Source: an uncultured Gammaproteobacteria bacterium (GTDB lineage Bacteria; Patescibacteriota; Patescibacteriia; Magasanikbacterales; GWA2-37-8). Taken from it: 64,000 nt of DNA. Both the position numbers and the translations under genes were made by a program. Shown here in pieces: positions 1 to 64,000 of this stretch. Within the stretch, counting starts at the first letter, position 1; each line of letters begins with the position of its first letter. The stretch is from positions 10,548-74,547 of the forward strand of contig CAZXML010000002.1 of the NCBI GenBank assembly GCA_964641245.1, read 5' to 3'. The notes under the pieces were generated by a model, which saw only the letters and a list, made by a program, of their open reading frames with translations, was not told where the DNA came from and made no database searches.

Positions 1-2897
1 CAAGTATTTACTTCCGGAGCGCAGCCCTTGCTGGCGCCGGCGGTATTTTGGAGGCCGTTTGGCAAACCATAATAGAAACATTGACCATCGCGGTATTCTC
101 CATTTTGGAAACATGTTTCCGGCGCGATTAGTTCCGTGTTGTTTAACCGATAGGGCGTACAAGATCCGGAAACTGCGATTGTTTTGGATAATAATTTATA
201 ATAGATGGCTCCTTGGTCGTCATTAAATTGACGACAATCGGGGCTGGCCAAACCTGATTTATATAAAGACTCACTGCAAACAGAATCGTAAGTGGTTAAA
301 TCCGCAATGGTACTATAAAAATATTTAGGACTACCATCAGCATTTTTTTGCAATACAAACCCTTTTAATTGATACCCGCCCACGACCGAACCCTCGTAAG
401 TGTAAAAATTCTTTTGCTTAGCCGGGTCAGGTAAAATACAAGGACGCAAATAAGAATAATGTTCTACTTTTTCCAAACCGCCTACATCGGCACTTAAATT
501 AGTAAAGCTTGAACAACCCTCGTCTACAGCGTTACATTTTGAACCGGATGACGGAATAATATAAGCCAAGGCTTGACCGGCGGAATAATTGCTGGCCATT
601 TCGCGGTACGCGGAATAACCAACGCATCTTTTGTCACACTGATCATTCCAGACCACTTGGTTTTCCACAATCGTGGCCGGAGTAAACTTGCCCGGGATAC
701 TGTCTCCGGAATAACTGATGGGCGCGTACCAATTACAATTTACTTCGTCGGCAATACAAGACGCGGAGTAATTATTACACTTTGGATTGTCGGTAAGTTT
801 GTTTAAATCCGATGCGGTTTGTGGCCTGTCTATAGCCAAAGTGCCGGTGTTGGTGTCATAACAACCTAAATAATACGGCGCTTGGCGTAAATAAAGTTTG
901 TCGGATGTGCTGGCGGTTTGAAATGAAGAACAACCGTCGGAATTGGCCGAACAATTGGTGGAGATTTTATTATTGAAAAATATGGCGGAATTTTCACCAA
1001 GGATGCTTAGCTCGTTTTTAGAATAATCTGCCCAATTTCCGGAAGCATCTTGTTTTAAACTAAACTGCGCGCAACCAACGTTGTCTTGAGTGCAATAACC
1101 GGTGTCTAAAGTGCGATAGAGATAACTGACATTTTTGCCGGTGCTGTCTTGAAAAGATTGGCAGGTACGGTATTGCGCGTCGCATTTGGCCGCGTCTATT
1201 TTCCAGACATTCCGTTCGCGGGTGCAGTACCCTTGATTGGCGCAATTGCCGTCTTTGTCGTAGGCCACACAAGTGCTTAAGTCCGCGCATTCGGTGGCAC
1301 GGTTTGGCGTGCCGCTAAAATATGGTGTTGAGCCGAAAGCCACAAAATTACATTTGGATGGCGGGGCTTTTAGCACCCAGTTCTGGTCTATTAAATGACA
1401 AAAAGGTTTATTTACCGGGTCGTTGTCTACGCCCACCACATTACCGTTTAAATCTTTTATAAAATTACAATCATTAAAGCCGTCCACCACCTGTTTTAAA
1501 GTCCACGGCTGATCCGGATTGCTGTTTAAGGCCGCGATTTCAAAACCCAAAGGCAAAACTCTGGCTTTGCGTAATTTGGCAATGTTGGCGTAACAATATG
1601 CGCGCTGATAACAACCCATATCGGTTTGATCGGCGCTGCGTTCCGGAGAGATTAATTTCCATTCGCCGTGCAACCAGTTTTTGGCTAGAGCTTCTTTAAT
1701 GGTGACCGGTTTCCCGGAATTCGCTTCCTGCGCGGCCTGCGTTAAACTGCTGTCGGCCACGCAATTTTCCGGACCCGGAGAAGTGGCCGGACAATTAGAA
1801 AAATTAACCAAAACATTGTATTGATCTATTTGAATATTGGGCGGGGTTAATAAATCCGCAAACAAGGCTTCGGCCGCTTGCCTTCCGCCCCGGCTTACCT
1901 GTCCTTCTAAATTACTAAGCGTGTCTTGCAGTTTACTACGACACTCTTCGCCGCCGCTATCGCCAACACACACACCAAAAGGGAACATGCCTTTAGTCTG
2001 ATAATTTCTAAGCATTTGCGAGGCCAATGTGTTTATAAAAAGCGAAGCCGCGCCGGTAATACTGCCAACCGCTCCGGTGCCAAGAGTGGCCAGAAAGCCG
2101 GCCTCGGCGGATTTTCGTTGCGCGCTTGGATTTTGAGACTGCGCCTCTTCGGCGATATTTTTGGCCGGGGTGACAATGTCTCCGGAAATTGGCGTGGTTT
2201 TTGCTTTATAACCATTGCCTTCCTGTCTTTGTAGTTTGGCGGCATCGGTTTGGCGGGCTACCAGATTATCTATTTTTTCGGTGGCGCTCATGAGAATTCC
2301 CAAATCACTTTGCTCTACGGAAAAAGCCACGTTAAATTTACGCGCCACGTCTCCGGCGCTGCCATACTGGCTTTGCCAATTACTGGCGCTTAAAACATCG
2401 GTTTGAAAACTGGACCAGGTACAATTTGGCTGAAGAACACCTTGTTGCTGATTAAGATCCATGAACTTATAGGTGAGGCCGATACGCATGGCCAAATCTA
2501 TTTTTGGATCCGGAATTTTACATAAATTTAAACCATACGGCGCGCCCAAAGCGTCTATGGCCACACCGGCCACATGATCGCCCACGTCGGCGATGTAACC
2601 GTTAAAATCTTTATAATGCGCAAATGGAGTTTGCCCCTTGCCCCCGGAAGCCAGCCAAACAGCCGAATCGTAAGAAACCCGGCGCAAAAAATAAGAAAAA
2701 GACTGCACGGCGATACCGATGGCGGCGTTTTTTAAACCAGTTTGAATTTTGTCTATGATACGCGCCGTGTTCGCGCTCACATCTATTGTTGCCAGTTGCG
2801 CATGAGAAGGTTCGGCAGAAACCACAAAACCGCCTATTGTTATAAAAACAAAAACCGATAACATTATTCCTACACCAAATTTTTGAAATTTAGGCAT
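1..2897 (-). CDS. large secreted/surface cysteine-rich protein, 3'-truncated by window edge (>960 aa)
   Basis: Manual translation of minus strand from ATG (revcomp of 2895-2897) runs without stop to position 1; N-terminal hydrophobic signal/TM (MPKFQKFGVGIMLSVFVFITIGGFVVSA), many Cys, Asn/Gly/Ser-rich; not in ORF track because partial; no competing ORF >100 aa in 2.9 kb. Confidence 0.6.
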   Translation of the reverse strand, partial: MPKFQKFGVGIMLSVFVFITIGGFVVSAEPSHAQLATIDVSANTARIIDKIQTGLKNAAIGIAVQSFSYFLRRVSYDSAVWLASGGKGQTPFAHYKDFNGYIADVGDHVAGVAIDALGAPYGLNLCKIPDPKIDLAMRIGLTYKFMDLNQQQGVLQPNCTWSSFQTDVLSASNWQSQYGSAGDVARKFNVAFSVEQSDLGILMSATEKIDNLVARQTDAAKLQRQEGNGYKAKTTPISGDIVTPAKNIAEEAQSQNPSAQRKSAEAGFLATLGTGAVGSITGAASLFINTLASQMLRNYQTKGMFPFGVCVGDSGGEECRSKLQDTLSNLEGQVSRGGRQAAEALFADLLTPPNIQIDQYNVLVNFSNCPATSPGPENCVADSSLTQAAQEANSGKPVTIKEALAKNWLHGEWKLISPERSADQTDMGCYQRAYCYANIAKLRKARVLPLGFEIAALNSNPDQPWTLKQVVDGFNDCNFIKDLNGNVVGVDNDPVNKPFCHLIDQNWVLKAPPSKCNFVAFGSTPYFSGTPNRATECADLSTCVAYDKDGNCANQGYCTRERNVWKIDAAKCDAQYRTCQSFQDSTGKNVSYLYRTLDTGYCTQDNVGCAQFSLKQDASGNWADYSKNELSILGENSAIFFNNKISTNCSANSDGCSSFQTASTSDKLYLRQAPYYLGCYDTNTGTLAIDRPQTASDLNKLTDNPKCNNYSASCIADEVNCNWYAPISYSGDSIPGKFTPATIVENQVVWNDQCDKRCVGYSAYREMASNYSAGQALAYIIPSSGSKCNAVDEGCSSFTNLSADVGGLEKVEHYSYLRPCILPDPAKQKNFYTYEGSVVGGYQLKGFVLQKNADGSPKYFYSTIADLTTYDSVCSESLYKSGLASPDCRQFNDDQGAIYYKLLSKTIAVSGSCTPYRLNNTELIAPETCFQNGEYRDGQCFYYGLPNGLQNTAGASKGCAPEVNT

Positions 2898-2900
2898 ATT

Positions 2901-3569
2901 TTAAGGTTGGGTGGCGGTACTGGTGGAATTTAAAACCTCTTTTACCATCTTTATTAAATCGGCATCGGAAGTTGCGTCAATAATTTTTTTATCCAGACCG
3001 GAAGCCACCAACATTTTACGGATTTCGGCCGGATCATTTAAAAGCTTTTCTAAATCCTGCGCTGAAGGAGCGGGACCTAAAGTGGATGTGGCGGAGGGAA
3101 GAGGAACACTGTTAGGCAAAGCTTCTCCGTTGAAACCGGCTTCGGCGCAGTTCTGCCCTTCCGGACAGATTGGATTGGTGCCTTTATCTACTTCGGCTTT
3201 ATCGGGAATGCCATCGGAATCGGTATCGGCTAAATACGGGCTGGTGGCATAAACATAAAGCTCGTCAAAATCATTTAAGCCGTCTTTGTCAATATCGCGG
3301 TACATTAGGGCTTCATTGCTGTTGATGTCGTCTTTTACCAAATTTGGAATTTGTTTGTTAAGCGCAAATGGCGCGTACATGGTATTTCTGATTTGCAAAA
3401 TACCTAAGCCGATTGCAAAAACAGAAAAAACAGATAGTAAAATCACTCCTATCTTTTGTTCTTTTGATAGACTATTCCCGCCCTGTTCCTCTACCATAAA
3501 TACTATAGTTAGGGTTGAAGACATTATATCAATGATATGAGGAAAAAGCGACAAAGCTCGCTTTGGCAT
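2901..3569 (-). CDS. membrane protein with thrombospondin type-3-like Ca-binding repeats (DxDxDG)
   Basis: 222-aa ORF; TM helix (ILLSVFSVFAIGLGIL); motifs DKDGLNDFDE and DTDSDGIPDKAE; immediately upstream (3-nt gap) of the large secreted protein on same strand. Confidence 0.5.
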   Translation of the reverse strand: MPKRALSLFPHIIDIMSSTLTIVFMVEEQGGNSLSKEQKIGVILLSVFSVFAIGLGILQIRNTMYAPFALNKQIPNLVKDDINSNEALMYRDIDKDGLNDFDELYVYATSPYLADTDSDGIPDKAEVDKGTNPICPEGQNCAEAGFNGEALPNSVPLPSATSTLGPAPSAQDLEKLLNDPAEIRKMLVASGLDKKIIDATSDADLIKMVKEVLNSTSTATQP

Positions 3570-3611
3570 TTTTTCCGAGTGAGTTGATATACCTTAGTAT
3601 ACCACAATTTA

Positions 3612-4511
3612 TCAAAGTTTTCCCGCTAAAGATATCCACTGTTCTACTGAAAGCTCTTGCGCTCTGGCTTTTTCATTTATTCCTAGTTCGTGAAATATGA
3701 TCGGTAATTTTTTCTTGTCTGTTAAGGCTCCCAAATTCTTAATCAACATTTTACGACGACTAGCAAACCCGGCCTTAACTATTTTGAAGAAAAAAGTCTG
3801 GTCAACACATTTGTCATCCTGAGTGTTAACGAAGGATCTCTGTCCGTTTGGTGATTGAGACAGAGATTCTTCACTTCGTTCAGAATGACAAACGGACGTC
3901 TTCAATCGCAATTTTATAATCGCTGAATCCACGCCCGGCACCGGCCAAAAATATGATTTGGGGACGTGCATGACAATTTCCGGATCCGCGTAACATTGTA
4001 CGGAAATAGCCAGCACCGACATATCCCCCGGTTTGGCGCAAATTCTTTCGGCCACTTCTTTTTGCACCATCAACACCATTAACTCCGGTTTGTGTTCAGC
4101 TTCTAAAAATTTTCGGATAACATTTGAGGTTATTTGATACGGCAGGTTGGCGATGACTTTATAATTGGAAATTGGAAATTGGAAATTAGGAAATTTAAGT
4201 ACATTCCCCCACACAATTTCTAAATTTCTTAATTTCCTATTTTCTATAATTTCATTCCAATATAATTCCAATTTTTTTTCAATTTCAAAAGACAATACTT
4301 TATTTACTTTTTCCGCCAACGCCAAAGTTAAAACTCCAAATCCCGGCCCTACTTCCACAATCACATCGTCCGGTCTAATTTCCGCCGCCTCCAACATTTT
4401 TTCTATCGGCTCCTCGTTAATTAAAAAATTCTGACCGTACTTTCGGGAAGGAGTAAGGCCGAATTTTTGACACAGATGCTGTAAGTAATTAACGTTGTAT
4501 AAAGAAGTCAT
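3612..4511 (-). CDS. rsmA: 16S rRNA (adenine1518/1519-N6)-dimethyltransferase RsmA/KsgA, with in-frame palindromic-element insertion
   Basis: GQNFL, VVEVGPGFG, NLPYQITS motifs; 27-aa insert SVCHSERSEESLSQSPNGQRSFVNTQDD encoded by repeat 3812-3890. Confidence 0.9.
   Translation of the reverse strand: MTSLYNVNYLQHLCQKFGLTPSRKYGQNFLINEEPIEKMLEAAEIRPDDVIVEVGPGFGVLTLALAEKVNKVLSFEIEKKLELYWNEIIENRKLRNLEIVWGNVLKFPNFQFPISNYKVIANLPYQITSNVIRKFLEAEHKPELMVLMVQKEVAERICAKPGDMSVLAISVQCYADPEIVMHVPKSYFWPVPGVDSAIIKLRLKTSVCHSERSEESLSQSPNGQRSFVNTQDDKCVDQTFFFKIVKAGFASRRKMLIKNLGALTDKKKLPIIFHELGINEKARAQELSVEQWISLAGKL
3812..3890. repeat. family B palindromic element (tgtcatcctga...ggatctctgtcc...gacagagattcttc...cagaatgaca) inside rsmA
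   Basis: direct reading; other copies 6477-6561, 16170-16247, 19839-19912, 29771-29853, 33247-33339, 34696-34789, 47745-47834, 50317-50394. Confidence 0.85.
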
Positions 4512-4518
4512 AAAAAAA

Positions 4519-4636
4519 TATAATCGCCTCCTCCCCTCTTTTAGGGGGAGGGCAGGGTGGGGGTATTGGTTGTCTGGTGTCCAGTGTCCGCGATAACCCC
4601 TCTCTCTGTCTCTCCCCTAAAAGGGGAGAGAATGAC
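4519..4636. repeat. family E GC-rich palindromic element (cctcccctNNNNggggagg ... ctctcccctaaaaggggagag)
   Basis: copies at 11786-11897 (inside O-antigen-ligase-like ORF) and 22534-22632. Confidence 0.8.
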
Positions 4637-5722
4637 TGAAGCCAGCCCCGCACTAGTGTATCTATTCGACGCATTCCACATCAGCCAACCGGCATCAGTG
4701 TATTTTTCTGTTTCATCTATCTGCGCTCTGATTTTTTCAGCATCATAAACCGCTCCCAGGTTAAACGCCTGAATCCACGGGCGTACTTTGGCGCGTTTAC
4801 CTTCAAATTTTGGCATTCCCATTTGCATACCGTTGGCAAACACTTTGGCCGGAAATTGAGCCGGATTTTTTAATCCTAAATGGCCGGGCGGATAATGCGA
4901 CGGATACATCATGGGCGAAATATAATCCGTTTCATCCACCGCGTCGGCAATCCTCTGCCCGATGCGCATATCATCCTCGCCTTTTTTTTCCATAACAAAA
5001 CCAAACATATCCAGCGATAACCAAACCGGCTCGTCGCTTAATTTAATATTTAAAAAATGATAAAACTGTTTCATTACCAGATACTTTTTTTCATTGCCGG
5101 CGGCATAAACCGCCTGAGACATATTTCCATCCGAAGGAAAACGAACATAATCAAAATTGATTTCATCAAAACCAAAAGCGATCGCTTCTTTGGCGATAGC
5201 CACATTATATGCCCAAACTTCTTTTTTACTCGGATCAACCCAGGCCAAACCTTTGTGATCTCTCCACAAACCGCCCGATTTATTTTTTATCGCCCATTCC
5301 GGTTTTTTTTCGGCCAGCGCCGGATCCTGAAATACCGTTTGGCGCGCGATTACATAAATATTTTTAGCGTGCAGTTTTTTTATCAAAGCCGCCACATCTC
5401 CCAAACGATTTTCGTCTGTTTTTAAATCATTCACTAATTTTAATTTGCTGTCATACAAAATTTTTCCGCTGTAATCTTTGATGTCTATTACCACCGCGTT
5501 CAATTCGGTTCTGTCTATCAAATCTATGATGGTGTCTATTTTTTTGGCGCTGCCGGCCGAATAGGCCGTGAGGTATAAGCCTTTAACTTTTATGAGTGTT
5601 GATTTTTCTATTCCCGACTTGAGCGGAATAGAGGTGGGTTGGCCTGTTATATCAACGCTGGAAGCTTCTATAGTCTGAACAGTTTCTGTCCAAGCCCACC
5701 AAATTAAAAACGAACAAAGCAA
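4541..5722 (-). CDS. putative TIM-barrel glycoside hydrolase-like protein (DUF4015/GHL-type), TTG start uncertain
   Basis: 393-aa ORF; FDYVRFP and NVAIAKEAIAFGFDEINFDY motifs reminiscent of DUF4015/GH114-like; C-terminus reads into GC-rich palindromic repeat 4519-4636. Confidence 0.4.
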   Translation of the reverse strand: MLCSFLIWWAWTETVQTIEASSVDITGQPTSIPLKSGIEKSTLIKVKGLYLTAYSAGSAKKIDTIIDLIDRTELNAVVIDIKDYSGKILYDSKLKLVNDLKTDENRLGDVAALIKKLHAKNIYVIARQTVFQDPALAEKKPEWAIKNKSGGLWRDHKGLAWVDPSKKEVWAYNVAIAKEAIAFGFDEINFDYVRFPSDGNMSQAVYAAGNEKKYLVMKQFYHFLNIKLSDEPVWLSLDMFGFVMEKKGEDDMRIGQRIADAVDETDYISPMMYPSHYPPGHLGLKNPAQFPAKVFANGMQMGMPKFEGKRAKVRPWIQAFNLGAVYDAEKIRAQIDETEKYTDAGWLMWNASNRYTSAGLASVILSPFRGETERGVIADTGHQTTNTPTLPSP

Positions 5723-5799
5723 AAATAAACCGATTGTTATGATTAAATACAGGCGGTGGTGTTGTTGCCGCCAAAAATTAATCGGCGGAACGTTTGGAT

Positions 5800-6468
5800 T
5801 TAAATTATCTGAAGTTGTCCCTGGCGTAAAATTTTTAAATTATCAATCACGCTCACAATGGTGGTGGGCGGATTTTGGGGTAATATTCCCCCATCTATTA
5901 GTATATCAGGTTTTACATTAATTTTCTTGGAGTCATAGATATCGCCAGCATCGGCCAAGTTGGCTGAAGTAGCTACCACCGGTCTGTCTAATTTTTCCGA
6001 TAAAAATTTTGCTATTGGGTGATTGGTAACACGGACGGCAATTGTATTGTTTGCGGCGACTACGCCGGCTGCCAGGCTGTCATTGCGAGGAAGCCGATTC
6101 GCATCGGCTGACGTGGCAATCCCATTGTTTGCACTACCATCCAATGGGATTGCTTCGTCGCTTGTAGCTCCTCGCAATGACAAATACTCGCCAACTATTG
6201 TAAGCGCCCCAGGCCAATACTTACTTGCCAAATCTTCCAACAAATCGTTCCACAACAAATATTTTTTTGCCATTTCAATCGTGGGCACAACAACCAAAAG
6301 AGGCTTATCGCTTTTTCGCCCCTTAATTTCAAAAATTTTATTTACCGCGTTTTGATCGGTCGCATCACAACCCAAACCATAGGAAGTTTCGGTGGGAAAA
6401 ACGATAACCTTTCCTTCCTTCAGATATTCAACGGCAGTTGATAATTGTTTAGTGGTTATTATTTTCAT
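5800..6468 (-). CDS. tsaC: L-threonylcarbamoyladenylate synthase TsaC/YrdC, with in-frame palindromic-element insertion
   Basis: VFPTETSYGLGCDA, KGRKSDKPLLV, PGALT motifs; ~35-aa insert SLRGATSDEAIPLDGSANNGIATSADANRLPRNDS encoded by repeat 6078-6182; upstream ATG at 6549 lies inside repeat 6477-6561. Confidence 0.8.
   Translation of the reverse strand: MKIITTKQLSTAVEYLKEGKVIVFPTETSYGLGCDATDQNAVNKIFEIKGRKSDKPLLVVVPTIEMAKKYLLWNDLLEDLASKYWPGALTIVGEYLSLRGATSDEAIPLDGSANNGIATSADANRLPRNDSLAAGVVAANNTIAVRVTNHPIAKFLSEKLDRPVVATSANLADAGDIYDSKKINVKPDILIDGGILPQNPPTTIVSVIDNLKILRQGQLQII
6078..6182. repeat. family C palindromic element (tgtcattgcgagg...ggcaatcccattg...gggattgcttcg...ctcgcaatgaca) inside tsaC
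   Basis: other copies 10416-10503, 21735-21823, 45966-46054; partial 17871-17900. Confidence 0.85.
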
Positions 6469-6476
6469 ACTTTGAT

Positions 6477-6561
6477 TGTCATCCTGAATGCAATGAAGGA
6501 TCTCTGTCCGTATCGTTTTGGACAGCCAGACAGAGATTCTTCGCTTCACTCAGAATGACAG
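6477..6561. repeat. family B palindromic element
   Basis: see 3812-3890. Confidence 0.85.
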
Positions 6562-6581
6562 TTAGAGAAACCAAAATTTTT

Positions 6582-7694
6582 TTATTTCTTAATCCAACGC
6601 AAATACGCCTCACCGAGCGGCAACAAATTTCCTTCCAAAACACCTTCCGGATCCGTGGATTCGTATTCGGTGCGGTGATCTTTTACCAAATGATACGGAT
6701 GCAAAACATAAGAACGGATTTGATTGCCCCATTCCGCTGATTTATATTCCCCGCGCAATTCTTTTCTTTCCGCGGCTTTTTTTTCTTCTTCCAAACGGTG
6801 CAAGCGCGCTTTCAAAACTTTCATGGCCATGTCTTTATTTTGCTGTTGCGAGCGTTCGTTTTGGCATTGCACGGTAATGCCGGTGGGAATATGCACAATG
6901 CGCACGGCCGAATAAGTGGTGTTCACACTTTGCCCGCCGTGCCCGCCGGCCATAAAAGTGTCTATGCGGATATCTTTGGAATCAATTTCAATTTTTATTT
7001 CATCATTTATTTCCGGCAAAACTTCTATTAAAGCAAAAGAAGTATGACGCATTTTTTCCGCATCAAACGGCGAAATACGCACCAGGCGATGCACGCCGTG
7101 TTCGGATTTTAAATAACCAAAAGCAAAACGCCCTTTGACTTCAAACATAATGGATTTATAACCCGCTTCCGCCCCGCGCGATTCGTCTACCACTTTTGTT
7201 TTCCAACCCATTTTATCGCAATACCGCATTACCATCCGCAACAGCATTTCGGCCCAGTCTTGCGCTTCGGTACCACCACTGCCGGCGTGGATAGCAATGA
7301 TGGCATTATTTTTATCATACGGACCGTTTAACAAAACATACAATTCGTATTCGGAAAATTCTTTGGCAACTGTTTTGGTTTGCTGTTCTATTTCGCCGGA
7401 CAATGATTCATCCCCGGAACTTGCTTGCCCCGCCGTGGCGGTGGATAATTCAATTAAATCATTTGTTCTTTTTTCCAAATCCGCAAATTTTTCCACTTCT
7501 TTTTTTATATCCTGATAATCCTGGGAGGTAGCCTGCGCGTTTTCCTGATTACTCCAAAAATCCGGCGCGTTCATTTCTGCAGCCAGCTGTTCCGATTTTT
7601 TTTGCAATTCATCTATATTAAGAAGTTTTTTTGTTTCGGAAATTTTGGATTGCAGTTCTTTCAAATCTTCTAAAGACATACCCTTAATTGTCAT
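6582..7694 (-). CDS. prfB: peptide chain release factor 2
   Basis: 370-aa single ORF; SPF tripeptide (RISPFDA) and GGQ motif; no +1 frameshift site needed. Confidence 0.9.
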   Translation of the reverse strand: MTIKGMSLEDLKELQSKISETKKLLNIDELQKKSEQLAAEMNAPDFWSNQENAQATSQDYQDIKKEVEKFADLEKRTNDLIELSTATAGQASSGDESLSGEIEQQTKTVAKEFSEYELYVLLNGPYDKNNAIIAIHAGSGGTEAQDWAEMLLRMVMRYCDKMGWKTKVVDESRGAEAGYKSIMFEVKGRFAFGYLKSEHGVHRLVRISPFDAEKMRHTSFALIEVLPEINDEIKIEIDSKDIRIDTFMAGGHGGQSVNTTYSAVRIVHIPTGITVQCQNERSQQQNKDMAMKVLKARLHRLEEEKKAAERKELRGEYKSAEWGNQIRSYVLHPYHLVKDHRTEYESTDPEGVLEGNLLPLGEAYLRWIKK

Positions 7695-8023
7695 CCTGAA
7701 CTTGATTCAGGATCTGTCGCGATTGTTTCAGCATCTATCCACTCGCTGTACAGATCTTTTAGTTCTGGATTTAATTCTTTAATTAAATTTAGCTTCCAAT
7801 CTCTATGCCAATTCTTCAGCTGTTTCTCCCGTCTAATTGCATCATCAGGACGACTAAATGATTCATAATAAACTAATTTCTTTATTCTATACTTCTTGCT
7901 AAAACCACTATTAAGTTCATTTATATGCTCCCACATTCTTCGTTCCAGATTATTACTGACGCCAATATATAACGTCGTATTCGTATAGTTCGTAACTATA
8001 TAAACATAATAATTTTTTCTCAT
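7691..8023 (-). CDS. GIY-YIG nuclease family protein
   Basis: YVYIVTN...LYIGVSNNLERRMWEH, typical GIY-YIG/UPF0213; C-terminal codons read into repeat at 7691-7737. Confidence 0.75.
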   Translation of the reverse strand: MRKNYYVYIVTNYTNTTLYIGVSNNLERRMWEHINELNSGFSKKYRIKKLVYYESFSRPDDAIRREKQLKNWHRDWKLNLIKELNPELKDLYSEWIDAETIATDPESSSG

Positions 8024-8094
8024 AAGACACAGGCGCCGAATAGATCCTGAAACAAGTTCAGGATGACAGCCTCACCGAACAAACACATCCAAGA

Positions 8095-8586
8095 TCAAAA
8101 TATCCTCCCCGCGCCAAGGGTAATTAACAGAGTCAAAGTCCCGGAAATAATAACACCGATAAAAATAGACAGCCATGATTTCCAAAATGGCAGGGCAAAA
8201 ATAAACGCCGCGACTGCGCCGGTCCAGGCTCCGGTGCCCGGAAGCGGAATGCCCACAAAAATAGCCAGACCGATTAAGCCGTATTTTTGATAATCACCCG
8301 CGAATTTGTGCTGGGTGCGATCCAAAGTTTTAACCCATGTTGAAGCAAACCAGCCGGCGCGTTTATGTACCCAAGCGTGAAAATGTTTAGCAAAAGCCAA
8401 AATAATAGTGACCGGAATCATATTGCCCAGCACTGACCACAAAAACGCTTCCCAAATCGGGAGTTTATACGCCAACACCGCCACCGGCAAAGCCAGACGA
8501 ATTTCTCCAATCGGCGTGGCGCCCATTAGAAACGTTGCCAACTCCGGAGGAAATGATGAAAAAAATATGATAATTGATTGGGTCAT
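8095..8586 (-). CDS. small multidrug-export-like (COG2426) polytopic membrane protein
   Basis: 163-aa, 4-5 TM helices, GATPIGE(I/L)RLALP motif typical of Sm_multidrug_ex family. Confidence 0.5.
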   Translation of the reverse strand: MTQSIIIFFSSFPPELATFLMGATPIGEIRLALPVAVLAYKLPIWEAFLWSVLGNMIPVTIILAFAKHFHAWVHKRAGWFASTWVKTLDRTQHKFAGDYQKYGLIGLAIFVGIPLPGTGAWTGAVAAFIFALPFWKSWLSIFIGVIISGTLTLLITLGAGRIF

Positions 8587-8658
8587 ACGTGGTTAATTCT
8601 ACTCTTAATCTTTGTATTTTACAACAAAGGACGCCCTTTGTAAGGGGCGTCATTTTAT

Positions 8659-8726
8659 TGTCATCCTGAACTTGTTTCAGGATCTGTTTGTGTACCGTTA
8701 GATGCTGAAACAAGTTCAGCATGACA
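8659..8726. repeat. family A double-hairpin element (tgtcatcctgaacttgtttcaggatc ... gatgctgaaacaagttcagcatgaca)
   Basis: copies 7691-7737 (partial), 12690-12757, 14863-14941, 17799-17877, 26943-27079 (composite), 46687-46753, 56113-56243 (composite). Confidence 0.85.
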
Positions 8727-8735
8727 CTTTGAAGT

Positions 8736-10388
<1,653 letters not shown>

Positions 10389-10415
10389 TTAAGATTTTAG
10401 ATTTATGATTTCAAT

Positions 10416-10503
10416 TGTCATTGCGAGGAGCCGTAGCGACGCGGCAATCCCATTGTCGGCACAACCAGTACTGTGGGATTGCTTCACTTCGTTCGCAATG
10501 ACA
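10416..10503. repeat. family C palindromic element between groES and groEL
   Basis: see 6078-6182. Confidence 0.85.
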
Positions 10504-10511
10504 AGGTTGAA

Positions 10512-10796
10512 CTACTCCACCACCGCCAAAATATCCTCCTGTGAAACAATTTTATATTCTTCTTTATCCAATTCTATTTTTTCTCCTCCCCAGTTTTTTA
10601 AAACCACATGATCGCCTACTTTTACTTCCATAGTCGCGCGCTCGCCGGATTTTAACATTTTTCCCGGACCAACCGCCACCACATCACCCTCGGGCTTTTT
10701 TTCATCTTTACCCGGCAAAACCAAACCAAACGAAGTTACCTCATCGGCCTTTGTCTGTTTTACCAAAACGTTGTCTCCTAATGGTCTAATATGCAT
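10512..10796 (-). CDS. groS: co-chaperonin GroES
   Basis: MHIRPLGDNVLVK...; ATG at 10796 preferred over TTG at 10814. Confidence 0.93.
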   Translation of the reverse strand: MHIRPLGDNVLVKQTKADEVTSFGLVLPGKDEKKPEGDVVAVGPGKMLKSGERATMEVKVGDHVVLKNWGGEKIELDKEEYKIVSQEDILAVVE

Positions 10797-10890
10797 ACAA
10801 AATTTAATTAACAATTAACAACTAACAATGAACAAACTAACACGGAACAGCGGGCAATTGTTAATTGCTAATTGTTAGTTGCTAGTTATT
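10797..10890. repeat. family H TTAATTGTTAA-type palindrome in groES 5' leader
   Basis: aattaacaattaacaactaacaatgaacaaac...ttgttaattgctaattgttagtt; related copies at 54807-54856 and within pheT 52845-52880. Confidence 0.6.
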
Positions 10891-10899
10891 TATGAAGCC

Positions 10900-10929
10900 A
10901 TTTTACTATAAACACAGCTAAAATGTCAA
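10900..10929 (-). promoter_or_regulatory. candidate sigma70 promoter of groES-groEL (TTGACA-18-TAAAAT)
   Basis: minus-strand TTGACA (plus 10924-10929) and TAAAAT (plus 10900-10905) with 18-nt spacer; palindrome 10797-10890 lies between it and groES start. Confidence 0.45.
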
Positions 10930-11010
10930 GCGTTCAGAACAGATCAATTTACTATAAAAAAACCGCCAACACAGTTGTGCTGGCGGACATATATACCGTC
11001 CGGCTTCATC

Positions 11011-11259
11011 CTACTTCTTCTTATAACCCCAGCCAAACAACACCAATCCGGCATTCTTCAAAGCCCGCATACGGGCGGGCAAATACGCGGGTAATGTTTC
11101 TACCAGTTCCACCAAAACCCAGCCGTTTCTGCCCATTTCTTCAAACTCTTGCTCATGTTCTGGCAGATCAGTGCTGTCAAAAAAGAATTCTTCACCATCT
11201 TTGGCCATTTTATAAATCCCCGGCCTGCCGGCATTAACGAGCAACTGGTTTTTTAACAT
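11011..11259 (-). CDS. hypothetical small acidic protein
   Basis: 82-aa ORF with ATG, no recognisable motif. Confidence 0.3.
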   Translation of the reverse strand: MLKNQLLVNAGRPGIYKMAKDGEEFFFDSTDLPEHEQEFEEMGRNGWVLVELVETLPAYLPARMRALKNAGLVLFGWGYKKK

Positions 11260-11272
11260 GGAGTTATACTAC

Positions 11273-12682
11273 TCAACTTTGCCTGTTTTGGTCAATAAAC
11301 CCAAGCCCAATAATAACCCACAAAAAAATTATTCCTGTGGACATACTGGCCAGCCAATGATCAAAAAGTCCGGCTACCAATAAAGCGGTTATTATGGGAA
11401 GAAATAAGAGATTGGTTTTATAGATTTTTATAAATAGATAAATGATAAATAATAAAAATAAAAATGCCGACAGAATACCAAACTCTACTATCGCTAACAA
11501 ATAAATATTATGAATCGGCTGATACTGCCAAGATGCCAACGTGGGATATTTTTTAAATGATGCGTAAGTATACGCGCCGGGGCCGATGCCAAAAATTGGA
11601 TTGGTTTGAATAAAAGACAGCGCCTCGGCGTACTGATCCTTTCTTTCGGAAATAGATTTTGCTTCCAGGCGGTTGTTTAGATTAAACCTGGCTGTAAATA
11701 CGGGATAAAAAATTATTAGCCAGAAAATAATTACCGCCAGAGCAAATAGGATTTGTTTGGTAAATTCTTTCAAGGCTGTCGTGGCATCGCGGCCTCCCTC
11801 CCCTTTTAGGGGAGGGGCGAGGGGTGGGGTATCCGTTCGGTTATCATTGTACGCCGAATACCCCTCTCTCTGTCTCTCCCCTAAAAGGGGAGAGAGCGAT
11901 TGATGATGGTGATGTTTAAAAAATATAATAGCAAACAGAGACGCCACGCCAACTGTCGCCGCCACCCACGCCCCGCGAGAAAAAGAAAGAAGCAATCCTG
12001 ATAAAATAAATAGCTGGCCCGCGCTGATTATTATTTTGCTCCGTCCCGATTCGGCTTTAAGATATAAAACCAAACCCAGCACAAATAAAACCGCCAAATA
12101 AATTCCCAACGAATTTGGCGAGCCAAAACTGCCATACGCCCGCAACCATCTTTGGTCGGCAAACTCTATTACGCTCGGACCCAAATTGTAAGCCTCCTGC
12201 CCGGCCATACCCAACCATTTGCTGGCCCAAACATTCTGATTTAAAAACTGCCAAATAGCCAGCACACCCTGCAAAATTCCACCCGCCCAAAGAGCAATTT
12301 GATATTTTGTCTTTTCATCCTGCCAAGCCAGAACGACCATTAAGGCCATTGCCTCCAGTAATTTAAAAATATAATTATACGAAACCCAAAAATTTTTACT
12401 TAACATCGTGGAAAAAAATACCGACATTAAAAACAGCATTAAAATTAAAATTGTTTGGTTCCTTTTTTCTTTTAGTCTTGTCCAAAAAGATTTATTAACA
12501 AAATGGTGGAAAAAAAACAAAAGTATAATCATCCACAGCAAAATTTCCGTACCATAAAGACTGGAGGTTCCGTACTCCCAAAATCCTTTATTTAATTCGC
12601 CGTATTGCCAAATATATCTGGTTTGCCATGGCAACAGAAACAGGAATAGCAACAATAACAAATTATATATTTTTTTCATCAT
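11273..12682 (-). CDS. O-antigen ligase (Wzy_C/WaaL)-like polytopic membrane protein with in-frame GC-rich element
   Basis: 469 aa, >10 TM helices, YGSFGSPNSLGIYL motif typical of O-antigen ligase family; residues ~255-300 (HHHHQSLSPLLGERQREG...PPLKGEGGRD) encoded by GC-rich palindrome 11786-11897. Confidence 0.6.
   Translation of the reverse strand: MMKKIYNLLLLLFLFLLPWQTRYIWQYGELNKGFWEYGTSSLYGTEILLWMIILLFFFHHFVNKSFWTRLKEKRNQTILILMLFLMSVFFSTMLSKNFWVSYNYIFKLLEAMALMVVLAWQDEKTKYQIALWAGGILQGVLAIWQFLNQNVWASKWLGMAGQEAYNLGPSVIEFADQRWLRAYGSFGSPNSLGIYLAVLFVLGLVLYLKAESGRSKIIISAGQLFILSGLLLSFSRGAWVAATVGVASLFAIIFFKHHHHQSLSPLLGERQREGYSAYNDNRTDTPPLAPPLKGEGGRDATTALKEFTKQILFALAVIIFWLIIFYPVFTARFNLNNRLEAKSISERKDQYAEALSFIQTNPIFGIGPGAYTYASFKKYPTLASWQYQPIHNIYLLAIVEFGILSAFLFLLFIIYLFIKIYKTNLLFLPIITALLVAGLFDHWLASMSTGIIFLWVIIGLGFIDQNRQS
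11786..11897. repeat. family E GC-rich palindromic element (in-frame in membrane protein gene)
   Basis: see 4519-4636. Confidence 0.8.
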
Positions 12683-12689
12683 ACTCTTG

Positions 12690-12757
12690 TGTCATCCTGA
12701 ACTTGTTTCAGGATCTATTTTATTTTCTTGAGATGCTGAAACAAGTTCAGCATGACA
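12690..12757. repeat. family A element
   Basis: see 8659-8726. Confidence 0.85.
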
Positions 12758-13738
12758 GACCGCATCGCAAAGTTTTTTCCACTTCTCCAGATAGTCAATT
12801 CTGGCATCTTTTTCATGAAATTTTAAAACACCATCGGATATTACCACGCCCTTGTCTTCACCCTGATGAATCATATTACCGGAAGATTTTGCCGATTTTG
12901 CTTCGGCAAAATCGAGCATCCTCGATCTCGATGCGGATCGAGATCGGGACATTTTGGCCAATTGTATTTTTTTCGCCTGTGAGTTGATTAAGTCGCCATA
13001 ACTCCCCTCCCACATTTTTTCCCAAATTTTTTTCCACAATTTGCCAAACCGCGATTCGGGAATTTTTAATAAGTATGATGATGTTTGTTTTGGTTCCGCG
13101 TTAGGCAAATATGTTTTAGTCCACAGATTGACGTGTAAAAATTTAAGATAATAATCCTCCGGATCAAAAATCGGCAGCATCTGATTTAGCCAATAGGCAA
13201 AATGCACATCATCATCCGCTACCCGGAAATTTGCCAGATCCAGATTATAAACAGTCACATAAAAACTTAAACAAACTTTGTTTTTAATATGTTTCCCGGA
13301 GCGCCTTAACCGGAATAATTCCAATAAAAAAGTAACCAGCAAACGGGTAATCCAAATTCTGTTTTTTTCCGTGACAATAAAAAAATCAATATCGCTGTCT
13401 TCGTTGGCCTGTTCCGCGCCGGTGGAGTTGCATACAAAAACAGCCCGCAAAAACGGGACTGACTTAATAATTTTGGCCGCCCGGCGGGCGATCTTTAATT
13501 TTTGTTCCGAGATTAAAAGTTTACGCCGGCGTTCCTCCACAATTGCCTCGCGTCCGGGCAAAAAATAATAACCGTATTTAGAATTTAAATTTAAAGCCGG
13601 AAGAGTGTTTAAAAATTCCGAATAACCGATTGCAGGGGGTAACCAGAGCCATGAAAATAATTCCTCTTTGATTAAAGGATAATCCGCCAAATCAAAATAC
13701 GCCAGGGTTTTGATTATTGAATCGCGAAGTAATTGCAT
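12692..13738 (-). CDS. hypothetical protein with nucleotidyltransferase-fold-like motif
   Basis: 348 aa; CNSTGAEQANEDSDIDFFIV resembles hG[GS]...DhD NTase motif; contains in-frame family G repeat (12908-12953) and C-terminus reads into family A repeat. Confidence 0.35.
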   Translation of the reverse strand: MQLLRDSIIKTLAYFDLADYPLIKEELFSWLWLPPAIGYSEFLNTLPALNLNSKYGYYFLPGREAIVEERRRKLLISEQKLKIARRAAKIIKSVPFLRAVFVCNSTGAEQANEDSDIDFFIVTEKNRIWITRLLVTFLLELFRLRRSGKHIKNKVCLSFYVTVYNLDLANFRVADDDVHFAYWLNQMLPIFDPEDYYLKFLHVNLWTKTYLPNAEPKQTSSYLLKIPESRFGKLWKKIWEKMWEGSYGDLINSQAKKIQLAKMSRSRSASRSRMLDFAEAKSAKSSGNMIHQGEDKGVVISDGVLKFHEKDARIDYLEKWKKLCDAVCHAELVSASQENKIDPETSSG

Positions 13739-13742
13739 AGCT

Positions 13743-13997
13743 TTATTCTGAAGCCGCCTCGCCTATCGCCTCCATTTTAAGCGCGCTGTCATACACGACC
13801 AGACGGTCGCTTTTAATTTCCTTAACCTGCGCGTTCGCAATTAAAAAAGTTTTTGCGCTAAAAATATTTGGCCTGACCAAATAACGCATTACGGTTTGTG
13901 AAGATACATCCAGTTCCAAATCAAAAACACGCCCCAGTTTTATTTCCGATTCTGTATAAACCGGCAGGCGTAATAGCTGTTGCAGATTGATGAGCAT
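13743..13997 (-). CDS. small hypothetical protein (possibly PRC-barrel-like)
   Basis: 84-aa ORF, weak resemblance to PRC barrel. Confidence 0.25.
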   Translation of the reverse strand: MLINLQQLLRLPVYTESEIKLGRVFDLELDVSSQTVMRYLVRPNIFSAKTFLIANAQVKEIKSDRLVVYDSALKMEAIGEAASE

Positions 13998-14029
13998 ACT
14001 TCCCTACTTAATGACTTCGCCTTCAATAT

Positions 14030-14100
14030 TCGAAATGAGTGAGAGGATTAAATTAAATGTTTTTAATTTAATTCCGAGCGAACGAGAATATATGGTTTAC
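14030..14100. repeat. family D element (cgaaatgagtgag ... ttccgagcgaacgag)
   Basis: copies 28135-28204, nested 26961-27040, partial 35760-35790. Confidence 0.65.
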
Positions 14101-14835
14101 CTATACTATATTACCATTAATCTTGGGTTTTTTGAACTGCCACATCTGTTGCAGAACCATAAGCAGAGTACTGAAGAACCAATATAAGGTAAGGCCTGCC
14201 GGAAGACTAAAACCAATCACAACTGTCATTACCGGCATAAAATAAAGCATTTGTTTGTTCATCATGGACATCATGGCTTCATCTTTGCCTCCCGCGCCCG
14301 CTTCCTTGGGCGGATTTTTCCGGCTTAGAGTTTTGGCTTGAAAATATTGAGCGGCGCCGGCTAAAACGGCCAGCACATAATTTGGTTTGGCCATATTAAA
14401 GACGGACAAAGAAATTTGGTTGATGGCGCCCGGATTACTGACGAATGTATATAGAGAAGTCGCCAGATCCTTTGAAGCCAGGCCATCCTGCAAAACCATA
14501 TACAACGCGATTAAAATAGGCAATTGGACAAGCATCGGCAAACAGGAGGTAATCGGGTTTACTTTATTTGTTTTGTATAATTCCATTATAGCCTGGGTCT
14601 GTTTTTGTTTGTCCGCCGCAAATTCTTTTTTTATAGCTTCCATTTTTGGCTGTAACTCTTGCATGGAGCGCTGTGCTTTTATGGATGAGCCGGTGAGCGG
14701 ATATAACACCAGGCGCACCAAAATGGTAATAGCCAAAATTACCAGCCCCACATCATGGCCCGGAATAAAATTATACAAGAAGACAAAAATGTTAAATATC
14801 GGCAGATACAAAATAGTATGGAAGAGAGCAAACAT
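14101..14835 (-). CDS. yidC: membrane protein insertase YidC (short form)
   Basis: 244 aa; 5 TM, PMLVQLPILIALY and YxxxKVNPxxSCLP motifs. Confidence 0.85.
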   Translation of the reverse strand: MFALFHTILYLPIFNIFVFLYNFIPGHDVGLVILAITILVRLVLYPLTGSSIKAQRSMQELQPKMEAIKKEFAADKQKQTQAIMELYKTNKVNPITSCLPMLVQLPILIALYMVLQDGLASKDLATSLYTFVSNPGAINQISLSVFNMAKPNYVLAVLAGAAQYFQAKTLSRKNPPKEAGAGGKDEAMMSMMNKQMLYFMPVMTVVIGFSLPAGLTLYWFFSTLLMVLQQMWQFKKPKINGNIV

Positions 14836-14862
14836 AAACGTGAAATTTTTAATTTTTAACCT

Positions 14863-14941
14863 GTCATGCTGAATTTATTTCAGCATCTCTGTTGGTGTGT
14901 ATTTAATTGAACGAAGATCCTGAAACAAGTTCAGGATGACA
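14863..14941. repeat. family A element (half-sites in swapped order)
   Basis: see 8659-8726. Confidence 0.8.
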
Positions 14942-14946
14942 GATGA

Positions 14947-16161
14947 TTACTCCTCTTTTTTTTCCTCTTCTTCAACTATCGTTTCAGTTTCAGGTTTTAC
15001 CTCGTCGCTAGATAAAACTTGTTTTCCACCTTGTTCTACCACGTTTATTTTCCAGCCGGTAAGCTGGGCTGCCAAACGCACGTTCTGTCCGTTGCGGCCG
15101 ATGGCTAAAGAAAATTGATCCGGACCAACGCTGACTTCGGCCACTTTGTTTGCTTCATCTAATTTGACACCCAAAACTTTGGCTGGTGATAAAGCGTGAG
15201 AAATATATTCTCTGGCGTCTTCACTAAACTGAATAATATCAATTTTTTCTCCGCCTAATTCTTCTATGATAGTATTTATACGGCTGCCTTTTTGGCCAAT
15301 GCAGGAACCAATCGGATCTATGGCTTCATCGGCGGTAAATACCGCCACTTTGGAACGGAAACCAGGTTCGCGGGCAATGCCTTTTATTTCAATTAAGCCG
15401 TCGTTAATTTCCGGAATTTCCTGCTTGAAAACTTCACGGACCATACCTACATCACTGCGTGATAAAAGTATTTCCGGACCGCGCGGAGACATTTGCACAG
15501 CTAGCAATAAAAACTTCATGCGGGCGCCGGGGCGATAATGGTCGCGGCTGTTTTGCTGATCGGCCAATAATATGCCGGTGACTTTTCCAAAGTCCACCAA
15601 CACTTTGCGGGCTTCCGCGCGCTGAATAGTGCCCATCATTAATTGTCCTTCTTGTCCTTTGAAGTCGTTGAAAACAATACCTCGTTCGGCTTCGCGGATT
15701 TTTTGAATAATAACCTGCTTGGCGGTTTGCGCGGCCATGCGGCCAAATTCGCTGGGGATGTCCAAAGGAATTTCCATTACCTCGCCCGCTTTAACTTTCT
15801 TATCAATCTCTTTGGCGGAACTGATCATCAATTCCAATTTTGGATTAAAATGAGGCAAATCAGCCGTTTCTTCTTCGGTTAATTCACGTCCTTCTTCCTT
15901 GGCTTTTTCACGTCTCTTGGTCATCTCTTCCTGGGCCGCTTCCAGATCTTCCTCGGCAATATCTTTCACCACGGTTTTAATATCCCAGGCTTTCATATCG
16001 CCGGTTTCCGGAGAAAACTTTACCTTAATATTTTGCTGTTTGTTGCCAAAATCCTTGCGGTAAGCGGCAGCCAAAGCAAATTCAATCGCTTCCATTACGG
16101 ATTCGTAGGGAAGATTTTTTTCGTCGCACAGAAATTGTATTGCTTTTGTAATTTCGGACAT
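14947..16161 (-). CDS. nusA: transcription termination/antitermination factor NusA
   Basis: N-terminal NusA domain, S1 and two KH regions (GxxG: IGQKGSRI, IGRNGQNV), acidic C-terminus. Confidence 0.92.
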   Translation of the reverse strand: MSEITKAIQFLCDEKNLPYESVMEAIEFALAAAYRKDFGNKQQNIKVKFSPETGDMKAWDIKTVVKDIAEEDLEAAQEEMTKRREKAKEEGRELTEEETADLPHFNPKLELMISSAKEIDKKVKAGEVMEIPLDIPSEFGRMAAQTAKQVIIQKIREAERGIVFNDFKGQEGQLMMGTIQRAEARKVLVDFGKVTGILLADQQNSRDHYRPGARMKFLLLAVQMSPRGPEILLSRSDVGMVREVFKQEIPEINDGLIEIKGIAREPGFRSKVAVFTADEAIDPIGSCIGQKGSRINTIIEELGGEKIDIIQFSEDAREYISHALSPAKVLGVKLDEANKVAEVSVGPDQFSLAIGRNGQNVRLAAQLTGWKINVVEQGGKQVLSSDEVKPETETIVEEEEKKEE

Positions 16162-16309
16162 ATGTTTTTTGTCATCCTGAACGTAGTGAAGGATATCTGT
16201 CTTAATCGCCGAACGGACAGAGATTCTTCGCTTTGCTCAGAATGACAGTTAAAAAAATTAGTTAAAAAAAAGCAGCTTCATTATTGAAGCGCTTTACATC
16301 AATAGAATA

Positions 16310-17179
16310 TCATAAACCCCCATAATTGTCAACAGGCAGTATTATATCACCTTTCTCTTCGGTTATCAAAATCTCCGCCCCAACTCTTTCCAGTTTCTTT
16401 AATACGCGTAACGATGGATGGCCGTATTTATTTTTGCCGACCGATATAATCGCTGTTTTGGGATTAACAAAATTTAAAAAATCTTCGCCCGAGGAAGTAT
16501 CGCTACCATGATGGCCGACTTTAAAAATGTTTGATTGCAATGCCGGACAGCCGGTAGAAGTGGTTGAACAATATTTTTGTACAAGCGCTTTTTCCAACGG
16601 CTCTTCAATATCAGCGGTGAACAAAAAACTTGTTCGATCGTTTATTAGTTTAAAAACTATAGAATAATTATTACTATCATCCGCTCCAACATCTAAAGCC
16701 AAGGTGTCGTCGGGAGATAAAAATTCCAAGGTGGAACTAGCAATTATCCAAACTTGCGGACTATCCACAATCTTTACAATCGCGCCTTCATCTTTTACCG
16801 CTTCGTCCCAAACGCGCCAGTAGGGATCATTTTGTTTTTTGCGGCCATTGATAATAATTTCTTTAACGTTGTAGTTTTTTAATACGTCCACACAGCCGCC
16901 ATAATGATCTAAGTCCGGATGCGTGGCCAACAAATAATCTATGGTACGGTCATAAAAGGGCAGGGTCCGCCCTAGCTTGGACAGAATTTTTTTATCCACG
17001 CCGCAATCCACCAGCATTTTTTTGCCGTCATTAAATTGGATTAGAGCCGCGTCGCCTTGGCCGACGTTAAAAAACGTTACCTGAAAATGATTTTGGGAAT
17101 TATTTAATTTGGTGTATAAAAAAAGACCGCCGATTACGGCTATTAAAACTAAAATTATAATAATGTGCTTTTTACGCAT
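16310..17179 (-). CDS. MBL-fold metallo-hydrolase, ComEC C-terminal-domain-like, with N-terminal TM anchor
   Basis: GQGDAALI...DCGVD, ATHPDLDHYGG, KVGHHGS motifs (ComEC/Rec2 lactamase-B domain). Confidence 0.75.
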   Translation of the reverse strand: MRKKHIIIILVLIAVIGGLFLYTKLNNSQNHFQVTFFNVGQGDAALIQFNDGKKMLVDCGVDKKILSKLGRTLPFYDRTIDYLLATHPDLDHYGGCVDVLKNYNVKEIIINGRKKQNDPYWRVWDEAVKDEGAIVKIVDSPQVWIIASSTLEFLSPDDTLALDVGADDSNNYSIVFKLINDRTSFLFTADIEEPLEKALVQKYCSTTSTGCPALQSNIFKVGHHGSDTSSGEDFLNFVNPKTAIISVGKNKYGHPSLRVLKKLERVGAEILITEEKGDIILPVDNYGGL

Positions 17180-17183
17180 AAAA

Positions 17184-17786
17184 CTATTTTCTCGCCACCA
17201 AAATCTGATTCACCCATACATCCCCTTCTTTTATAAAAACCTCCTCTACCGTAAACGCCAACGACTCCAAAATCTCTTTAATTTTTTCCGGCCGGTGATA
17301 AAAAGATTCTATGATTATTTTTCCCGTTTTTGTTTTTACTTGCGGCGGATCTTTTTGATTTATATTGGTTACCGCTAAAATGCCTCCGTCTTTTAACACT
17401 CTATACGCTTCATCAAAAAATCTGGTTGGGTCTTTAAGATGCACAATCAAAAACGCGGCCGTCACAATATCAAATGTTTCCTTTTCAAACGGCAGACTTT
17501 CGGCATCTCCCACTACGGTAATAATTTTTGAATTCTTCTTTTTTAATAGCTCCAACATTTTGGGCGAAACATCCAAAGCGATAACATGCGCGCCTCTATT
17601 TGCCAAAGGCAAAGACAGACGGCCGGTGCCGGCCCCAACATCCAAAACTTTTTTATCAGCCAGAGCGCCAAGCAAAGGAATAAGCTCGCCTTGTTCAAAA
17701 CTGTTTAAATAATTTTCATTTTCATCATACACATCAACGGCTAAATTATAGCCGGCTTCAGATGAAAAAACTTTAATCTTTTTCAT
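17184..17786 (-). CDS. class I SAM-dependent methyltransferase
   Basis: VLDVGAGTGRLSLPLA motif I, LKDGG. Confidence 0.8.
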   Translation of the reverse strand: MKKIKVFSSEAGYNLAVDVYDENENYLNSFEQGELIPLLGALADKKVLDVGAGTGRLSLPLANRGAHVIALDVSPKMLELLKKKNSKIITVVGDAESLPFEKETFDIVTAAFLIVHLKDPTRFFDEAYRVLKDGGILAVTNINQKDPPQVKTKTGKIIIESFYHRPEKIKEILESLAFTVEEVFIKEGDVWVNQILVARK

Positions 17787-17798
17787 ACTTTTAATATT

Positions 17799-17877
17799 GT
17801 CATCCTGAATTTATTTCAGGATCTGCTTGTTATTTGTTATAGATGCTGAAACAAGTTCAGCATGACAGTGTTCCTTA
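17799..17877. repeat. family A element
   Basis: see 8659-8726. Confidence 0.85.
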
Positions 17878-19376
17878 TGCCTGCTCCTCGCAATGACAAA
17901 AACCAATAACAGATACATTCCCAACATCGCCCAAAATGGTATCTGCAGATTAACCGCGCTCCAATTTTTATTTCCAAACCAATCCACGATAATTATAACA
18001 TAGTTTAAACCCAAACCCGCCACCCAGGCAATTGCCTGCCCCAAAGGAAAAAATATAAAACTAAAAATTAAGGATATAAAACCAAACAGCATTAGCCACG
18101 GCACCAGCCATAAAATTAAAATATTAACCAACGGAGCCACAACGGAAAACCTTTCAAATTGATATATTACAAGCGGCATGGTGGCAATGATGGCCGAAAT
18201 TGTGGTGATAAAAACCTGAATCGTGGCCACTAAAATTGGACTTTCCGGTTTTAATTTTTTATCAACAAGGCTCTGAATAACCGGCGAAAGATAAACCAAT
18301 CCCAATGTGGACAAAAATGAAAGCTGGAATCCGGCATCCCAAACCAGTAAATAAGGATTAAGCAAAAGCATAATTACCGCCGCATATATCAACACCCTGC
18401 CTATTGCGGATAACCTACCTGTGTGCTGGGAAATCAGAATAATTACAGCCATTACCCCCGCCCGCACCACCGAGGCCGTGGCGCCGGTAAAAAATACAAA
18501 GGACAAAATTAAAAATATTAAAAACCAAAAGGACTGGCGGCGAAAAAATCCCAGATAAATTAAAATAATATTTAACGCCACCGCCAAAATACTGACATTG
18601 TACCCGGACACCGCCATAATATGGCTGATTCCGGTACGGCTAAAATTATCCACCAACTCCTGCGGCAAACCGCTGCGGCTGCCATAGAGCAAGCCGGCCA
18701 TTAAACTGCTGTACGGTTCCGGCCACAAACGGGCCATCCGCGATTTTATATTATTTTTTAATTGCAACATGATTTTTATAAAAATATTACCATCATTTTC
18801 CCCCAATGAATTTATGGTTGGATTGCCGCAGACCGACCATACTCCCTGTTTGGCCAAGTATTTTTTATAATTAAAATTGGAATCGGCGAAATTTTCCGGC
18901 TCCAGCAAAGAACAGGTTATTGCCAATTTTTCTCCGTAAGCATATTCCGGATAAATTCTGGTTTTTATAATTACTTTACCGGCAATTTGTTTGCCTTCTT
19001 CTAAACCGGTCACACTCACAATATACCGCGCGTCACTTACGCCAATATCCGGCTCCGCTGAAACCCAGCCTTGCAAAGTTACTTTTTGTCCGTTATAAAA
19101 TTCTATTCTTGATGAATTGTGATTGGGAATACTAATAAAAAATCTCAATCCGCCGAAAATAAAAAATAACAAACATAACAAAAAAAATTTATATAACTTA
19201 TTGTCCCAAAAAATGATTATTAAAAATAAAAAGATAAATGACAGGAGATAAACAGATAACGCCAATTTGCCGTTCGCGACAAAAGAAAACGCGCTAACGC
19301 CGGCAATAAAACAAAAACAAAACGCGATAAACGTTTTGCTTTTTGAATTTATTATTTTGGCTAGCGCCTCCGGCAT
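17811..19376 (-). CDS. ComEC/Rec2 family competence membrane protein (DUF4131 + competence domain, no lactamase domain)
   Basis: GLLYGSRSGLPQELVDNFSRTGISHIMAVSGYNVSIL signature; ATG 19376 preferred to TTG 19391; C-terminus reads into repeats at 17799-17900. Confidence 0.8.
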   Translation of the reverse strand: MPEALAKIINSKSKTFIAFCFCFIAGVSAFSFVANGKLALSVYLLSFIFLFLIIIFWDNKLYKFFLLCLLFFIFGGLRFFISIPNHNSSRIEFYNGQKVTLQGWVSAEPDIGVSDARYIVSVTGLEEGKQIAGKVIIKTRIYPEYAYGEKLAITCSLLEPENFADSNFNYKKYLAKQGVWSVCGNPTINSLGENDGNIFIKIMLQLKNNIKSRMARLWPEPYSSLMAGLLYGSRSGLPQELVDNFSRTGISHIMAVSGYNVSILAVALNIILIYLGFFRRQSFWFLIFLILSFVFFTGATASVVRAGVMAVIILISQHTGRLSAIGRVLIYAAVIMLLLNPYLLVWDAGFQLSFLSTLGLVYLSPVIQSLVDKKLKPESPILVATIQVFITTISAIIATMPLVIYQFERFSVVAPLVNILILWLVPWLMLFGFISLIFSFIFFPLGQAIAWVAGLGLNYVIIIVDWFGNKNWSAVNLQIPFWAMLGMYLLLVFVIARSRHKEHCHAELVSASITNNKQILK

Positions 19377-19380
19377 AATT

Positions 19381-22300
19381 CTATACAACAATACTCACCA
19401 ATTTTCCTTTTACGTAAATTATTTTCTTCGGTTCTTTGCCGTCCAGCCATTTTTGGACTTTCTCACCGGCCAGCGCTAATTTTTTAATTTCCTCTTCCCC
19501 CATTTCCGCCGCCACTTTAATTTCATCACGGACCTTGCCGTTAATTTGCACGGCCAAAGTCATGGTGCTTTCTTTGGTCAGTTCCAAATTATATTCCGGC
19601 CATGGTTCGTATACCAGTGTTTTATTATTACCCAAAGTATTCCACAGTTCTTCGCACATGTGTGGGGCAAAGGGAGAAAGGATTTTGAGGAGTGAGGAGT
19701 AGTGAGTAAGGAGTATTGATTCCTGCTTGGACATTTCGTTTACCAATTCCATCATTTTAGCAATGGCGGTATTAAATCGCATGGCTTCGATATCATCTCC
19801 AACTTTTTGAATTGTTTGATGGAGCAGTGTAGTCAACTTGTCATTCTGAGGTGTAACCGAAGAATCCCTTTTGTCCGACAGAGAGGGATCCTTCACTTTG
19901 TTCAGGATGACAACGTTGCTGTCCGACAGTTTATCTTGCAACAGCCACACTCTATCCAAAAATCTTTTAACCCCAACTACTCCATTCGTATCCCACTCCA
20001 CCGCCTGATCAAACGGACCCATAAACATTATATATGTACGCAAAGCATCCGCGCCGAATTTTTCTACCATTTCGTCCGGATTGACAACGTTGCCTTTGGA
20101 CTTGGACATTTTTTCTCCGCCTTTGGACAGAATCATTCCGTGCGCCGTGCGTTTGGCGTATGGTTCGGAGTGCGGCACCAAACCAATGTCGTGCAAAAAG
20201 ATATTCCAAAAACGGGAATACAATAAATGCAAAACCACATGTTCCATTCCCCCGTTATACCAATCCACCGGCATCCAGTATTTTAATAATTCTTGATTCC
20301 AATAATTTTGATTTTTGATTTTTGATTTTTGACCTCCGAGCGCGTATGCAAGGTAATACCAGCTGGACCCGGCCCAGTTCGGCATGGTGTCGGTTTCTCG
20401 CTTGGCCGGACCGCCACACTTTGGGCATTTGGTATTAACCCATTTTTCCATTGCGGCCAGCGGCGATTCGCCCGTATCGGTAGGCTGATACTTTTTTACC
20501 TTTGGCAATTCTAAAGGCAATTCACTTTCCGGCAATGGAACCCAACCGCAATCCGGACAATTTACTAAAGGAATCGGTTCGCCCCAGTAGCGTTGGCGGG
20601 AAAATACCCAGTCGCGTAATTTGAATTGCACTTGCGGTTTACCGCCGACAAATTCAATAATCTCCGATTTTGCTTTTTTGGAATCCATTCCGCTAAACTG
20701 TCCGGAATTAACTAACTCGCCGGATTCGGTAAATACTTGCGTTCCGAAAATCTTATTAATATCTGTCGATTCTTTTAGAACCTGATCTTCCGGCAACAAT
20801 TCCCGTAGCGCGTCATACCCGCAATAACCCCAAGCGCAACCAATTAACTTTTTACGGTCCATAAAATTTTCCAACTCATAGACATCGGCCTTGGAGTCCG
20901 TAAAATAATAGACATCGCTCACTTTAATTCCCCAGTCTTTGCAAACCATTTCTATTTTTTCTTCTTTGGAATGATGGTCTTCAAAAGAAAGAACATGCGT
21001 CGGATTTAGACCGGTCTGCTGACTTCTCTCCCGCATATAAAGTCCGGACCCGGCGGAAATCACCGCAATTTTTGTATTTGGTATATTTTTTACCAGGCCG
21101 ACAAATTCATCAAACAGCGGAAAATTAATTTTTGCCATATGCTCGCCAAATTTTTGTGTCCATTCCAGATTTTTTTTCACTTCTTCTTCGGATAAATTAT
21201 GCCCTCTCGTATGATTAGGCTTCCTGCTAAAATACTGGTTAATTGACTCAACCGCTTCTTCTCTGTTTTTTACATCGCCCATTTTTAGTCTGGTCACAAT
21301 TGAAGCCTCGTACGTATCTCCAAGCACTCCATCAAAATCAAAAATTAAATACTTAGGTTTTTGTTCTTTGGAACGCACTACTTCCACAATCGGCAAACCA
21401 AATTTTTTGGCAAACTCATAATCACGCTCATCGTGCGCCGGCACGCCCATAATGGCGCCCGTGCCCACTTCGCCCAAAACATAATTTGTTATCCAAACCG
21501 GAACTTCTTTTTTTGTGGCCGGATTTACCGCTTTAACTCCGGCGTCCACTCCGGTTTTGGCCATTTCTTCTCTGGTGGTGGCGGCCGCGCGCTCGGCAAT
21601 TGTTTCTTCAATATATTTTTTAACTTCTTCACTTGCTTCCCAACCGCCATCCAGCCATTTTTTTGCCAACTCGGCCGAAATAGCGACAAAGGTCGCGCCA
21701 AAAATTGTGTCGGGACGGGTGGTAAAGACTTCGATGTCATTGCGAGGAGCCAAAGGCGACGCGGCAATCCCATTGTTAGTACCACCAGTACTTTGGGATT
21801 GCTTCGCTTTGCTCGCAATGACAAAATGAATAAGCGCGCCTTCCGAACGTCCAATCCAATTTTCCTGCTGTACCCGCGCGCGTTCTATATAGTCTACATT
21901 TTTGAGTCCGGCCAAAAGTTTATCGGCGTATTTGGTAATGGCCAGCATCCATTGTTCTTTATTTCTTTTTTCTACCGGTGTACCACAGCGTTCGCAGCAG
22001 CCGTTAACCACCTCTTCGTTGGCCAAACCAATTTTATCTTTGGGACACCAATTTATAGGCTGATTTTTTTTGTATGCCAGGCCATGTTTAAAAAATTGTA
22101 AAAAAAGCCACTGCGTCCATTTATAATATTTGGGATTAGAAGTATCTACAGTCCTGGACCAATCAAAACTATAACCCAACATTTTTAACTGGCGCGTAAA
22201 ATTGGCAATATTTTTCTTGGTGACTTCCGCCGGTTGCTTGCCGGTTTTAATAGCGTAATTTTCCGTAGGCAAACCAAAAGAATCAAAACCAATCGGAAAC

Positions 22301-22521
22301 AAAACATTTTTGCCGTCCATTCTTTTTTTTCGGGAAATTACATCCATGGCCGTAAAAGGCCGCGGATGGCCCACGTGCAAACCCTCGCCACTAGGGTAAG
22401 GAAATTCTATCAGCGAATAAAACTTTTCCTTGTCTTTATCTTCTGTAACTTCAAAAGTCTTATGGCTCTCCCAATACTTTTGCCATTTCTTTTCTATTAA
22501 CTTAGGATTATACTTTTTCAT
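19381..22521 (-). CDS. leuS: leucine--tRNA ligase with three in-frame insertions (family C element, HAD-like domain, family B element)
   Basis: HVGH (HIGH), editing-domain VFTTRPDT and GTGAIMGVPAHDERDYEFA, KMSKSKGN; 1046 aa vs typical 800-880. Confidence 0.93.
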   Translation of the reverse strand: MKKYNPKLIEKKWQKYWESHKTFEVTEDKDKEKFYSLIEFPYPSGEGLHVGHPRPFTAMDVISRKKRMDGKNVLFPIGFDSFGLPTENYAIKTGKQPAEVTKKNIANFTRQLKMLGYSFDWSRTVDTSNPKYYKWTQWLFLQFFKHGLAYKKNQPINWCPKDKIGLANEEVVNGCCERCGTPVEKRNKEQWMLAITKYADKLLAGLKNVDYIERARVQQENWIGRSEGALIHFVIASKAKQSQSTGGTNNGIAASPLAPRNDIEVFTTRPDTIFGATFVAISAELAKKWLDGGWEASEEVKKYIEETIAERAAATTREEMAKTGVDAGVKAVNPATKKEVPVWITNYVLGEVGTGAIMGVPAHDERDYEFAKKFGLPIVEVVRSKEQKPKYLIFDFDGVLGDTYEASIVTRLKMGDVKNREEAVESINQYFSRKPNHTRGHNLSEEEVKKNLEWTQKFGEHMAKINFPLFDEFVGLVKNIPNTKIAVISAGSGLYMRERSQQTGLNPTHVLSFEDHHSKEEKIEMVCKDWGIKVSDVYYFTDSKADVYELENFMDRKKLIGCAWGYCGYDALRELLPEDQVLKESTDINKIFGTQVFTESGELVNSGQFSGMDSKKAKSEIIEFVGGKPQVQFKLRDWVFSRQRYWGEPIPLVNCPDCGWVPLPESELPLELPKVKKYQPTDTGESPLAAMEKWVNTKCPKCGGPAKRETDTMPNWAGSSWYYLAYALGGQKSKIKNQNYWNQELLKYWMPVDWYNGGMEHVVLHLLYSRFWNIFLHDIGLVPHSEPYAKRTAHGMILSKGGEKMSKSKGNVVNPDEMVEKFGADALRTYIMFMGPFDQAVEWDTNGVVGVKRFLDRVWLLQDKLSDSNVVILNKVKDPSLSDKRDSSVTPQNDKLTTLLHQTIQKVGDDIEAMRFNTAIAKMMELVNEMSKQESILLTHYSSLLKILSPFAPHMCEELWNTLGNNKTLVYEPWPEYNLELTKESTMTLAVQINGKVRDEIKVAAEMGEEEIKKLALAGEKVQKWLDGKEPKKIIYVKGKLVSIVV
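20737..21375 (-). other. HAD-superfamily hydrolase-like domain inserted in-frame in LeuS (residues ~383-595)
   Basis: motif I LIFDFDGVLGDT, motif II-like IAVISAGSG, motif IV-like FTDSKADV; flanked by canonical LeuS segments FAKKFGLPI (end of CP1) and KLRDWVFSRQRYWGEPIP. Confidence 0.6.
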
Positions 22522-22533
22522 AAAATTCGCTCG

Positions 22534-22632
22534 GTGCCGTGGCCTCCCTCCCCTACAAGGGGAGGAATAGAGGGTGAGGTTTGGTTTAACAAAACCCCCT
22601 CCACCGTCCTCCCCCTTATAGGGGGAGGAAAA
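22534..22632. repeat. family E GC-rich palindromic element
   Basis: see 4519-4636. Confidence 0.75.
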
Positions 22633-22997
22633 TAAAGAAGGAATTAGTCTTATTAGTATAATTAGTATTCAATAAATAATCAAGATAAAAAAATAACGGA
22701 TTCAATGATAGAGAAAGGTTTGATCACTCGCTCCTCATTAAATCCGTCTAATTGCCTATTAATGAGCGCTCAGTCAAGATTATCTATTAGCACAAGGAAA
22801 TCATTTACAAGCTGCCTGTACTTGTCCATTTCGGTGAGTTTGCCTGGGTCGAAATATTTCGCGGCCAACTTCTCGGCTTTCTCACGCTTTTTTCTAACGA
22901 TAAAATGCCCTAGATTAATGGCCGCTTGATCTGCCTCTTCGTCTTTACGATTCGTCATGACTAGGCCTCCTTAATTTTTATCATACACTACTAACAA

Positions 22998-23030
22998 TTA
23001 AAAATCAAAAGACAGGCTCTTCACCTGTCT
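22998..23030 (-). terminator. intrinsic terminator downstream of trxA
   Basis: minus-strand hairpin gacagg-tgaagag-cctgtc followed by T-run. Confidence 0.5.
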
Positions 23031-23063
23031 CGTGCTTTATGAACTTTATAGACTTTACGGACT

Positions 23064-23390
23064 TTATGGACTCAACTGTTTCTCCATCATCGCCTGCAGT
23101 TTTTCTTTTGGCACTCCGCCCACCATCTGATCTACCACTTCGCCATTTTTAAACACCATAAAAGAAGGAATACTCATTACATTATATCTGGCCGCGATAT
23201 CTCCGTTTTCATCCACATTAAGTTTGCCGATTTTAATATTTTTGCCTTCGTATTTTTTGGCCAAGTCATCTACAATCGGGCCCATCATTTGGCAAGGACC
23301 GCACCAAGCCGCCCAAAAATCCACAAACACGGGCGCGCCTGATTTTAAAACTTCTTCGTTAAAATTTGCGTCGGTAAAAGTTTGTTCCAT
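23064..23390 (-). CDS. trxA: thioredoxin
   Basis: WCGPC active site; ATG at 23390. Confidence 0.92.
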   Translation of the reverse strand: MEQTFTDANFNEEVLKSGAPVFVDFWAAWCGPCQMMGPIVDDLAKKYEGKNIKIGKLNVDENGDIAARYNVMSIPSFMVFKNGEVVDQMVGGVPKEKLQAMMEKQLSP

Positions 23391-23409
23391 AAACAAAATA
23401 TAAAATTAA

Positions 23410-23458
23410 GAAATAAGGAAATAAGGAAATTTAACGAAACAGTTTCTTAATTTCCTAA
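23410..23458 (-). terminator. long hairpin/intrinsic terminator downstream of infB
   Basis: aggaaatttaacgaaacagtttcttaatttcct inverted repeat with flanking T-rich tract on minus strand. Confidence 0.5.
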
Positions 23459-23470
23459 TTTCTCAATTTC

Positions 23471-25486
23471 TTATTCTAGGATCAACTTCTTCTCCTTTTC
23501 TTCTTCCACGAAAGCTTCCAGCACATCGCCGACTTCCAATTTTAATTTTCCGTCAAATTGCAAACCGCCTTCGTTTCCTTCCGGCAATTCGTTAACTGTT
23601 TGCTTTCCGGATTGCAGTTGAGGAATTTTTCCCATACCAACCACTTCTCCGTTACGGCGCACGCGCGCCTGGGCGTCTTTTTTTAATTTACCGTCTTCCA
23701 CCCGGCCGCCCACAATCATGCTATTTTTGGTGGTGCGGAAAATATTGGAGACGCGCATTTTGCCGAGTTCAATAATAATTTTTTCCGGATTAAGCAGTTT
23801 CTTTAGTTCCGCTTTTACAAAATCCAGTAGGTTATAGATTACACTAAATTGCAAAAATTGTATATTTTTATCCTGAATCATGTTTTGCGCGGTGGTGGCG
23901 GGAGTTACATTGAAGCCGAAAATTATGGCGTGAGCGGTTTCCGCTTTAGCCACATCATCGGCGGTAATATTTCCTAAACCCTTGCCGATTATCCGCACTC
24001 CCACTTCATCATTTTTTATTTTTTCTAAAGAACCGATTATCGCTTCCAGCGAACCCAAAGTATCGGTTTTAATCACCAGATTTAAAACTTTCTTTTTTTC
24101 TTCTTCTTCCACATCGGCGGAAGCGGAAATAACTTTTTTCTCGGCGCCGGATTGTTTATTTCTTTTTTCTTTTAAATTAATGCCGGTGGCTGTGGCCGCG
24201 CTGCCCACATCCAAAATATCTCCGACTTGCGGGGCAACTTTAAAACCTAAAATTCGGACCGGACAACTTGGCCCCGCTTCTTTTAAATTTTCTCCCTTAT
24301 AATTTTTCATGGCGCGCACTTTGCCGTAAATTTCGCCGTTCACAACTAGCGGATCATTTAATTTTAAAGTTCCGGTTTGCACCAACACTGTGGCGACCGG
24401 CCCTTCGCCTTTGTCTACGTGCGCTTCGATGACCGTACCCGCGGCCGCTCTGTCCGGATTGGCTTTTATTTCTTCCGCGTGCACATCGGCCACCAATAAT
24501 AAAACATCTAAAAGTTTATCTATATTTAAATTTTGTTTGGCGGAAATTTCTACCATCGGCACTTCCCCGCCCCACTCTTCGGCTTGAATTCCGTGTTGAG
24601 ATAAATCCGCGCGCACTTTTTTGGCATCGGCGCCTTCTTTATCTATTTTATTTATCGCCACTACCACCGGCAATTTAACCGCTTTAATAATATTTATTGC
24701 TTCTATGGTTTGCGGTTTCACACTATCATCCGCGGCCACCACCAACACGGCAATATCGGCCACTTTAGCGCCACGCCCACGCATAACCGTAAAGGCTTCG
24801 TGGCCCGGAGTGTCTATAAAAGTAATGGGAGATTTTTCTTTTGTTTTTGGATTTGTCCAAACCACTTGGTACGCGCCAATGTGCTGGGTAATACCGCCGG
24901 CTTCCTGGCCCATCACATTTGCACTTCGGATAGAATCCAGCAATTTTGTTTTTCCGTGGTCTACGTGCCCCATCACTACTATAATAGGAGGACGCGCCAC
25001 CACGGCATCATCGGTTAAAATATTTTCTAAATTATCTACATGTTCGGTGGATTCCTCTTTTGCTTCTGTTTGTGTTTCCGCGATGGAAAACCCTAAATCC
25101 TGCGCCACCAGCACCGCTGTATCATGATCTATATTTTCATTTTGAGTAGCTAGAATTCCGTTCTTCATGAATTCCATTATTAGTCTTGTAACCGGCACCT
25201 GCAATAAATCCGCCAGTTCGCGGACGGTAATTTTGTTTGGAAGCGAGACGCTAACACCGCTACTTTGGCGCGCTTCTTTTTCCAGTTCTTTTTGTTTTTC
25301 TTTTTCTCTTTGTTCTTTTTCTTCTATTTGAGATTTAATCCGTTTCCACTGCCGGATTATCTGTTGCGCCACCCGGTCGTCTACTTTTATAGACTTCGCG
25401 CCCACATCAAAACCAAACTCCGGCAAAATTTGCAAAAGTTTTTGAGGGTGGATTTTGAGTTGTCGGGCTAGTTCGGAGACGTTCAT
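23471..25486 (-). CDS. infB: translation initiation factor IF-2
   Basis: G-domain [22 protein letters not shown]; 671 aa. Confidence 0.95.
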
Positions 25487-25542
25487 ATGTTTAAGTATTC
25501 AATATTATACTGCATTAAAATCCATAAGTCAATTAGAAACCT

Positions 25543-25571
25543 TGACAAAATACAAAAAATACCCTATAATC
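25543..25571 (+). promoter_or_regulatory. consensus sigma70 promoter TTGACA-17-TATAAT
   Basis: exact TTGACA (25543-25548) and TATAAT (25566-25571) with 17-nt spacer; followed by inverted repeat cctctctag/ctagagg (possible operator) and the GC-rich ORF. Confidence 0.6.
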
Positions 25572-25616
25572 CTCTCTAGTTAGAGGATTGTCCTCTAGAA
25601 ATGGAGAGTCGGGAAA

Positions 25617-25967
25617 ATGGAAAAGATGGCGAGGTCAAACGGCACCACGAAGCGCGGAACGCACCACCAGCCGGAGATCGTCACCCAGATCATGTTGTGC
25701 CGCAAAGACCAGCTACCCGCCTGCCAAGACCGACTGGTGGAAGTCGTCTACCACGGAGGATCTCTGTACTCCAGCTGGCACATCTTTACCAAAATGCGCC
25801 GGCAGTTCCAGAAAAAGTTCGGCCACCCCATTCCGGGGGTCACCGACACCTACGAAGGTCCAGTGCGAACCAGGTTGAATGTCAACCAGTTCATCGATGG
25901 TTCAGCCGGAGAGGAGCTCTGGTGGGTTTTCATCCGCATCGTGCTCAAGGACGAAATCGTTCACTAG
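25617..25967 (+). CDS. hypothetical protein in GC-rich (~55-58%) island
   Basis: 116-aa ORF with balanced composition; the two overlapping ORFs in other frames are Arg/Pro/Ser-rich artefacts of high GC; GGAGAG RBS 9 nt upstream. Confidence 0.45.
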   Translation: MEKMARSNGTTKRGTHHQPEIVTQIMLCRKDQLPACQDRLVEVVYHGGSLYSSWHIFTKMRRQFQKKFGHPIPGVTDTYEGPVRTRLNVNQFIDGSAGEELWWVFIRIVLKDEIVH

Positions 25968-26098
25968 CTCCTTCCTACACCCAGCCAAAGAACTGCCGCC
26001 CGGCGGTTCTTATTACTTATCCACACCCTCTAAATCTTTACAAAACATTCTTTTTATAATACAATCTGGTTCATCAAACAACCTTGAGGGGGTGGAAA

Positions 26099-26434
26099 AT
26101 GAAAAAACTCGTCAAAAAAATTGCGATTGTGCTGATGAATGAAACTCGGTATCAAGAACGAGAAGATTTTTTCCATCACATAATTAAGCGGCTACAAACT
26201 CACCGGTGCACCCCTGTCCCCGGCTTCTACTTCAAAGACAACTCACCCACCATTGAAGCCGTGTTTGATGTTGGTATTTTTGTAGAATCAGTTTTAGATA
26301 AAAACGATGGACTTGTCCAAATTACCATTGTCTGCCGCGCCCTACATCTTCGGGTTGAAGATCTGTGCCAATATTTACCGCCCAGTTCCGTGCCAAAACT
26401 TCTGGCCAAAATAGCCGGCCAGCCGAATTCTTAA
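26099..26434 (+). CDS. hypothetical protein (second gene of GC-rich cassette)
   Basis: 111 aa from ATG 26099 preceded by GAGGGGGTGG RBS; followed by intrinsic terminator. Confidence 0.45.
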   Translation: MKKLVKKIAIVLMNETRYQEREDFFHHIIKRLQTHRCTPVPGFYFKDNSPTIEAVFDVGIFVESVLDKNDGLVQITIVCRALHLRVEDLCQYLPPSSVPKLLAKIAGQPNS

Positions 26435-26477
26435 GCTGCTCTTTATATCATCATATCATCGGCCAACAGTCAAAGAA

Positions 26478-26506
26478 CCCCGACCTAGTCGGGGTCTTGT
26501 TATTTA
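26478..26506 (+). terminator. intrinsic terminator
   Basis: ccccgac-cta-gtcgggg hairpin followed by tcttgttattt. Confidence 0.65.
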
Positions 26507-26576
26507 TACGAAATTAACGCACAATGATACAGTGTCGCATTTCAATGGACGTTACGCGGCATGATTTCGTTAAATC

Positions 26577-27560
26577 ATGGAAAATTTTTTACTCATAAAT
26601 AAACCGGAGGGCTGGACCAGTTTTGACGTGGTTGGTTTTGTGCGGAAAAAATTGATGAACGAACAGGCCAATTCACCCCTACCCCGCGCGTCGTCGTCAA
26701 AGCCTTTGGCGACGTACGACCCAAGCGGGGAGTTAACGAAACGAATTGAAAAACAAAAGCGAATTAAAGTCGGCCACGCCGGCACTCTGGATCCTTTTGC
26801 TACGGGACTTTTAATTGTCGGTGTTGGGCGCGAGGCCACAAAAAAACTGGATGAATTTAAAATGATGCCCAAAACTTATGTGGCTACGATTAAGCTGGGC
26901 GAAGTTTCGGATACGTTTGATCGCACCGGACACATCACAATTTGTCATCCTGAATTTATTTACAAGTCGAGCGAGAGAAGAGTAAATTTATTTACTCTTC
27001 CGAGCGAGCGACGTAAATATGTATTAAACTATATTTCAGGATCTGTCGACAAGATGCTGAAACAAGTTCAGCATGACAATAAACAAATACCGGAACTAAA
27101 ACAAATAAAAGAAGTCATAAAATCATTCACCGGCAAGCAAAAACAAATCCCGCCGATGTTTTCGGCTAAAAAAATAAACGGCCAGCGTTTGTATGATTTG
27201 GCCAGAAAAGGAATTACTGTGGAAAGGCAACCAAATGAAATAGAAATTTATGACATTAAAATATTAGACTATCCCGATTTCGGTGCGACCGAAATCGCGG
27301 ATCCTCGATTTTGTCCCGATTCCGCTTTGGTGCGGAATCGTGGATCCTCGATTTTCCGCGAAGGAAAATCGGGACAAAATCGGGACACTTGGCCTTTTTT
27401 GAAAATTGAAGTACAATGTTCAGCAGGTACCTACATCCGTTCTCTGGCCGATGATATAGGGAGGAAGCTGGAAACTGGAGCTTATTGCGACCAGTTGGTG
27501 CGCACTAAAATTGGAGAATACACACTAGATAAAGCGCTTAATATTAATAATTTAATCTAA
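26577..27560 (+). CDS. truB: tRNA pseudouridine(55) synthase TruB carrying three in-frame inserted elements
   Basis: KPEGWTSFDVV, catalytic GHAGTLDP, TruB C-terminal region; 327 aa vs usual 230-300; inserts at ~26650-26750 (GC-rich), 26943-27079 (family A with nested family D), 27296-27388 (family G). Confidence 0.85.
   Translation: MENFLLINKPEGWTSFDVVGFVRKKLMNEQANSPLPRASSSKPLATYDPSGELTKRIEKQKRIKVGHAGTLDPFATGLLIVGVGREATKKLDEFKMMPKTYVATIKLGEVSDTFDRTGHITICHPEFIYKSSERRVNLFTLPSERRKYVLNYISGSVDKMLKQVQHDNKQIPELKQIKEVIKSFTGKQKQIPPMFSAKKINGQRLYDLARKGITVERQPNEIEIYDIKILDYPDFGATEIADPRFCPDSALVRNRGSSIFREGKSGQNRDTWPFLKIEVQCSAGTYIRSLADDIGRKLETGAYCDQLVRTKIGEYTLDKALNINNLI
26943..27079. repeat. family A element with nested family D element, in-frame inside truB
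   Basis: tgtcatcctgaatttatttacaag[tcgagcgagagaag...ttccgagcgagcgacg]...caggatct...gatgctgaaacaagttcagcatgaca. Confidence 0.8.
27296..27388. repeat. family G element (atcgaggatcc/tcgattttgtcccgat type) in-frame inside truB
   Basis: related copies 12908-12953 and 27988-28053. Confidence 0.7.
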
Positions 27561-27564
27561 AAGT

Positions 27565-27792
27565 ATGCCAAAACCAAAACAAGAAGCTACACTCGATCCG
27601 TGGATTATTGAAGAAATAAAAAGGAAGAAGCAGGAGAAAGAAGAGAGAGAAAGAGAAAAACAACCGCAAATTGACCTGCCGGAAAACGATATGCCCTACC
27701 ATGACCCCGAAGAAAGAAGAAGATGGGAAGAAGAGGAAGAACGAAAGAGAAAAGATAGTCCGGGAGGCGTAGAAAAAATAGATTTGCTCTAA
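27565..27792 (+). CDS. small highly charged hypothetical protein
   Basis: 75-aa K/E/R-rich ORF starting 5 nt after truB stop. Confidence 0.25.
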   Translation: MPKPKQEATLDPWIIEEIKRKKQEKEEREREKQPQIDLPENDMPYHDPEERRRWEEEEERKRKDSPGGVEKIDLL

Positions 27793-28134
27793 TTTGACAA
27801 AGTCATCCAAAAATGATACTATTTAATTAGCCTAACTAATTAATTGATTTTTGAGTACTTACCTTTTAAGAAGAATCCGAAAAGATTGCGATTCGTTGAA
27901 CAGCAAGTCCTACACTAAAATTATGCTAATTAAACAGCAAAACGACCTCCGCATCGACACACTTTCCCAAACCGAGGAGTAGTTTTTTTGTCCCGATTTT
28001 GACTTAGGTCAAAATCGAGGATGCTCGATTTTGCGCCAAAGCAAAATCGGCATAAACATAATTTCTAATTAGCAGGATTTCTTCTTGAATTTACAAGGTA
28101 ATGACCAAAAGTCATGTATATTTTTGGTATAATC

Positions 28135-28204
28135 GAAGTGAGTGAGCGAAATATTCAGCTTGCTGATATATTTCCGAGCGAACGAGATTATATGTATTAC
28201 CTAT
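28135..28204. repeat. family D element immediately upstream of rny start
   Basis: see 14030-14100. Confidence 0.65.
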
Positions 28205-29731
28205 ATGTCTAATTACATCTGGGCCTTATTAGCCCTAATCGGAACAGGCGCCGGAGCCGGTGTCGGGTATTTTTTGCGTAAAAAAATTGCTCAAGCCCAA
28301 GCCAACTCCATGGAAGCTAGGGCGGACAAAATGCTTACGGAAGCAAAAACCCATCAGCAGGAAATTATCCTGCAGGGCAAGGAAAAAGCCACGCAAATTG
28401 TAGACGAGGCCAAACGCGAGGAAAAGACCGTCCGCCAGGAATTGCATACTTTGCAGGAAAGATTGGAAAGACGCGAAACAATGTTTGACCAAAAACTTTT
28501 GGAACTGCAGGGCAATCAGCAAAAATTACAGGAACAGGCCGTAAAAATTCAACAGGTAAAATTGGATATAGAAAAAATGCGCGACCAGGAAATTGAACGT
28601 TTGCAGGAAATTTCCAACTTAAGCAAAGATGCCGCCAAGGCCGAATTGCTAACTCGCGTAGAAGAACAAAGCAAGAGTGATTTGATGGCCCGCGTTTTAA
28701 AATTGGATAAAGAATCCATTGAAGTCTACGACGCCAAAGCTAGAGAACTTATCACCGACGCCATTCAACGCGTCGCCTCTTCTCATGCCGCGGAAGTCAC
28801 TTCCACTACCGTGCACTTGCCCAGCGAAGATATGAAGGGCCGCATTATCGGCAAAGAAGGACGCAACATTAAAGCCATAGAAAAATTAACCGGTTGTGAA
28901 CTGGTGATAGACGACTCTCCGGATACTATTATGGTATCGGGCTTCTCCCCTATCCGCCGGCAAATTGCAAAATTGGCTTTAGAAAAATTAATGGCCGACG
29001 GCCGTATTCAACCGGCGCGCATTGAAGAGTTTGTGGAAAAAGCCAAACAAGATTTAGCTTTAGATATTAAAAAAGCCGGCGAAGAAGCTCTATACAAAAT
29101 GAGCATCACCGGTGTTGATCCTAAACTGGTTGGAATTGTGGGCCGTCTAAAATATCGCACCAGTTACGGCCAGAACATTTTAATTCATTCCATGGAGGTA
29201 GGATATTTGTCCGCCATCATTGCCAGTGAATTGGGACTAGATGCCGCCAAAGCCAAAAAGTGTGGTTTCTTCCACGACATCGGTAAAGCGGTTGATCAGG
29301 AAACCCAAGGTTCTCATCCGGAAATCGGCCACATGATTCTAAAGAAATTCAACATGGATGAAGACGTTTGCCAAACAGCTCTCACCCATCATCAGGATAA
29401 AGCTTTTAACATCTATGCCACCATTGCCAAAGCCGCGGACGCAATTTCCGGAGCCAGAATCGGCGCCCGCAAAGACAGCTATGAACAATTTGTGGCGCGT
29501 TTGCAGGATTTGGAAAAGACCGCCGCCAGCTTCCCGGGCATTGATAAGGTTTACGCTATTCAAGCCGGCCGCGAAATACGCATCTTTGTTAAACCAAACG
29601 AAGTTGATGATTATTCCGCCTTCCAATTAGCCAAAGACATCTCCCGCAAAATTGAACAGGAATTGCAATATCCAGGTGAAATCCGCGTTACCATTATCCG
29701 CGAGACTCGCGTGGTTGAGTACGCGAAGTAA
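28205..29731 (+). CDS. rny: ribonuclease Y
   Basis: N-terminal TM (IWALLALIGTGAGAGVGYFL), coiled-coil, KH (GRIIGKEGRNIKAIE), HD domain (HSMEVGYL...FFHDIGK); upstream in-frame extension to 28142 is family D repeat, so ATG 28205 chosen. Confidence 0.9.
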   Translation: MSNYIWALLALIGTGAGAGVGYFLRKKIAQAQANSMEARADKMLTEAKTHQQEIILQGKEKATQIVDEAKREEKTVRQELHTLQERLERRETMFDQKLLELQGNQQKLQEQAVKIQQVKLDIEKMRDQEIERLQEISNLSKDAAKAELLTRVEEQSKSDLMARVLKLDKESIEVYDAKARELITDAIQRVASSHAAEVTSTTVHLPSEDMKGRIIGKEGRNIKAIEKLTGCELVIDDSPDTIMVSGFSPIRRQIAKLALEKLMADGRIQPARIEEFVEKAKQDLALDIKKAGEEALYKMSITGVDPKLVGIVGRLKYRTSYGQNILIHSMEVGYLSAIIASELGLDAAKAKKCGFFHDIGKAVDQETQGSHPEIGHMILKKFNMDEDVCQTALTHHQDKAFNIYATIAKAADAISGARIGARKDSYEQFVARLQDLEKTAASFPGIDKVYAIQAGREIRIFVKPNEVDDYSAFQLAKDISRKIEQELQYPGEIRVTIIRETRVVEYAK

Positions 29732-29898
29732 TTGTGGTACAATACAGGCTAACCTTAGAGAAATTTATATTGTCATTCTGAGTGAAACGAAGAATCTCTG
29801 TCCAAATTGGACAACAAACAGACAGGGATCCTTCACGTGCGTTCAGGATGACAGATGGAAAATATGAACAAGCCAATTTATAGAAAGGGGGTGAAACT

Positions 29899-30174
29899 AT
29901 GAACAAAGCAGATTTAGCGCAACACGTAGCCGAAAAGCTTTCTTTACCAAAACGCCAGGTTGAGGACACTCTTAACGCCATTCTTGATACAGTTGTAGAA
30001 CAATTAAAGAAAGGCGAAGAAGCTGTTTTCACTGGTTTTGGCGCTTTCAGCGCAAAATTGCGCGCTGCGCGCGTAGGTGTAAACCCACAGAACCCTTCTC
30101 AAAAAATCAACATCCCGGCTGTAACCGTTCCTAAATTCAAGGCAGGAAAAGCCTTAAAAGACGCTCTAAAATAA
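29899..30174 (+). CDS. hup: DNA-binding protein HU
   Basis: 91 aa; FGAFSAKLRAARVGVNPQNP...IPAVTVPKFKAGKALKDA. Confidence 0.92.
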   Translation: MNKADLAQHVAEKLSLPKRQVEDTLNAILDTVVEQLKKGEEAVFTGFGAFSAKLRAARVGVNPQNPSQKINIPAVTVPKFKAGKALKDALK

Positions 30175-30200
30175 GGGCTAAAGCCCATATATTAACAAAG

Positions 30201-30237
30201 ACCCCTCCGCCTTTATATCGGGGGTGTTTTTGTTTTT
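30201..30237 (+). terminator. intrinsic terminator after hup
   Basis: cccctccgcc...ggggtg hairpin plus tttttgttttt. Confidence 0.6.
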
Positions 30238-30322
30238 GGCCTCGCTTATTGGCAAATACTGTCCGATATGCTATGCTTCTAAAACCTGCCAACAATTACT
30301 CATTGAAAAAAGAGGTGCGGCG

Positions 30323-31198
30323 ATGCCAAAAAATGATGGCTGGAACGAATTACAACAATACGCGCAGTATCTTTCTCGCTATCCGGTGATTCGAGACCCA
30401 AAAAAAGTTGCCGGACTGTTTAAGCGGTGGAAAAAACACGGGGATCGTCAGGCATATGACCAACTGGTCTATAGTAATACCAGACTCATTATTGCCATCG
30501 CTTTAAAATTTCGCGGCTGTGGTGTTCCACTTCCTGATCTAGTTCAGGAAGGTTTCTTGGGCCTCATGAGGGCGTTGGAAGACTGGGACGAAACACGAGC
30601 CAGTTTAGGCACGCATGCTAGCTGGTGGATTTGGTCAGCAATGCTCCAACTAATATCTGGCATCAGTATGAAACGGCCCTACCGCTTGCCGTCAAAAATC
30701 TATCAGCGAGTAGGATTGGTGGCCAGGATTATAAAGGATTTCTCTGATCAATACGATCGCTGGCCAAACGACCAAGAAGTGTATGAACGGATCCATGCGG
30801 TGGACGGCACCAAAGATGAAACGCGCGATCTCAAACACATGACTTTACGCGAAATAAAACTTTGCCGGCGTCTCCTTGTCGAAAGATACTGCTCTTTAGA
30901 CTCTCCTCCTCTGCCAATAAATGGAGAGGAAGGAAAAGAACGCTTCCTAAGCGATGTTGTTGCAGACACCAAAGTTGATGTGGATCAAATAGTGGAAAGC
31001 CGGTACGACCTAAAAAAAATTGAGGCGGAAATAGACAAGCTGGAACCAAGAGAGCGCGTGATTATTCGCTCGCGCTTCCTGGAAGAAATCACTCTTGCAG
31101 AAATTGGCAAAAGCTACGGCGTAAGCTGCGAGCGTATCCGGCAAATTGAAGAGCAGGTTGTTAAGAAAATAGGACAAAAACTCGGAATAAGAAAATAA
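30323..31198 (+). CDS. RNA polymerase sigma-70 family factor (regions 2-4)
   Basis: region 2 YDQLVYSNTRLIIAIALKFRG...VQEGFLGLMRALEDWD; region 4 ITLAEIGKSYGVSCERIRQIE; ATG 30323 with AGAGGTG RBS preferred over 30224, which overlaps terminator. Confidence 0.8.
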   Translation: MPKNDGWNELQQYAQYLSRYPVIRDPKKVAGLFKRWKKHGDRQAYDQLVYSNTRLIIAIALKFRGCGVPLPDLVQEGFLGLMRALEDWDETRASLGTHASWWIWSAMLQLISGISMKRPYRLPSKIYQRVGLVARIIKDFSDQYDRWPNDQEVYERIHAVDGTKDETRDLKHMTLREIKLCRRLLVERYCSLDSPPLPINGEEGKERFLSDVVADTKVDVDQIVESRYDLKKIEAEIDKLEPRERVIIRSRFLEEITLAEIGKSYGVSCERIRQIEEQVVKKIGQKLGIRK

Positions 31199-31212
31199 AA
31201 AAAATAGATTTC

Positions 31213-31300
31213 GCCCCGACTGCGTGTCATACTCGCAATCGGGGTTTATTTTTTCTAGTCGCCACCACCCCCACCACGCAATTGCGTGGTGGGGGTGGCG
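31213..31300. terminator. terminator hairpin plus perfect 40-bp GC-rich palindrome between convergent genes
   Basis: ccccgactgcg...cgcaatcgggg + T-run; then ccaccacccccaccacgcaattgcgtggtgggggtggcgg. Confidence 0.55.
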
Positions 31301-31316
31301 GAAGGAAAATAAAAAA

Positions 31317-32456
31317 CTAATCCTGAAGCGCGGTACAAACTTTTGCCGGCGGAAAGATTTTATCAACCGCTTTGTGAAACAAATAACCGATTCCCAAAAA
31401 TAATCCCAAATAAATAATTGTGGCCGCGCCGGCGGAAATTCTTCCGTATAAAAAATTATAACGGTAAAGCAATGGCCAGTGCAATAAATATATTTCAAAG
31501 GAATACAAACCGAACAAAGTCAGAATTTTAAAATTAATTTTTTTAAAAAGAAATACCGCCAGTACTGCCGTGGCGGCAAGCAAGCTAAAGATAGCCTCTT
31601 TTTTCCAGCTCTCTCCAACGCTTGAATGATAATAAGTATAAATAAAAACTCCTCCCGCCAATACAATCAAAGCCCGGCGCAAAATATTTTCCAGATGGTA
31701 TTTTTTAAATATAGAACCCAGCTGCTGGCCAAACTTGGCAATAAATGCCGGCGGCTGATTGATTAACGCGCCCATTGCCATTCCCAGCGGAAGTGCCAAA
31801 AAATGAAGCTTGTACAGTTTTAACACCGCTTCGGAAAAAATATTTAGTTGCAAAATATAATGAATAGCCAGCCAGCCGATGCCGGCCATTGCCAAAGCCG
31901 ACAATACCGGAAATCGGCGCCGGAAAATAAGCGGAAATAAAAAACTATAGAAAAGCAGAGGCGTAATATACCACAGCGGAGAATTTAGATCCGCGTATAT
32001 ATCCGCGCTCGGAAAAAATCCTAAAATATTTTCTATAATGGTTTTTAAAGGATAAGTTTGGCGCGCAAAAAGAAAATTAAGCAGTAAAAAAAATAAAACA
32101 GTAGCCGCTACGGGCAGACAAATTCTCCGTATGCGTTTTAAATAAAATTTGCCGGCCGCTAATGGACGCTTTGAGGCGGAAGCCGCCAGGCCGTAACCGG
32201 ATAAAATTAAAAATAAGTCCACGCCCACGCCCGCGTAATTGGATAACGGAACCAAAAAACTCCGGTCGCTGACCAAAAAATAACCGATGTGCGAAAATAC
32301 CACCATTAAAATTGCCAAGCCTTTTAGTTCGGCGGTAGTTTGTAATGGAAAAAAGGAATTGTCTTTTGCCCGGCGCGCGGAAATTACGAGCGCCAGCAAT
32401 AGAACCGCCCCCACAATAATAGTTTCCCGAAACGCGTTAGTAATCAAGATTGTCAT
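31317..32456 (-). CDS. acyltransferase family 3 (OafA/OatA-like) membrane protein
   Basis: LKGLAILMVVFSHIGYF, 10+ TM helices; ATG 32456 with GGAG RBS preferred over 32489. Confidence 0.75.
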   Translation of the reverse strand: MTILITNAFRETIIVGAVLLLALVISARRAKDNSFFPLQTTAELKGLAILMVVFSHIGYFLVSDRSFLVPLSNYAGVGVDLFLILSGYGLAASASKRPLAAGKFYLKRIRRICLPVAATVLFFLLLNFLFARQTYPLKTIIENILGFFPSADIYADLNSPLWYITPLLFYSFLFPLIFRRRFPVLSALAMAGIGWLAIHYILQLNIFSEAVLKLYKLHFLALPLGMAMGALINQPPAFIAKFGQQLGSIFKKYHLENILRRALIVLAGGVFIYTYYHSSVGESWKKEAIFSLLAATAVLAVFLFKKINFKILTLFGLYSFEIYLLHWPLLYRYNFLYGRISAGAATIIYLGLFLGIGYLFHKAVDKIFPPAKVCTALQD

Positions 32457-33180
32457 ATATAATTTTACTCCAGAAATCGTAACCTTCATCTGAAGGGTGA
32501 AAATTATCCGTGGAATAATATAAAGGATCGGCGAATGCTTTGGCGCGCGTCAAAGTATACATATCAACAAGGTTAACCTGCCGGCCGGCGGTAGCGTTAT
32601 TTATAAAAGTGTTATAACGTTTGGTTTGCCAATCAAAATATAACCGATACGGCGGAATAAAAACCGATTTATCTCCCAAAAAGGGGGCGTTGATAATATT
32701 TAAATGTTTTGTGGTACCGGATAATTTATCAATAATATTGGAAATTGTGTGTTGAAATAAGCCCGTTGGCACCTGATTGTGCATATCGTTAACTCCAACA
32801 GCGACGGTAATTATATCCGGACGAAACTGCGCCGCCTGCGGCACCTGAATTTTTAAAACATCTTCGGCTGTTGCGCCCGGCCAACCCAAATTAATTACAG
32901 TAACCTGCGCGTTTTGTTTTTCCGTTAAAAGTTTAGCCAGGCGGTACGGATAGGTTTTATCTTCCGCGGTAGCGCCAATTCCGGCCGTTAAACTGTCTCC
33001 CAAGGCCACGTAAACTATTTTTTTGGTAAAAGCGTTGGCGGAAAAAGGCGCGGTTATAATTTGGTGAGTGGTTGGATTGGCCAGGTTGCTTGCGCCGAGC
33101 GTTTTATAAACATAAGCATAAGCCCGGTTAAGATACAGGCCCGCGCCCAAAATTATAAATATAATAATCAAATACTTCAT
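32437..33180 (-). CDS. SGNH/GDSL hydrolase family protein
   Basis: block I VALGDSLTAG, block V DNFHPSDEGY (DxxH); N-terminal signal/TM. Confidence 0.8.
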   Translation of the reverse strand: MKYLIIIFIILGAGLYLNRAYAYVYKTLGASNLANPTTHQIITAPFSANAFTKKIVYVALGDSLTAGIGATAEDKTYPYRLAKLLTEKQNAQVTVINLGWPGATAEDVLKIQVPQAAQFRPDIITVAVGVNDMHNQVPTGLFQHTISNIIDKLSGTTKHLNIINAPFLGDKSVFIPPYRLYFDWQTKRYNTFINNATAGRQVNLVDMYTLTRAKAFADPLYYSTDNFHPSDEGYDFWSKIIYDNLDY

Positions 33181-33418
33181 AGAACTGATACTGGGTTATT
33201 TCCGCCGCTGGTTTAACGTCGCTAAAAATTGACCGCTATTTTTGGCTGTCATCCTGAACGCAGTGAAGGATCTCTATCCGTCGTTTGTTCGTGAATTGGA
33301 CAGAGATTCTTCTCCGTCCTATGGCGGATCAGAATGACAATTGAGGGAACTCACAATGAGATTGTAGCGCAGATATTATATCAAAATTATTGACATTTGC
33401 CTAAAATACCGTTATCCT

Positions 33419-34681
33419 ATGACCGCTATGTCTACAATAGAAATCATGTCACCGGCGGGGTCGTTTGCCTCGCTAAACACCGCTATTAAAGCCGGAGCAA
33501 ATTCCGTGTATTTTGGCATTGAACAGCTGAATATGCGCGCCCGGGCCGCTAATAATTTTAAAACATCCGACCTGCCGGAAATCGTCCGCATCTGCAAAGC
33601 CAAAAATGTTAAAACATATCTTACTGTAAACACCATTCTTTACGACCATGATTTAACGCTTTTAAAAAAGATTTGCGATGCGGCCAAAGCCAACGGGGTA
33701 ACGGCGATTATCGCTTCCGATGTCGCCGCGTTTCAATACGCCAATTCCATCGGGCTGGAAATTCATATTTCTACCCAGCAAAATGTAAGCAATATAGAAG
33801 CGGTACGATTTTTTGCCAAGTTTGCCGATGTGATTGTGCTGGCGCGCGAACTTACTTTGAATCAAATTAAAAAAATAATTAAACAAATTAAAGACGAAAA
33901 AATTACCGGCCCCCGCGGCGAACTGATTAAAATAGAAATTTTCGCCCACGGCGCTTTGTGCGTAGCCATATCCGGAAAATGCTACATGAGTCTGGCCACC
34001 CAAAATGCTTCCGCCAACCGCGGGGCCTGCACGCAAAATTGCCGCCGCACTTACCGCGTTATAGATGAAGAAAACGGCGAAGAGCTGGTGCTGGATAACA
34101 AATACATAATGTCGCCCAAAGATTTATGCACCATCGGTTTTTTGGATCAGATTTTAAAAGCCGGGGTTAGTGTGCTTAAACTGGAAGGCCGGGGCCGTTC
34201 GCCGGAATATGTTCACGTGGTCACCAAATGCTACCGCGAGGCCGCCGATGCCGTGGAAAACAACACCTACACTCCGGAAAAAATCGCCGACTGGACCAAA
34301 CAGCTGGAAACCGTTTACAACCGGGGCTTGTGGCACGGCGGTTATTACCTGGGCAAACAGCTGGGCGAATGGAGCGGAGAATACGGTTCGCACACCACCA
34401 CCCAAAATGATTACGTCGGGCATGTCACCAATTTTTTCCGCAAAATAAATGTGGGAGAATTTTTGATTGAAGCCGGAGTCATTAAAGCGGGCGAGGAAAT
34501 TTTAATTACCGGCGACACTACCGGTGTAGTCAAATGCAAAGTGGAAGAAATTATTTTAAATGATAAAGCGGCGGACAGCGCCAAACAAGGCGACACCATT
34601 ACTTTTAAAGTCCCGGACCAAATCCGCTACAACGACAAATTGTTTGTCATCCGCAACCGTGTAGGGTCTGTCGCCAAATAG
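33419..34681 (+). CDS. peptidase U32 family protein
   Basis: EIMSPAGSFASLNTAIKAGANSVYFG, conserved E...CxxxxSGxC core. Confidence 0.8.
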   Translation: MTAMSTIEIMSPAGSFASLNTAIKAGANSVYFGIEQLNMRARAANNFKTSDLPEIVRICKAKNVKTYLTVNTILYDHDLTLLKKICDAAKANGVTAIIASDVAAFQYANSIGLEIHISTQQNVSNIEAVRFFAKFADVIVLARELTLNQIKKIIKQIKDEKITGPRGELIKIEIFAHGALCVAISGKCYMSLATQNASANRGACTQNCRRTYRVIDEENGEELVLDNKYIMSPKDLCTIGFLDQILKAGVSVLKLEGRGRSPEYVHVVTKCYREAADAVENNTYTPEKIADWTKQLETVYNRGLWHGGYYLGKQLGEWSGEYGSHTTTQNDYVGHVTNFFRKINVGEFLIEAGVIKAGEEILITGDTTGVVKCKVEEIILNDKAADSAKQGDTITFKVPDQIRYNDKLFVIRNRVGSVAK

Positions 34682-34806
34682 TCAAAACGTTTAATTGTCA
34701 TTCTGAGCGTAGCGACGAATCTCTGTCCGGTTGGCCAAATAACGACTGACAGAGATCCTTCATTTCATTCAGGATGACATTTGGCGACACTTCCGTGTAA
34801 GTTAAT

Positions 34807-35070
34807 ATGAACACAAAAAAAAAGAAAATTATTCACTTCCGCGAAAACTGCATTGGCTGTAATTCCTGCACCGAACACGCCCCCGGCAATTGGGAAATAA
34901 ACCCGGTTGACGGCAAAGCCACCCTTAAACGCTCCCTGGAAAAAGACGAGGTCTTCATAACCGAAATTTCCGAACCGGAACTGGAAGCCAACAAGCTGGC
35001 CGCCCGCGACTGCCCGACCGGGGTTATCCGGATAGAAAATGAAAAAGGACAAGATATAACGTGGGAGTAA
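34807..35070 (+). CDS. small [4Fe-4S] ferredoxin
   Basis: CIGCNSC...CP cluster-binding pattern, 87 aa. Confidence 0.7.
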   Translation: MNTKKKKIIHFRENCIGCNSCTEHAPGNWEINPVDGKATLKRSLEKDEVFITEISEPELEANKLAARDCPTGVIRIENEKGQDITWE

Positions 35071-35143
35071 GCCCTAAAAAAACCTCTGTTTGCTCAATTA
35101 GCCTGCTTTTGTTATAATAATAGCGGTTAACAATGCTACCGGT

Positions 35144-35602
35144 ATGTTTAGAACAAAATTACAAAGTAAAAAAAGTTATATTAACCGTTGCGCCGATTTT
35201 TTAAGAAATTCTTTTGGCACAGTTTGGTTTCTAGTTTTAAATGCCCTCATTTTTGCCCTGTGGCTAATCCTTAATTCTGGCTGGATTCCAAATTCTCCAA
35301 TTTTTGACCCATACCCATATGGATTTTTGACTATGGCAGTTTCCTTGGAAGCCATATTTCTTAGTGTTATTGTTCTCATCAGCCAAAACCGTGCCAATGA
35401 AATAGACGAACTGCGGGATGACCTGGATTTGGAAATTAATATTAAAGCCGAGAGTGAAATTACCAGAATAGTAAATATGCTGGATGAAATTCACGATCAT
35501 TTGGGCCTTCCCACAAAAGATGATGCGGAATTAAGAGGAATGAAGAAAAAAACAAATATCAACGACATGCAAGATGAACTGATGCGCATAGAAAAAAATT
35601 AA
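35144..35602 (+). CDS. DUF1003 family membrane protein
   Basis: FDPYPYxxL motif, two TM helices, C-terminal coiled-coil. Confidence 0.55.
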   Translation: MFRTKLQSKKSYINRCADFLRNSFGTVWFLVLNALIFALWLILNSGWIPNSPIFDPYPYGFLTMAVSLEAIFLSVIVLISQNRANEIDELRDDLDLEINIKAESEITRIVNMLDEIHDHLGLPTKDDAELRGMKKKTNINDMQDELMRIEKN

Positions 35603-35619
35603 ACAAAATATAATACAAA

Positions 35620-35649
35620 AAAGACCGGTATTTACGCTGGTCTTTTTTT
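35620..35649 (+). terminator. intrinsic terminator
   Basis: agaccgg-tatttacg-ctggtct followed by ttttttt. Confidence 0.65.
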
Positions 35650-36140
35650 GTGACATCCAAAAAATAAAACGAGGCAGATTTATCTGAATTTGCAATGTGC
35701 AATGTGCATTTTTTGCACATTGCTTTTTGCTTGGTAAACGACGATGTTATTTTTCAGTATTTTCTTGTTCATATACGAAATGAGTGAGTATATATGCTGA
35801 AAGCCTATACACGTTATTATAAATTTACAAAATTTCTTTATACTCGGAAAAGTTTTCCCGAACAATATTCTTCCATGTCGTCGTCTCATTACCACCACCG
35901 ATATCATTTTTATGATATACAAGCAAAACATGAACAATGCAAGTATCTTTATGTAAAGCGACAATACATCTATTGCCCGAACCGTGACGAGACTGCTGGG
36001 TACCGGCAATCTTGAATTCTGTTTTACAAATTTTTACCAACGCAGAATCAATAATAGTTTCTGCGGTATTTTTTAAAAAAGTATTTTATAAAGTGTCTTT
36101 CAGTAAATGGCTCGAAAATAACATCATACTTCTTCATAAT

Positions 36141-36815
36141 CTAAAATACTTCATCCGGATTTTCTTGGGTAAAAACATCGTATGACACGATATCGTTATC
36201 ACGAGCGAATAGATACGGAAATTGCTTGTGGGTAAAATCTACAATTTCAGAAGTTTTTTTACCTTTCCATTTTTTGTCGATATCATGAATCAACTTGGTT
36301 TCTTCGGTATTGAGCGCGGACAAACCAATTTTTGCGCCACTACGCGTCTCCGCAATGAGCATGGCTCCGTCTTTGGTTTGAGTGATATCTATTTCGCCAT
36401 TGTCAAACAAATCATCAATAATTCTAAAATACGCATCCGAAACCGGCCCATATGCCAATTTGCGATAGGACATACCACTCATACTTTTAAGGTGGTAATA
36501 AAACCACCCAAAGTCGGCAAAATACAATAATTTAGCAAGTTTTGTTTTTGTGATCTTGCCATCCAAACGCAAAAAAGCCAAGATCATTTGCTTGTATTTT
36601 TCATTGTTCGGCGCCACGCCATTCTTGAGCTCTTCCAAGGAAATGCCAAATATGTCGGCTAAAATAGCCGCTTCGGACAAACTAATGTCGCGCTTACCGT
36701 GCTCAAACGACACATATGAGGTACGGGGCATACTCATCTTTTGCGCAACTTCCGATTGTGATATTCCTTTTTGTATACGCAATTGTTTTATTGCGCTATA
36801 GTAGTTTTTACTCAT
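36141..36815 (-). CDS. HTH-XRE transcriptional regulator fused to Panacea (DUF4065/GepA-like) antitoxin-type domain
   Basis: N-term IKQLRIQKGISQSEVAQKMSM (XRE HTH); C-term KLAKLLYFADFGWFYYH...YRKLAYGPVSDAYF matches DUF4065 core. Confidence 0.65.
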   Translation of the reverse strand: MSKNYYSAIKQLRIQKGISQSEVAQKMSMPRTSYVSFEHGKRDISLSEAAILADIFGISLEELKNGVAPNNEKYKQMILAFLRLDGKITKTKLAKLLYFADFGWFYYHLKSMSGMSYRKLAYGPVSDAYFRIIDDLFDNGEIDITQTKDGAMLIAETRSGAKIGLSALNTEETKLIHDIDKKWKGKKTSEIVDFTHKQFPYLFARDNDIVSYDVFTQENPDEVF

Positions 36816-37031
36816 ATATTATGAAATATAATTGCACCTCGCTCGGAAAAGTTCGCGAGCGACCTTTTCTCTCACTTCACTACAATTATAAAGGTATTAT
36901 ACACCAATTATGTCTAAAAATCAACCACTGGGTGTGGATAAACTTGACACCATAAATACCTATGATAAAGTACCATGGATCGGCCTAGTCGAACCGTGAG
37001 CTACTTACCCGCCCCCCCCTAAACAATTCTT

Positions 37032-37223
37032 ATGAAGACCAACAAGATAATCATTAAAATGGCAAAAAACAAACAGCCATACGTCGTCGTCAAGGGCAAG
37101 AACAATGAAACAATTGCCATGACCGAAACCTACAAAAGCAAACAAGGCGCAAAAAAAGCTGCCGCTGCTTTAAAAAAAGTTGTAAAGAACGCTGTTGTTG
37201 TAGACAAAACTAAACAAGGTTAA
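37032..37223 (+). CDS. DUF1508 (YegP-like) domain protein
   Basis: PYVVVKGKNNETIAMTETYKSKQGAKKAAAALKKVVKNA matches YegP/UPF0339 repeat unit. Confidence 0.55.
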   Translation: MKTNKIIIKMAKNKQPYVVVKGKNNETIAMTETYKSKQGAKKAAAALKKVVKNAVVVDKTKQG

Positions 37224-37325
37224 CTTGAACAAAAGTTGCTGGTTTATAGAGATCTCGCGGAGAAAGAGGAATGATAGGAATTTTGCTATTCACCAACAGA
37301 GCTAGAAAGGCACGCCTCGTTCAAA

Positions 37326-37353
37326 AATAATCACCATTACGGTGATTATTTTT
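37326..37353. terminator. bidirectional intrinsic terminator
   Basis: aatcacc-attac-ggtgatt flanked by A-run and T-run, between convergent genes. Confidence 0.6.
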
Positions 37354-40065
37354 TTAAATTAACGGACTTGTATATTTTCTATACAACTCAAACAAAAAAA
37401 CCATTCTCTCCGCGTCCGATTTTAACACTTTTTTCCCATAAGCAGAGTCCACCGACCTGTCCAAAGCCTGATGTGCTTTTACAAGATCGGCTGGCATTGT
37501 CAGCGGATCATACAAATCAGCCAACGTGCTGTTTGGGTATTTTGTTCGCACATCCAACACCGTTTGCGCCGCTTCTTCGACCGTTTTCATTTTTTCAACA
37601 CTTGGCTTGTCCGGCCATGGAAAATTGTTATAAACAATATCTTTGGAATACCGAAAATCTGATTTCAACCGCCCACATACATGTCGCACCCAAGTCATAT
37701 GCATTTCGCTTTCCAGCACGCCGAAGTGATATGGTGTGGCGTTGGGAATTGCCATACACGTATCACTTATGATAAATTCATTACCAAAAAAACCCATGGG
37801 AATATATTTGCGATTTTCCGAAGAAACACGCGGAACAACAATAGCTGATTCGGGATTATTTCGGTCACGAAACAGCGAAGGTGTGCTTGCAAATTTCTGT
37901 GTCGAAGCAGCCTTGCTTGCTATGCGAAATTGTCTGACTTTTTCGATCCTTTCCATTACCGCTGGCATTTTCTGTAAATCATCTGGACTAGCATCAGTTA
38001 GCCACAAACACCACCGCTTTCCGCCATTTAAAAATTCTTTTGCACTAATAAGTGGCCTTATAAATTTTTCTGATTTTGGTTCTATTTGTAGTAATTCTAT
38101 TTTTTCTTTATCAGACAACAACAAATTTCCGCCATCCAGCGGCATATTGCCAAAATTCATTCTTGGAACATCACAGATCGTATTCTGTCTCGCTTCAATA
38201 ACAATATCCTCTGCCGGTAGCAAATACGGGTTGATATTTTTAACCACAATTTCGTGCGGCTCACCCTTTATGCTTTCATATTCGTATAATAACTTTTTTT
38301 CGGCATCATAATTAGCAAAACCAATAATTACGCAATAGACCGCCGCTTTTCCTCTTGCCTCATTGCTCCACCTGAAGGTCTGGTGTGCAAAATGAATTTT
38401 AATGCCGTATTTATTTAGAAGTTCGTTCCAAATAATACCAACCTGCTCACCTTGAGTAATAGAATTAGTAGAAACAAAAGCGCATTTAATTAGCGTATTT
38501 TGAATGTATTGCGCGGCTTTCCCATACCAACCAGAAACATAATCTAAAACCCCCACACCTTTGAGATTTCCGAAAACGGAAATAATATCCTTACGTTGCT
38601 CCTCAGCCATCAACTTAGAACCGATAAATGGCGGATTACCAAGAATATACGATAACTCGCTTTTTGGCAGAATTTCTTCCCAATTCTTCTGTAAAGCGTT
38701 ACCTATAAAAACAGTCGCGCCGTGAGAAAGCGGCAAATCAATAATATTTTTTCCAAAAGTCCGTCCGGCCAATTCATTCATTTGATGATCCATAAGCCAC
38801 ATAGCTGTTTCGGCAATGCGCGCGGGAAATTCCTCTATTTCAATGCCATAAAATTGTTCCGGTTTTATTTTTATCCATTCTTTAACTTCAAGCGGAAGCA
38901 TTACAGCCGTACCTTGCTGTCTTTTAAGAATTTCCAATTCTAATAAACGGAGTTCTCGAAATGCAATAATTAAAAAATTTCCACAACCACAAGCAGGGTC
39001 AAGAAATTTTAATTTTGCTATTTTTTCATGTAAATTTTTGAGCTTTTGTAAATTTTTTCCACAAGCATCTAATTCAAACGCCAACTCATCAAGAAAAAGT
39101 GGCTTGATAAGTTTTAAAATATTTTTTTCAGAAGTATAATGCGCGCCCAAGTGTCGCCTGGCATCTTTATCCATTACCGACTGAAACAACGACCCAAAAA
39201 TTGCCGGCGATATCGCTGTCCAATTAAAGGCGCAAGTATCCAGAAGGCTTTGGCGCATTTTCGAGGTAAAAGCAGGAACAGAGATATTTTCTGAAAAGAG
39301 TCCGCCGTTTACATACTCAAATTGGGACAACTCTTCATCCAAAGTATTCTGTCGTTTTTCCTTTGGCGTATTTAGAACTTGAAATAACATCCCAAGATGC
39401 ATGCCTAAATCATTTCCATCAACATTTGTTCGTGTTTCAATATAGCGCCGAAATTGATTTGGTGAAAAAATACGCGCATCCTCCGCAAACAGACAAAAAA
39501 GTATTCTAACAAGAAGCACATTTAATTCGTGTCCAAAATAACCAGCGGAAGCTGTTGCGTCATAAAGTTTCCCCATTAACTCGGCGGCCTTTATATTCAC
39601 TTCATCCTCTTCCTTGTATTCTTGCTTTTTATACCCGGCAATAAAACCAAAAAGGTGCACTTTTTTTACTAGGTCTTTAAGCTCAAATTCCACCTCTTCC
39701 CCTTCTTCGAGATCATAAAGTTTGATGCGGCCAAAATCAGAAACAAGGATATATTTTGGTAATTCTTTTTCGGTTAGACCGGGAAAATAATCCATCGCCT
39801 GATTGTATGCTTTGTTCAAATCCTTCCCAAGGGATTTATGCTCAACAATAAGCACACCTGGCCAAAACAAATCTATATACCCCCTGTTTCCACTCCTCTT
39901 TTCAACTTCATGTTCAAAACTCGCAAGCCGCCTTCTTGTTAACCCAAAGATATTAAAAAAACCATCCCAAAAAGTTTTTGCTTCGGCATCTTCGGATTTC
40001 TCGTTTTCCCATTCTTTAGAAAATTCAATAGCTCTGGTTTTAATTTCATTCCAAGAGAGTGGCAT
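37354..40065 (-). CDS. MmeI-family Type IIG restriction-modification enzyme (endonuclease + N6-adenine methyltransferase + specificity in one chain)
   Basis: 903 aa; N-terminus MPLSWNEIKTRAIEFSKEWENE...FEHEVEK...GYIDLFWPGVLIVEHKSLGKDLNKAYNQAMDYF resembles MmeI N-terminal nuclease domain; SAM motif and NPPF (GNPPFIGSK). Confidence 0.8.
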   Translation of the reverse strand: MPLSWNEIKTRAIEFSKEWENEKSEDAEAKTFWDGFFNIFGLTRRRLASFEHEVEKRSGNRGYIDLFWPGVLIVEHKSLGKDLNKAYNQAMDYFPGLTEKELPKYILVSDFGRIKLYDLEEGEEVEFELKDLVKKVHLFGFIAGYKKQEYKEEDEVNIKAAELMGKLYDATASAGYFGHELNVLLVRILFCLFAEDARIFSPNQFRRYIETRTNVDGNDLGMHLGMLFQVLNTPKEKRQNTLDEELSQFEYVNGGLFSENISVPAFTSKMRQSLLDTCAFNWTAISPAIFGSLFQSVMDKDARRHLGAHYTSEKNILKLIKPLFLDELAFELDACGKNLQKLKNLHEKIAKLKFLDPACGCGNFLIIAFRELRLLELEILKRQQGTAVMLPLEVKEWIKIKPEQFYGIEIEEFPARIAETAMWLMDHQMNELAGRTFGKNIIDLPLSHGATVFIGNALQKNWEEILPKSELSYILGNPPFIGSKLMAEEQRKDIISVFGNLKGVGVLDYVSGWYGKAAQYIQNTLIKCAFVSTNSITQGEQVGIIWNELLNKYGIKIHFAHQTFRWSNEARGKAAVYCVIIGFANYDAEKKLLYEYESIKGEPHEIVVKNINPYLLPAEDIVIEARQNTICDVPRMNFGNMPLDGGNLLLSDKEKIELLQIEPKSEKFIRPLISAKEFLNGGKRWCLWLTDASPDDLQKMPAVMERIEKVRQFRIASKAASTQKFASTPSLFRDRNNPESAIVVPRVSSENRKYIPMGFFGNEFIISDTCMAIPNATPYHFGVLESEMHMTWVRHVCGRLKSDFRYSKDIVYNNFPWPDKPSVEKMKTVEEAAQTVLDVRTKYPNSTLADLYDPLTMPADLVKAHQALDRSVDSAYGKKVLKSDAERMVFLFELYRKYTSPLI

Positions 40066-40184
40066 AGTCTTTATTAATCAAATCAATTTTAAATCATGAT
40101 TCTTTATTCTAAACGCTCTAAAAACTATCTTAATTTTACCCCCTCCACACCATTTTTACAAGCCAAAAAGTAAACCCCCAAACC

Positions 40185-40285
40185 AACCATCAAAAAACAC
40201 CCTTTCGGGTGTTTTTTTCGCGGCCTATTAAGTCTAAGCCCTCTCGGTCACTTGAACCTGTACAGCAATATAGCCTACAACAATG
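40185..40285. repeat. ~100-bp direct repeat copy A (contains terminator hairpin acaccctttcgggtgt)
   Basis: ~85% identical to 44505-44610; ends in degenerate copy of tRNA-Glu 3' flank (tagcctaca vs tagtccca). Confidence 0.7.
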
Positions 40286-40364
40286 ATACTTGGAACACTT
40301 TGGTCGAAGAACTTAAGTTATTAATCCATACCGTAAAAAAAACTAGTAACGCAGATAACTAAAT

Positions 40365-42656
40365 TCAAGAAACAAAAAGTTCATCAATACGCGAGACCTC
40401 ATTACTCTCTCTAAATTTATATTCTTCTTGTTGTATATCAGCTATCGCATCCTCCGCTCTAGCATTTTGTGAATTATCATCAGCAATTTCTTCTGCATTT
40501 ATTTCAAAAAGTTTTTCAAGCACTTTTAAATCATAGACACCAAATTCTTCGTTAAATTTTTCCGCATCATTATGAATATTATATACATGGTCTTTAATTT
40601 GTGAAGGTTTAAAAAGAGACCTTACTTCGCTCCCTTTAGAGGTAATTGCATCAATTCTAATTTGCCAGTAATAATCAAGGCTTTCCTCAACAACTTCTTG
40701 GCTGATCTCGTTAGAAATATATTGTTCGTAATCCTGGGAATAGGTTTCAAAAAGCTCTAGGACTCTTAATAATTCTTCCTCTTCATAAGCGTTTTGGAAC
40801 AACGTGTCAATAATATTACGCCAATTCTCTAGAATTGCATCTTTCAAAATACTAAAACCAGCAAATTCTTCGAGTAAATTAAGCAGGCTATGGGCTTGTG
40901 ATGAATTTACTTCATTTAATTTTATTTCTCTGAATATTTCAACAACATCTTTTTCGATTTTTGAAATATCAAAAAGCAGATAATAAAAATATATTATCTC
41001 AACTTCCTTTGATCCTCCTTTAATAATTTTAAGAGCACTCCGCTTTGCTTGTATTAATTGGTGCAAGCGATCAAGCTCGTTATCATCAAATACAATGCGT
41101 TTGCCAAATGATATGCCGAACCGTGTAGTTAATTGTTCGGTATAAATTGAAGATTCTAAAATTCTCCATTTCTCCCCAGGGTTTTTTAATAAGTAATTTA
41201 TAAAAAAATCTATAATTGATGGATTAAAAAAATCATAAGTGATAATTTGTCCATTATTTTTATGGATTATAAAACCCCTGGATAGCTCCTTTATTTTTAT
41301 ATGAAAAATACTGCTTTTTCTTTGAAAGCCATTTTTAATTTCATAACTAAGCCTAGACTCAAAAGCGTCCTGTAAATATTTTTCTTCAACAGTATCGAGG
41401 CTAAACAAAGTGCTGATTAAAAAACGTGCGTAATCATCAATTTGCTTCTCGTATGGATTTTCCCAAATTAGCGAGGGATCATCAAGGTTCTTCATTATAA
41501 AGGTCAGATACTCTGAATCCTTAACCCCTAAGAGTCGGAGTGGCTCAGTAATAAACTCAATTAAGCGCGGATTAAAATTTTTATGTTTTATTATTTTCCA
41601 GTAATTCTTTTTTTCAATTATTTTTTTAAGGTACCGCTCACTAAGTTTAGAAAAATATAAATGGTTATAAAGAATAAGCGCCCTATTCCATTCGCTGTAG
41701 TCATTTATATTAACCTCGTGTTTGGACAATTCGATTTTAGGATTTTGCAACTTAGAGAGATTCTGTGTTGCTTGGTTAAGGATGGTTGTTCTACTAGTGA
41801 GAATCAGCCTTTTCATCGGATCTTCTTTAACTCTTTCTATAAAATTAATAAGCGCAGAGTCGCTATTTTTTGGTTGTAAAATTTCAAAATAATTTGAACC
41901 TAAAAAATCATCGAAATAAAACACCTGCTTTTTACCCGGTTCCCATAATTTTTCGGCCTCACTAATTTTCTCATCCACACTAATCAATTGATATCCGCTG
42001 GCCAAGAGGTTGTAGGTAAGCATTCTTGCAAGAACAGTTTTACCGATACCTGGCTCCCCAATAATAACTAAAAAGCGTTTCTTATTTAAAATTCTCAATG
42101 CCTGATTAAATTTTTCATTCTGAACGTAGAGCGATATATTTTTTCTTATACTCTCAACGACAAATTCAGACCTTCCTTCAATACCATTATTGACTATCTT
42201 TTGTAAAATATTGACGCTAGAAAGCCAAAGTTTATGCCAGGACTTCTCAATTTTTGGAAATTTCCCCAATAAATTATTTAGATCATCTTTACCGTAAATA
42301 TCTGCTGGAAAACGGATGAATGGTTTAAAAATATTTAAAATAGTATCTTTATCACTTGGGCTCAATTCTACACTAGTCGTTAGAATATAACGGCTAGGAC
42401 TTAATTTTATTACTTTGGGCAACTCTTCCTTTCTCAATTTATTAATAAGCTGTTTCAGACCACTCTTCCGCCAATGTTTTGCTTGGATAATAATTTTATC
42501 TTTCGATTGAACAGGAGATATGTACCTCAAATCAATGCCTTGATCTCGGCCACGCTTGAAACTTTCAAGGGTTATTTTATGCTCAGCTTGAAGCAAGTCC
42601 CTGCTAAGATTTTCGAATTCCTTATCATTTAATGTTTCAAAACCATAATTGGGCAT
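40365..42656 (-). CDS. Mrr-like PD-(D/E)xK nuclease / STAND-type P-loop NTPase / C-terminal helical-repeat protein (Avs-like architecture)
   Basis: N-term FENLSRDLLQ...DQGIDLRY...IIIQAKHW (Mrr_cat E, D, QxK); Walker A IIGEPGIGKT; Walker B VFYFDDFLG; LILTSRTT sensor-like motif; ~400-aa helical C-terminus. Confidence 0.6.
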   Translation of the reverse strand: MPNYGFETLNDKEFENLSRDLLQAEHKITLESFKRGRDQGIDLRYISPVQSKDKIIIQAKHWRKSGLKQLINKLRKEELPKVIKLSPSRYILTTSVELSPSDKDTILNIFKPFIRFPADIYGKDDLNNLLGKFPKIEKSWHKLWLSSVNILQKIVNNGIEGRSEFVVESIRKNISLYVQNEKFNQALRILNKKRFLVIIGEPGIGKTVLARMLTYNLLASGYQLISVDEKISEAEKLWEPGKKQVFYFDDFLGSNYFEILQPKNSDSALINFIERVKEDPMKRLILTSRTTILNQATQNLSKLQNPKIELSKHEVNINDYSEWNRALILYNHLYFSKLSERYLKKIIEKKNYWKIIKHKNFNPRLIEFITEPLRLLGVKDSEYLTFIMKNLDDPSLIWENPYEKQIDDYARFLISTLFSLDTVEEKYLQDAFESRLSYEIKNGFQRKSSIFHIKIKELSRGFIIHKNNGQIITYDFFNPSIIDFFINYLLKNPGEKWRILESSIYTEQLTTRFGISFGKRIVFDDNELDRLHQLIQAKRSALKIIKGGSKEVEIIYFYYLLFDISKIEKDVVEIFREIKLNEVNSSQAHSLLNLLEEFAGFSILKDAILENWRNIIDTLFQNAYEEEELLRVLELFETYSQDYEQYISNEISQEVVEESLDYYWQIRIDAITSKGSEVRSLFKPSQIKDHVYNIHNDAEKFNEEFGVYDLKVLEKLFEINAEEIADDNSQNARAEDAIADIQQEEYKFRESNEVSRIDELFVS

Positions 42657-42669
42657 ATGCGCAAATAAA

Positions 42670-44472
42670 TTAATCTAGTTTGTCAATAAGTTTTTCCAAT
42701 TCAACAATATCTTTCCATTGATAACAGTTACTTGGAGGATCTACGTTAAAATCAAGCAACGAATCAAGCAAACTCTCAATAACCAAAAACTTTTCCTCGT
42801 CTTCCATAATTGTAACCAGCGCGGTGTAAGGCTTCTCTTTTTTAAATGCTTCTCCAAAATAGGCTTCTTCAAAATTTGGAACTGAAGCTAGCAAACGAAC
42901 ATTTGCAGGAAACTTATGCGCGAGCGTTATATCTAATATGTCTTTATTTTTTGACCAGGCCGGGTTAGCTATAAATGACCTGTCTTTTTTTTCGACTTTC
43001 GGCCTATCACTATCATGTAAAATAGAGTAAGGCGCGCCGAAATGATTAAGAATTTTTGCAACCGAAACTATAGTGGCTTTACCGCGAGCCCTGATAATAT
43101 GAATATTGCTATACTTTTCTGGATTTTTTGCAATTATATATTTAAAAACGGTGTACTCAGTATCACCCTCAACAACTACAACTTTCCCGCCAAAAAAGAA
43201 TTCTGCCACATAAGGATCCCAGATATTCATTAATTTTAATAATTTCTTATCATCTTGTTCCAATCCAACTTTTTCTGGCCTAAAAATCGTTGTTCCTTTT
43301 ATGTCACCAGAAGAATTTTTTTCGACCCTAATAATGGTGGTATTGTCTCTTGAAACATCAATAAAATTAGGCGAGTGAGTTGTAATCATGACCTGCCAGT
43401 TTGAGCTTGGCAGTCCATATAATAAATTACATGCATGGCGTATTGCATCGGGGTGCAAACAAATTTCAGGCTCATCGAGCAAAAGAACATGCGATCTGGT
43501 TACCTCTCCATCCTTGTCTTTCTTTGTTTTTGATTCAGAGATAATTTGCAATGCCGTCCATAATAATGTCCTACGAGCCCCGCTACCTTGCGCCTCAATT
43601 GTTCCAAGATACCCACCAGTTGGACCCATCAAAAGTTGTGGGCTGTTTTTAAAAAGTGATATGGCTTTATCTGGATCGTCTTCTGGTTTAGCATTAAACC
43701 GGACTTGATAATTTGGGAAAACTTTTCCGATCAAATTTGTAAGCTCATCTTGAACTTTATCTATTTCAGTTTGTGACTCTAGTACAATTTTTTTTTGGAG
43801 ACTTTTAACTTGGCTCAACAGAATCCCATAATCTGATCCTTCCTCTTCCTTTTTCAAATCCTTTATTCTATTAGTAAGCACTGAGGATAAAAGTTTTGTT
43901 ATTTCTTCTGCCTGATCTTCGGGTAAATCAAATGCCCCAATCCTATGCGGTTGAGGTCTGCGGGAATTCGCCACACCGGGCGCACCCCACGGAACTTTCT
44001 CATCCCAACCACCATTTACATTAAGCCCCTGACGTTTAGGGTCTCCTGGCTGTGCCCAACACCATCGCTCAATAACAATTTTTTCTTTGCCAATTTCGTG
44101 TATCCATTCTTGTCCAGGAAAATTATTATATACTATTGTATGTAAGACGATTTCAGGCAAATTATTTTCATCGATCCTACCATTAGGAAAATCCTGAATC
44201 ATCAATTTACCGTCTGCCGATCCCTGCGACATAACTATTTCATACGCACGAAGAATGGAACTTTTCCCTACATTATTTGGTCCTACCAAAACAACAATAT
44301 CATCTAGCTCAATCTCAACGGGGTTAGCACCTATACAACGAAAATTTTTGATACTTAGTTTTTGTAAGCGTTGACGACCTTCAGCTACAAGCTCTAAAGC
44401 CAATTTTCTTTCTATAGGCACAGGCAATTTTGGCATAAATTTAATGCATTTATTAAACTTAAAGCTTATCAT
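42670..44472 (-). CDS. OLD-family/GajA-like nuclease: ABC-type ATPase + C-terminal Toprim
   Basis: Walker A GPNNVGKSS, Walker B/D-loop LLLDEPEICLHPD, H-loop ITTHSP, Toprim VVVVEGDTEYTVF and ILHDSD. Confidence 0.75.
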   Translation of the reverse strand: MISFKFNKCIKFMPKLPVPIERKLALELVAEGRQRLQKLSIKNFRCIGANPVEIELDDIVVLVGPNNVGKSSILRAYEIVMSQGSADGKLMIQDFPNGRIDENNLPEIVLHTIVYNNFPGQEWIHEIGKEKIVIERWCWAQPGDPKRQGLNVNGGWDEKVPWGAPGVANSRRPQPHRIGAFDLPEDQAEEITKLLSSVLTNRIKDLKKEEEGSDYGILLSQVKSLQKKIVLESQTEIDKVQDELTNLIGKVFPNYQVRFNAKPEDDPDKAISLFKNSPQLLMGPTGGYLGTIEAQGSGARRTLLWTALQIISESKTKKDKDGEVTRSHVLLLDEPEICLHPDAIRHACNLLYGLPSSNWQVMITTHSPNFIDVSRDNTTIIRVEKNSSGDIKGTTIFRPEKVGLEQDDKKLLKLMNIWDPYVAEFFFGGKVVVVEGDTEYTVFKYIIAKNPEKYSNIHIIRARGKATIVSVAKILNHFGAPYSILHDSDRPKVEKKDRSFIANPAWSKNKDILDITLAHKFPANVRLLASVPNFEEAYFGEAFKKEKPYTALVTIMEDEEKFLVIESLLDSLLDFNVDPPSNCYQWKDIVELEKLIDKLD

Positions 44473-44504
44473 TTGACTAATACAAAGTCAAAACAAGCAA
44501 AGCA

Positions 44505-44610
44505 CCGCCCAAACCAAACACCAAAAAACACCCTTTCGGATGTCTTTTGCGTGATCTGCCAAGTCCAACCCCTCTCGGTCACTTGAACCTGTACAGCAGT
44601 GTAGTCCCAA
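44505..44610. repeat. ~100-bp direct repeat copy B abutting tRNA-Glu 3' end
   Basis: cccaaaccaaacaccaaaaaacaccctttcggatgtcttttgcg...ccctctcggtcacttgaacctgtacagcag shared with copy A. Confidence 0.7.
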
Positions 44611-44673
44611 CGGGAATTGAACCCGTATTTTCGCCTTGAAAGGGCAATGTCCTAACCATTAGACGATGAGACC
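44602..44673 (-). tRNA. tRNA-Glu (anticodon TTC)
   Basis: cloverleaf by hand: acceptor GGTCTCA/TGGGACT (2 G-U), D-arm TCGTCTAATGGTTAGGACA, anticodon arm TTGCC-CTTTCAA-GGCGA, T-arm ACGGG-TTCAATT-CCCGT; closely resembles bacterial tRNA-Glu. Confidence 0.8.
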
Positions 44674-44818
44674 CCATTTTGATAATTTCTAATTTCTAAT
44701 TACTAATTTCTAATGATTGATATTCTACTATATTTTCGCTAAAAAGTCAACCCTTTGTTGACACAAACGGGTGTTTTAGGAGTATCATATAAATAACAGG
44801 CTCAAACGGAGGTTTTCC

Positions 44819-45250
44819 GTGAATAGGCAAATTGGGAAAAAACTGGCTCTTTTTCTGGCGGTCGCTATTTCTTACTTCTGCATGTTTAGCTGGCAACTTT
44901 TGGCATTTAAAAAGTTCCAGTACGACTGGGCTTCTATTGCCGGGATTGTTATGGCTGTGGGCTATAGCATAGGCGATCGTTTTCTAAAGTGGGTGAATAC
45001 GCCGGAGTTTCAAAGCGGCAAGCTGATCAAACCGTTCATTATTACGCTCATCATCTACATTCCCATTATCATGTTTGTGGTTTTGCCGGGACTAAAACTG
45101 CCATGCAACGTTTGGCTTGTAGACTCGTTTATTTCTTTCTTCGCTACTTGTTTTTTTCTAAACAACGCGTCTACCACCGCCATTACCAAGACTATTGAGC
45201 GTTTGGACAAAATCAATCAAGCGCCTGAGTCGCCAAAAAAGACAGGCTAA
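44819..45250 (+). CDS. hypothetical membrane protein (GTG start)
   Basis: 143 aa, 4 TM helices; GGAGG RBS 7 nt upstream of GTG. Confidence 0.45.
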   Translation: MNRQIGKKLALFLAVAISYFCMFSWQLLAFKKFQYDWASIAGIVMAVGYSIGDRFLKWVNTPEFQSGKLIKPFIITLIIYIPIIMFVVLPGLKLPCNVWLVDSFISFFATCFFLNNASTTAITKTIERLDKINQAPESPKKTG

Positions 45251-45394
45251 CTAGATATTTTCAGGCCGTTCCGCAATTCGGGACGGCATTTTTTTAACCT
45301 TGACTTTGAGCGATTATTTTAGTATGATTATCACTAATTGTAGATAAAAACTGCGGGAGACGTGGCTTGCGCGGCGAAGCCTTAGCGAAGACGG

Positions 45395-45468
45395 GTCAGG
45401 GTAGCTCAGATGGTTAGAGCACGGGATTCATAACCCCGAGGTCGAGAGTTCGATTCTCTCCCCTGACA
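45395..45468 (+). tRNA. tRNA-Met (anticodon CAT; elongator-type or Ile2/lysidine cannot be distinguished)
   Basis: acceptor GTCAGGG/CCCTGAC, D-arm GCTCAGATGGTTAGAGC, anticodon loop TTCATAA, T-arm GAGAG-TTCGATT-CTCTC; G1-C72 paired so not initiator. Confidence 0.8.
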
Positions 45469-45585
45469 CAAACGAAAGCAGAGTAAGGCAGAATAAAGCA
45501 AAGTAATGCAGAGTAAGGCAAGGTAGGGTTCACACAATGTTGCTTTAATCTGCTCTAATCTGCCTTATAAACTTTATTCTGCTTT

Positions 45586-46683
45586 ATGTTAATTCTCGGC
45601 ATTGAATCTTCCTGCGACGATACTTCTGTGGCCTTACTAGATATTTCCGAAAAAGGCGCGGCTATTTTATTTGAAAAAACCGCTTCGCAAATTGAAATCC
45701 ATAAAAAATACGGCGGTGTGGTGCCGGAAATTGCCGGCCGGATGCACGCGGAAAAAATTGTGCCGCTTATAGACGCGGCGCTAAATGGAAGAATGATTAA
45801 GAAATTAGGAAATAAAGAAATTAAACCAGATGTGATTGCCGTAACCGCCGGACCGGGATTAATTACCGGGCTTTTAGTAGGGGTAGAAGCGGCGCGCGCT
45901 TTATCGTATGCATGGGATATTCCACTAATAAGAACAAACCACATAGAAGGACACGTCTATTCTGTTGTCATTGCGAGCCACAGCGAAGCAATCCCAAATA
46001 CTGATAGTTCTGACAATGGGATTGCCGCGTCGCTTAAAGCTCCTCGCAATGACATACAGTTCCCGGCCTTATGCCTAATCGTCAGCGGCGGGCATACGGA
46101 ATTAATTTTGATGAAAAACCACGGAAAGTATAAATTACTGGGCGCGACCAAAGACGACGCGGCGGGAGAATGTTTTGATAAGGCGGCAAAATTACTGGGG
46201 CTTCCCTATCCGGGCGGACCGCAAATTTCTAAACTGTCCGAAACCGGAAACCCGGCCGCGATAAAATTCCCCCGGCCGATGATGGCCGATGAAAATTATT
46301 TATTTAGTTTCGCCGGATTAAAAACTTCCGCTTTGTATTGGTTGCGCGACAATAAATTGAAAAATATTAACGACTTTTGCGCCAGTTTTGAACAGGCAAT
46401 TGTAGATGTTTTGGTGGCCAAAACTATTAAAGCCTCCATTCAATACAAACCAAAAACTATTATTTTAGCCGGCGGGGTTAGCGCCAACAAAAAACTTCGC
46501 CAAACATTAGGCGAAGTCATAGGCGCTAAATTTCCCGAAGTGAATTTTATGGCCCCGCAGACAAAGTATTCCATGGACAACGCCGCCATGATTGCCATGG
46601 CCGGATATTATCACGCCTTAAAAAAAGATTTTACTTCCTGGAAAAAAATCCAAGCCGACCCGAACTGGGAACTTGCTGAATAG
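45586..46683 (+). CDS. tsaD: tRNA N6-adenosine threonylcarbamoyltransferase TsaD, with in-frame palindromic-element insertion
   Basis: LGIESSCDDTSVAL, HxEGH metal site (NHIEGH), GGVSAN; ~30-aa insert VIASHSEAIPNTDSSDNGIAASLKAPRNDI from repeat 45966-46054. Confidence 0.9.
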   Translation: MLILGIESSCDDTSVALLDISEKGAAILFEKTASQIEIHKKYGGVVPEIAGRMHAEKIVPLIDAALNGRMIKKLGNKEIKPDVIAVTAGPGLITGLLVGVEAARALSYAWDIPLIRTNHIEGHVYSVVIASHSEAIPNTDSSDNGIAASLKAPRNDIQFPALCLIVSGGHTELILMKNHGKYKLLGATKDDAAGECFDKAAKLLGLPYPGGPQISKLSETGNPAAIKFPRPMMADENYLFSFAGLKTSALYWLRDNKLKNINDFCASFEQAIVDVLVAKTIKASIQYKPKTIILAGGVSANKKLRQTLGEVIGAKFPEVNFMAPQTKYSMDNAAMIAMAGYYHALKKDFTSWKKIQADPNWELAE

Positions 46684-46686
46684 GAT

Positions 46687-46753
46687 TGTCATGCTGAATT
46701 TATTTCAGCATCTCTGTCCACCGATTAGATCCTGAAACTAGTTCAGGATGACA
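46687..46753. repeat. family A element overlapping dnaE stop codon
   Basis: see 8659-8726. Confidence 0.85.
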
Positions 46754-49700
46754 GTTGACAAATCCTTTTTCAACTCATCTGAAATATTTACCGTATACGA
46801 AGTTTTTATAATTTTTCCTCCCACATTTAACACCACCGGTTTATCTCCGGGGTATTTTTTTAAAATACTTTTTATGGCATCGGCTTTGGTTTTTACCTGA
46901 TCCGCGCTGACAACAATTTCAAAATTTTCGTCCGCTTCTTGAACCGGTTTAGCAACGGAACGACTCTGGCTAAAAGCCATTTGTTTTGCCAATGCAGGAG
47001 CATTTTCTTTTGTCAGCAAATAAGCTTTTTCTACAAACAATTTATCATCCCCTTCTTCTTCGGAAGTCCGTCCGATTACACAAACCGGTTTTCCTTCCAC
47101 CCAAACATCGGCGGTGGTTTCATAAGTTTTAGGAAAAATTAACAACTCCAAACTGCTGGTGGTATCCAATAATTTTGCGAACATCATGGCTTTGCCGCCG
47201 CGGGTTATTTTTTTCTTGGTGGAGTCTATCATACCACCCACCACCACCCACTGATTTCTGGTTTGCGCGGACAAATCTTTAAGCGGGGTTAAGACATCTT
47301 TCATTATATTCTGATAATAGGTAAAGGGATGCGAAGTAACATAAAGGCCAAGCAACTCTTTTTCCCACAAAAGTTTTTCTTCTTCACCGGCATTGGGCGC
47401 GGGGGCCAATTGAATTTTGGTGGACATGTCTATGTTGGTGCCGGCAAACAAAGAATTTTGATTTAATGATTTTTTTTCGTGAATTTGTTTAACATACGCC
47501 AGAATATTTTCTATATTGCCGGCCAGATAACCGCGATCCAGGCCAAAAGAATCCAGCGCCCCGCATTTTATTAAACTGTCCAATGATTTTTTATTCAAAT
47601 CTTTATCCGTCACTCTGGTTAATAAATCCTGCAGGTCTTTAAATTTCCCGTTGGCTTTTCGTTCGCGATAAATTGCCTCGGCAATGTGTTCGCCAAGATT
47701 TTTTATGCCGTTAAGGCCGAAGCGGATGTGTGGGGCGACTTTACTGTCATTCTGAGCAGAGCGAAGAATCTCTGTCTGGTTGTCGACGGTACGAGACAGA
47801 GATCCCTCGTCGCTACGGCTCGCTCGGGATGACAATTGCGCTTCATCATCTAATGGAGAAATCATTGCAAAATTTTTGAAGCTTTCGTTTATATCCGGCG
47901 GTAAAACCCGTACACCCATTCTTTCCGCTTCGTAAATAACTTCCGGAACCTTATCTATATCCCCGCTCTCGGCAATTAAAATAGCCGTCATATATTGCAC
48001 GGGAAAATTCGCTTTTAAATAAGCGGTTTGATAAGCCACCACCGCGTAACTGGACGCGTGGGCTTTGTTGAAACCGTAACCCTGAAACGGCTCAAATAAC
48101 TGCCATATTTCCTCCGCTTTTTCTTTGGTCAGGCCACCGTGCTTTTGGCATCCACTAACGAAAATAATGTGCTGTTTAGCCATTTCTTCCGGAATTTTTT
48201 TACCCACGGCTTTTCTGAATTTATCAACCTCTTCCCAGTTGTAACCGGCAACTTCAATAGCGGTCATTAAAAGATCATCCTGATATACAAGTACTCCGAA
48301 AGTTGTATCTAAAAAATTCTTCATCTTTGGGTGCATGTAAACAGCCGGCTTCCGACCATGCTTGCGCGCAATGTACTCGTCAATGTTATCCATTGGCCCG
48401 GGACGAAAAAGCGCAATCATCACCATAATATCAAAAATTGTCGATGGTACTAACTCTTTTAAATATCTGGTCATGCCTGAACTGGAAAGCTGAAACACGC
48501 CCACGGTTTCTCCGCGCGCCAACATCTCATAGGTTTTTTTATCATTCCACGGATACAAACCGTACACATTTATTTTCTGTCCGGTGGTTTTTTCTATAAT
48601 TTCTACCGCATGCCCCAAAATAGCCAGGTTGCGGATACCAAGAAAATCCATTTTTAAAACTCCGGCTGTTTCTACCGAATGCATTTCGTATTGAGTAATA
48701 ACGCGTTCGCCGCCAGTTTCCAGCTGAACGGGAGTAAAATCCGTAAGCGGGGTGGGAGAAATAACCACTCCGGCCGCGTGGATAGAGGTGTGGCGGGCGC
48801 AGCCTTCCACTTTTTGCGCCAAATCCAGCAAACGGTGGGCGTCCGCATTTTTTTCGTATAATTTTTTTAGTTCCGGTTCCAGGTTTAGGGCTTTAGCAAT
48901 TGTCATTTGAAAACCTTGCGCGCCGAATGGAATCAGTTTGGAAATTTGGTCGCAAAAAGAATAAGGAAAACCCAGCGCCCGGCCCACATCGCGTACCGCT
49001 CCGCGCGCCGCCATGGTACCAAAAGTAATAATCTGCGCCACTTTATCGGCGCCGTATTTTTTAGTAACATAGGCAATCATTTCGTCGCGCTTGTCATCGG
49101 CAAAATCGCCGTCAATATCCGGCGGGCTGGGGCGGAAAGGATTTAAAAATCTTTCAAACGGCAATTTAAAAAATAACGGATTGTCCATTACAATTCCCAT
49201 GGCAAAAGAAACTACCGAACCGGCGGCCGAACCTCTGGTGGTAACCATAATATCGTGAGTGCGGGCGTAACCCATATAATCAGCTACGGTTAAAAAATAC
49301 GGCGAATAGCCTTTAGTGGCAATAATATCCAATTCATAATCCACGCGTTTTTTTACTTCATCGGTCATTTCTATTAACTTTGGTAATTTTTCATAAACCT
49401 GTTCACGCAAATACTGGTTGGCGGTTTTTCCTTCCGGAATATCTATAGCCGGAAAATGCCACTTGTTAAGTTCCAAAACCAAGTTCACACGTTCGGCAAT
49501 TTTTACCGTGTTTTCCAGCGCTTCGGGAACATGTTTAAAACGGCCGATAATTTCTTGAGGCGGAGCCAAAGAAAGATCAATCGCGCTCATGGACAACCGG
49601 TTTTCTTCGTCCAATGTTCGGCCGTCTCTGATGCAGGTTAAAATATCTTGCGCTTCGGCATCGCTTGATTCCAAATAATGCGAATCGCGGGTGACAATTA

Positions 49701-50301
49701 ACGGTATGCCGGTTTCTTTAGACAGTTGAACAAGTTTGGTATTCAACTCCATTTGCCCTTCCATGGCCGGCAAATCCATCATCTCCAAATAAAAATTTCC
49801 CGCGCCGAAAATATCTTGATACTCCAACGCCACCTTTTTGGCTTTCTCAAAATTATCTTCCTTGTGTAAAATCCAGGGAATCTCCCCACTCAAACAGGCG
49901 GATGACGCAATCAGGCCTTCATGATACTTTTTTAACAGTTCTTTATCCATTCTGGGCTTGTAATAAAACCCTTCCAGGTTCGCCAGCGAAGATAGTTTCA
50001 TTAAATTTTTATAACCGGCATAATTTTCCGCCAACAGAATCAGGTGATAATACCGGTCGTCTTTATCTTTATCAAAACGGCTGCCCGGCGCCAAATACGC
50101 CTCCATACCGATAATGGGTTTTATTCCCTCTTTTAGACAGCATTCGTAAAACTCAATAGCGCCGTACATGTTTCCATGATCGGTAAGAGCCAGAGCTTTG
50201 TAGCCCATGCTTTTAGCTTTTTTTACCAGCTCCGGAATTTTAGGCAGACCATCCAAAAGCGAATAATGCGAGTGAACGTGTAAGTGAACGAAGTCGGACA
50301 T
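46738..50301 (-). CDS. dnaE: DNA polymerase III alpha subunit DnaE, with in-frame palindromic-element insertion
   Basis: PHP domain HLHVHSHYSLLDG, polymerase core, OB fold; insert SSRASRSDEGSLSRTVDNQTEILRSAQNDSKVAP from repeat 47745-47834; ATG 50301 preferred, since the upstream extension is repeat 50317-50394. Confidence 0.93.
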   Translation of the reverse strand: MSDFVHLHVHSHYSLLDGLPKIPELVKKAKSMGYKALALTDHGNMYGAIEFYECCLKEGIKPIIGMEAYLAPGSRFDKDKDDRYYHLILLAENYAGYKNLMKLSSLANLEGFYYKPRMDKELLKKYHEGLIASSACLSGEIPWILHKEDNFEKAKKVALEYQDIFGAGNFYLEMMDLPAMEGQMELNTKLVQLSKETGIPLIVTRDSHYLESSDAEAQDILTCIRDGRTLDEENRLSMSAIDLSLAPPQEIIGRFKHVPEALENTVKIAERVNLVLELNKWHFPAIDIPEGKTANQYLREQVYEKLPKLIEMTDEVKKRVDYELDIIATKGYSPYFLTVADYMGYARTHDIMVTTRGSAAGSVVSFAMGIVMDNPLFFKLPFERFLNPFRPSPPDIDGDFADDKRDEMIAYVTKKYGADKVAQIITFGTMAARGAVRDVGRALGFPYSFCDQISKLIPFGAQGFQMTIAKALNLEPELKKLYEKNADAHRLLDLAQKVEGCARHTSIHAAGVVISPTPLTDFTPVQLETGGERVITQYEMHSVETAGVLKMDFLGIRNLAILGHAVEIIEKTTGQKINVYGLYPWNDKKTYEMLARGETVGVFQLSSSGMTRYLKELVPSTIFDIMVMIALFRPGPMDNIDEYIARKHGRKPAVYMHPKMKNFLDTTFGVLVYQDDLLMTAIEVAGYNWEEVDKFRKAVGKKIPEEMAKQHIIFVSGCQKHGGLTKEKAEEIWQLFEPFQGYGFNKAHASSYAVVAYQTAYLKANFPVQYMTAILIAESGDIDKVPEVIYEAERMGVRVLPPDINESFKNFAMISPLDDEAQLSSRASRSDEGSLSRTVDNQTEILRSAQNDSKVAPHIRFGLNGIKNLGEHIAEAIYRERKANGKFKDLQDLLTRVTDKDLNKKSLDSLIKCGALDSFGLDRGYLAGNIENILAYVKQIHEKKSLNQNSLFAGTNIDMSTKIQLAPAPNAGEEEKLLWEKELLGLYVTSHPFTYYQNIMKDVLTPLKDLSAQTRNQWVVVGGMIDSTKKKITRGGKAMMFAKLLDTTSSLELLIFPKTYETTADVWVEGKPVCVIGRTSEEEGDDKLFVEKAYLLTKENAPALAKQMAFSQSRSVAKPVQEADENFEIVVSADQVKTKADAIKSILKKYPGDKPVVLNVGGKIIKTSYTVNISDELKKDLSTVILN

Positions 50302-50449
50302 AGTAGTATTTTTCGCTGTCATCCTGAACGCAGTGAAGGATCTCTGTCTCAATTACTGACCGGACAGAGATTCTTCGCTTTGCTCAGAATGACAGTTTGT
50401 GAGCAACTTAACTCGCCTATCGTACCTGAAAACACAAACTTAATCAAAC

Positions 50450-50481
50450 TAAAAACTCTCCTTAATTTGGAGAGTTTTTTT
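50450..50481. terminator. bidirectional intrinsic terminator
   Basis: aaaaactctcc-ttaattt-ggagagttttttt. Confidence 0.6.
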
Positions 50482-50492
50482 AATTTTTAGAA

Positions 50493-50879
50493 TTACTTCT
50501 TCATCTTCTTCACAACCTTTTTCATCTTCTTGGCCGTCGCTTCTACTGCTTTATCTACCGCGTCTTTGGCAGCCGAATTCATTTTTCCCGAACCTTTATT
50601 AATCCAATCCTTGGCTTTTTTGCCCACCATATCTTTTACCATCCCCGCCATACCGCCTCCGGCCACGCTTAGCAAACTATGGATATTTTCTACCTTACTG
50701 CGAACATAGTGTATGGCCTCGGTTAAAACCTGCAAACGGGAACGGAATTCTTCAGCGATTTCATTGGCGTTTTTTAAAATTCTGGTGACGTAATAAAACA
50801 TCCAACACAGAAACACCGTTATCCACAAAACACAAAAAGCAATGACCAGATATAAAATATCCTTTGAAGTTTCTATCAT
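50493..50879 (-). CDS. DUF948-like small membrane protein
   Basis: N-terminal TM, coiled-coil, Lys-rich tail; resembles DUF948 architecture. Confidence 0.4.
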   Translation of the reverse strand: MIETSKDILYLVIAFCVLWITVFLCWMFYYVTRILKNANEIAEEFRSRLQVLTEAIHYVRSKVENIHSLLSVAGGGMAGMVKDMVGKKAKDWINKGSGKMNSAAKDAVDKAVEATAKKMKKVVKKMKK

Positions 50880-50911
50880 ATTCCCCTCCTTGTTAATTTA
50901 ATAAAATTTAA

Positions 50912-51202
50912 TTAAGAATGTGCCGTTTGCAATGTTCGCACCTGTTTTTCTAACGCTTCCACACGCCGACGAAGTTCCAAAACATCTTTAGCTGCCGCAT
51001 CAGCATCCTCAATAGTTCTTTTTTCAAGTTTAGTTAAACGCGCTTTAATTTCGTCGAGCTCTTCTCTCACCATTCTAAACCCCGCGGTCATCTCCACTCG
51101 CAAATCATCAATTTCATCTCGCAAATCCTTAATATCAGCCTTGGTGGCCATGTTCTCTTGCAAAAATTCCATCAATTCATTCATTGTTATCTCTTTTTCC
51201 AT
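50912..51202 (-). CDS. hypothetical coiled-coil protein
   Basis: 96-aa ORF, heptad-like charged repeats. Confidence 0.35.
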   Translation of the reverse strand: MEKEITMNELMEFLQENMATKADIKDLRDEIDDLRVEMTAGFRMVREELDEIKARLTKLEKRTIEDADAAAKDVLELRRRVEALEKQVRTLQTAHS

Positions 51203-51273
51203 AAAAAAATTAGACTATTTATACTAAATCTTAGCTCGTAATACTATACCACACTTTTAATGATATTCAAAAT

Positions 51274-53757
51274 TTATCTCACCTCTGCGCCAAATTTTTC
51301 TTTTAATATTTTTATAACTGATGTGTGCGCTTTCTCTACTTCGTCGGCAACCAATGTGCGTTCGGAGCTTTGATAAGTAAAATGATAAGCCATGCTTTTA
51401 TGTTCGGCGCTTACGCCTTTTCCTTCATAAACATCGAATAATTCCACGGACTGTAAAAGCGGGCTGACAGCCGATAGCGCGGATAGTATATCCTCGTGCG
51501 CCACCGTTTTTTTTACCAAAATTGCCAAGTCGCGTTCCATGGTGGGAAATTCTGAAAGAGTCTTATATTTCTTTTCGGTTTCAGGAAAACCTGCCAACTC
51601 ATCCAGATTAAGAGACATCATTGCCACCGAACATTCCAAACCAAAATTGATTACAACCGTCGGGTGAAATTCAAATACCGCGCCCATATAACTATCGCCA
51701 ACTATCACCTGGCCGGAACGCGCCGGATGCTGCCACGGCCGTAGGTCTTTAATTTTTTCCAATTTAAATTCTCTGCCCAGTTCCTGAAAAACCGCCTCTG
51801 CCGCCCGGCGCGCTTCCCAAAAGGTATTTTTATTTTTCTTGGATGCAAAAACCGCATGCAACCAGGTGTCTTGCCTGGGCAAAAGTTCACTGCTGTTGGC
51901 TGTCGCTCTTACTCCGGGCTTTCCCGCTAAAAATTTCTTGCCCACTTCCAACAAGCGCAGTTCCGGATAATCATCTATGTTCTTTTTTACATTTTCTAAC
52001 AAATTATTCATTAAATGACGGCGTAAAAATGGCCGTTCTTGCGATAGCGGATTTTCCAACTCCAAATATTTAGAGACGTCTTGCCCCAGCTTGGCTATGC
52101 TCTGCGGACTGACAAAAGAATAATTATAAACTTCGGTGTAGGCCAACGAGTTAACTAAAATATCTTTACAGCGTCTTTCCAGTTTTTTTAACTTATTAAT
52201 TTCCGGAGGAGTTATGGAAAATTCCGGCAAACTCGCCTCAATTTTATCATAACCGTAAATACGGATTATTTCCTCCACCAAATCTTCCGGTGTAGAAACA
52301 TCTTTTGTGGCTCGCCAACTGGGAATGATTACGGATAACTCATCGGTTTTGCTTTTTACTTTAAAACCCAGGTTTTCCAGAATTCTTATCACTTCTTTTT
52401 TGGGCAAATTGACGCCTATTCTGTTCTTTAAAAATTCTAAGGAAATAGTAATCGGCCCTTGTTGCAAACTGAACTTGGATTCGTCCACAACTTTGCTCGC
52501 CACATAAGATTTGGGACAGCATTCCAAAACTAATTTCACCGCCATTTCCAAAGCCAGCGCCGTCATATTTGGATCCAAACTTTTTTCAAAACGAGCGGAA
52601 GAATCACTGCGCAATCCCAATTTAGTGGAAGTCTGGCGGATAGAACCGGCCTCAAAATTAGCCGACTCAAAAATTATTGTGGTTGTATCATTTGATATTC
52701 CGGAATCCAATCCACCCATCACGCCGGCAATGGCCAGCGCTTTTTCACTATCAGCAATCATTAACATTGCTGAATCCAATTTTCTCTTCTGACCATCCAG
52801 TGTAGTAAATTCTTCTCCGTCTTTGGCTGTTCTTATGTTTATTGTTAATTGTTTATTGTTAATTGTTAATTTGTTCGCATCAAACGCGTGCATCGGCTGA
52901 CCCAAATCCATCATTACATAATTGGTAATGTCCACAATATTATTTATCGGCCTCAATCCCACAGCCAGCAAACTTTTCTGCAACCATTGCGGAGACGGAC
53001 CGACACTTACTCCGCTAATTACCACCGCCATATATCGCGGGCATAATTTTGCGTCCTCAACTTCAACTTTTATATTTATTTCTTTGCCTGGTTTAATTTT
53101 ACTAATTTTACCACCGCCATGAGGCGGGGTCCCGCCGTGGGCGGGATATTCTTTCAGTTTTTTATCAAACAAGACAGCCACTTCACGGGCGATACCGTAA
53201 TGCCCCCACAAATCCGGCCGGTTGCTTAAAGACTTGTTGTCTATTTCTAGCACTGCGTCGTCTAACCCCAATGCTTTGGCCAAGGGCGTACCCGGCTTAA
53301 CTTTTAAATAACTTAAATCAACAATTTCTTTTTCTTCTTTAAGCGGGAACATTTCGCTCAAACCGATTTCGGTTGAAGCGCAAATCATGCCGGCGGATTC
53401 CACGCCGCGGATAGCCACCGGTTTTAATTCCACCAACTCGCCTTCTCCGTGCCATTTTACTTTCGCTCCTACTTTGGCCAATGCCACCAACATGCCGGCG
53501 GCCACATTACTGCCTCCGCAAACAATTTGTAATTGCTCACCGCCGACATCTACCGAACAAACTTTTAATTTGTCCGCGTTAGGATGCTTTTCGGCGCTGA
53601 TTATTTTTCCGACAACAATATTTTCCAGGTCTTTCCCCTGAACTTCCACGCCTTCCACTTCCACAGTGCTGGCCTTTAATCTGGCCGCCACTTCGGTAGC
53701 CGAAATTGAGTCGGGCAAATTAACGTATTTTTTTAACCAGGAATAGGATATTAACAT
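51274..53757 (-). CDS. pheT: phenylalanine--tRNA ligase beta subunit
   Basis: 827 aa; tRNA-binding, B3/B4, B5 and FDX-ACB regions; contains in-frame family H tandem (TINNKQLTINIRT) at 52845-52880. Confidence 0.92.
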   Translation of the reverse strand: MLISYSWLKKYVNLPDSISATEVAARLKASTVEVEGVEVQGKDLENIVVGKIISAEKHPNADKLKVCSVDVGGEQLQIVCGGSNVAAGMLVALAKVGAKVKWHGEGELVELKPVAIRGVESAGMICASTEIGLSEMFPLKEEKEIVDLSYLKVKPGTPLAKALGLDDAVLEIDNKSLSNRPDLWGHYGIAREVAVLFDKKLKEYPAHGGTPPHGGGKISKIKPGKEINIKVEVEDAKLCPRYMAVVISGVSVGPSPQWLQKSLLAVGLRPINNIVDITNYVMMDLGQPMHAFDANKLTINNKQLTINIRTAKDGEEFTTLDGQKRKLDSAMLMIADSEKALAIAGVMGGLDSGISNDTTTIIFESANFEAGSIRQTSTKLGLRSDSSARFEKSLDPNMTALALEMAVKLVLECCPKSYVASKVVDESKFSLQQGPITISLEFLKNRIGVNLPKKEVIRILENLGFKVKSKTDELSVIIPSWRATKDVSTPEDLVEEIIRIYGYDKIEASLPEFSITPPEINKLKKLERRCKDILVNSLAYTEVYNYSFVSPQSIAKLGQDVSKYLELENPLSQERPFLRRHLMNNLLENVKKNIDDYPELRLLEVGKKFLAGKPGVRATANSSELLPRQDTWLHAVFASKKNKNTFWEARRAAEAVFQELGREFKLEKIKDLRPWQHPARSGQVIVGDSYMGAVFEFHPTVVINFGLECSVAMMSLNLDELAGFPETEKKYKTLSEFPTMERDLAILVKKTVAHEDILSALSAVSPLLQSVELFDVYEGKGVSAEHKSMAYHFTYQSSERTLVADEVEKAHTSVIKILKEKFGAEVR

Positions 53758-53759
53758 AT

Positions 53760-54791
53760 TTAAAATTGTTCAAGGAATTTCATATTTCCGCTTTCCAGCA
53801 ACCGAATATCTTCTATGCCGTACTTAAGCATGGCCAATCTGGTTAAGCCGAACCCAAAAGCAAAGCCCTGATTAACCTTCGGATCTATTCCGCCTTCTTT
53901 TAAAACATTAGGATGAATCATGCCGGCGCCAAAAACTTCCAGCCAGCCGGTCTGCTTGCATAACCGGCAACCTTGACCATTGCAAAGATAACAAGTCACC
54001 TCGCCATTTACGCCCGGCTCTACGAATGGATAAAACTTGGGGCGCAAACGCAATTTTGTTTCCGGACCAAAAACATGTTTAAAAACCGCTTCCAAAACGC
54101 CTTTCATGTGCGCAAAATTAATACCTTTATCCACCACCACTCCTTCCAATTGATAAAACGTGTGATCATGACGAACGTCGGTGGCTTCATTTCTAAAACA
54201 TTTTCCCGAAGCAATCATGCGCAAAGGCGCGCCGTATTTTTGCATCGCTCGAACTTGTACGGACGAAGTGTGCGTACGCATCACGAAGTCGGGGTGGCCT
54301 TTGATATAAAAAGTATCCTGTATGTCGCGCGCTGGATGATCTTTGGGAATATTTACGGCCGTAAAATTATAATAATCGCTTTCCAGTTCCGGACCGTCCA
54401 AAACCATAAAGCCCATGGACGTAAAAAAGTCTTCCAAATCATTCTGAATTAAAGTGTTGGGATGAAAATGCCCGCTGGTTTTAATTGGCAAGGAAGGTTG
54501 GCTGATATCCACGCTTTCTTTTTCCAACAACCCGCCCATCTCTTTGGCGGTTAATTCTTTTTTCTTATCTGCTAAGGCGTCTTCAATCTCTTTTTTTACA
54601 TCATTGGCCAGCTGACCGATTTGTTTTTTAGCGTCATCGCCCAAATCTTTAATCCCCTTCAACAAATTGGTAAGTTCGCCACCCTTGCGGCCCAATAATT
54701 TAATCTCCAGTTCTTCCAACTGCATTTTGTCTTTGACGGATTTAAGAGCCAAAAGCGCTTCGGTTTTTAATTGTTCAAATTTTGATTGCAT
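53760..54791 (-). CDS. pheS: phenylalanine--tRNA ligase alpha subunit
   Basis: class II motifs FRNE..., GAGMIHPNVL, GFAFGFGLTRLAM; ATG 54791 preferred over TTG 54806. Confidence 0.93.
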   Translation of the reverse strand: MQSKFEQLKTEALLALKSVKDKMQLEELEIKLLGRKGGELTNLLKGIKDLGDDAKKQIGQLANDVKKEIEDALADKKKELTAKEMGGLLEKESVDISQPSLPIKTSGHFHPNTLIQNDLEDFFTSMGFMVLDGPELESDYYNFTAVNIPKDHPARDIQDTFYIKGHPDFVMRTHTSSVQVRAMQKYGAPLRMIASGKCFRNEATDVRHDHTFYQLEGVVVDKGINFAHMKGVLEAVFKHVFGPETKLRLRPKFYPFVEPGVNGEVTCYLCNGQGCRLCKQTGWLEVFGAGMIHPNVLKEGGIDPKVNQGFAFGFGLTRLAMLKYGIEDIRLLESGNMKFLEQF

Positions 54792-54856
54792 ATGAATAAT
54801 TAACAACTAACAATAAACAAACAGCAATCGACAACCAACTTGTTAATTGTTAATTG

Positions 54857-56038
54857 CTAATTGTTAGTTATAGTATACCACCAATTTATAATTGCTCCGG
54901 AAAAATGCCCCAAATCTTTTACGGTAATAATAACCACCAATAACATTAAGGCCACAAACCCAAGACTATGCGCCATCTGTTCGTATTTTTGCTCTACCGC
55001 TTTGCGTTTAATGGCGCCGATCAGCAAGAACAGCAACCGGCCTCCATCTAAAGCCGGAATCGGCAAAATATTTATTATCGCCAAATTTAAAGAAAGCAAA
55101 GCGGTAAAATTTAACAAATAACTGAAACCCAATCTGGCTACCTGCCCGGTCATAACGGCAATCCCCACCGGACCGGACAATGCTTCTCCGGCTGGATTAC
55201 CGGCAAATAAACCGGCGATTAAAAAATAAAATGAAAAAAGTATTTCCTTCAAATAAAATCCGGTCATGAGAAATCCGTAATATAACGCTTTGTACCACGG
55301 ATAGCTTACCAAACCAACCTCTACCAAACTAACTCCCAACCCGCCCTTGCCGGTATCCGCGTAAATAAACGGATGAATCTTTTTTTCCAAAGTGGCGCCG
55401 TCTCTTTTTACAGTCACCAAAATATCCAAATCTTTGTGACTATCTACATATTCCTGCATGGCTTTGACGCTTGGATTGGTTAAATTATCCAGCCCAACAA
55501 TTATATCTCCGGCCTGCAACCCGGCCACAGCCGCCGGTTTATCGGCCATCGCTTCCATAATTTGTAAATGACTGTCTTTGACACTGGCTCCGCGCGGCAG
55601 ATTATCTACCGCCTGCGGCATACCCATCATCAACCCAATAGAAATCAAAACGAAAGCCAAAATTATATTCATACCCACGCCGGCGGATAAAGTAAGCGCC
55701 CGTTTCCAGGCCTTTTGCGCGCCAAAACTATCCGGACCGGGTTCGTCTCCGTTTTCTCCTTTTATATGAACGAAGCCGCCCAATGGAATTAGATTTAATG
55801 AATAGATTGTGTCCCCGCCCATTTGCTCCTCTTCTACAATTCTTTTTCTGCCGATTAACTTTAATTTTCTTTTACCATTAGCATTTTTAATCCACTGAAA
55901 CCCGATTAAACGCGGAGGAAAACCAAAACCAAACTCAAAAACTTTCATCCCGCTTTTACGCGCCACAATAAAATGCCCAAATTCATGGGATAAAACCAGC
56001 ACGGCCAGGACGGCGATAAAGATTAAGAAGGTTAACAT
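54857..56038 (-). CDS. rseP: RIP metalloprotease RseP (M50, site-2 protease) with PDZ domain
   Basis: HEFGHF zinc motif, PDZ, C-terminal LDGG motif; ATG 56038 preferred (TTG 56098 lies next to repeat). Confidence 0.88.
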   Translation of the reverse strand: MLTFLIFIAVLAVLVLSHEFGHFIVARKSGMKVFEFGFGFPPRLIGFQWIKNANGKRKLKLIGRKRIVEEEQMGGDTIYSLNLIPLGGFVHIKGENGDEPGPDSFGAQKAWKRALTLSAGVGMNIILAFVLISIGLMMGMPQAVDNLPRGASVKDSHLQIMEAMADKPAAVAGLQAGDIIVGLDNLTNPSVKAMQEYVDSHKDLDILVTVKRDGATLEKKIHPFIYADTGKGGLGVSLVEVGLVSYPWYKALYYGFLMTGFYLKEILFSFYFLIAGLFAGNPAGEALSGPVGIAVMTGQVARLGFSYLLNFTALLSLNLAIINILPIPALDGGRLLFLLIGAIKRKAVEQKYEQMAHSLGFVALMLLVVIITVKDLGHFSGAIINWWYTITNN

Positions 56039-56112
56039 AATTCTTGATATTTTAGTGCGTTTATTATATACTACCCACGTTAAAAAGCAAATAGACAAAT
56101 TTAACTCACAAC

Positions 56113-56243
56113 GTCATCCTGAACTTGTTTCAGGATCTACCGCCTGTCATTCCCGCAAAAGCGGGAATCCAGTCGGCGATTGTCTGGATTCCCATTGTCA
56201 TGGGAATGACAATTGCAGATGCTGAAACAAGTTCAGCATGACA
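56113..56243. repeat. family A element with nested family I element (tgtcattcccgc...gcgggaat...gggaatgaca, 56145-56211)
   Basis: outer arms are A-type hairpins; inner 67-bp palindrome is a distinct sequence. Confidence 0.8.
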
Positions 56244-56259
56244 ATAACATATAAGAAAT

Positions 56260-56826
56260 ATGCAAGCACTCTACGTTTTCCTCGCGGCCATGGCAGTATT
56301 AGCATTGTGGCTAATTGCCGTATATAACGGTCTAATCCGCTCCAAAAACCGGGTAGATGAAGCTTTTAGCGACATAGATGTCCAGTTAAAACGCCGTTAC
56401 GACCTTATCCCCAACTTGGTGGAAACGGTAAAAGGCTACATGACCCACGAACAAGGAACCTTGACCAAATTAACCGAAGCCAGAACCGCGGCCATGGCCA
56501 TGCACGACAAAAAAGACGCCACCATTGCCCAAAAAGAAGAAGCGGAAAATATGCTTTCCGGAACTTTAAAAACCCTGTTTGCCGTTACCGAAAATTATCC
56601 GGACCTAAAAGCCAGCCAAAACTTTTTGCAATTGCAGGATGAAATCAGCGACACGGAAAATAAAATCCAGGCCGCCCGCCGCTTCTACAACGGCAATGTC
56701 CGCGATTTCAACATTAAAATTGAAGTTTTCCCCGCCAACATCGTAGCTAATTCTCTTGGATTTAAAAAATACGAATTCTTCCAAGCCGAGGCCGGGGAAA
56801 AAGAAAATGTGAAAGTAAAATTTTAA
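56260..56826 (+). CDS. lemA: LemA family protein
   Basis: 188 aa, N-terminal TM, LemA signature region. Confidence 0.88.
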   Translation: MQALYVFLAAMAVLALWLIAVYNGLIRSKNRVDEAFSDIDVQLKRRYDLIPNLVETVKGYMTHEQGTLTKLTEARTAAMAMHDKKDATIAQKEEAENMLSGTLKTLFAVTENYPDLKASQNFLQLQDEISDTENKIQAARRFYNGNVRDFNIKIEVFPANIVANSLGFKKYEFFQAEAGEKENVKVKF

Positions 56827-56828
56827 GT

Positions 56829-56870
56829 AACATCGAAATAACGAAATACCACGAAAACTACGAAATACCA
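56829..56870. repeat. left inverted repeat flanking GxxExxY gene (aacatcgaaataacgaaataccacgaaaactacgaaatacc)
   Basis: reverse-complement partner at 57296-57335. Confidence 0.7.
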
Positions 56871-56872
56871 AA

Positions 56873-57286
56873 ATGACAACAATTAATCATTTATTGAGGC
56901 GAAAAGATTTAATTTATCCAGACTTAAGTTTTAGGGTTGTTGGTGTTTTAATCGATGTATACAAACAACTTGGACCTGGCCATCAAGAAAAGTACTACCA
57001 AAATGCTGTTTCTCTTGGTCTGGCAAGAGCTGGGTTAAACTTTGAGGAACAAAAACATGTGCCTCTCACATTTCACGGCACAAATATTGGCCGATACTTT
57101 TTAGACTTTCTTATTGAAGACAAGTTGGTTCTTGAACTTAAAAAGGGAGAATTCATACCCAAAGAAACTTTTGACCAAGTCAAAGGATACCTGACTGCTT
57201 TAAACTTACAATTAGCAATTATTGCAAACTTTACACTACACGGAGTATTCTATAAAAGAATTGTTGCAACACCAAACCCAAAGTAA
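56873..57286 (+). CDS. GxxExxY family protein (PD-(D/E)xK-like)
   Basis: 137 aa; conserved GxxExxY-family pattern incl. DFLIEDKLVLELK; flanked by ~35-bp inverted repeats. Confidence 0.6.
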   Translation: MTTINHLLRRKDLIYPDLSFRVVGVLIDVYKQLGPGHQEKYYQNAVSLGLARAGLNFEEQKHVPLTFHGTNIGRYFLDFLIEDKLVLELKKGEFIPKETFDQVKGYLTALNLQLAIIANFTLHGVFYKRIVATPNPK

Positions 57287-57295
57287 CACTTGTTT

Positions 57296-57335
57296 TTCGC
57301 GGTTTTCGCGGTATTTCGTAATTTCGATGTTATAT
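57296..57335. repeat. right inverted repeat flanking GxxExxY gene
   Basis: ggtatttcgtaatttcgatgtt = revcomp of aacatcgaaattacgaaatacc; preceded by tandem tttcgcgg x2. Confidence 0.7.
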
Positions 57336-58215
57336 GTATTCTCAAATCGACTCCAACAAACGCCAATCAGTTGTATTGATGATGATTTTTATCGCCGTTA
57401 TTATTGGTCTTGGGTATGTTTTTGATAAAGTTTGGGGAGCTGGCGATTTTAGTTTTGTGATATTCGCGGTGCTTTTGTCTTTTGGGATGACGGCTATTTC
57501 GTATTTTCAGGGCGACAAAATTGCTTTGTGGAACACGGGCGCCAAACCGATTGTGAAAGAAGAAAATGCGTATCTATACCGCATGGTGGAAAATCTTTGC
57601 ATCACTAGCGGCGCACCCACACCGAAAATTTATATCATAGAAGACTCCGCCATAAATGCTTTTGCCACCGGCCGAAAACCGGAAATGGCCTCTATTGCCG
57701 TTACCCGTGGGGCAATAGAAAAACTAACCAACGAAGAATTAGAGGGCGTGCTGGCCCACGAATTATCGCACATAAAAAATTACGATATCCGCTTTATGAC
57801 CCTCGTAGCCGTGCTGGTGGGCTCTATTTCTATACTTTCTCATATATTCTTACGTAGCCACCTACTTCCCCGCCGTAGCAACAGAGAGGGTGGAAATGCC
57901 GGCGCCATCTTTATGCTTATCGGCGTAGTATTAGCCATCCTATCCCCCATCATTGCCGAACTTATTAAACTAGCTATCTCCCGCCGACGCGAATACTTGG
58001 CCGATGCTTCCGGGGCATTATTGACCCGCTATCCAGCGGGCCTCGCTAACGCGCTCGGAAAAATCGCGGCCGAAAACCAACCAATGGCCAATGCCAGCCA
58101 AGCCACAGCCCACCTATTTATCGCCAACCCTTTTGCCGGCAAAAAAATATCTTCACTCTTCTCTACCCACCCTCCTGTACAAGATAGAATTAAGAAACTT
58201 AGAGAAATGGCTTAA
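57334..58215 (+). CDS. htpX: protease HtpX (M48)
   Basis: HELSHIKNYD zinc motif, 4 TM helices. Confidence 0.9.
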   Translation: MYSQIDSNKRQSVVLMMIFIAVIIGLGYVFDKVWGAGDFSFVIFAVLLSFGMTAISYFQGDKIALWNTGAKPIVKEENAYLYRMVENLCITSGAPTPKIYIIEDSAINAFATGRKPEMASIAVTRGAIEKLTNEELEGVLAHELSHIKNYDIRFMTLVAVLVGSISILSHIFLRSHLLPRRSNREGGNAGAIFMLIGVVLAILSPIIAELIKLAISRRREYLADASGALLTRYPAGLANALGKIAAENQPMANASQATAHLFIANPFAGKKISSLFSTHPPVQDRIKKLREMA

Positions 58216-58218
58216 TTT

Positions 58219-58680
58219 ATGTTGTCGGTCAAACCTTTCAGACAATCCGCCGGACTATGCGGACCGGCCAGCCTGAAAATGGTGCTGGAATATTTTGGTG
58301 TAAAAAAATCAGAAAAAGAATTGGCGAAATTATCTAATGCTCATCCACATAATGGAACGACTGCGCAAAATTTGGTAAAGGCGGCCAAAAAACTTGGCTT
58401 CAAAGCCAACTACAAAGATTTTTCTTCGTTAAAAGAAATAAAAAAATATTTGGATAAGAAAATACCAGTCATTGTGGACTGGTTTTCTCATGATGACGGA
58501 CATTATTCGGTGGTGGCCGGTATGGATACAAAATTTATCCACCTGCAAGATCCGGAGTTGGGAAAAATAAACAAAATAGATTTGATTACTTTCCAAAGAG
58601 TTTGGTTTGATTTTGAAGGAGAAAAATTAAATAAAAAACAAGATATCTTCATTCGCCGGCTAATCGTCATCCAGTCTTAA
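58219..58680 (+). CDS. C39-like (papain-fold) cysteine peptidase domain protein
   Basis: QSAGLCGPASLKMVLEYFG (Gln/Cys of C39) and downstream His in DGHYSVVAGMD. Confidence 0.55.
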   Translation: MLSVKPFRQSAGLCGPASLKMVLEYFGVKKSEKELAKLSNAHPHNGTTAQNLVKAAKKLGFKANYKDFSSLKEIKKYLDKKIPVIVDWFSHDDGHYSVVAGMDTKFIHLQDPELGKINKIDLITFQRVWFDFEGEKLNKKQDIFIRRLIVIQS

Positions 58681-58689
58681 CTAGCGAGT

Positions 58690-58811
58690 TCGCGTCTTTG
58701 CTTCCGGACCAAACAATTTATCAAACACCGAAAGCTTGCGCACTGTGCTATGCTCATTTTTTAGAAAAACTTCTCCGGATTCTTTGCCGATTTTTTGTAC
58801 TCATCCGCCAA
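58690..58811 (-). pseudogene. 5'-truncated remnant of a paralog of the 62449-62778 gene
   Basis: ~80% nt identity to 62449-62570; would encode last ~42 codons (…GKESGEVFLKNEHSTVRKLSVFDKLFGPEAKTRTR*) with no start. Confidence 0.6.
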
Positions 58812-58855
58812 TAGAAGATAGAATAAATAAACTTAGAGAGATGGGAGCTTAAATA
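58812..58855 (+). repeat. duplicated copy of htpX 3' terminus
   Basis: aatagaagatagaataaataaacttagagagatgggagcttaa vs htpX end caagatagaattaagaaacttagagaaatggcttaa (58180-58215). Confidence 0.6.
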
Positions 58856-58929
58856 ATATAAAATTTGCTTCAATGCTTTCTAAAGTCTTAGTTGTGGTTG
58901 GCTTATTAATACGCTATTGAAATTAAAAA

Positions 58930-60291
58930 TTAGTTTATTTTCTTTTTTAACGGTATACGCACTACACTATTCTTTGGATCTTTCGGCGGCTCGTACACAC
59001 CGGGCACGTCGCATCGCACGAACATTTTTGATTCACCGCCTCTCACATTTGCCCATTCTTCGTAGGGCGGCCTAAGCGGGATCTTTTTCTGTACATCTTT
59101 CCCGTCCATATCTTTTCGTTCGCCTTTGACCCATAAGGCGTCCCATTCGTCGGCAGTTTTATCACTGCGGCGACTTTGTTTGAATAAATATTCTGCCAAA
59201 CGGCGCGCAAAAGTTGGGTCCTCTTTTAATTTTTCTGCCACTTGTTTTGCTGTTGATTCCGGTATTATGGTATCAACAGCCAAATATTGTCCTCCCCGAT
59301 TAGAATAATCTTTATATGCATATTCCCGTTCATTTCCCGAGTCTTGCGCCAGATAAACAAACCTATAGGCCATTTCATCACTTCCGTTTGCTACCACTTC
59401 CTTTTGAGCCGCGGTTCTTTTTGTAACTGTGGTTTTTGCTTCATCCGGTTTAAAAAGATGTTTCTTTACAACTTCCGTATGATATTCAACAATAACATGG
59501 GGGGCCAAAATTACAGCTTCGTTAACGTCCGCCTGCTTCATGTAATAACTTTGGTCGCTTCTAGCTGTATCTCTTGGCTGTCTAAAAGCGCCCGCAAGTG
59601 AATCCATGGCAAAATTTCTTGGATGATCGTTGCGTCCATATCTGCGGATACCGCGTTTTTGCTGGATTATATCATTAAATCCAGCATTCCCATCCGGTGC
59701 AAAACCATAAGGAAAACTTGTACTTACTCCAGTTCCACCTTGTTGTGCTATGGCAGCCATCAATATTTTTTCACGCGCCTCGGTCTCCTTGGCTTTATCC
59801 GCTTCGGCGTGATGAGAGACAACCACCTCTTTCGCTTGCGCCGCCCGCTCCTGTTTCCATTTTTCAAAATCTTTTCGCTTTCTGAACTTTCCTTCCTCAT
59901 TTTGTTGTAAAAAATTTTCCAATTCTTCGAATGCCTTGATCTCTGCTTGAACAACGTCAAAATCTTCTGCGGAGTAGTCCGCTAGGTTTACATTATGATA
60001 AACATCACTAACATTTTTTCTTAATGTTTCCAAATCACCCTTCGAAAGTTGAACTTCTGTTTTTAACAAATCAATCCTTGTTCGCGCTTGATCTAACATT
60101 TTTTTCCATGTTTTCATTCCAGCCGGCGAATTTTCCTTTATAGCCACATTATGCAAGTCCGTTACCCTATCAATTTCAAATTGAGCAAACTGCAACAATT
60201 CATCAGCTGAAGCCGTTGCCTCTTTTGTCTCTGCTGTAGAAAATTTAAAATCCTTTCCCTTTTCTCCGCTATCGTCATTGTCTGTGGACAT
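58930..60291 (-). CDS. hypothetical protein
   Basis: 453-aa ORF, K/E-rich, no recognised motif. Confidence 0.45.
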   Translation of the reverse strand: MSTDNDDSGEKGKDFKFSTAETKEATASADELLQFAQFEIDRVTDLHNVAIKENSPAGMKTWKKMLDQARTRIDLLKTEVQLSKGDLETLRKNVSDVYHNVNLADYSAEDFDVVQAEIKAFEELENFLQQNEEGKFRKRKDFEKWKQERAAQAKEVVVSHHAEADKAKETEAREKILMAAIAQQGGTGVSTSFPYGFAPDGNAGFNDIIQQKRGIRRYGRNDHPRNFAMDSLAGAFRQPRDTARSDQSYYMKQADVNEAVILAPHVIVEYHTEVVKKHLFKPDEAKTTVTKRTAAQKEVVANGSDEMAYRFVYLAQDSGNEREYAYKDYSNRGGQYLAVDTIIPESTAKQVAEKLKEDPTFARRLAEYLFKQSRRSDKTADEWDALWVKGERKDMDGKDVQKKIPLRPPYEEWANVRGGESKMFVRCDVPGVYEPPKDPKNSVVRIPLKKKIN

Positions 60292-60316
60292 ATAAAAAAA
60301 TTATCAAAAATGTAAT

Positions 60317-61102
60317 TTATTTTTCAAGTTTCTTTAACGCCTCCATGTCGGCTTTTTCAGCAATACTTTCTTTCTCTTCTTGTTCAAAATGACGAACATA
60401 ATCACGCGCTGAATTTACCGAGTAATAAATTCCCATGCCAAACTCGTGGCAAACTGCTTCATAATGCAGCACATCATTTCCATGCTTGGTAAGAAATTCA
60501 ATTTTGAAAGAATCGTTTGGGCGCAAGTCTTCTCCGTCAAAGGAATAAAGAATTTTCCCATCCGGATGGGTTTGTAATATTTTTAAAGCATCACTTTCAA
60601 TACTTAAGCTTCCTCCATAAATTTTTTGTGTTTCCAAAAGCTGTTCTATCTTTCGCTCATTTTCTAAACGTACCAGAAAGTGTTGCTCCATTGCTGTCTC
60701 AACATCTTTACCCTGCTGTTTTTGTCTTGCTAGCTCTTGCATTTCGCGCCGTAAGGCCGCGCGTTTATCATATAATTCTTTTAACTTCCCCACTTCTTCA
60801 AGCGAACCGAATGTTTTCTCTAAATATGAACCCATATCAATTTGACTGCCAACGGGATATTTTTTTCTAAACTCCGCAAGACGCTTATCCAAATCTTGTT
60901 TATGTTCTCTCAAATACTCCGCTTCTTCAGCGGGCAAGGTAGCCAGATACGCATCCCATGATTCGTTATTTATTTTTTCATTATTTTCTTTTCCCTCAAT
61001 TACTGACCCATCTGACATAACTGTAATTGCATTGCGCCTTAACAAAACATATGGCTTGTTTTCTTGGTCTGGAGCTCCAGCGCCTCGTTCCGGGTTGCTC
61101 AT
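60317..61102 (-). CDS. hypothetical protein
   Basis: 261-aa ORF, no recognised motif. Confidence 0.45.
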   Translation of the reverse strand: MSNPERGAGAPDQENKPYVLLRRNAITVMSDGSVIEGKENNEKINNESWDAYLATLPAEEAEYLREHKQDLDKRLAEFRKKYPVGSQIDMGSYLEKTFGSLEEVGKLKELYDKRAALRREMQELARQKQQGKDVETAMEQHFLVRLENERKIEQLLETQKIYGGSLSIESDALKILQTHPDGKILYSFDGEDLRPNDSFKIEFLTKHGNDVLHYEAVCHEFGMGIYYSVNSARDYVRHFEQEEKESIAEKADMEALKKLEK

Positions 61103-61142
61103 AAAATATTTGTATTAAATAAATTAATTTTATTATTTTTTA

Positions 61143-61640
61143 TTAAGACAGCTTGTTAATAAGACCCAAATCTTCCATTTTTTTTCGCCATTTACTGATT
61201 TCTTTTTCTCCTAACCAGCCGTATATATTCCCGATGCCTTGTAACTCTTCCGTCACTTTATCCATAGCGCCAGTATTGCCAGCTTCATCGGCATCTTCAA
61301 AACTTTTATTCAAAGACTGTACTTTTTCGGCAAGACTTAACATATCAACCAATTTGCGGGGTTTACCTTGGCGCAGTTCTGCAAGCGCCTGGTTGCAAAG
61401 AGCTAGAAACATTTCTTTTTCATTATCATACTTCTTTTGTTCTTCTACGATAAATTGATAAGTTTCATCCCGTCTTTGTTTGGCTTCCTCACCCACCGGT
61501 GTTGGTTGATTTTTCGGGCCCGTCATGAGCAACAAACCTTCACCTACCATACCATCGTATTTTTTTGCCTGTCCGACTAATTTTTTAAAGAAAGAATCGA
61601 GTTCGCTGGCGATACCTTCTGGATTTTTTAATTTATCCAT
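61143..61640 (-). CDS. hypothetical protein
   Basis: 165-aa ORF from ATG 61640 (GTG at 61646 alternative). Confidence 0.4.
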   Translation of the reverse strand: MDKLKNPEGIASELDSFFKKLVGQAKKYDGMVGEGLLLMTGPKNQPTPVGEEAKQRRDETYQFIVEEQKKYDNEKEMFLALCNQALAELRQGKPRKLVDMLSLAEKVQSLNKSFEDADEAGNTGAMDKVTEELQGIGNIYGWLGEKEISKWRKKMEDLGLINKLS

Positions 61641-61657
61641 AAGCACATTTACATATC

Positions 61658-62239
61658 TTAATACCTCGTCTTTTTAAACATTCCTATCTTTTTTGCGTCT
61701 TCAACTTTCTTAACAGCCTCATTTTCCCCTATCTGCCTTAACAATTCCAAAAAATCCTCGTCTTTCCATTTTTCATACATTTCGTCGCCTCTTAACCCGG
61801 TGGCAGTACCTCCCCAAGCCATTTCTGCCAACTCCTCCACGGTCGTCGGGTATTCCTGTGGATTTGAGATTTTCTGTTTCTTAAAAATTTCTAATTGTTG
61901 ATTAAAATTACCTGGTAATTCTTTCTTAACTTCAAATTCTGAGGACGACTGTTTGGTCGGCTCTTCCGCTAGCACCTCTTCTATTCCCGATAGTCTTGCT
62001 GGATTAAATCTAAAAGGACGTCCGTAAACTTTTGTTAAACGCACCGCCTCATCTCTTAATTTATTTTCAAATTTTGCCTTTTCATGCAGAACACCCATAG
62101 CATTCTTCTCTCGTGTTTTTTTGAACAATCCTGGCGCATTTTTTATAGCGTCAGATAAAGCTTCTTCGCGTGATTTACTAAATTCTTGGCAGGCGCCAGT
62201 TATATGTTTCCCACCACATATTTTACAAAGATTTTCCAT
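61658..62239 (-). CDS. hypothetical protein with N-terminal CxxC...HxxxC knuckle
   Basis: ATG 62239 (MENLCKICGGKHITGAC...), upstream extension starts with GTG. Confidence 0.4.
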   Translation of the reverse strand: MENLCKICGGKHITGACQEFSKSREEALSDAIKNAPGLFKKTREKNAMGVLHEKAKFENKLRDEAVRLTKVYGRPFRFNPARLSGIEEVLAEEPTKQSSSEFEVKKELPGNFNQQLEIFKKQKISNPQEYPTTVEELAEMAWGGTATGLRGDEMYEKWKDEDFLELLRQIGENEAVKKVEDAKKIGMFKKTRY

Positions 62240-62448
62240 AAAATTGGAGGAAAATTTATTAACACTTTTAATTTTACCCCCCCCCAACACCTATTAGCAA
62301 GAAACTTATCCCCAGTATCACCCATAAATACCTTGTTACATCTTGAAAAGTGCTGAAACATGTGTTGCAATTTGCATTTTAAAGTAACAAAAAAAATAAT
62401 ACGACTACAAAAATCAATAGCCACAAAAGAAATTATTTTGATGCCTAA

Positions 62449-62778
62449 CTACCGATTCCGCGTCTTTGCGTCTGGCCCGAATAATTTATCAAACACCGAA
62501 AGCTTGCGCACGGTGTTTTTTTCATTTTTAAGAAAGACCTCACCAGATTCTTTGCCGATTTTTTGCACGACGTATGCAAAGGCGCGCAAGTCATCACCCA
62601 ATTTTGCCTTAAAAACCATCTTCGGTTTTAATTCTGTTTGTTTTATACGATCAGAAATCTGCAGGCGTTTATTGTAGGCAACATCTTTTTCGTCTTCTTG
62701 ATTTTGTCGTCCAATACTTTCTCGTTTACCCAACCAACGAGAATCAACATTAACTGGTGTGGCGGATTTTTTTGACAT
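62449..62778 (-). CDS. hypothetical small basic protein (has a truncated paralog at 58690-58811)
   Basis: 109-aa ORF. Confidence 0.4.
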   Translation of the reverse strand: MSKKSATPVNVDSRWLGKRESIGRQNQEDEKDVAYNKRLQISDRIKQTELKPKMVFKAKLGDDLRAFAYVVQKIGKESGEVFLKNEKNTVRKLSVFDKLFGPDAKTRNR

Positions 62779-62788
62779 AAAAAATATT

Positions 62789-64000
62789 TTATTCCTGAAT
62801 TAGATTACTAAACTCTTTTACCTTCTCCATCATAACACTTTCGCTCACCGCCTCCAAATTTAACCGCACCACCGGCTCGGTATTACTTAGCCTAACACTC
62901 GCCCAACCCCAGGCAAACTTCATCCACAAACCATCCAAATGAGAAATACTTTCCGCTTCGTCTTTATATTTTTCTTCAATCCGACTAACCACCTCCGCTT
63001 TATCCTCGATATGAAAATTTATCTCTCCGGAATGAAAATATTTTTGGAGCGGAGATACCAATTTACTCAATGGTTTATTCTCCCGCGACAGCATTTGTAA
63101 AACATAAAGCAAAGACAAGTCCGTGCTTTCTACGTCAAACATGTCATTATAATAAAGATGCAATGAAAGCTCGCTCGCATATGCGCCCCCCACTTCTTTA
63201 AGCATTTTTTTAATATTGGCGTGCCCAACTTTGCACATTTCTACAGTCGCGCCATGCGCTTGCCAAACTTCGGGAACAATCATGCTGGAACGCACATCAT
63301 ACAACATTTTTGCTTTCGGATGATTGCGTAAAACTTCCAAACCAACCAACGCGCCCACAAAAGAAGCATCAACCACAACTCCATTTTCATCCACCAAACC
63401 AATCCTGTCGGCGTCTCCATCTAAAGCAAAACCAAAATCAGCGCCAATGTCCACTACTTTTTTTTGTAAATCAATTAAGGTTTCCACTTTCAGCGGATTG
63501 GCTTCATGATTAGGAAAGTTTCCGTCCGGCTCCAAATATAAATATTCCACGGTTACCGGCAAATTTTTTAAAACTTCCGGAATAGTAACTTTGGCCATGC
63601 CATTGCCGGCGTCAATTACAATTTTCATTGGGCGAATGGAATCCGACGAAACAACGGAAAAAACTTTTTTTAAATAATCGGCCAGCACATCTTTTTTAGG
63701 AAAATCATCCGCTGAATCTTTGTAATCAAAATTGGAATTTATAACCAACTCTTTTATCTCGCCCATCCCGGTTGCCTCGCCTACCGGCAAACCATCGCCC
63801 AAAGTTATTTTAAAACCATTATACTGGGCCGGATTGTGACTGGCAGTAATCATAACACCACCGGCATGCTGGGCGTAATTGGCGCAGGCAAAATTAAATA
63901 AAGGAGTGGAAACCAACCCAATATCCACCACCGCCACATTTTCATCCTTTACCCCTTGCATTAGAGCTTGTTGCAAAGCGGGGCTGGTACCGCGCATATC
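62789..64000 (-). CDS. phosphoglucomutase/phosphomannomutase family protein, 5'-truncated by window edge
   Basis: active-site TASHNP (ITASHNPAQYNGFK), Mg-binding DGDADR, sugar-binding region; N-terminal ~50 aa lie beyond 64000. Confidence 0.85.
   Translation of the reverse strand, partial: DMRGTSPALQQALMQGVKDENVAVVDIGLVSTPLFNFACANYAQHAGGVMITASHNPAQYNGFKITLGDGLPVGEATGMGEIKELVINSNFDYKDSADDFPKKDVLADYLKKVFSVVSSDSIRPMKIVIDAGNGMAKVTIPEVLKNLPVTVEYLYLEPDGNFPNHEANPLKVETLIDLQKKVVDIGADFGFALDGDADRIGLVDENGVVVDASFVGALVGLEVLRNHPKAKMLYDVRSSMIVPEVWQAHGATVEMCKVGHANIKKMLKEVGGAYASELSLHLYYNDMFDVESTDLSLLYVLQMLSRENKPLSKLVSPLQKYFHSGEINFHIEDKAEVVSRIEEKYKDEAESISHLDGLWMKFAWGWASVRLSNTEPVVRLNLEAVSESVMMEKVKEFSNLIQE

Follow-up and report, generated by a model that had tools for sequence, protein, structure and literature searches.

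In E. coli and B. subtilis, the gene that classically sits between infB and truB is rbfA, as part of the nusA-infB-rbfA-truB operon. We analyzed a 64,000-nucleotide stretch of DNA (hereafter the window) from an uncultured groundwater Candidatus Magasanikbacteria (Patescibacteria/CPR), in which the infB|truB spacer holds two small genes, ORF1 and ORF2. ORF1 resembles rbfA in being a gene of the ~110-130 aa class located between infB and truB, beside genes for translation and RNA modification. However, it is dispensable and hypervariable, and the neighboring infB is divergent and not co-transcribed with it. None of 15 ORF1 family members matched RbfA (PF02033) at E ≤ 1, and a Foldseek search of the PDB returned no KH-like fold for ORF1 (no match with E < 0.4).

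Variable islets and integration hotspots provide a second point of comparison. Aquifer Patescibacteria have been reported to carry many genomic islands, with transfers occurring mostly within the phylum (PMC12455944). Like such islets, the infB slot has a fixed position between core genes, shows presence, absence and replacement among close relatives, is atypical in composition and carries small accessory genes. It differs from them in lacking an integrase, a tRNA gene and flanking repeats, and in that each cargo gene bears its own near-consensus host-type promoter. In addition, one family persists in the slot over deep divergence and retains an atypical GC3 that ordinary amelioration would erase. 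Type II toxin-antitoxin and small defense pairs share with ORF1 and ORF2 the adjacency of small ORFs, fast evolution and patchy distribution; however, ORF1 and ORF2 are neither co-transcribed nor co-inherited and have no toxin-antitoxin or defense homology. Finally, 5′-terminal stem-loops and 5′ stabilizers are documented mRNA-stabilizing elements (reviewed in PMC3997798). The predicted ORF1 transcript is similar to mRNAs stabilized in this way (E. coli ompA and papA, and those with B. subtilis 5′ stabilizers), with a stem-loop a few nt from its predicted 5′ end, a strong Shine-Dalgarno sequence after the stem-loop and a stem that covaries across the family. Unlike in ompA/papA-type stabilizers, the 5′ arm of this stem is Shine-Dalgarno-like (AGAGG) and the 3′ arm is anti-Shine-Dalgarno-like (CCTCT), a possible sign of a further role in translation. 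Compared with these systems, the locus is probably best described as two independent monocistronic genes, the first of which belongs to an old family that is restricted to Magasanikbacteria, occupies a fixed slot and has long been GC-rich.

Since infB is encoded on the minus strand, both units sit in a divergent infB|truB spacer, where they lie exactly between the ancestral infB and truB promoters. The infB promoter (TTGACT-17-TATAAT, 25504..25532, minus strand; 11/12 in the consensus scan) is back-to-back with that of ORF1, and its AAGTCAA motif was invariant across all relatives, in empty and occupied slots alike. At the other end, the motif TCTTGTT...GCACAAT (26495..26525, plus strand) overlaps the tail of the ORF2 terminator. 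A motif of the form TCTTGT(C/T)C...GCA(C/T)AAT lies shortly before truB whether the slot is empty or occupied, and the copy in the window, which the consensus promoter scan did not pick up, is probably the ancestral truB promoter, its promoter function being putative. Unit 1 (25542-26011) consists of a σ70-type promoter, a 5′ stem-loop, a Shine-Dalgarno sequence, the 116-aa ORF1 and an intrinsic terminator. Unit 2 (26037-26495) consists of a promoter-like site, ORF2 and a further intrinsic terminator. The initial annotation of this region had proposed a two-gene cassette with a single clean terminator. This terminator is indeed present at 26477-26495, but a second one at 25988-26011 follows ORF1 directly and, together with the promoter-like site at 26037-26065, separates the two ORFs. 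The two terminators and the second promoter-like site upstream of ORF2 thus indicate two transcription units rather than one cassette. The proposed self-contained signals were found, each unit having its own promoter and terminator, as were the long ORFs open in all three forward frames (25588-25878, 25601-26059 and 25617-25967) and the second ORF of 111 aa at 26099-26434.

Among the three overlapping frames, the one previously taken as coding (25617..25967, plus strand) showed dN/dS of 0.41-0.51, compared with 0.7-0.94 and 1.06-1.47 for the other two. It was also the sole frame still open across relatives, including those of 25-35% identity, and in the CRKDQLPACQDRLV block variation among relatives was almost purely synonymous. 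The AF2 model of the product is a confident α/β structure (mean pLDDT 78, core >90). On the strength of frame-specific dN/dS, the profile search and this model, ORF1 is a genuine protein gene, and its 116-aa product is predicted to be a soluble, basic, small α/β protein (pI 9.3); a basic pI of ~9-9.8 was found for 15 of 16 family members. As had been noted, neither protein is recognizable. Both ORF1 and ORF2 lack matches in Pfam, NCBIfam, PADLOC and PHROGs, and ORF1 also lacks one in the PDB, where a Foldseek search with the AF2 model detected no fold relative (best matches E ~0.4-0.9, TM <=0.33).

Several features of unit 1 could also be explained if it were a structured non-coding or dual-function RNA gene, the ORF being incidental. 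It stands out as GC-rich from an AT-rich genome, has every frame open and an sRNA-like promoter-to-terminator layout of ~440 nt, and shows codon-position differences that are nearly even overall, with nucleotide identity exceeding amino-acid identity in the close clade. Moreover, the homolog in L006 has an in-frame stop (TAA), yet conservation continues downstream of it, and L009, whose infB is 94% identical, keeps the promoter and terminator of the transcribed unit while the interior of the ORF has decayed. However, neither the window nor 10 related loci gave an Rfam 15 match that reached the gathering score. Even at E ≤ 10 only chance-level matches appeared, the one within the ORF1 body being a 34-nt CRISPR-DR with E = 3.3. 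ARAGORN placed no tRNA gene near the slot. The fold z-score of the transcript was only -1.84, and synonymous-codon shuffles of nine family members and five control genes gave z values from +0.6 to -2.8, similar to controls, with no consistent excess of structure. Taken with a single frame of lowest dN/dS that stays open over relatives of 25-35% identity, and with a confident protein model, these data led us to reject an RNA gene as the primary identity of unit 1 and to regard this alternative as extremely improbable.

The ORF1 promoter at 25542..25570 (plus strand) is an exact TTGACA-17-TATAAT with 12/12 matches in the consensus scan, in agreement with the perfect sigma70 promoter initially described. 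Every family member has upstream of it a promoter of the type TTGACA-17/18-TATAAT, TAATAT or TAAAAT, and the ORF1 promoter takes the place that is held by the truB promoter in empty slots. Between promoter and ORF1 lies an inverted repeat, TTAGAGGA/TCCTCTAG, which had been interpreted as a possible operator. The repeat is real (25580-25598), but it behaves as an RNA stem. In the transcript, TTAGAGGA-TTG-TCCTCTAG (25580..25598, plus strand) folds into a stem-loop of 8 bp and -8.6 kcal/mol (RNAfold), which begins ~2-3 nt past the transcription start predicted from the -10 element. Its core, AGAGG/CCTCT, is kept in 10 lineages with variable loop length. In the alignment, 86% of cells were paired, compared with 32-57% in slid controls; four of the nine pairs have substitutions in both bases, G·U pairing occurs, and the covariation score was reached by none of 500 shuffles. 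Structure is thus conserved beyond sequence in this element. The variation in arm spacing from 5 to 11 nt, the G·U pairs and the covarying stem extensions fit a 5′-terminal RNA stem-loop better than an operator. A Shine-Dalgarno-like GGAGAG, read from the sequence, is located 8 nt before the ATG (25603..25608, plus strand), and GGAGA or GGAGG occurs at the equivalent position in relatives. The unit ends with an intrinsic terminator identified by the terminator scan, a 10-bp stem AAGAACTGCC/GGCGGTTCTT (25988..26011, plus strand), and a hairpin with a T-run likewise follows the family gene in relatives.

Unit 1 therewith appears to be built for strong, autonomous expression, as predicted from these signals. 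Under RNase Y-type decay, the mRNA might be longer-lived owing to its 5′ stem-loop and GC-rich body, and the ORF1 transcript may be abundant. Because synonymous-codon placement produces no specific mRNA structure, it is base composition that suggests a stable mRNA. The basic ORF1 protein might act on nucleic acid or on the translation apparatus, a possibility raised by its neighbors infB, truB and rny. If our overall reading of the locus is correct, ORF1 defines a new family of small proteins in one CPR lineage, with no relatives in sequence or fold and a location beside core translation genes. Having all the hallmarks of strong expression, it would be a target for metaproteomics and structural work on unculturable organisms.

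The compositional anomaly of ORF1 is the most interesting aspect of the locus. A GC content of 55-58% had been ascribed to the whole segment 25543-26506; this holds for ORF1 (0.564), but not for ORF2 (0.435) or the full span (0.476). When the GC profile was computed as had been proposed, ORF1 proved to be the top GC island within the 64 kb window (0.564 versus 0.415 for the window; z = 3.25 against same-size windows), and ORF2 was ordinary (z = 0.42 against same-size windows; GC3 0.43). GC3 of ORF1 is 0.77, compared with 0.416 ± 0.06 for 52-56 genes of the window, the highest of which reaches 0.55. Thus, ORF1 has the atypical composition expected of a foreign gene. The excess falls mainly at synonymous sites. 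Throughout the family, GC3 is 0.65-0.91 in every member (versus ~0.42 in the host), GC2 is host-like (0.35-0.42) and codon preferences run opposite to those of the host (TTC 0.84 vs 0.19, ATC 0.84 vs 0.18, AAG 0.73 vs 0.19). Since all members are GC-rich however divergent they are, GC-richness is probably an old, long-standing trait of both gene and locus, and not a trace of recent transfer into this genome. Parsimony polarization of third-position changes gave S→W:W→S ratios of 24:4 for ORF1, 21:21 for ORF2 and 18:27 for infB, but a simulation that held GC3 at 0.75 yielded the same ORF1-like skew through parsimony bias, and the closest ORF1 pair offered too few sites for polarizing GC3 changes. 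If the long-standing nature of this trait is accepted, ORF1 would be a clean counter-example to the notion that a deviating GC content is a sign of recent horizontal transfer, with inverted codon usage kept over deep divergence at a fixed locus.

A profile search of 1.84 billion proteins identified 13 representatives of ORF1 (E = 1e-5 to 1e-64). Judging from these sequences, ORF1 is the first member of a small basic protein family that had not been described before and is confined to Magasanikbacteria. A 1152-aa peptidoglycan-binding-repeat protein (P0021, profile E = 1e-5) contained six FQ..GL..G..D-like repeats and was treated as a motif coincidence. All members of known context (nine lineages, to ~25% identity) were located in the infB|truB slot, in the order infB <- | -> family gene -> truB (L003-L006, L020/L067, L068, L069-71, L072, L073/74 (partial) and L075), and divergent members of ~25-35% identity all remain GC-rich. 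Searches of phages, plasmids and IMG/VR viral contigs returned no relatives; the A2 alignment was used for the viral scan, the A3 alignment being too divergent. A back-translated scan of metagenome contigs and a DNA scan with the leader motif yielded no further ORF1 loci, and our literature search found no paper on the ORF1 family or an infB-adjacent GC hotspot.

These data run counter to the recent horizontal acquisition suggested in the initial annotation, as the family is limited to Magasanikbacteria, lies in one fixed slot and is GC-rich in members down to ~25-35% identity. The distribution expected of a foreign gene, absence from close relatives combined with kin in other taxa or mobile elements, was not observed; instead, nine Magasanikbacteria lineages share the slot. 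The fixed slot, the shared promoter, stem-loop and terminator, and the high GC3 of every member argue against recent acquisition into the host genome. At the same time, ORF1 is only 30-66% identical among lineages in which infB is 91% identical, and the gene is missing, truncated or decayed in some close relatives. Viewed through these comparisons, the family is very fast-evolving and dispensable. The high dN/dS (0.4-0.8) and the loss or truncation in close relatives imply that the function of ORF1 may be marginal. In addition, for a given infB distance the identity of ORF1 clusters at one of two levels (about 0.61 or about 0.30), which could reflect allele exchange between lineages and not strictly vertical descent.

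The proposal that the segment was inserted was tested in relatives and agrees with ~10 Magasanikbacteria species representatives in which the infB-truB gap is only 71-224 bp; these empty slots are AT-rich spacers holding just the infB and truB promoters. Elsewhere in the phylum, the slot contains unrelated GC-rich cargos, including lipoproteins, an M20 peptidase and other small ORFs, and it is a phylum-wide hotspot for such genes. When tested as remote members of the ORF1 family, other cargos scored at the level of negative controls, except for the second gene of L067 (probability 66%). The slot has no nearby tRNA gene, no integrase among the called neighbors and no flanking repeats, its junctions being promoter motifs.

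With unrelated GC-rich cargos present in the same slot, the family could also have been captured repeatedly from an unsampled GC-rich source. In this scenario, the ORF1 family would diversify in a reservoir of mobile elements or GC-rich organisms and be delivered repeatedly and recently into the infB-adjacent hotspot of different Magasanikbacteria, its GC content having not yet ameliorated. The hotspot with its unrelated cargos, the patchy presence of ORF1, its bimodal identity at equal infB distance, the self-contained units and the island-rich genomes and mostly intra-phylum transfers of aquifer Patescibacteria (PMC12455944) are consistent with capture. However, all of the 13 representatives with known context belong to Magasanikbacteria and none lies outside the slot, and the family has no kin in phages, plasmids or IMG/VR. 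Furthermore, all members share a homologous promoter, leader and terminator of AT-rich host type, which would need to travel with the gene, the host-like GC2 of the ORF1 family (0.35-0.42) differs from that of larger cargos (0.43-0.50), and signatures of mobility at the slot are missing. We therefore consider repeated capture distinctly unlikely. If GC-richness did arise in this way, the infB slot would still be a useful marker of gene flow into Patescibacteria.

A more far-reaching reading is that the locus divergent from infB in Magasanikbacteria is a special one, where small genes equipped with promoters arise or are captured and are then kept GC-rich at synonymous sites (GC3 reaching 0.9 although the genomes have ~42% GC), possibly by an undescribed local force, such as intense GC-biased gene conversion where recombination is frequent, or selection for very stable mRNA that resists RNases. 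The ORF1 family would then be the longest-lived product of the locus, and its protein a basic, strongly expressed accessory factor of the CPR translation/RNA machinery with a new fold. We regard this broader model as unlikely. If our main reading is right, the phylum-wide GC-rich hotspot beside infB would offer a natural system for testing whether GC-biased gene conversion or mRNA-level selection can shape base composition locally in bacteria with small AT-rich genomes.

Finally, the initial annotation had also proposed that the two ORFs form a recently acquired cassette for addiction, defense or regulation, whose promoter carries an operator. A compositional outlier with self-contained signals, two small ORFs side by side, and the rapid evolution and patchy distribution typical of conflict genes are in line with this idea. 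However, the transcription units are separate, with the same split layout in L073 and L074, so that the single co-transcribed operon of a toxin-antitoxin module is not seen. Nor are the genes inherited jointly: ORF2, whose GC content is normal, is missing from most ORF1-bearing loci (L001/2, L006, L068, L069 and L075). Toxin or antitoxin homology was not detected for either family in Pfam, NCBIfam or PADLOC, ORF1 has no fold match in the PDB, and none of ORF1, ORF2 and four distant ORF1 homologs matched a PADLOC-DB model at E ≤ 1; PHROGs was likewise negative for both families. The ORF1 family is old with fixed synteny, and the supposed operator behaves as an RNA stem. The cassette is already contradicted with regard to pairing and recency, and as a whole it is very improbable.

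ORF2 (26099..26434, plus strand) encodes a 111-aa protein and has homologs that are 60-74% identical, with dN/dS of 0.25-0.36. These values identify it as a real, lineage-restricted gene under purifying selection, present in only some ORF1-bearing lineages. Its promoter-like site is TTTACA-17-TACAAT (26037..26065, plus strand; 10/12 in the scan), and TTTACAAAACATT... is conserved in L073 and L074. Its terminator, detected by the scan as an 8-bp stem with six G-C pairs and a T-run (26477..26495, plus strand), is conserved in L006 and L074, immediately before the truB promoter motif. A conserved box, TTATCCACACCC, is located 8 nt upstream of the -35 element (26017..26028, plus strand) and corresponds to the DnaA-box consensus TTATCCACA. 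A replication origin, suggested by a local GC-skew flip and the perfect TTATCCACA at 26017, was rejected, as the cumulative skew still falls after 26 kb and DnaA-box-like 9-mers are scattered; no cluster of such boxes surrounds this one. The box is present in all four ORF2-type lineages (the window, L073 and L074, and as CTATCCACACCC in L003/L004). Single-sequence comparison of ORF2 with the ORF1 family was not significant, and profile-profile comparison (P = 5e-4, probability 31%) provided an only suggestive indication that the two may be remotely related.

With infB (23471-25486) on the minus and truB (26577-27560) on the plus strand, the span described in the initial annotation as a GC-rich two-gene cassette (25543-26506) lies in a 1,090-bp spacer between divergent genes. 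GC content of the window is ~41.5%, and the closest infB relatives are all Candidatus Magasanikbacteria MAGs. Next to the infB promoter (25532-25504, minus strand, 11/12 matches) are an exact TTGACA-17-TATAAT promoter (25542-25570, plus strand), a hairpin, TTAGAGGA-TTG-TCCTCTAG (25580-25598), a GGAGAG (25603-25608), the small gene ORF1 (25617-25967, 116 aa) and an intrinsic terminator (25988-26011). These are followed by a conserved box, TTATCCACACCC (26017-26028), another promoter-like site, TTTACA-17-TACAAT (26037-26065), the second small gene, ORF2 (26099-26434, 111 aa), its terminator (26477-26495) and a motif that recurs ahead of truB in all relatives (26495-26525). Having separate promoters or promoter-like sites and separate terminators, ORF1 and ORF2 form two transcription units and not a single cassette. 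The original observation was largely real but mis-scoped, and its interpretation as a whole, a recently transferred addiction/defense cassette, is not supported. ORF1 is a strongly signaled, fast-evolving and dispensable orphan, representing a new Magasanikbacteria-only family fixed at the infB/truB slot; what can be said of the function and expression of ORF1 and ORF2 is what we infer.

Structured RNAs in AT-rich genomes can likewise look GC-rich, have their own promoter and terminator and leave all three frames open. Homologs of ORF1 (63-69% identity) were RNA-like at first sight: substitutions were near-even across codon positions, nucleotide identity exceeded protein identity and one homolog, in the related locus L006, contained an in-frame TAA. 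However, calibration by neighboring genes (infB dS 0.65-1.0 among the compared lineages) showed that the lineages behind this substitution pattern are simply close. Nei-Gojobori dN/dS was 0.41-0.51 in the annotated frame vs 0.7-0.94 and 1.06-1.47 in the alternative frames, and the annotated frame was the only one open in relatives; 25617-25967 had thus been correctly chosen as the coding frame. Within an invariant peptide, CRKDQLPACQDRLV, nearly all variation was at third positions and synonymous. When 1.84 billion representative proteins were searched with a profile, 13 family members of 104-140 aa were identified, which shared the core LY..WH.F..hRRQF..KFGRPhPGVTD.YEG.VRT.F, and AlphaFold, given 11 diverse sequences, modeled an α/β protein with confidence (mean pLDDT of 78, exceeding 90 in the core). 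Rfam gave no match in the window at gathering thresholds, none in the ORF1 body at E ≤ 10 apart from a chance-level 34-nt CRISPR-DR hit (E = 3.3) and none in ten related loci; ARAGORN found no tmRNA, and folding of the ORF1 transcript barely beat shuffles (z = -1.84). On this evidence, ORF1 is a protein gene, and an RNA gene was rejected as the primary identity of the unit.

Judging from sequence and model searches, ORF1 belongs to no known family. Pfam, NCBIfam, PADLOC and PHROGs had no match for ORF1, ORF2 or distant members, in agreement with the initial view that neither protein is recognizable, and weak matches in these collections were never common to several members. In a sequence-profile search of PDB, all matches had E > 0.3, and Foldseek comparison of the model with PDB and viral models gave only E ≥ 0.4 and TM ≤ 0.33. 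Family members are basic (pI about 9-9.8 in 15 of 16) and soluble. The exact 116-aa product is recorded from JGI/IMG only and a 113-aa version from Logan only; for ORF2 and TruB, encoded on the same contig, NCBI is also among the listed sources. Annotation in GenBank may have overlooked ORF1, with its atypical composition, or placed it in a wrong frame.

Every family member with retrievable context (L003-L006, L007/8, L020/L067, L068, L069-71, L072 and L075, all loci of other Magasanikbacteria) occupied the same place in the same orientation, between divergent infB and truB and transcribed toward truB, and these slot-bound members diverge down to about 25-35% identity. All of them had a near-consensus TTGACA-17/18-TA...T promoter, an SD and a terminator. 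In all members, a stem-loop with the core AGAGG/CCTCT started a few nt past the predicted transcription start. Its arm spacing ranged from 5 to 11 nt, its extensions covaried (TTAGAGG/CCTCTAA, CCGGAGG/CCTCTGG, TAGAGGG/CCCTCTA), both sides had changed in 4/9 stem pairs, G·U pairs occurred and 86% of cells were paired in a register-anchored count vs 32-57% for slid partners. Variable spacing, covariation, pairing count and G·U pairs favor an RNA hairpin over a DNA operator of fixed spacing, as which the inverted repeat had been proposed. 5′-terminal stem-loops are documented mRNA stabilizers (PMC3997798), and by analogy the ORF1 leader may have this role.

Only 71-224 bp separated infB from truB in about ten species representatives. 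These empty slots contained the infB promoter and, about 10 nt on, a TCTTGTCC...GCATAAT motif ahead of truB. Where a slot was occupied, the ORF1 promoter took the position of this motif, which reappeared past the last terminator. Compared with the empty slots, the units are indeed modules inserted between infB and truB, as had been noted. Their proposed recent horizontal acquisition fared less well: the family was found in Magasanikbacteria and in this slot only, had no relatives among phages, plasmids or IMG/VR entries, and its host-type promoter, leader and terminator were homologous throughout, indicating that the units in the window genome are not recent arrivals.

ORF1 is also a very fast-evolving, dispensable gene. 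With infB 91% identical, ORF1 was 30% (L072) or 64-66% (L004, L006) identical. The closest species representative (L009, infB 94%) retains an ORF1-type promoter and terminator on the minus strand of its locus (4590-4925). The roughly 310 nt that they enclose are GC-rich, lack both a clean ORF and the AGAGG/CCTCT hairpin, keep just a WHQTF...RRQR remnant of the motif, and are either a decayed copy or replaced cargo. The L006 homolog (779-1129) has its TAA at codon 100 (GAA→TAA), followed by 16 codons still conserved in frame; the gene is either recently truncated or a pseudogene, or the stop is a sequencing error.

ORF2 homologs were found at 60-74% identity, with dN/dS of 0.25-0.36 and normal GC. 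On two short contigs (L073 and L074) they came right after an ORF1-family gene, with terminator, box and promoter arranged as in the window; the L003 counterpart was 26% identical, and ORF2 was absent from most other ORF1 loci. Profile-profile comparison with the ORF1 family (P = 5e-4, probability 31%; not significant for the single sequence) is only suggestive of a remote relationship. A toxin-antitoxin or defense pair, as had been suspected, was rejected for lack of co-transcription, co-inheritance and homology; ORF2 is an ordinary lineage-specific gene beside ORF1. The TTATCCACACCC box includes a perfect match to the DnaA-box consensus, and every lineage with an ORF2-type gene has it conserved immediately ahead of the ORF2 promoter. 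9-mers within one mismatch of TTATCCACA were over-represented in the window (47 vs 16 ± 4 expected), not clustered. A replication origin, considered for a local skew flip and the perfect 9-mer, was excluded, given the skew profile across the window and the scatter of the 9-mers.

GC-richness holds for ORF1 (0.564; z = 3.25 vs same-size windows, the highest GC island in 64 kb) but not for ORF2 (0.435) or the whole span (0.476). GC3 of ORF1 was 0.77 vs 0.416 ± 0.06 for 52-56 window genes (maximum 0.55), none of which, HU and thioredoxin included, exceeded 0.55. All family members were GC-rich (GC 0.49-0.61, GC3 0.65-0.91, vs 0.41-0.46 for surroundings), with host-like GC2 (0.35-0.42) and codon usage inverted relative to the host (TTC 0.84 vs 0.19, ATC 0.84 vs 0.18, AAG 0.73 vs 0.19, GTC 0.53 vs 0.12). 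Since C3 and G3 were both raised, this is not merely selection for NNC optimal codons. Synonymous-codon placement encoded no specific mRNA structure (shuffle z +0.6 to -2.8, like controls); family mRNAs were only generically more stable (-0.30 to -0.44 vs -0.21 to -0.28 kcal/nt for controls). To tell maintained from decaying GC3, changes were polarized by parsimony, with a strong S→W excess, but a stationary GC-rich model gave the same excess in simulation, and the closest pair had too few sites. The surprising element is this persistent, family-wide inversion together with a GC-island hotspot beside infB.

This hotspot of GC-rich DNA is phylum-wide. Across 468 kb of sequence from 42 Magasanikbacteria infB loci, 45 GC islands were counted, of which about 29 fell 0-1.6 kb from infB on its divergent side (related loci L009-L063), e.g., L022 4351-4900, L023 3551-4800, L027 1751-3200, L034 2501-4900, L035 1951-4000, L041 2751-4750 and L045 2551-4700. 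Some were 1-2 kb long and had 0.70-0.74 GC against a genomic level of 0.44-0.52. Cargo was unrelated, including further small ORFs, each with a TTGACA promoter of its own (GC3 0.63-0.92), several lipoproteins and an M20 peptidase (GC3 0.93). Two explanations remain for the GC-richness: a GC-maintaining force specific to the locus or gene, or a GC-rich pool, so far unsampled, from which genes were captured repeatedly. Fixed synteny, homologous host-type expression signals, host-like GC2 and no relatives found outside all speak against capture, which we regard as improbable, and favor long residence of the ORF1 family in the slot.

Among other cargos, the second gene of L067 alone resembles an ORF1 paralog (hhalign probability 66%). 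This gene (6432-6905, plus strand, 157 aa, GC3 0.90) lies directly past the family gene (6001-6414), its C-terminal half resembles the ORF1 family (hhalign P = 6e-5) and it is probably a tandem paralog; an overlapping minus-strand call of 253 aa (6243-7004) is probably spurious. A second recurrent GC island was seen on the other side of infB, 4.4-6.7 kb downstream of its start and thus at a roughly constant distance (L025 9251-10300, L036 10501-11700, L041 10501-11150, L043 10451-11400, L044 10401-10900, L045 9601-10050).

The window's leucyl-tRNA synthetase (19381-22521, minus strand) contained an inserted HAD-like domain with a weak Pfam HAD_2 match (KYLIFDFDGVLGDT...), and that of L067 (1-3363) exceeded 1,236 aa, with NUDIX and α/β-hydrolase matches inside; such insertions are unusual for a core synthetase. 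TruB of the window had 327 aa vs 220-289 aa in relatives, with two insertions, near ...NSPLPRASSSKPLATYDPSGELTKR... and ...CPDSALVRNRGSSIFREGKSG..., and dN/dS of truB was about 0.25-0.31, high for a core enzyme. Directly past truB is a 75-aa ORF (27565-27792, plus strand) that is extremely charged and K/E/R-rich; genes of 66-75 aa with no Pfam match occupied this position in L007, L068 and L069, and the ORF probably encodes a conserved small protein.

Follow-up and report, generated by a model that had tools for sequence, protein, structure and literature searches.

At the 3' end of a tRNA-Glu gene sits an inserted cassette of 4.3 kb and low GC content that was acquired horizontally. Its two genes encode a Class 1-type OLD family protein with predicted nuclease activity (gene 1) and a PDC-S73 family member, a STAND protein resembling Avs (gene 2). 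The pair is probably best understood as two complete, catalytically intact immune genes, each autonomous, that were acquired together as one cassette. With this locus, the Class 1 OLD proteins and the Avs-like STAND nucleases each gain a member of an established type, probably in a Patescibacteria-like genome to judge by the closest homologs; its main interest is that PDC-S73, a candidate defence family, adjoins ABC-ATPase defence genes above chance.

The cassette and its flanking repeats

ORF calls over the 64-kb window, the whole stretch of DNA that was analysed, place gene 1 (600 aa; 42670-44472) and gene 2 (763 aa; 40365-42656) on the minus strand with a gap of 13 bp, in agreement with the preliminary description of this DNA. 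The two genes are co-oriented and probably co-transcribed. They are bounded by two copies of a direct repeat, copy A (44508-44604) and copy B (40177-40273), which constitute family D1 of the repeat search and are 85% identical over a 97-nt core; no further copy occurs in the window, and chance alone would be expected to give none. The direct repeats of ~100 bp reported in the preliminary description are thus real, although their extent is larger when gaps are allowed, the gapped extension reaching ~125-130 nt and beginning within the tRNA, ~11 nt before its 3' terminus. The tRNA-Glu (UUC) gene, which marks the integration site, extends over 44601-44673 on the minus strand (identified by ARAGORN and by the Rfam tRNA model, 65 bits). 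Its 3' end overlaps copy A, which contains the final nucleotides of the tRNA, and a degenerate remnant of the tRNA 3' end precedes copy B. A terminator-like hairpin is present in both repeat copies; in copy A the terminator scan locates it at 44522-44549, between the tRNA and gene 1, and in copy B it is a perfect hairpin (AAAAAACACCC-GAAA-GGGTGTTTTTT, 40191-40217) that is probably the terminator of the two-gene unit.

Directly past copy B lies a gene for an MmeI-type IIG restriction-modification (RM) enzyme (37354-40065, minus strand), displaying all five MmeI Pfam domains and matching PADLOC REase_MTase_IIG with E=0. This gene is part of the same small low-GC island and stands outside the repeat-bounded cassette; the earlier placement of the pair beside an MmeI-like RM gene and tRNA-Glu is correct. 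The GC3 of the cassette is 0.28-0.30, against 0.34 in the MmeI-type gene and 0.45 in core genes. Among the other pairs, a tRNA was found only beside that of locus L134, where a tRNA-Val adjoins an integrase.

Domain architecture of the two proteins

Gene 1 matches the PADLOC model "Old" (5.2e-94, residues 35-572 on model positions 3-523 of 578) and the Pfam families AAA_15 (5.6e-31) and OLD-like_TOPRIM (PF20469; 1.3e-14). It has homologs of ~595 aa at ~60% identity, and since the database copy begins at M13 (588 aa), the true start of gene 1 may be position 44436. The ABC-type ATPase domain (aa 35-372; 43357-44370, minus strand), delimited by Pfam and the family alignment, comprises the Walker A motif at G64-K70, a signature-like QGSGARR, the Walker B/D-loop DEPEICLHP and the H-loop residue H366. 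The Toprim nuclease core (aa 426-489; 43006-43197, minus strand), defined by PF20469, invariant columns and the alignment to PDB entry 6P74, carries E435-G436, K465 and D487xD489. The five motifs quoted in the preliminary description (GPNNVGKSS, LLLDEPEICLHPD, ITTHSP, VVVVEGDTEYTVF and ILHDSD) are all found in the translation, and the family alignment reveals invariant residues at G64/K70, G296/G298/R301, E334-E336, H340, H366, E435-G436, K465 and D487/D489.

Gene 1 is thus a Class 1-type OLD protein of predicted nuclease activity, sharing all catalytic motifs with P2 Old, Thermus scotoductus OLD (TsOLD, 6P74) and Vibrio cholerae Vc OLD, as well as a similar length (~590-600 aa) and the full-length match to "Old". 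An N-terminal ABC ATPase with Walker A, Walker B, signature and H-loop is followed on the same polypeptide by a C-terminal Toprim domain, in which the catalytic Glu (E435) and the DxD pair (D487/D489) are invariant. The subfamily has no conserved partner gene, its neighbours being heterogeneous across 74 loci, whereas the window copy adjoins a PDC-S73 gene and so differs from other Class 1 members in having another immune gene 13 bp downstream. The closest solved structure is that of TsOLD (1.8e-16), to which sequence identity is low and the alignment partial; the Toprim domain aligns with that of 6P74. If it behaves like TsOLD, P2 Old and Vc OLD, gene 1 would form an ABC-ATPase dimer in which the ATP state gates the Toprim nuclease, and the latter may nick or cut phage nucleic acid. 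Class 1 OLD genes were detected by DefenseFinder in only 0.45% of genomes (PMC12392090).

Gene 2 matches PADLOC PDC-S73 (PDLC05079) over essentially its entire length (2.3e-191, residues 1-761 on model positions 1-749 of 752) and has >3,300 homologs of ~770 aa. In sequence terms it is indistinguishable from this widespread family, which is a computational single-gene candidate for phage defence; a literature search for "PDC-S73" returned no paper. Pfam assigns nSTAND3 (PF20720; 3.2e-52) and Mrr_cat (2.4e-7), so that the domain calls made earlier for both genes are confirmed. The motifs FE..DQGID..QAK, GEPGIGKT, FYFDD and LILTSRTT were located in the translation, with E15, D38, D42, Q58, K60, G200-K206, D249-D250 and R289 invariant in the family alignment. 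Three structural elements can be distinguished. The N-terminal Mrr-type PD-(D/E)xK nuclease core (aa 8-74; 42435-42635, minus strand) was assigned by Mrr_cat and invariant residues and carries D38/D42...Q58xK60; the N-terminal module, to ~aa 220, also occurs in short prokaryotic Argonaute-associated effectors (PADLOC Aga_TIR-PNTD1-PNTD2, 1.2e-41, aa 3-223). The nSTAND3 P-loop NTPase (aa 177-335; 41652-42128, minus strand), defined by PF20720 and invariant columns, contains the Walker A GEPGIGKT, the Walker B FYFDD and R289. An all-helical C-terminal region (aa ~505-763; 40365-41144, minus strand), visible in the secondary structure of the AF2 model (pLDDT 82.9), is the putative sensor; these last 260 aa are weakly conserved, and the most distant relatives align over residues 1-~490 only.

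The overall layout is that of Avs/AVAST proteins, with a central STAND NTPase (nSTAND3) between an N-terminal effector (Mrr_cat, with intact D...QxK) and a helical C-terminal sensor region. Foldseek searches with the AF2 model gave Avs4 (8dgf), SAMD9, EfAvs5 (9jap) and Apaf-1 as top matches. The family profile found generic P-loop matches alone among PDB sequences (E>1e-3), and no PADLOC Avs model was among the five families matching gene 2 at E<=0.1. The tripartite arrangement of effector, STAND NTPase and helical sensor is common to gene 2, Avs5 and Avs3/Avs4. Avs5 (SIR2-nSTAND3-repeats) has in addition an NTPase of the same Pfam family, PF20720, while Avs3/Avs4 (Mrr/Cap4-like nuclease-STAND-TPR) have a nuclease effector resembling that of gene 2. 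In contrast, gene 2 carries Mrr in place of the Avs5 SIR2 domain, Pfam finding no SIR2 match and assigning the N-terminus to Mrr_cat, and it is half the size of Avs4. The preliminary description had called the protein much shorter than Avs proteins, which is accurate for Avs1-4 and wrong for Avs5, because EfAvs5, at 833 aa, is of similar size. The same Mrr_cat-STAND-repeat architecture is found on mobile elements among the NLR-like STAND proteins of P4 satellite hotspots, to which gene 2 is likened by architecture; Mrr_cat and SIR2 variants were reported there, with Rst_TIR-NLR alone described as tested (Rousset et al. 2022, PMC9122126). On the model of Avs3, Avs4 and Avs5, gene 2 may recognise a phage protein through its variable helical C-terminus and would oligomerise by means of the nSTAND3 NTPase; DNA degradation by the N-terminal Mrr domains would follow and bring the infection to an abortive end. 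The preliminary description had presented the locus as unclassified. This was overstated, because both genes match catalogued single-gene models full-length ("Old", 5e-94; PDC-S73, 2e-191) and the GajA models reach only ~1e-27.

Genomic neighbourhoods of the two families

Neighbourhoods were compared from both sides of the pair. Within loci anchored on OLD relatives, the gene 1 subfamily (50-64% identity) was never seen with a PDC-S73 partner, its neighbours including recombinases, P2-like tail genes, methylases and type III RM genes. The PDC-S73 HMM found no match in loci of gene 1 relatives, whether from metagenomes (0/49) or viruses (0/79), giving 0/128 overall. Viewed from PDC-S73, an OLD-like gene is the direct neighbour in 11 of 103 loci, and the 13 OLD-like matches in these loci include these 11 at rank ±1. 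The preliminary description had let its proposal hang on homologs of the two genes occurring together elsewhere and on the second gene not being a UvrD/PcrA-type helicase; the 11 adjacent loci show the former, and the Mrr_cat and nSTAND3 domains the latter. The concentration at rank ±1 has P=2.7e-8 under a uniform-position null, which is generous because defence genes cluster anyway, P=1.7e-4 when six independent events are counted, and P ~1e-3 (hand calculation) with a 40% prior for this rank. Other direct neighbours were Lamassu LmuB (8 loci), PDC-S06 (AAA_13; 2) and Septu PtuAB (1). Thus PDC-S73 lies directly beside ABC/SMC-ATPase defence systems of shifting identity in about one fifth of the sampled loci, as a raw share, while ~80% of the 103 loci have no ABC-ATPase neighbour at all.

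Closer to the window, an OLD or AAA_15 neighbour is present in six of the eight members of its PDC-S73 clade in the tree, and in about half (6/~12) when further close relatives are included. Most PDC-S73 genes are solitary or follow a serine recombinase; among the close relatives of gene 2, some are likewise unaccompanied except for such a recombinase upstream, and others have unrelated genes next to them. The order OLD then PDC-S73, with short gaps, recurs in L003, L132, L024, L050, L055 and L140; the two genes are 3 bp apart in L132 and overlap in L003, compared with 13 bp in the window. Convergent (L004, L153), divergent (L005) and reversed (L134) arrangements also exist. PDC-S73 of the window and of L003 are 57% identical and their OLD neighbours 21%; similarly, PDC-S73 of L011 and L012 are 72% identical and their LmuB neighbours 27%. 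Partner OLD proteins share 21-29% identity among themselves and are incongruent with the PDC-S73 tree, and the co-phylogeny of PDC-S73 with either OLD or LmuB partners revealed no correlation (Spearman ~0). Two apparent links were discarded. The gene 2 homolog P0017 and the gene 1 homolog P0161 lie on contigs of equal length (12,543) by coincidence, the ATPase beside P0017 being another AAA_15/Old-like protein, one not recognised by the HMM of the gene 1 family; a 763-aa ORF near the OLD gene of L101, considered as a PDC-S73 member, proved to be a primase-polymerase.

Relationship between the two genes

Autonomy of the two genes is supported by their full-length single-gene models, the reverse co-occurrence of 0/128, the large majority of PDC-S73 genes that lack an ABC-ATPase neighbour, the incongruent partners and the variable gene order. 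Against it stand the non-random adjacency, the frequent pairing within the window's clade, the operon-like gaps and the low frequency of Class 1 OLD genes in genomes generally (0.45%). On balance, neither gene appears to need the other, and of the two possibilities raised in the preliminary description, a new OLD-based system or two adjacent single-gene systems, the second fits best, the partners being mostly found apart. Layered or synergistic protection by the two presumed anti-phage genes is nevertheless plausible, because they are kept together above chance.

A possible alternative, distinctly less likely than autonomy, is facultative coupling, in which the STAND nuclease would co-opt or be potentiated by the neighbouring ABC ATPase, or guard it from inhibitors made by phages, so that the pair would exceed the sum of its parts while each protein may also work alone. 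In its general form, the proposal, equally tentative, is that Mrr-nSTAND3 proteins of the PDC-S73 type work in functional coupling with the ABC/SMC-ATPase immune modules beside them, which are OLD in the window and Lamassu, Septu or PDC-S06 at other loci. The largest neighbour families of PDC-S73 in the 103 loci are all ABC/SMC-ATPase defence modules, and adjacency endures while the partner is exchanged, as in L011/L012 and in the window and L003. A precedent is provided by tmn, a P-loop NTPase that co-localises with systems bearing "sensory switch" ATPases and synergises with them, including Gabija, Septu and PrrC (bioRxiv 10.1101/2022.08.21.504612). Like PDC-S73, tmn (a KAP P-loop NTPase) is a single-gene system that co-localises with the same ABC partner types (OLD family, Septu, AAA_13); unlike gene 2, it is membrane-anchored and has no nuclease, and synergy is for PDC-S73 hypothetical. 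However, few defence systems are more common than those with ABC ATPases, the clustering of defence genes would itself bring them together, and the association is one-sided, PDC-S73 being absent from the OLD-anchored loci. If functional cross-talk were true, synergy of the tmn-Gabija type would extend to STAND/NLR-like immunity, and the pair in the window would constitute an OLD-STAND system equivalent to it, but cytosolic and armed with a nuclease. As a test case the pair would be simple, with two genes and obvious point mutants to make, and it would inform the question of whether Class 1 OLD proteins invariably function by themselves.

An obligate two-component system, in which OLD would be the sensor or ATPase switch and the Mrr-STAND protein the effector, or the reverse, within one complex, would represent a new context class of OLD, the classes of this family being defined by genetic context (PMC10568477). 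The two genes do lie on the same strand, 13 bp apart, within one repeat-bounded cassette, and the same order with short gaps is repeated in six loci. Such a system is unlikely because the families are mostly apart, with 0/128 OLD-anchored loci containing PDC-S73 and ~80% of PDC-S73 loci lacking an ABC-ATPase, and because the trees of the partners do not match. In addition, most PDC-S73 genes have no OLD neighbour, each protein retains an intact nuclease and NTPase, PADLOC models PDC-S73 as a single gene, and the convergent, divergent and reversed arrangements likewise argue against a fixed unit. Less likely still, the genes would primarily not be anti-phage and would instead be cargo that stabilises a mobile element or competes on its behalf, through addiction or inter-element conflict. 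This accords with the repeat-flanked position of the pair at a tRNA and with the presence of relatives on (pro)phage contigs and on elements that carry a serine recombinase or integrase; however, genuine defence genes are typically carried by prophages or islands, and members of both families have RM, Lamassu, Septu and DRT genes around them.

That two autonomous immune genes share the cassette is much preferred to the last and least credible reading, in which the locus would be a variant form of Gabija, PARIS or a retron of the Eco8 type, all of them named OLD systems; this reading is rejected because GajB, AriB, reverse transcriptase and retron ncRNA are all absent from the window. Gene 1 has secondary matches to the GajA, AriA and ATPase-Toprim_I-B models at 1e-27 to 1e-32, and the "Old" model leads those of other OLD systems by >60 orders of magnitude. 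As in Gabija (GajA, a Class 2 OLD, with the GajB helicase), an OLD-family ATPase-Toprim protein comes first of two genes, but the partner in Gabija is a UvrD-like helicase and here a Mrr_cat-nSTAND3 protein with no UvrD domains; UvrD-like GajB is absent both beside gene 1 and beside every partner OLD examined, and GajA profiles, at best of 1e-27 grade, fall far below "Old" (5e-94). PARIS (Class 4) is discarded since gene 1 combines ATPase and Toprim in one polypeptide, where PARIS has separate AriA and AriB proteins, and the window has no AriB-like or DUF4435 ORF. For the Eco8-type retron (Class 3 OLD), no reverse transcriptase ORF occurs in the window, Rfam finds only tRNAs there, and gene 1 scores 52 bits against NCBIfam retron_eff_Eco8, with a cut-off of 250; a reverse transcriptase does precede the partner OLD of L003. 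No paper describing an OLD and Mrr-STAND pair was found, and the earlier judgement that the locus is neither Gabija, PARIS, Septu nor a retron, and that its gene pairing corresponds to no named system, is upheld.

Boundaries and flanks of the probable cassette

The two minus-strand genes, encoding proteins of 600 aa (gene 1, 42670-44472) and 763 aa (gene 2, 40365-42656), were both confirmed, as was the 13 bp gap between them. Their surroundings also agree with the preliminary description, comprising a tRNA-Glu(UUC) at 44601-44673(-) and an MmeI-type IIG restriction-modification gene at 37354-40065(-). The flanking direct repeats, described as ~100 bp long, correspond to 97 nt at 40177-40273 (copy B, MmeI side) and 44508-44604 (copy A, tRNA side), which share 85% identity and enclose both genes exactly; the window contains no further copy, and chance alone would be expected to produce none. 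When gaps are allowed, the homology reaches ~125-130 nt and copy A starts ~11 nt within the tRNA-Glu 3' end, a degenerate remnant of which is retained in copy B. Both copies contain a terminator-like hairpin, that of copy A standing between the tRNA-Glu and gene 1. Gene 1 has a GC3 of 0.30 and gene 2 one of 0.28, compared with 0.45 for TsaD and DnaE. Taken together, the att-like repeats, the tRNA 3' remnant and the low GC3 give the pair the appearance of a 4.3-kb cassette gained by horizontal transfer, bounded by att-like sequences and lacking its own integrase.

An antitoxin-like protein with HTH_3 and SocA/Panacea domains (36141-36815, -) is encoded two genes past the cassette, separated from the MmeI gene by a small DUF1508 gene in the database gene calls (locus L001). 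Its sole candidate partner is an unannotated 109-aa ORF with a TTG start just downstream (35680-36009, -). At 45469-45520, a CAGAGTAAGG-like unit of 10 nt is repeated in tandem ~5 times, beginning at the last base of a tRNA-Met (45395-45469, +).

Domain architecture of the two proteins

The OLD-family ATPase-Toprim assignment of gene 1 was borne out by Pfam matches to AAA_15 (5.6e-31) and OLD-like_TOPRIM (1.3e-14), and the PADLOC single-gene 'Old' model covers the protein nearly end to end (5.2e-94). Among solved structures, its closest relative is TsOLD (6P74), a Class 1 enzyme. Walker A, the signature-like QGSGARR, Walker B/D-loop and H-loop, as well as the Toprim Glu, conserved GK and DxD, are invariant in 22 relatives. 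Bacteroidota, Clostridia and Paenibacillus contain homologs of ~595 aa with ~60% identity; the database copy of gene 1 begins at M13. By these profile and motif matches, gene 1 is a Class 1 OLD, a type already known.

In gene 2, the proposed Mrr nuclease and STAND NTPase were recovered as Mrr_cat (2.4e-7, aa 8-74) and nSTAND3 (3.2e-52, aa 177-335). The label "unclassified" goes too far for this protein, which matches over its full length the PADLOC single-gene phage-defence candidate family PDC-S73 (2.3e-191). The family (>3,300 matches, ~770 aa) extends over Patescibacteria, Bacteroidota, Proteobacteria, Firmicutes and others, as well as (pro)phage contigs, with invariant PD-(D/E)xK and P-loop residues. 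Distant relatives align only from residue 1 to ~490, and the C-terminus is therefore the variable part. The AF2 model (pLDDT 82.9) displays a nuclease domain, a helical linker and an NTPase domain, followed by helical and winged-helix-like elements and by an all-helical C-terminus. The top PDB fold matches of this model are phage-portal-bound Avs4, human SAMD9, EfAvs5 (833 aa) and Apaf-1, while no sequence-level relative was found among solved structures. The NTPase of Avs5 is likewise an nSTAND3 (bioRxiv 10.1101/2025.07.08.663546). Mrr_cat-STAND-repeat proteins were previously noted in P4 satellite hotspots (PMC9122126); a literature search for PDC-S73 found no paper naming the family. Judged by profile and predicted fold, gene 2 is a STAND nuclease of Avs-like type and belongs to PDC-S73, a family that had been catalogued before. 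Its first ~220 residues (aa 3-223; window 42000-42650), comprising the Mrr module and helical linker, match the N-terminus of PADLOC 'Aga_TIR-PNTD1-PNTD2' proteins (1e-41), effectors associated with short prokaryotic Argonautes, and this Mrr nuclease module thus seems to be shared between STAND and Argonaute immunity.

Pairing of OLD and PDC-S73 genes

Recurrence of the pairing, raised in the preliminary description, was assessed in 103 distinct loci anchored on PDC-S73, drawn from 80 genomes, 18 viral contigs, the window itself and look-ups. An OLD-like/AAA_15 ATPase (~575-710 aa) adjoins PDC-S73 in 11 of them (window, L003, L004, L005, L024, L050, L055, L132, L134, L140 and L153), constituting its largest neighbour family. 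Rank ±1 holds 11 of the 13 OLD-like matches within ±10 kb, the remaining two being a true GajA and a PDC-M62A protein. This adjacency has P = 2.7e-8 under a uniform null, which is generous because defence genes cluster, 1.7e-4 when six independent events are counted and, by hand calculation, ~1e-3 under a 40% prior for adjacency. Class 1 OLD occurs in only 0.45% of genomes per DefenseFinder (PMC12392090). In the window's own PDC-S73 clade (NJ tree), 6/8 loci have an OLD/AAA_15 neighbour, a share that falls to about one half once further close relatives lacking one are included (L156, L158 and L159, directly behind a large serine recombinase, and L157, adjoining unrelated genes).

In seven loci OLD is the first gene of the pair, and the spacing to PDC-S73 ranges from an overlap to 180 bp. 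L134 has the opposite order, whereas the two genes converge in L004 and L153 and diverge in L005. Partner OLDs share 21-29% identity and the corresponding PDC-S73 proteins 35-57% (21% and 57%, respectively, for the window and L003). Seen from gene 1, PDC-S73 was found in 0/49 metagenome loci of its relatives (identity 32-60%; downstream sequence of 2.5 kb or more in 27) and in 0/79 viral OLD loci. Neighbours of these relatives are heterogeneous, including recombinases, integrases, P2-like tail genes, methylases, type III RM and NERD; from this side, gene 1 and PDC-S73 are not one system. Because the gene 1 subfamily otherwise lacks PDC-S73 neighbours, the window pairing is, on sequence comparison, a product of juxtaposition or partner replacement, not of co-descent.

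The pair probably represents two autonomous systems co-acquired as a single cassette. Additional, non-obligate cross-talk between the proteins is less likely but plausible. An obligate OLD-STAND system is improbable: gene order and orientation vary, OLD identity is out of step with PDC-S73 identity, both proteins retain their own intact NTPase and nuclease, and the gene 1 subfamily otherwise occurs apart from PDC-S73. The preliminary interpretation is supported in part: the pairing is unnamed, but both genes are of catalogued kinds, and a co-localised, possibly synergistic duo is more likely than a new two-component system. Gabija, PARIS and retron readings carry negligible weight, the PADLOC GajA, AriA and retron I-B models matching gene 1 at only 1e-27 to 1e-32 against 5.2e-94 for 'Old'.

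Gene 1 is predicted to attack phage nucleic acid with a Toprim nuclease that is gated by ATP, as precedents in Class 1 suggest: TsOLD (exo/endonuclease), Vc OLD (nickase) and P2 Old (tRNA cleavage). Gene 2 would work in an Avs-like manner, its variable C-terminal sensor binding a phage protein, nSTAND3 then driving oligomerisation, and the activated Mrr nuclease causing DNA degradation and abortive infection. The two genes probably share a transcript that starts in the short stretch following the tRNA terminator and ends at the copy B hairpin.

Close PDC-S73 relatives often lie just downstream of, or overlap, a large serine recombinase gene (L004:1314-2681, L156:3865-4131, L158:3-515, L159:3-743, L132:1-1036), which suggests that small serine-recombinase elements carry PDC-S73 as cargo. 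L003 carries the closest relative of gene 2 found in a genome (57% identity). The OLD adjacent to it follows, on the same strand, a reverse transcriptase of 363 aa and an ORF of 151 aa (2580-5924), with which it may form a retron or DRT-type OLD module. L134 (137-13866), a second Patescibacteria island, lies at a tRNA-Val, has a tyrosine integrase and contains PDC-S73 then OLD, followed by an SNase-domain protein, a lambda Ea47-like protein and an M78 peptidase/DUF4411 pair, and is a compact multi-system defence island.

Other ABC-ATPase neighbours of PDC-S73

The main interest of the locus lies in the recurrent link of PDC-S73 to ABC-ATPase modules, which is directly testable. An ABC/SMC-ATPase defence module stands at its immediate flank in 22/103 loci. 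When 98 upstream neighbours were scanned with PADLOC, all models matched by at least six of them were ABC/SMC-ATPase models (LmuB, Old, AriA, GajA, mad3, NsnB and HEC-01A), RM being split over many profiles whose summed background may be comparable. Lamassu LmuB forms the second-largest neighbour family. PDC-S73 follows the Lamassu operon (LmuA-like, ~430 aa; a ~235-aa gene; LmuB-like, ~780 aa) by -8 to +22 bp in L006, L011, L012, L013, L015 and L031 (at about 5.6-12.3 kb in each), and L014 holds a partial copy of this arrangement, whose hosts are Flavobacterium, Chryseobacterium, Kaistella, Albibacterium and Ignavibacteria. In L078 (Burkholderia, 9974-17012) the two are convergent. Here too partners are not congruent, L011 and L012 sharing 72% identity in PDC-S73 and 27% in LmuB. 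Directly upstream of PDC-S73 are also found a PDC-S06 AAA_13 ABC ATPase (L065:1511-3841, L068:7569-9851) and Septu PtuA-PtuB (L071:6595-9905). The P-loop NTPase defence protein tmn co-localises with Gabija, Septu and PrrC and acts synergistically with them via their 'sensory switch' ATPases (bioRxiv 10.1101/2022.08.21.504612), and its partner spectrum resembles the neighbours of PDC-S73 (Septu, OLD-type and AAA_13-type ATPases).

Follow-up and report, generated by a model that had tools for sequence, protein, structure and literature searches.

A putative integrase-less, att-flanked (CIME-like) OLD and Mrr-nSTAND3 cassette at tRNA-Glu in a groundwater bacterium with a tiny genome

The tRNA-Glu locus and its repeat pair

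The window analysed here, a continuous stretch of 64 kb, carries a tRNA-Glu(UUC) gene on the minus strand at 44601-44673 (ARAGORN; 65 bits in Rfam), which relatives keep in the syntenic order tRNA-Glu, orf143, tRNA-Met, tsaD, dnaE. Downstream of the tRNA lie two genes, both on the minus strand. The nearer encodes an OLD-family ATPase-TOPRIM nuclease (42670-44472; Pfam AAA_15 and OLD-like_TOPRIM; PADLOC Old, 5e-94), whose start in the JGI gene call is 44436, and the other an Mrr-like nuclease fused to an nSTAND3 NTPase (40365-42656; PADLOC candidate PDC-S73). These are the only ORFs between two direct repeats, copies A and B of a repeat that we call D, and their composition is foreign, with a GC of 0.29-0.37 against 0.42-0.46 in the flanks. 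No transfer gene or recombinase lies between A and B, and no integrase, transposase or remnant of either was found in the window. Recombinase or integrase Pfam matches were absent from the 45 ORFs scanned among the 46 of at least 120 aa. Searches of the window by tblastn with the tyrosine integrase of L099 and the serine recombinase of L097, two contigs described below, gave no match, nor did searches of the window and of the related contig L084 with the large serine recombinase (LSR), g57 and split-gene proteins of L102. Elsewhere in the window, ComEC is encoded at 17811-19391 and short dispersed palindromic repeats (families D1-D5 and D14), unrelated to D, are abundant.

A repeat search placed copy A at 40177-40273 and copy B at 44508-44604 (minus strand), 97 nt each, 85% identical without gaps (BLAST E = 9e-25), and the window holds these two copies only. 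Weaker homology continues to 40158 and 44493, where a shared ACAAGC (40158-40163 and 44493-44498) marks its limit. Given the position of the tRNA, copy B overlaps just its last 3-4 nt and then extends downstream through an invariant 28-nt block, a first hairpin (hairpin 1) and the present terminator of the tRNA; the distal copy A has the same architecture. The 28-nt block, GCTGTACAGGTTCAAGTGACCGAGAGGG in the minus-strand reading, lies at 44570-44597 in copy B, a few nucleotides from the tRNA end, and is identical in copy A (40239-40266, minus strand). Both copies fold into hairpin 1 and a terminator-like hairpin of 11-12 bp with a GAAA loop and A/U runs (z = -4.6 for B and -3.2 for A). This second hairpin is bidirectional in copy B (44523-44548; ACATCC-GAAA-GGGTGT with A and T runs), and its counterpart in copy A (40192-40217; ACACCC-GAAA-GGGTGT with A and T runs) follows the STAND stop codon by about 150 nt. 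An Rfam scan of the window returned two tRNAs only and no match for D.

The junctions were also present in other assemblies. Junction A occurs at 100% identity in contigs of SRR6155503 and SRR6155509, junction B in a contig of SRR6155509, and a single JGI contig contains both, again at 100% identity. As they recur in independent assemblies, the arrangement is not an assembly artefact. Most of a preliminary description of this locus has held up well. Pairwise alignment bears out its direct repeats of about 100 bp and 85% identity, with the coordinates given there (40185-40285 and 44505-44610) a few bases off; also confirmed are a copy B that abuts the tRNA 3' end with its terminator, a copy A with a terminator-like hairpin beyond the Mrr-STAND gene, only two candidate defense genes in between and no integrase hit.

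That description also saw in copy A a degenerate tRNA 3' flank, for which the support is weak. Taken alone, the 45 nt upstream of copy A do not resemble the tRNA 3' end significantly (shuffle p = 0.5-0.99). What support there is comes indirectly: the segment upstream of copy A resembles a tRNA-end fragment of the D-bearing contig L085 (p~0.01), and in L083 and L085 an exact tRNA-Glu 3' end of 13-14 nt stands before the distal D copy (p<=0.001). Just upstream of copy A in the tRNA sense, the segment at 40274-40305 (minus strand, ending ...GTAGGCTA) also matches an LSR attP half-site (...GGGGTGTAAATTCTCAATACAGTAGTCTAC) at 19 of 32 positions, ungapped and in the junction register, a marginal match (p~0.04). 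Possibly, this segment is a decayed element-side (P) half-site or a tRNA-3'-like fragment, with marginal support for either.

Distribution of the repeat and occupancy of the site

Outside the window, D was sought by exact search across the metagenome. It is present in six metagenome contigs and linked to tRNA-Glu in every one of them. Searches of IMG/VR, of phage and plasmid records and of 80 related reference loci did not return it, and it is absent from genomes L003-L005, which are as closely related as those that bear it. The 28-nt block is unchanged in all nine D copies (seven contigs), which on average differ pairwise by 0.9% within the block and by 17% elsewhere in D, and we regard the block as a candidate recombinase half-site. 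No known D copy diverges more than copy A. Copy B is nearer to the D copies of other organisms (94-95% identity) than to A (83.5%), which argues against a recent local duplication. Likewise, between the window and L087 the conservation of D is about 94%, while the TsaD proteins are 73% identical and those of orf143 32%, so that D must travel or be exchanged.

In related lineages, as distinct from the source species, the site is empty or differently occupied. L086 has the order tRNA-Glu, single D, promoter, rhuM-like gene, resembling an empty site. In L084, D copies bracket an unrelated cargo of 9.7 kb with a third, degenerate copy inside, giving a tandem array in which the tRNA and copy D1 are followed by 2.9 kb, the degenerate D3, 6.6 kb, D2, the promoter and rhuM; additional partial copies of the invariant block lie upstream of D2. 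For two independent cargos, the homology of the proximal copies stops within about 8 nt of one point, which is the promoter -35 region. An empty-site strain of the source organism was not found, the same arrangement being seen in three samples; none of the D-bearing contigs yielded an integrase, a transposase or a remnant of one, and neither a circular nor an attP version of a D-type element turned up. Together with the pairwise alignment, these comparisons, which complete the three checks suggested in the preliminary description and all turned out favourably, support the earlier proposal of an att-like duplication left by insertion or of a hotspot at which defence cargo is swapped, two options that are not mutually exclusive and not fully separable.

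Recombinase-bearing elements and the origin of the bracket

Related bacteria carry recombinase-bearing elements at the same tRNA-Glu terminus or with the same gene pair. At tRNA-Glu, these belong to a patescibacterial LSR family with 153 homologues. In all four integrated members examined, the LSR gene either touches or runs into the 3' end of tRNA-Glu, and these members carry restriction-modification (R-M) or ATPase defence cargo. The tRNA-Glu-specific group as defined here comprises L018, L011, L100, L101 and L102, the last being a circular attP form. Comparison of attP, attL and attR (L018/L102) places the insertion directly after ...CTAC and shows that the element brings a new tRNA terminator while the native one is shifted to the far end. 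The window has the same topology, with insertion at the tRNA-Glu 3' terminus, an element-borne terminator and a displaced native one. In the LSR elements examined, attL and attR have only about 4 nt in common and D is absent; the LSR gene that in these elements reads into the tRNA-Glu 3' end, with g57 and companion genes of about 380-428 aa, was not found in the window. The gene pair itself is found in the Patescibacteria contig L099, where tRNA-Val, a tyrosine integrase and an Xis-like gene are followed, further on, by Mrr-nSTAND3 (49% identical) and OLD and, further still, by a 32-nt duplicate of the 3' end of the tRNA. In L097 an OLD and STAND pair adjoins an LSR, with TrwB and ArdC.

Based on this evidence, our preferred reading, to which we give a probability of roughly 0.55, is that the two repeats are the left and right (attL-like and attR-like) junctions of a small mobile OLD and Mrr-nSTAND3 cassette inserted site-specifically at the tRNA-Glu 3' terminus. 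Site-specific recombination would have put the cassette exactly at this terminus, the incoming DNA bringing its own version of the tRNA-downstream region, copy B, which would now serve as the terminator of the tRNA. Copy A, the older version of that region, would have been displaced by about 4.3 kb together with its terminator and promoter, and there it would end the STAND transcript while its promoter drives the next gene. By analogy with the relatives, the likely mechanism is that of the tRNA-Glu LSR elements or of the tyrosine-integrase tRNA-Val island with its homologous STAND and OLD genes. We infer both that a recombinase, not RecA, made the window junction and which recombinase it was.

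Several observations weigh against this reading: the failure to find a recombinase in the window or in any D-bearing contig, a circular or attP D-type element, or an empty-site strain of the source organism; the lack of D in the LSR elements examined; and the marginal nature of the likeness between the segment upstream of copy A and a tRNA end or LSR half-site. The length of the repeat does so too, as 97 nt at 85% identity far exceeds what a serine recombinase requires, and it brings RecA alone into consideration. On this alternative, which we consider possible but doubtful, OLD-STAND DNA with a D-like segment, circular or linear (for example from natural transformation), recombined within D and so duplicated it, through a Campbell-type single crossover or an unequal crossover, with D acting as the homology anchor for cassette swapping. 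A repeat of 97-116 nt with a perfectly identical stretch of 28-29 nt would suit this, a length of 28-29 nt being close to the minimum commonly cited for RecA-dependent exchange in E. coli, as would the lack of a recombinase in the window and in every D-bearing contig, the ComEC gene, and the partial block copies upstream of D2 in L084, which could be recombination debris. However, RecA alone requires a circular donor and leaves several observations unexplained: the exact tRNA 3' ends before the distal copies of L083 and L085, a repeat boundary that coincides with the tRNA terminus, a bona fide serine-recombinase insertion point, the homology ends of two unrelated cargos lying some 8 nt apart, and the invariance of the block across organisms. 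Local duplication, in which the ancestor had tandem tRNA-Glu and D units or copied the flank in situ, its second tRNA was lost by decay and an unrelated event later brought the defence genes in between the copies, is improbable. Other Patescibacteria (L042, L045) do have tandem partial tRNA-Glu duplications, but the closer likeness of B to the D copies of other organisms than to A, the lack of a significant tRNA remnant upstream of A and the same bracket around different cargo in L084 all speak against it, and an additional, unexplained insertion step would be needed.

The conservation of D could instead reflect its product, if D were a small RNA from the tRNA-Glu 3' trailer, made of hairpin 1 and the terminator, with both copies kept as useful and the bracket secondary. 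The invariant block, the stable two-hairpin fold and a conservation far above that of neighbouring genes are in its favour. Against this, none of the 27 predicted pairs shows compensatory changes, several hairpin-1 pairs are broken in copy A, and D has no Rfam match; its lack in the equally related L003-L005 would be surprising for a core function, and tRNA-end fragments and tandem arrays go unexplained. We therefore judge this explanation quite improbable. Finally, the richness of the window in short palindromic repeats could suggest that D is a generic dispersed terminator or REP-like repeat that flanks the genes by chance. This has next to no likelihood and is contradicted by the occurrence of exactly two D copies in 64 kb, by the lack of any relationship to families D1-D5 and D14, and by the six metagenome contigs, which place D in tRNA-Glu-linked positions only.

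Comparison with known systems and the composite island

The att-flanked reading finds its closest parallel in CIMEs and the tandem accretion of integrative elements, for example in the ICESt1-related islands of Streptococcus, as far as these are recounted from Pavlovic 2004 and Bellanger 2011 in a review (PMC5704250). There, CIMEs are defined as elements that have lost their integration and transfer genes and kept attL and attR (PMC5704250). The window cassette falls within this definition, as a cargo module without integration or transfer genes between attL-like and attR-like direct repeats on the 3' side of the target gene, and relatives show tandem arrays with at least three att copies (L084). 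Unlike in CIMEs, the repeats of the window are about 100 nt long, only 85% alike and, instead of lying inside the target gene, fall nearly entirely downstream of the tRNA; the D family has no integrase-bearing partner among the contigs found, and mobility of the cassette is only putative.

A second parallel is provided by the ssrA genomic islands of Dehalococcoides, which use the serine recombinase DsiB, insert in the T-loop and are bounded by a repeat that copies 20 bp of the ssrA 3' end (PMC3146451). Shared with the present case are a small genome, a single-copy tRNA-like gene with a variable region downstream, repeat-bounded tandem islands, some without an integration module, and an LSR ORF on the opposite strand that reads into the target gene, as seen at tRNA-Glu in L018, L100 and L101. 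The patescibacterial LSR elements, by contrast, cross over right at the 3' terminus and have attL and attR sites with only those 4 or so nucleotides in common; the window combines a 97-nt repeat with the lack of a recombinase. SCCmec and pseudo-SCC elements with CcrAB are an analogue of Dehalococcoides-type islands.

Classical tRNA-integrating islands and prophages with tyrosine integrases, reportedly treated by Williams in 2002, resemble the locus in their foreign-composition defence cargo beside a tRNA 3' end and in occupancy that varies among relatives. L099 is a complete example with a homologous STAND and OLD pair, albeit at tRNA-Val, not tRNA-Glu. The window differs in lacking an integrase and in having no substantial part of the tRNA in the repeat. 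In E. coli, 18 of 41 defence hotspots are at tRNA loci (PMC10121019). The window locus is an insertion scar of a familiar kind that has lost its own recombinase, in a tiny-genome groundwater bacterium, and we classify it as an integrase-less, att-flanked (CIME-like) cassette within a composite defence island. Such a cassette may be cis-mobilizable, with att sites that the integrase of a related element would still recombine, or a fossil module.

The cassette is one module of this larger island, which spans about 35.65-44.6 kb. Directly after copy A lies a promoter-like site, TTGTAA-17-TAAAAT (40133-40161, minus strand), facing the MmeI gene and homologous to the promoter before the rhuM-like gene in L086 and L084, both of which have an intact rhuM-like gene directly after D. 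Serial insertions between tRNA-Glu and DUF1003 would have built the island, with the OLD and Mrr-nSTAND3 cassette as the newest layer and the MmeI/SocA block and decayed rhuM as older ones. In related bacteria the site holds other defence cargo. A second, separate insertion block (35825-40065, minus strand), located between the promoter after copy A and the remnant of rhuM, contains an MmeI type IIG R-M gene (37354-40065, minus strand), DUF1508 (37032-37223, plus strand), HTH-SocA/Panacea (36141-36815, minus strand) and orf71 (35825-36040, minus strand). The remnant itself (35686-35772, minus strand) consists of the first 17 codons of the rhuM-like gene (MNKKILKNNIVVYQAKS, 35722-35772) joined to a fragment from further along the gene. 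On the left, the variable region is bounded by the DUF1003 gene (35144-35602, plus strand), beyond which lie housekeeping genes.

The repeat pair at tRNA-Glu and the genes between its copies

The repeat search of the window recovered one two-copy family at tRNA-Glu (hereafter D), whose distal copy A (40177-40273) and tRNA-proximal copy B (44508-44604) share 85% identity over 97 nt in an ungapped alignment. Fainter homology in a MAFFT alignment reaches a common ACAAGC at 40158-40163 and 44493-44498. ARAGORN and Rfam agree on a minus-strand tRNA-Glu(UUC) at 44601-44673. Copy B therefore includes no more of the tRNA than its final 3-4 nt, and the remainder of the copy lies downstream. In each copy the predicted fold comprises an imperfect hairpin and, after it, a GAAA-loop hairpin of 11-12 bp with A and U runs on either side, the shape of a bidirectional terminator. 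These features agree with the preliminary description of two direct repeats of about 100 bp and 85% identity, one adjoining the 3' end of tRNA-Glu and holding a terminator hairpin. Both junctions were recovered at 99.9-100% identity in independent assemblies of two SRA runs and one JGI metagenome; the repeat structure is therefore not a mis-assembly.

The repeats enclose, as first described, only two candidate defence genes, both on the minus strand: an OLD-family ATPase-TOPRIM nuclease (42670-44472; PADLOC Old, 5e-94) and an Mrr-nuclease-nSTAND3 NTPase, here STAND (40365-42656; PADLOC PDC-S73, 2e-191). GC falls to 0.29-0.37 across the pair, compared with 0.42-0.46 in the flanks. TsaD (77% identical to the best reference loci), DnaE and neighbouring genes place the window in Patescibacteria, near Candidatus Magasanikbacteria, and the order tRNA-Glu (minus strand), orf143, tRNA-Met, tsaD, dnaE is kept in relatives. 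The left flank is housekeeping in character (IF-2, TruB, RNase Y, sigma factor, U32 peptidase, ferredoxin, DUF1003). From the DUF1003 gene (35144-35602) to tRNA-Glu, everything is defence-like, namely HTH-SocA/Panacea, DUF1508, an MmeI type IIG restriction-modification (R-M) gene, STAND and OLD; more distant relatives have in its place a two-component system, TauE or adenylosuccinate lyase.

PADLOC treats OLD and Mrr-nSTAND3 each as a single-gene system. Tracing homologues of STAND to their contigs placed the two genes side by side in four independent contexts (window, 40365-44472; L089, 4191-8253; L097/L098, with L097 5386-10007; L099, 5575-9620), with STAND 49-57% identical and the order and orientation varying between OLD then STAND, STAND then OLD, and divergent. 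This suggests that they form a functional two-gene unit. The practical point for annotation is that the two genes travel together. In L089, a Magasanikbacteria MAG (STAND 57% identical), the pair lies beside a diversity-generating retroelement, and neither a tRNA nor a convincing flanking repeat was found at the locus. The pair in L097/L098 neighbours a large serine recombinase (LSR), a TrwB-like protein and ArdC. The island in L099, a Patescibacteria contig, is of textbook form: it begins with tRNA-Val, a terminator, a tyrosine integrase and an Xis-like HTH protein, continues with STAND and OLD, SNase, Ea47, an M78 peptidase and DUF4411, and ends in a 32-nt, 91% copy of the tRNA from T-arm to 3' end.

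Copies of D in other genomes and the layering of the locus

The possibility that D is a dispersed repeat found at many loci was addressed with an exact 23-mer of the repeat core, which detected six metagenome contigs, D being tied to tRNA-Glu in all of them. It lies immediately after the tRNA in L086, L087, L088 and the first copy of L084, 170 nt past it in L083 and 2.8 kb past a tRNA-Glu in L085; a second copy in L084 is 9.7 kb downstream of the first. Among 80 related reference loci D was not found, their tRNA alone matching; the core had no matches in IMG/VR, and a distant-mode comparison of D with phage and plasmid records returned none. With two copies in the window and, across these collections, positions tied to tRNA-Glu alone, D is not a generic dispersed element.

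Occupancy of the site differs between these contigs. In L086, compared as a candidate empty site, tRNA-Glu is followed by D, a sigma-70-like promoter and then a rhuM-like gene. In L084 a partial tRNA-Glu precedes D1; unknown ORFs fill the next 2.9 kb up to a degenerate D3, and a further 6.6 kb, with a DnaA_C/sigma-r4 HTH protein, a C5 methyltransferase, a PBECR2-type toxin and more unknown ORFs, leads to D2 and an L086-type promoter with rhuM. With the two independent cargos, the proximal copy ceases to resemble the ancestral flank within ~8 nt of one point, at the -35 region. An exact 13-14 nt tRNA-Glu 3' end precedes the distal D in L083 and L085 (p<=0.001). The preliminary description had also given copy A a degenerate tRNA 3' flank. 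Upstream of copy A the same test was not significant (p of 0.5-0.99); the sequence there resembles only the fragment in L085 (p~0.01).

The promoter at 40133-40161, behind copy A, is now oriented towards the MmeI gene. A rhuM-like fossil at 35686-35772 (minus strand) joins the first 17 codons to a piece from further along the gene; the gene after D is intact in L086 and L084, and L083 carries another deletion remnant. The state of L086 set against that of the window implies at least two insertions in the latter. One has OLD and STAND between a new and the old copy of D, and the other has the MmeI/DUF1508/SocA block between the old promoter and rhuM. The layering of the locus is dated, with OLD and STAND newest, MmeI/SocA older and the rhuM fossil older still. 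Exact-protein look-ups of TsaD, MmeI, STAND, orf143 and DUF1003 for empty-site strain variants returned the same arrangement only, from three samples. In L085 (38-3040), tRNA-Glu(CTC), a convergent DUF1003 gene (76% identical to that of the window), HTH-PRTase and orf137 are followed by a 3' fragment of tRNA-Glu(UUC) and D, an order not collinear with the window.

The tie of D to tRNA-Glu and the differing occupancy of L086 and L084 support the original reading of a small cargo module inserted beside a tRNA, or of a recombination hotspot, the repeats being att-like remains of the event in which a cassette of two defence genes entered at the tRNA-Glu terminus. This tRNA-Glu locus is a serially reused defence hotspot in a Magasanikbacteria-like lineage, with Patescibacterial defence genes occupying the reused insertion site. 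Among the closest descriptions are the Dehalococcoides ssrA islands, in which a ~540-aa serine recombinase overlaps attL and the target gene and islands stack in tandem behind 20-bp repeats, some without an integration module (PMC3146451), and the tRNA-linked defence hotspots of E. coli, where 18 of 41 hotspots are in tRNA loci (PMC10121019).

Serine-recombinase elements and the origin of the long repeat

With the L097 recombinase as probe, a homologous LSR was found directly against tRNA-Glu in the Magasanikbacteria loci L018 (5792-7441) and L011 (17-373). The family comprises 153 homologues (E<=1e-30) annotated from several Patescibacterial groups. In L100 (10001-11536) and L101 (10001-11542) the LSR ORF overlaps tRNA-Glu(UUC) by ~39 nt on the opposite strand, and at least six family proteins end in an antisense translation of a tRNA T-arm, such as VAPTRIELV. 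The conserved module of these elements encodes, besides the LSR, one protein of ~380-428 aa and another of 57-59 aa. Their R-M or ATPase defence cargo varies: N6-MTase/S-subunit with DUF4268 and PDDEXK; type I R-M with NYN; AAA_15/21 with DUF4276; or N6_N4 MTase with ResIII and DUF5655. One member, L102, is in its entirety a circular 10.8-kb (attP) form, with a 30-nt terminal overlap and a gene running through the origin without a stop. Tracing the locus uncovered a widespread family of LSR elements that target the tRNA-Glu terminus.

Comparing the attP of L102 with attL and attR of L018 puts the crossover precisely where the tRNA ends on its 3' side (...CTAC|), which explains why no distal tRNA 3' copy was found in L018, L100 or L101. 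On insertion the tRNA receives a new terminator from the element, and its native downstream region and terminator pass to the element's far end. This is the topology of copies B and A. The LSR P half-site and the stretch before copy A agree at 19 of 32 positions when aligned without gaps and in register to the junction, a match of marginal significance (p~0.04). The LSR elements seen are without D, and since their attL and attR share only ~4 nt, the serine recombinase alone does not explain a 100-nt repeat.

Relations among the copies offer a further view of that repeat. Copy B is 94-95% identical to the D copies of other organisms compared with 83.5% to copy A, which is an outlier to all others (78-85%); A and B are not a recent in-situ duplication. 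Between the window and L087, D is ~94% identical, TsaD 73% (protein), orf143 32% and the region upstream of the tRNA ~65%, and D is absent from the equally related genomes L003-L005. From this pattern and this absence, D behaves as exchanged or element-borne DNA and not as a neutrally drifting spacer. A 28-nt block beside the tRNA end, GCTGTACAGGTTCAAGTGACCGAGAGGG, is invariant in the nine-copy alignment, with a mean pairwise difference of 0.9% compared with 17% elsewhere in D; by a crude estimate the chance of such a run is ~1e-7.

How, then, did the long repeat arise? The absence of an integrase between the repeats, noted at the outset, extends further: no recombinase or remnant was found in the window or any D-bearing contig, including by tblastn for tyrosine and serine recombinases and the LSR module. 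There are two options for the junction. The tRNA-side arm of the incoming element would have been a diverged copy of the D flank, a character shared by the tRNA-restoring attP arms of many integrative elements; or the junction was made by RecA-mediated Campbell-type integration, which would accord with the DNA-uptake gene comEC (Competence and DUF4131; 17811-19391) in the window. It may also be that D is a small RNA derived from the tRNA trailer, against which its consensus fold consists of two hairpins with no covariation; Rfam, at the gathering threshold on the window and eight loci and at E<=5 on L042 and L083, returned tRNAs only and nothing for D or for the X architecture described below. 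Among other candidates, the promoter region after D was considered as a relic of the 3' end of the LSR gene. L100 and L086 have a 19/20 match there (E = 7e-5), but the shared motifs are low-complexity and not collinear, and the idea is suggestive only. A second long repeat pair (58678-58800 and 62446-62568), considered as an att analogue, is different in kind and looks like a C-terminal coding fragment of paralogous small ORFs.

The att-like insertion is a familiar kind of scar and not a new mechanism. In structure the window fits the definition of a cis-mobilizable element (PMC5704250); it lacks the integrase of its own that a complete island carries. The repeat is unusually long and diverged. 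In size and position its invariant 28-nt block would fit a candidate recombinase half-site, and the equivalent arm in the LSR family has no sequence conservation. It is an unlikely reading, with a probability of roughly 0.15, that the block after the tRNA-Glu terminus is a self-regenerating landing pad for cassette exchange. A copy of the block would arrive with each cassette, keeping the tRNA-proximal junction a competent target. A recombinase acting in trans from another locus, such as one of the tRNA-Glu-specific serine recombinase family, would stack and swap defence cassettes that have none of their own; small X elements at other Patescibacterial tRNAs might then be related miniature members or RNA/DNA cofactors. 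If true, this would give reduced-genome Patescibacteria a cassette-exchange system that is integron-like in logic. Mobile elements and defence islands of the candidate phyla radiation are little charted. The main value of the locus is the opening it offers onto Patescibacterial mobile elements.

Repeats beside other tRNA genes and elsewhere in the window

The X architecture recurs after Patescibacterial tRNA genes (L034, 9039-9212; L041, 8182-8346; L042, 109-333; L048, 5185-5369; L055, 9613-9831; L076, 3526-3749; L080, about 4870-5513; L083, 3561-3744; and, at tRNA-Leu, L068, 4795-4975). Behind the tRNA come, in order, a terminator hairpin, the cognate T-loop/T-stem in inverted copy (+37 to +64), a GC-rich segment of 100-150 nt (~640 nt and modular in L080), an exact copy of the tRNA's final 17-20 nt, beginning in the T-loop, and another terminator. 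The inverted copy, exact and 10-14 nt long (in L068, 26 nt with two mismatches and a gap), co-varies with each tRNA, at p<=0.0035 in 7 of 12 loci. Among tRNA-Glu loci 10 of 61 have a 3'-end copy, compared with 3 of 51 for other tRNAs. X has no match in Rfam even at E<=5, and its motif gave one chance match in IMG/VR, within a coding region. X may have arisen from integrative elements by deletion, or it may be a miniature element or a structured RNA. An X-like segment also lies beside the distal repeat in L081 (2.6 kb cargo), the terminator-X-3'-copy unit is repeated as a tandem array in L042 (1-333), and L045 (6926-7206) carries tandem partial tRNA-Glu arrays of ~104-nt units from the anticodon stem.

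Palindromic repeats are dense across the window. Families of ~35-80 nt, TGTCATCCTGAAC...GGATCT and GACAGAGATTCTTCGC...CAGAATGACA, have 10-12 copies each, mostly intergenic (for example 6467-6508, 8656-8691, 16170-16250, 33237-33278 and 50317-50397). A member of the GCGACGCGGCAATCCCATTG... family lies in frame inside tsaD (45984-46055; tsaD 45586-46683), adding ~21 aa (SHSEAIPNTDSSDNGIAASL) relative to L003 and L004 and resembling the palindromic elements in coding genes of Rickettsia; in L006 a repeat of another type has inserted independently into the same loop of tsaD. Other copies are at 6110-6157, 10435-10504 and 21734-21824.

The ~123-nt direct repeats at 58678-58800 and 62446-62568 are 85% identical and surround four ORFs without a Pfam match (58930-62290). 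On the minus strand they encode the C-terminal end of a small ORF (...KIGKESGEVFLKNE...SVFDKLFGP...), so they are probably a paralogous gene fragment and not an att-like site. A 137-aa PD-(D/E)XK_3 (GxxExxY-type) ORF at 56873-57286 lies between 41-nt inverted repeats (56828-56868 and 57292-57332, 88% complementary), and 56828-57332 looks like a small self-contained inserted unit. The LeuRS ORF adjoining comEC (19381-22521), within which the palindromic copy at 21734-21824 falls, has a HAD_2-like segment at residues 392-547.
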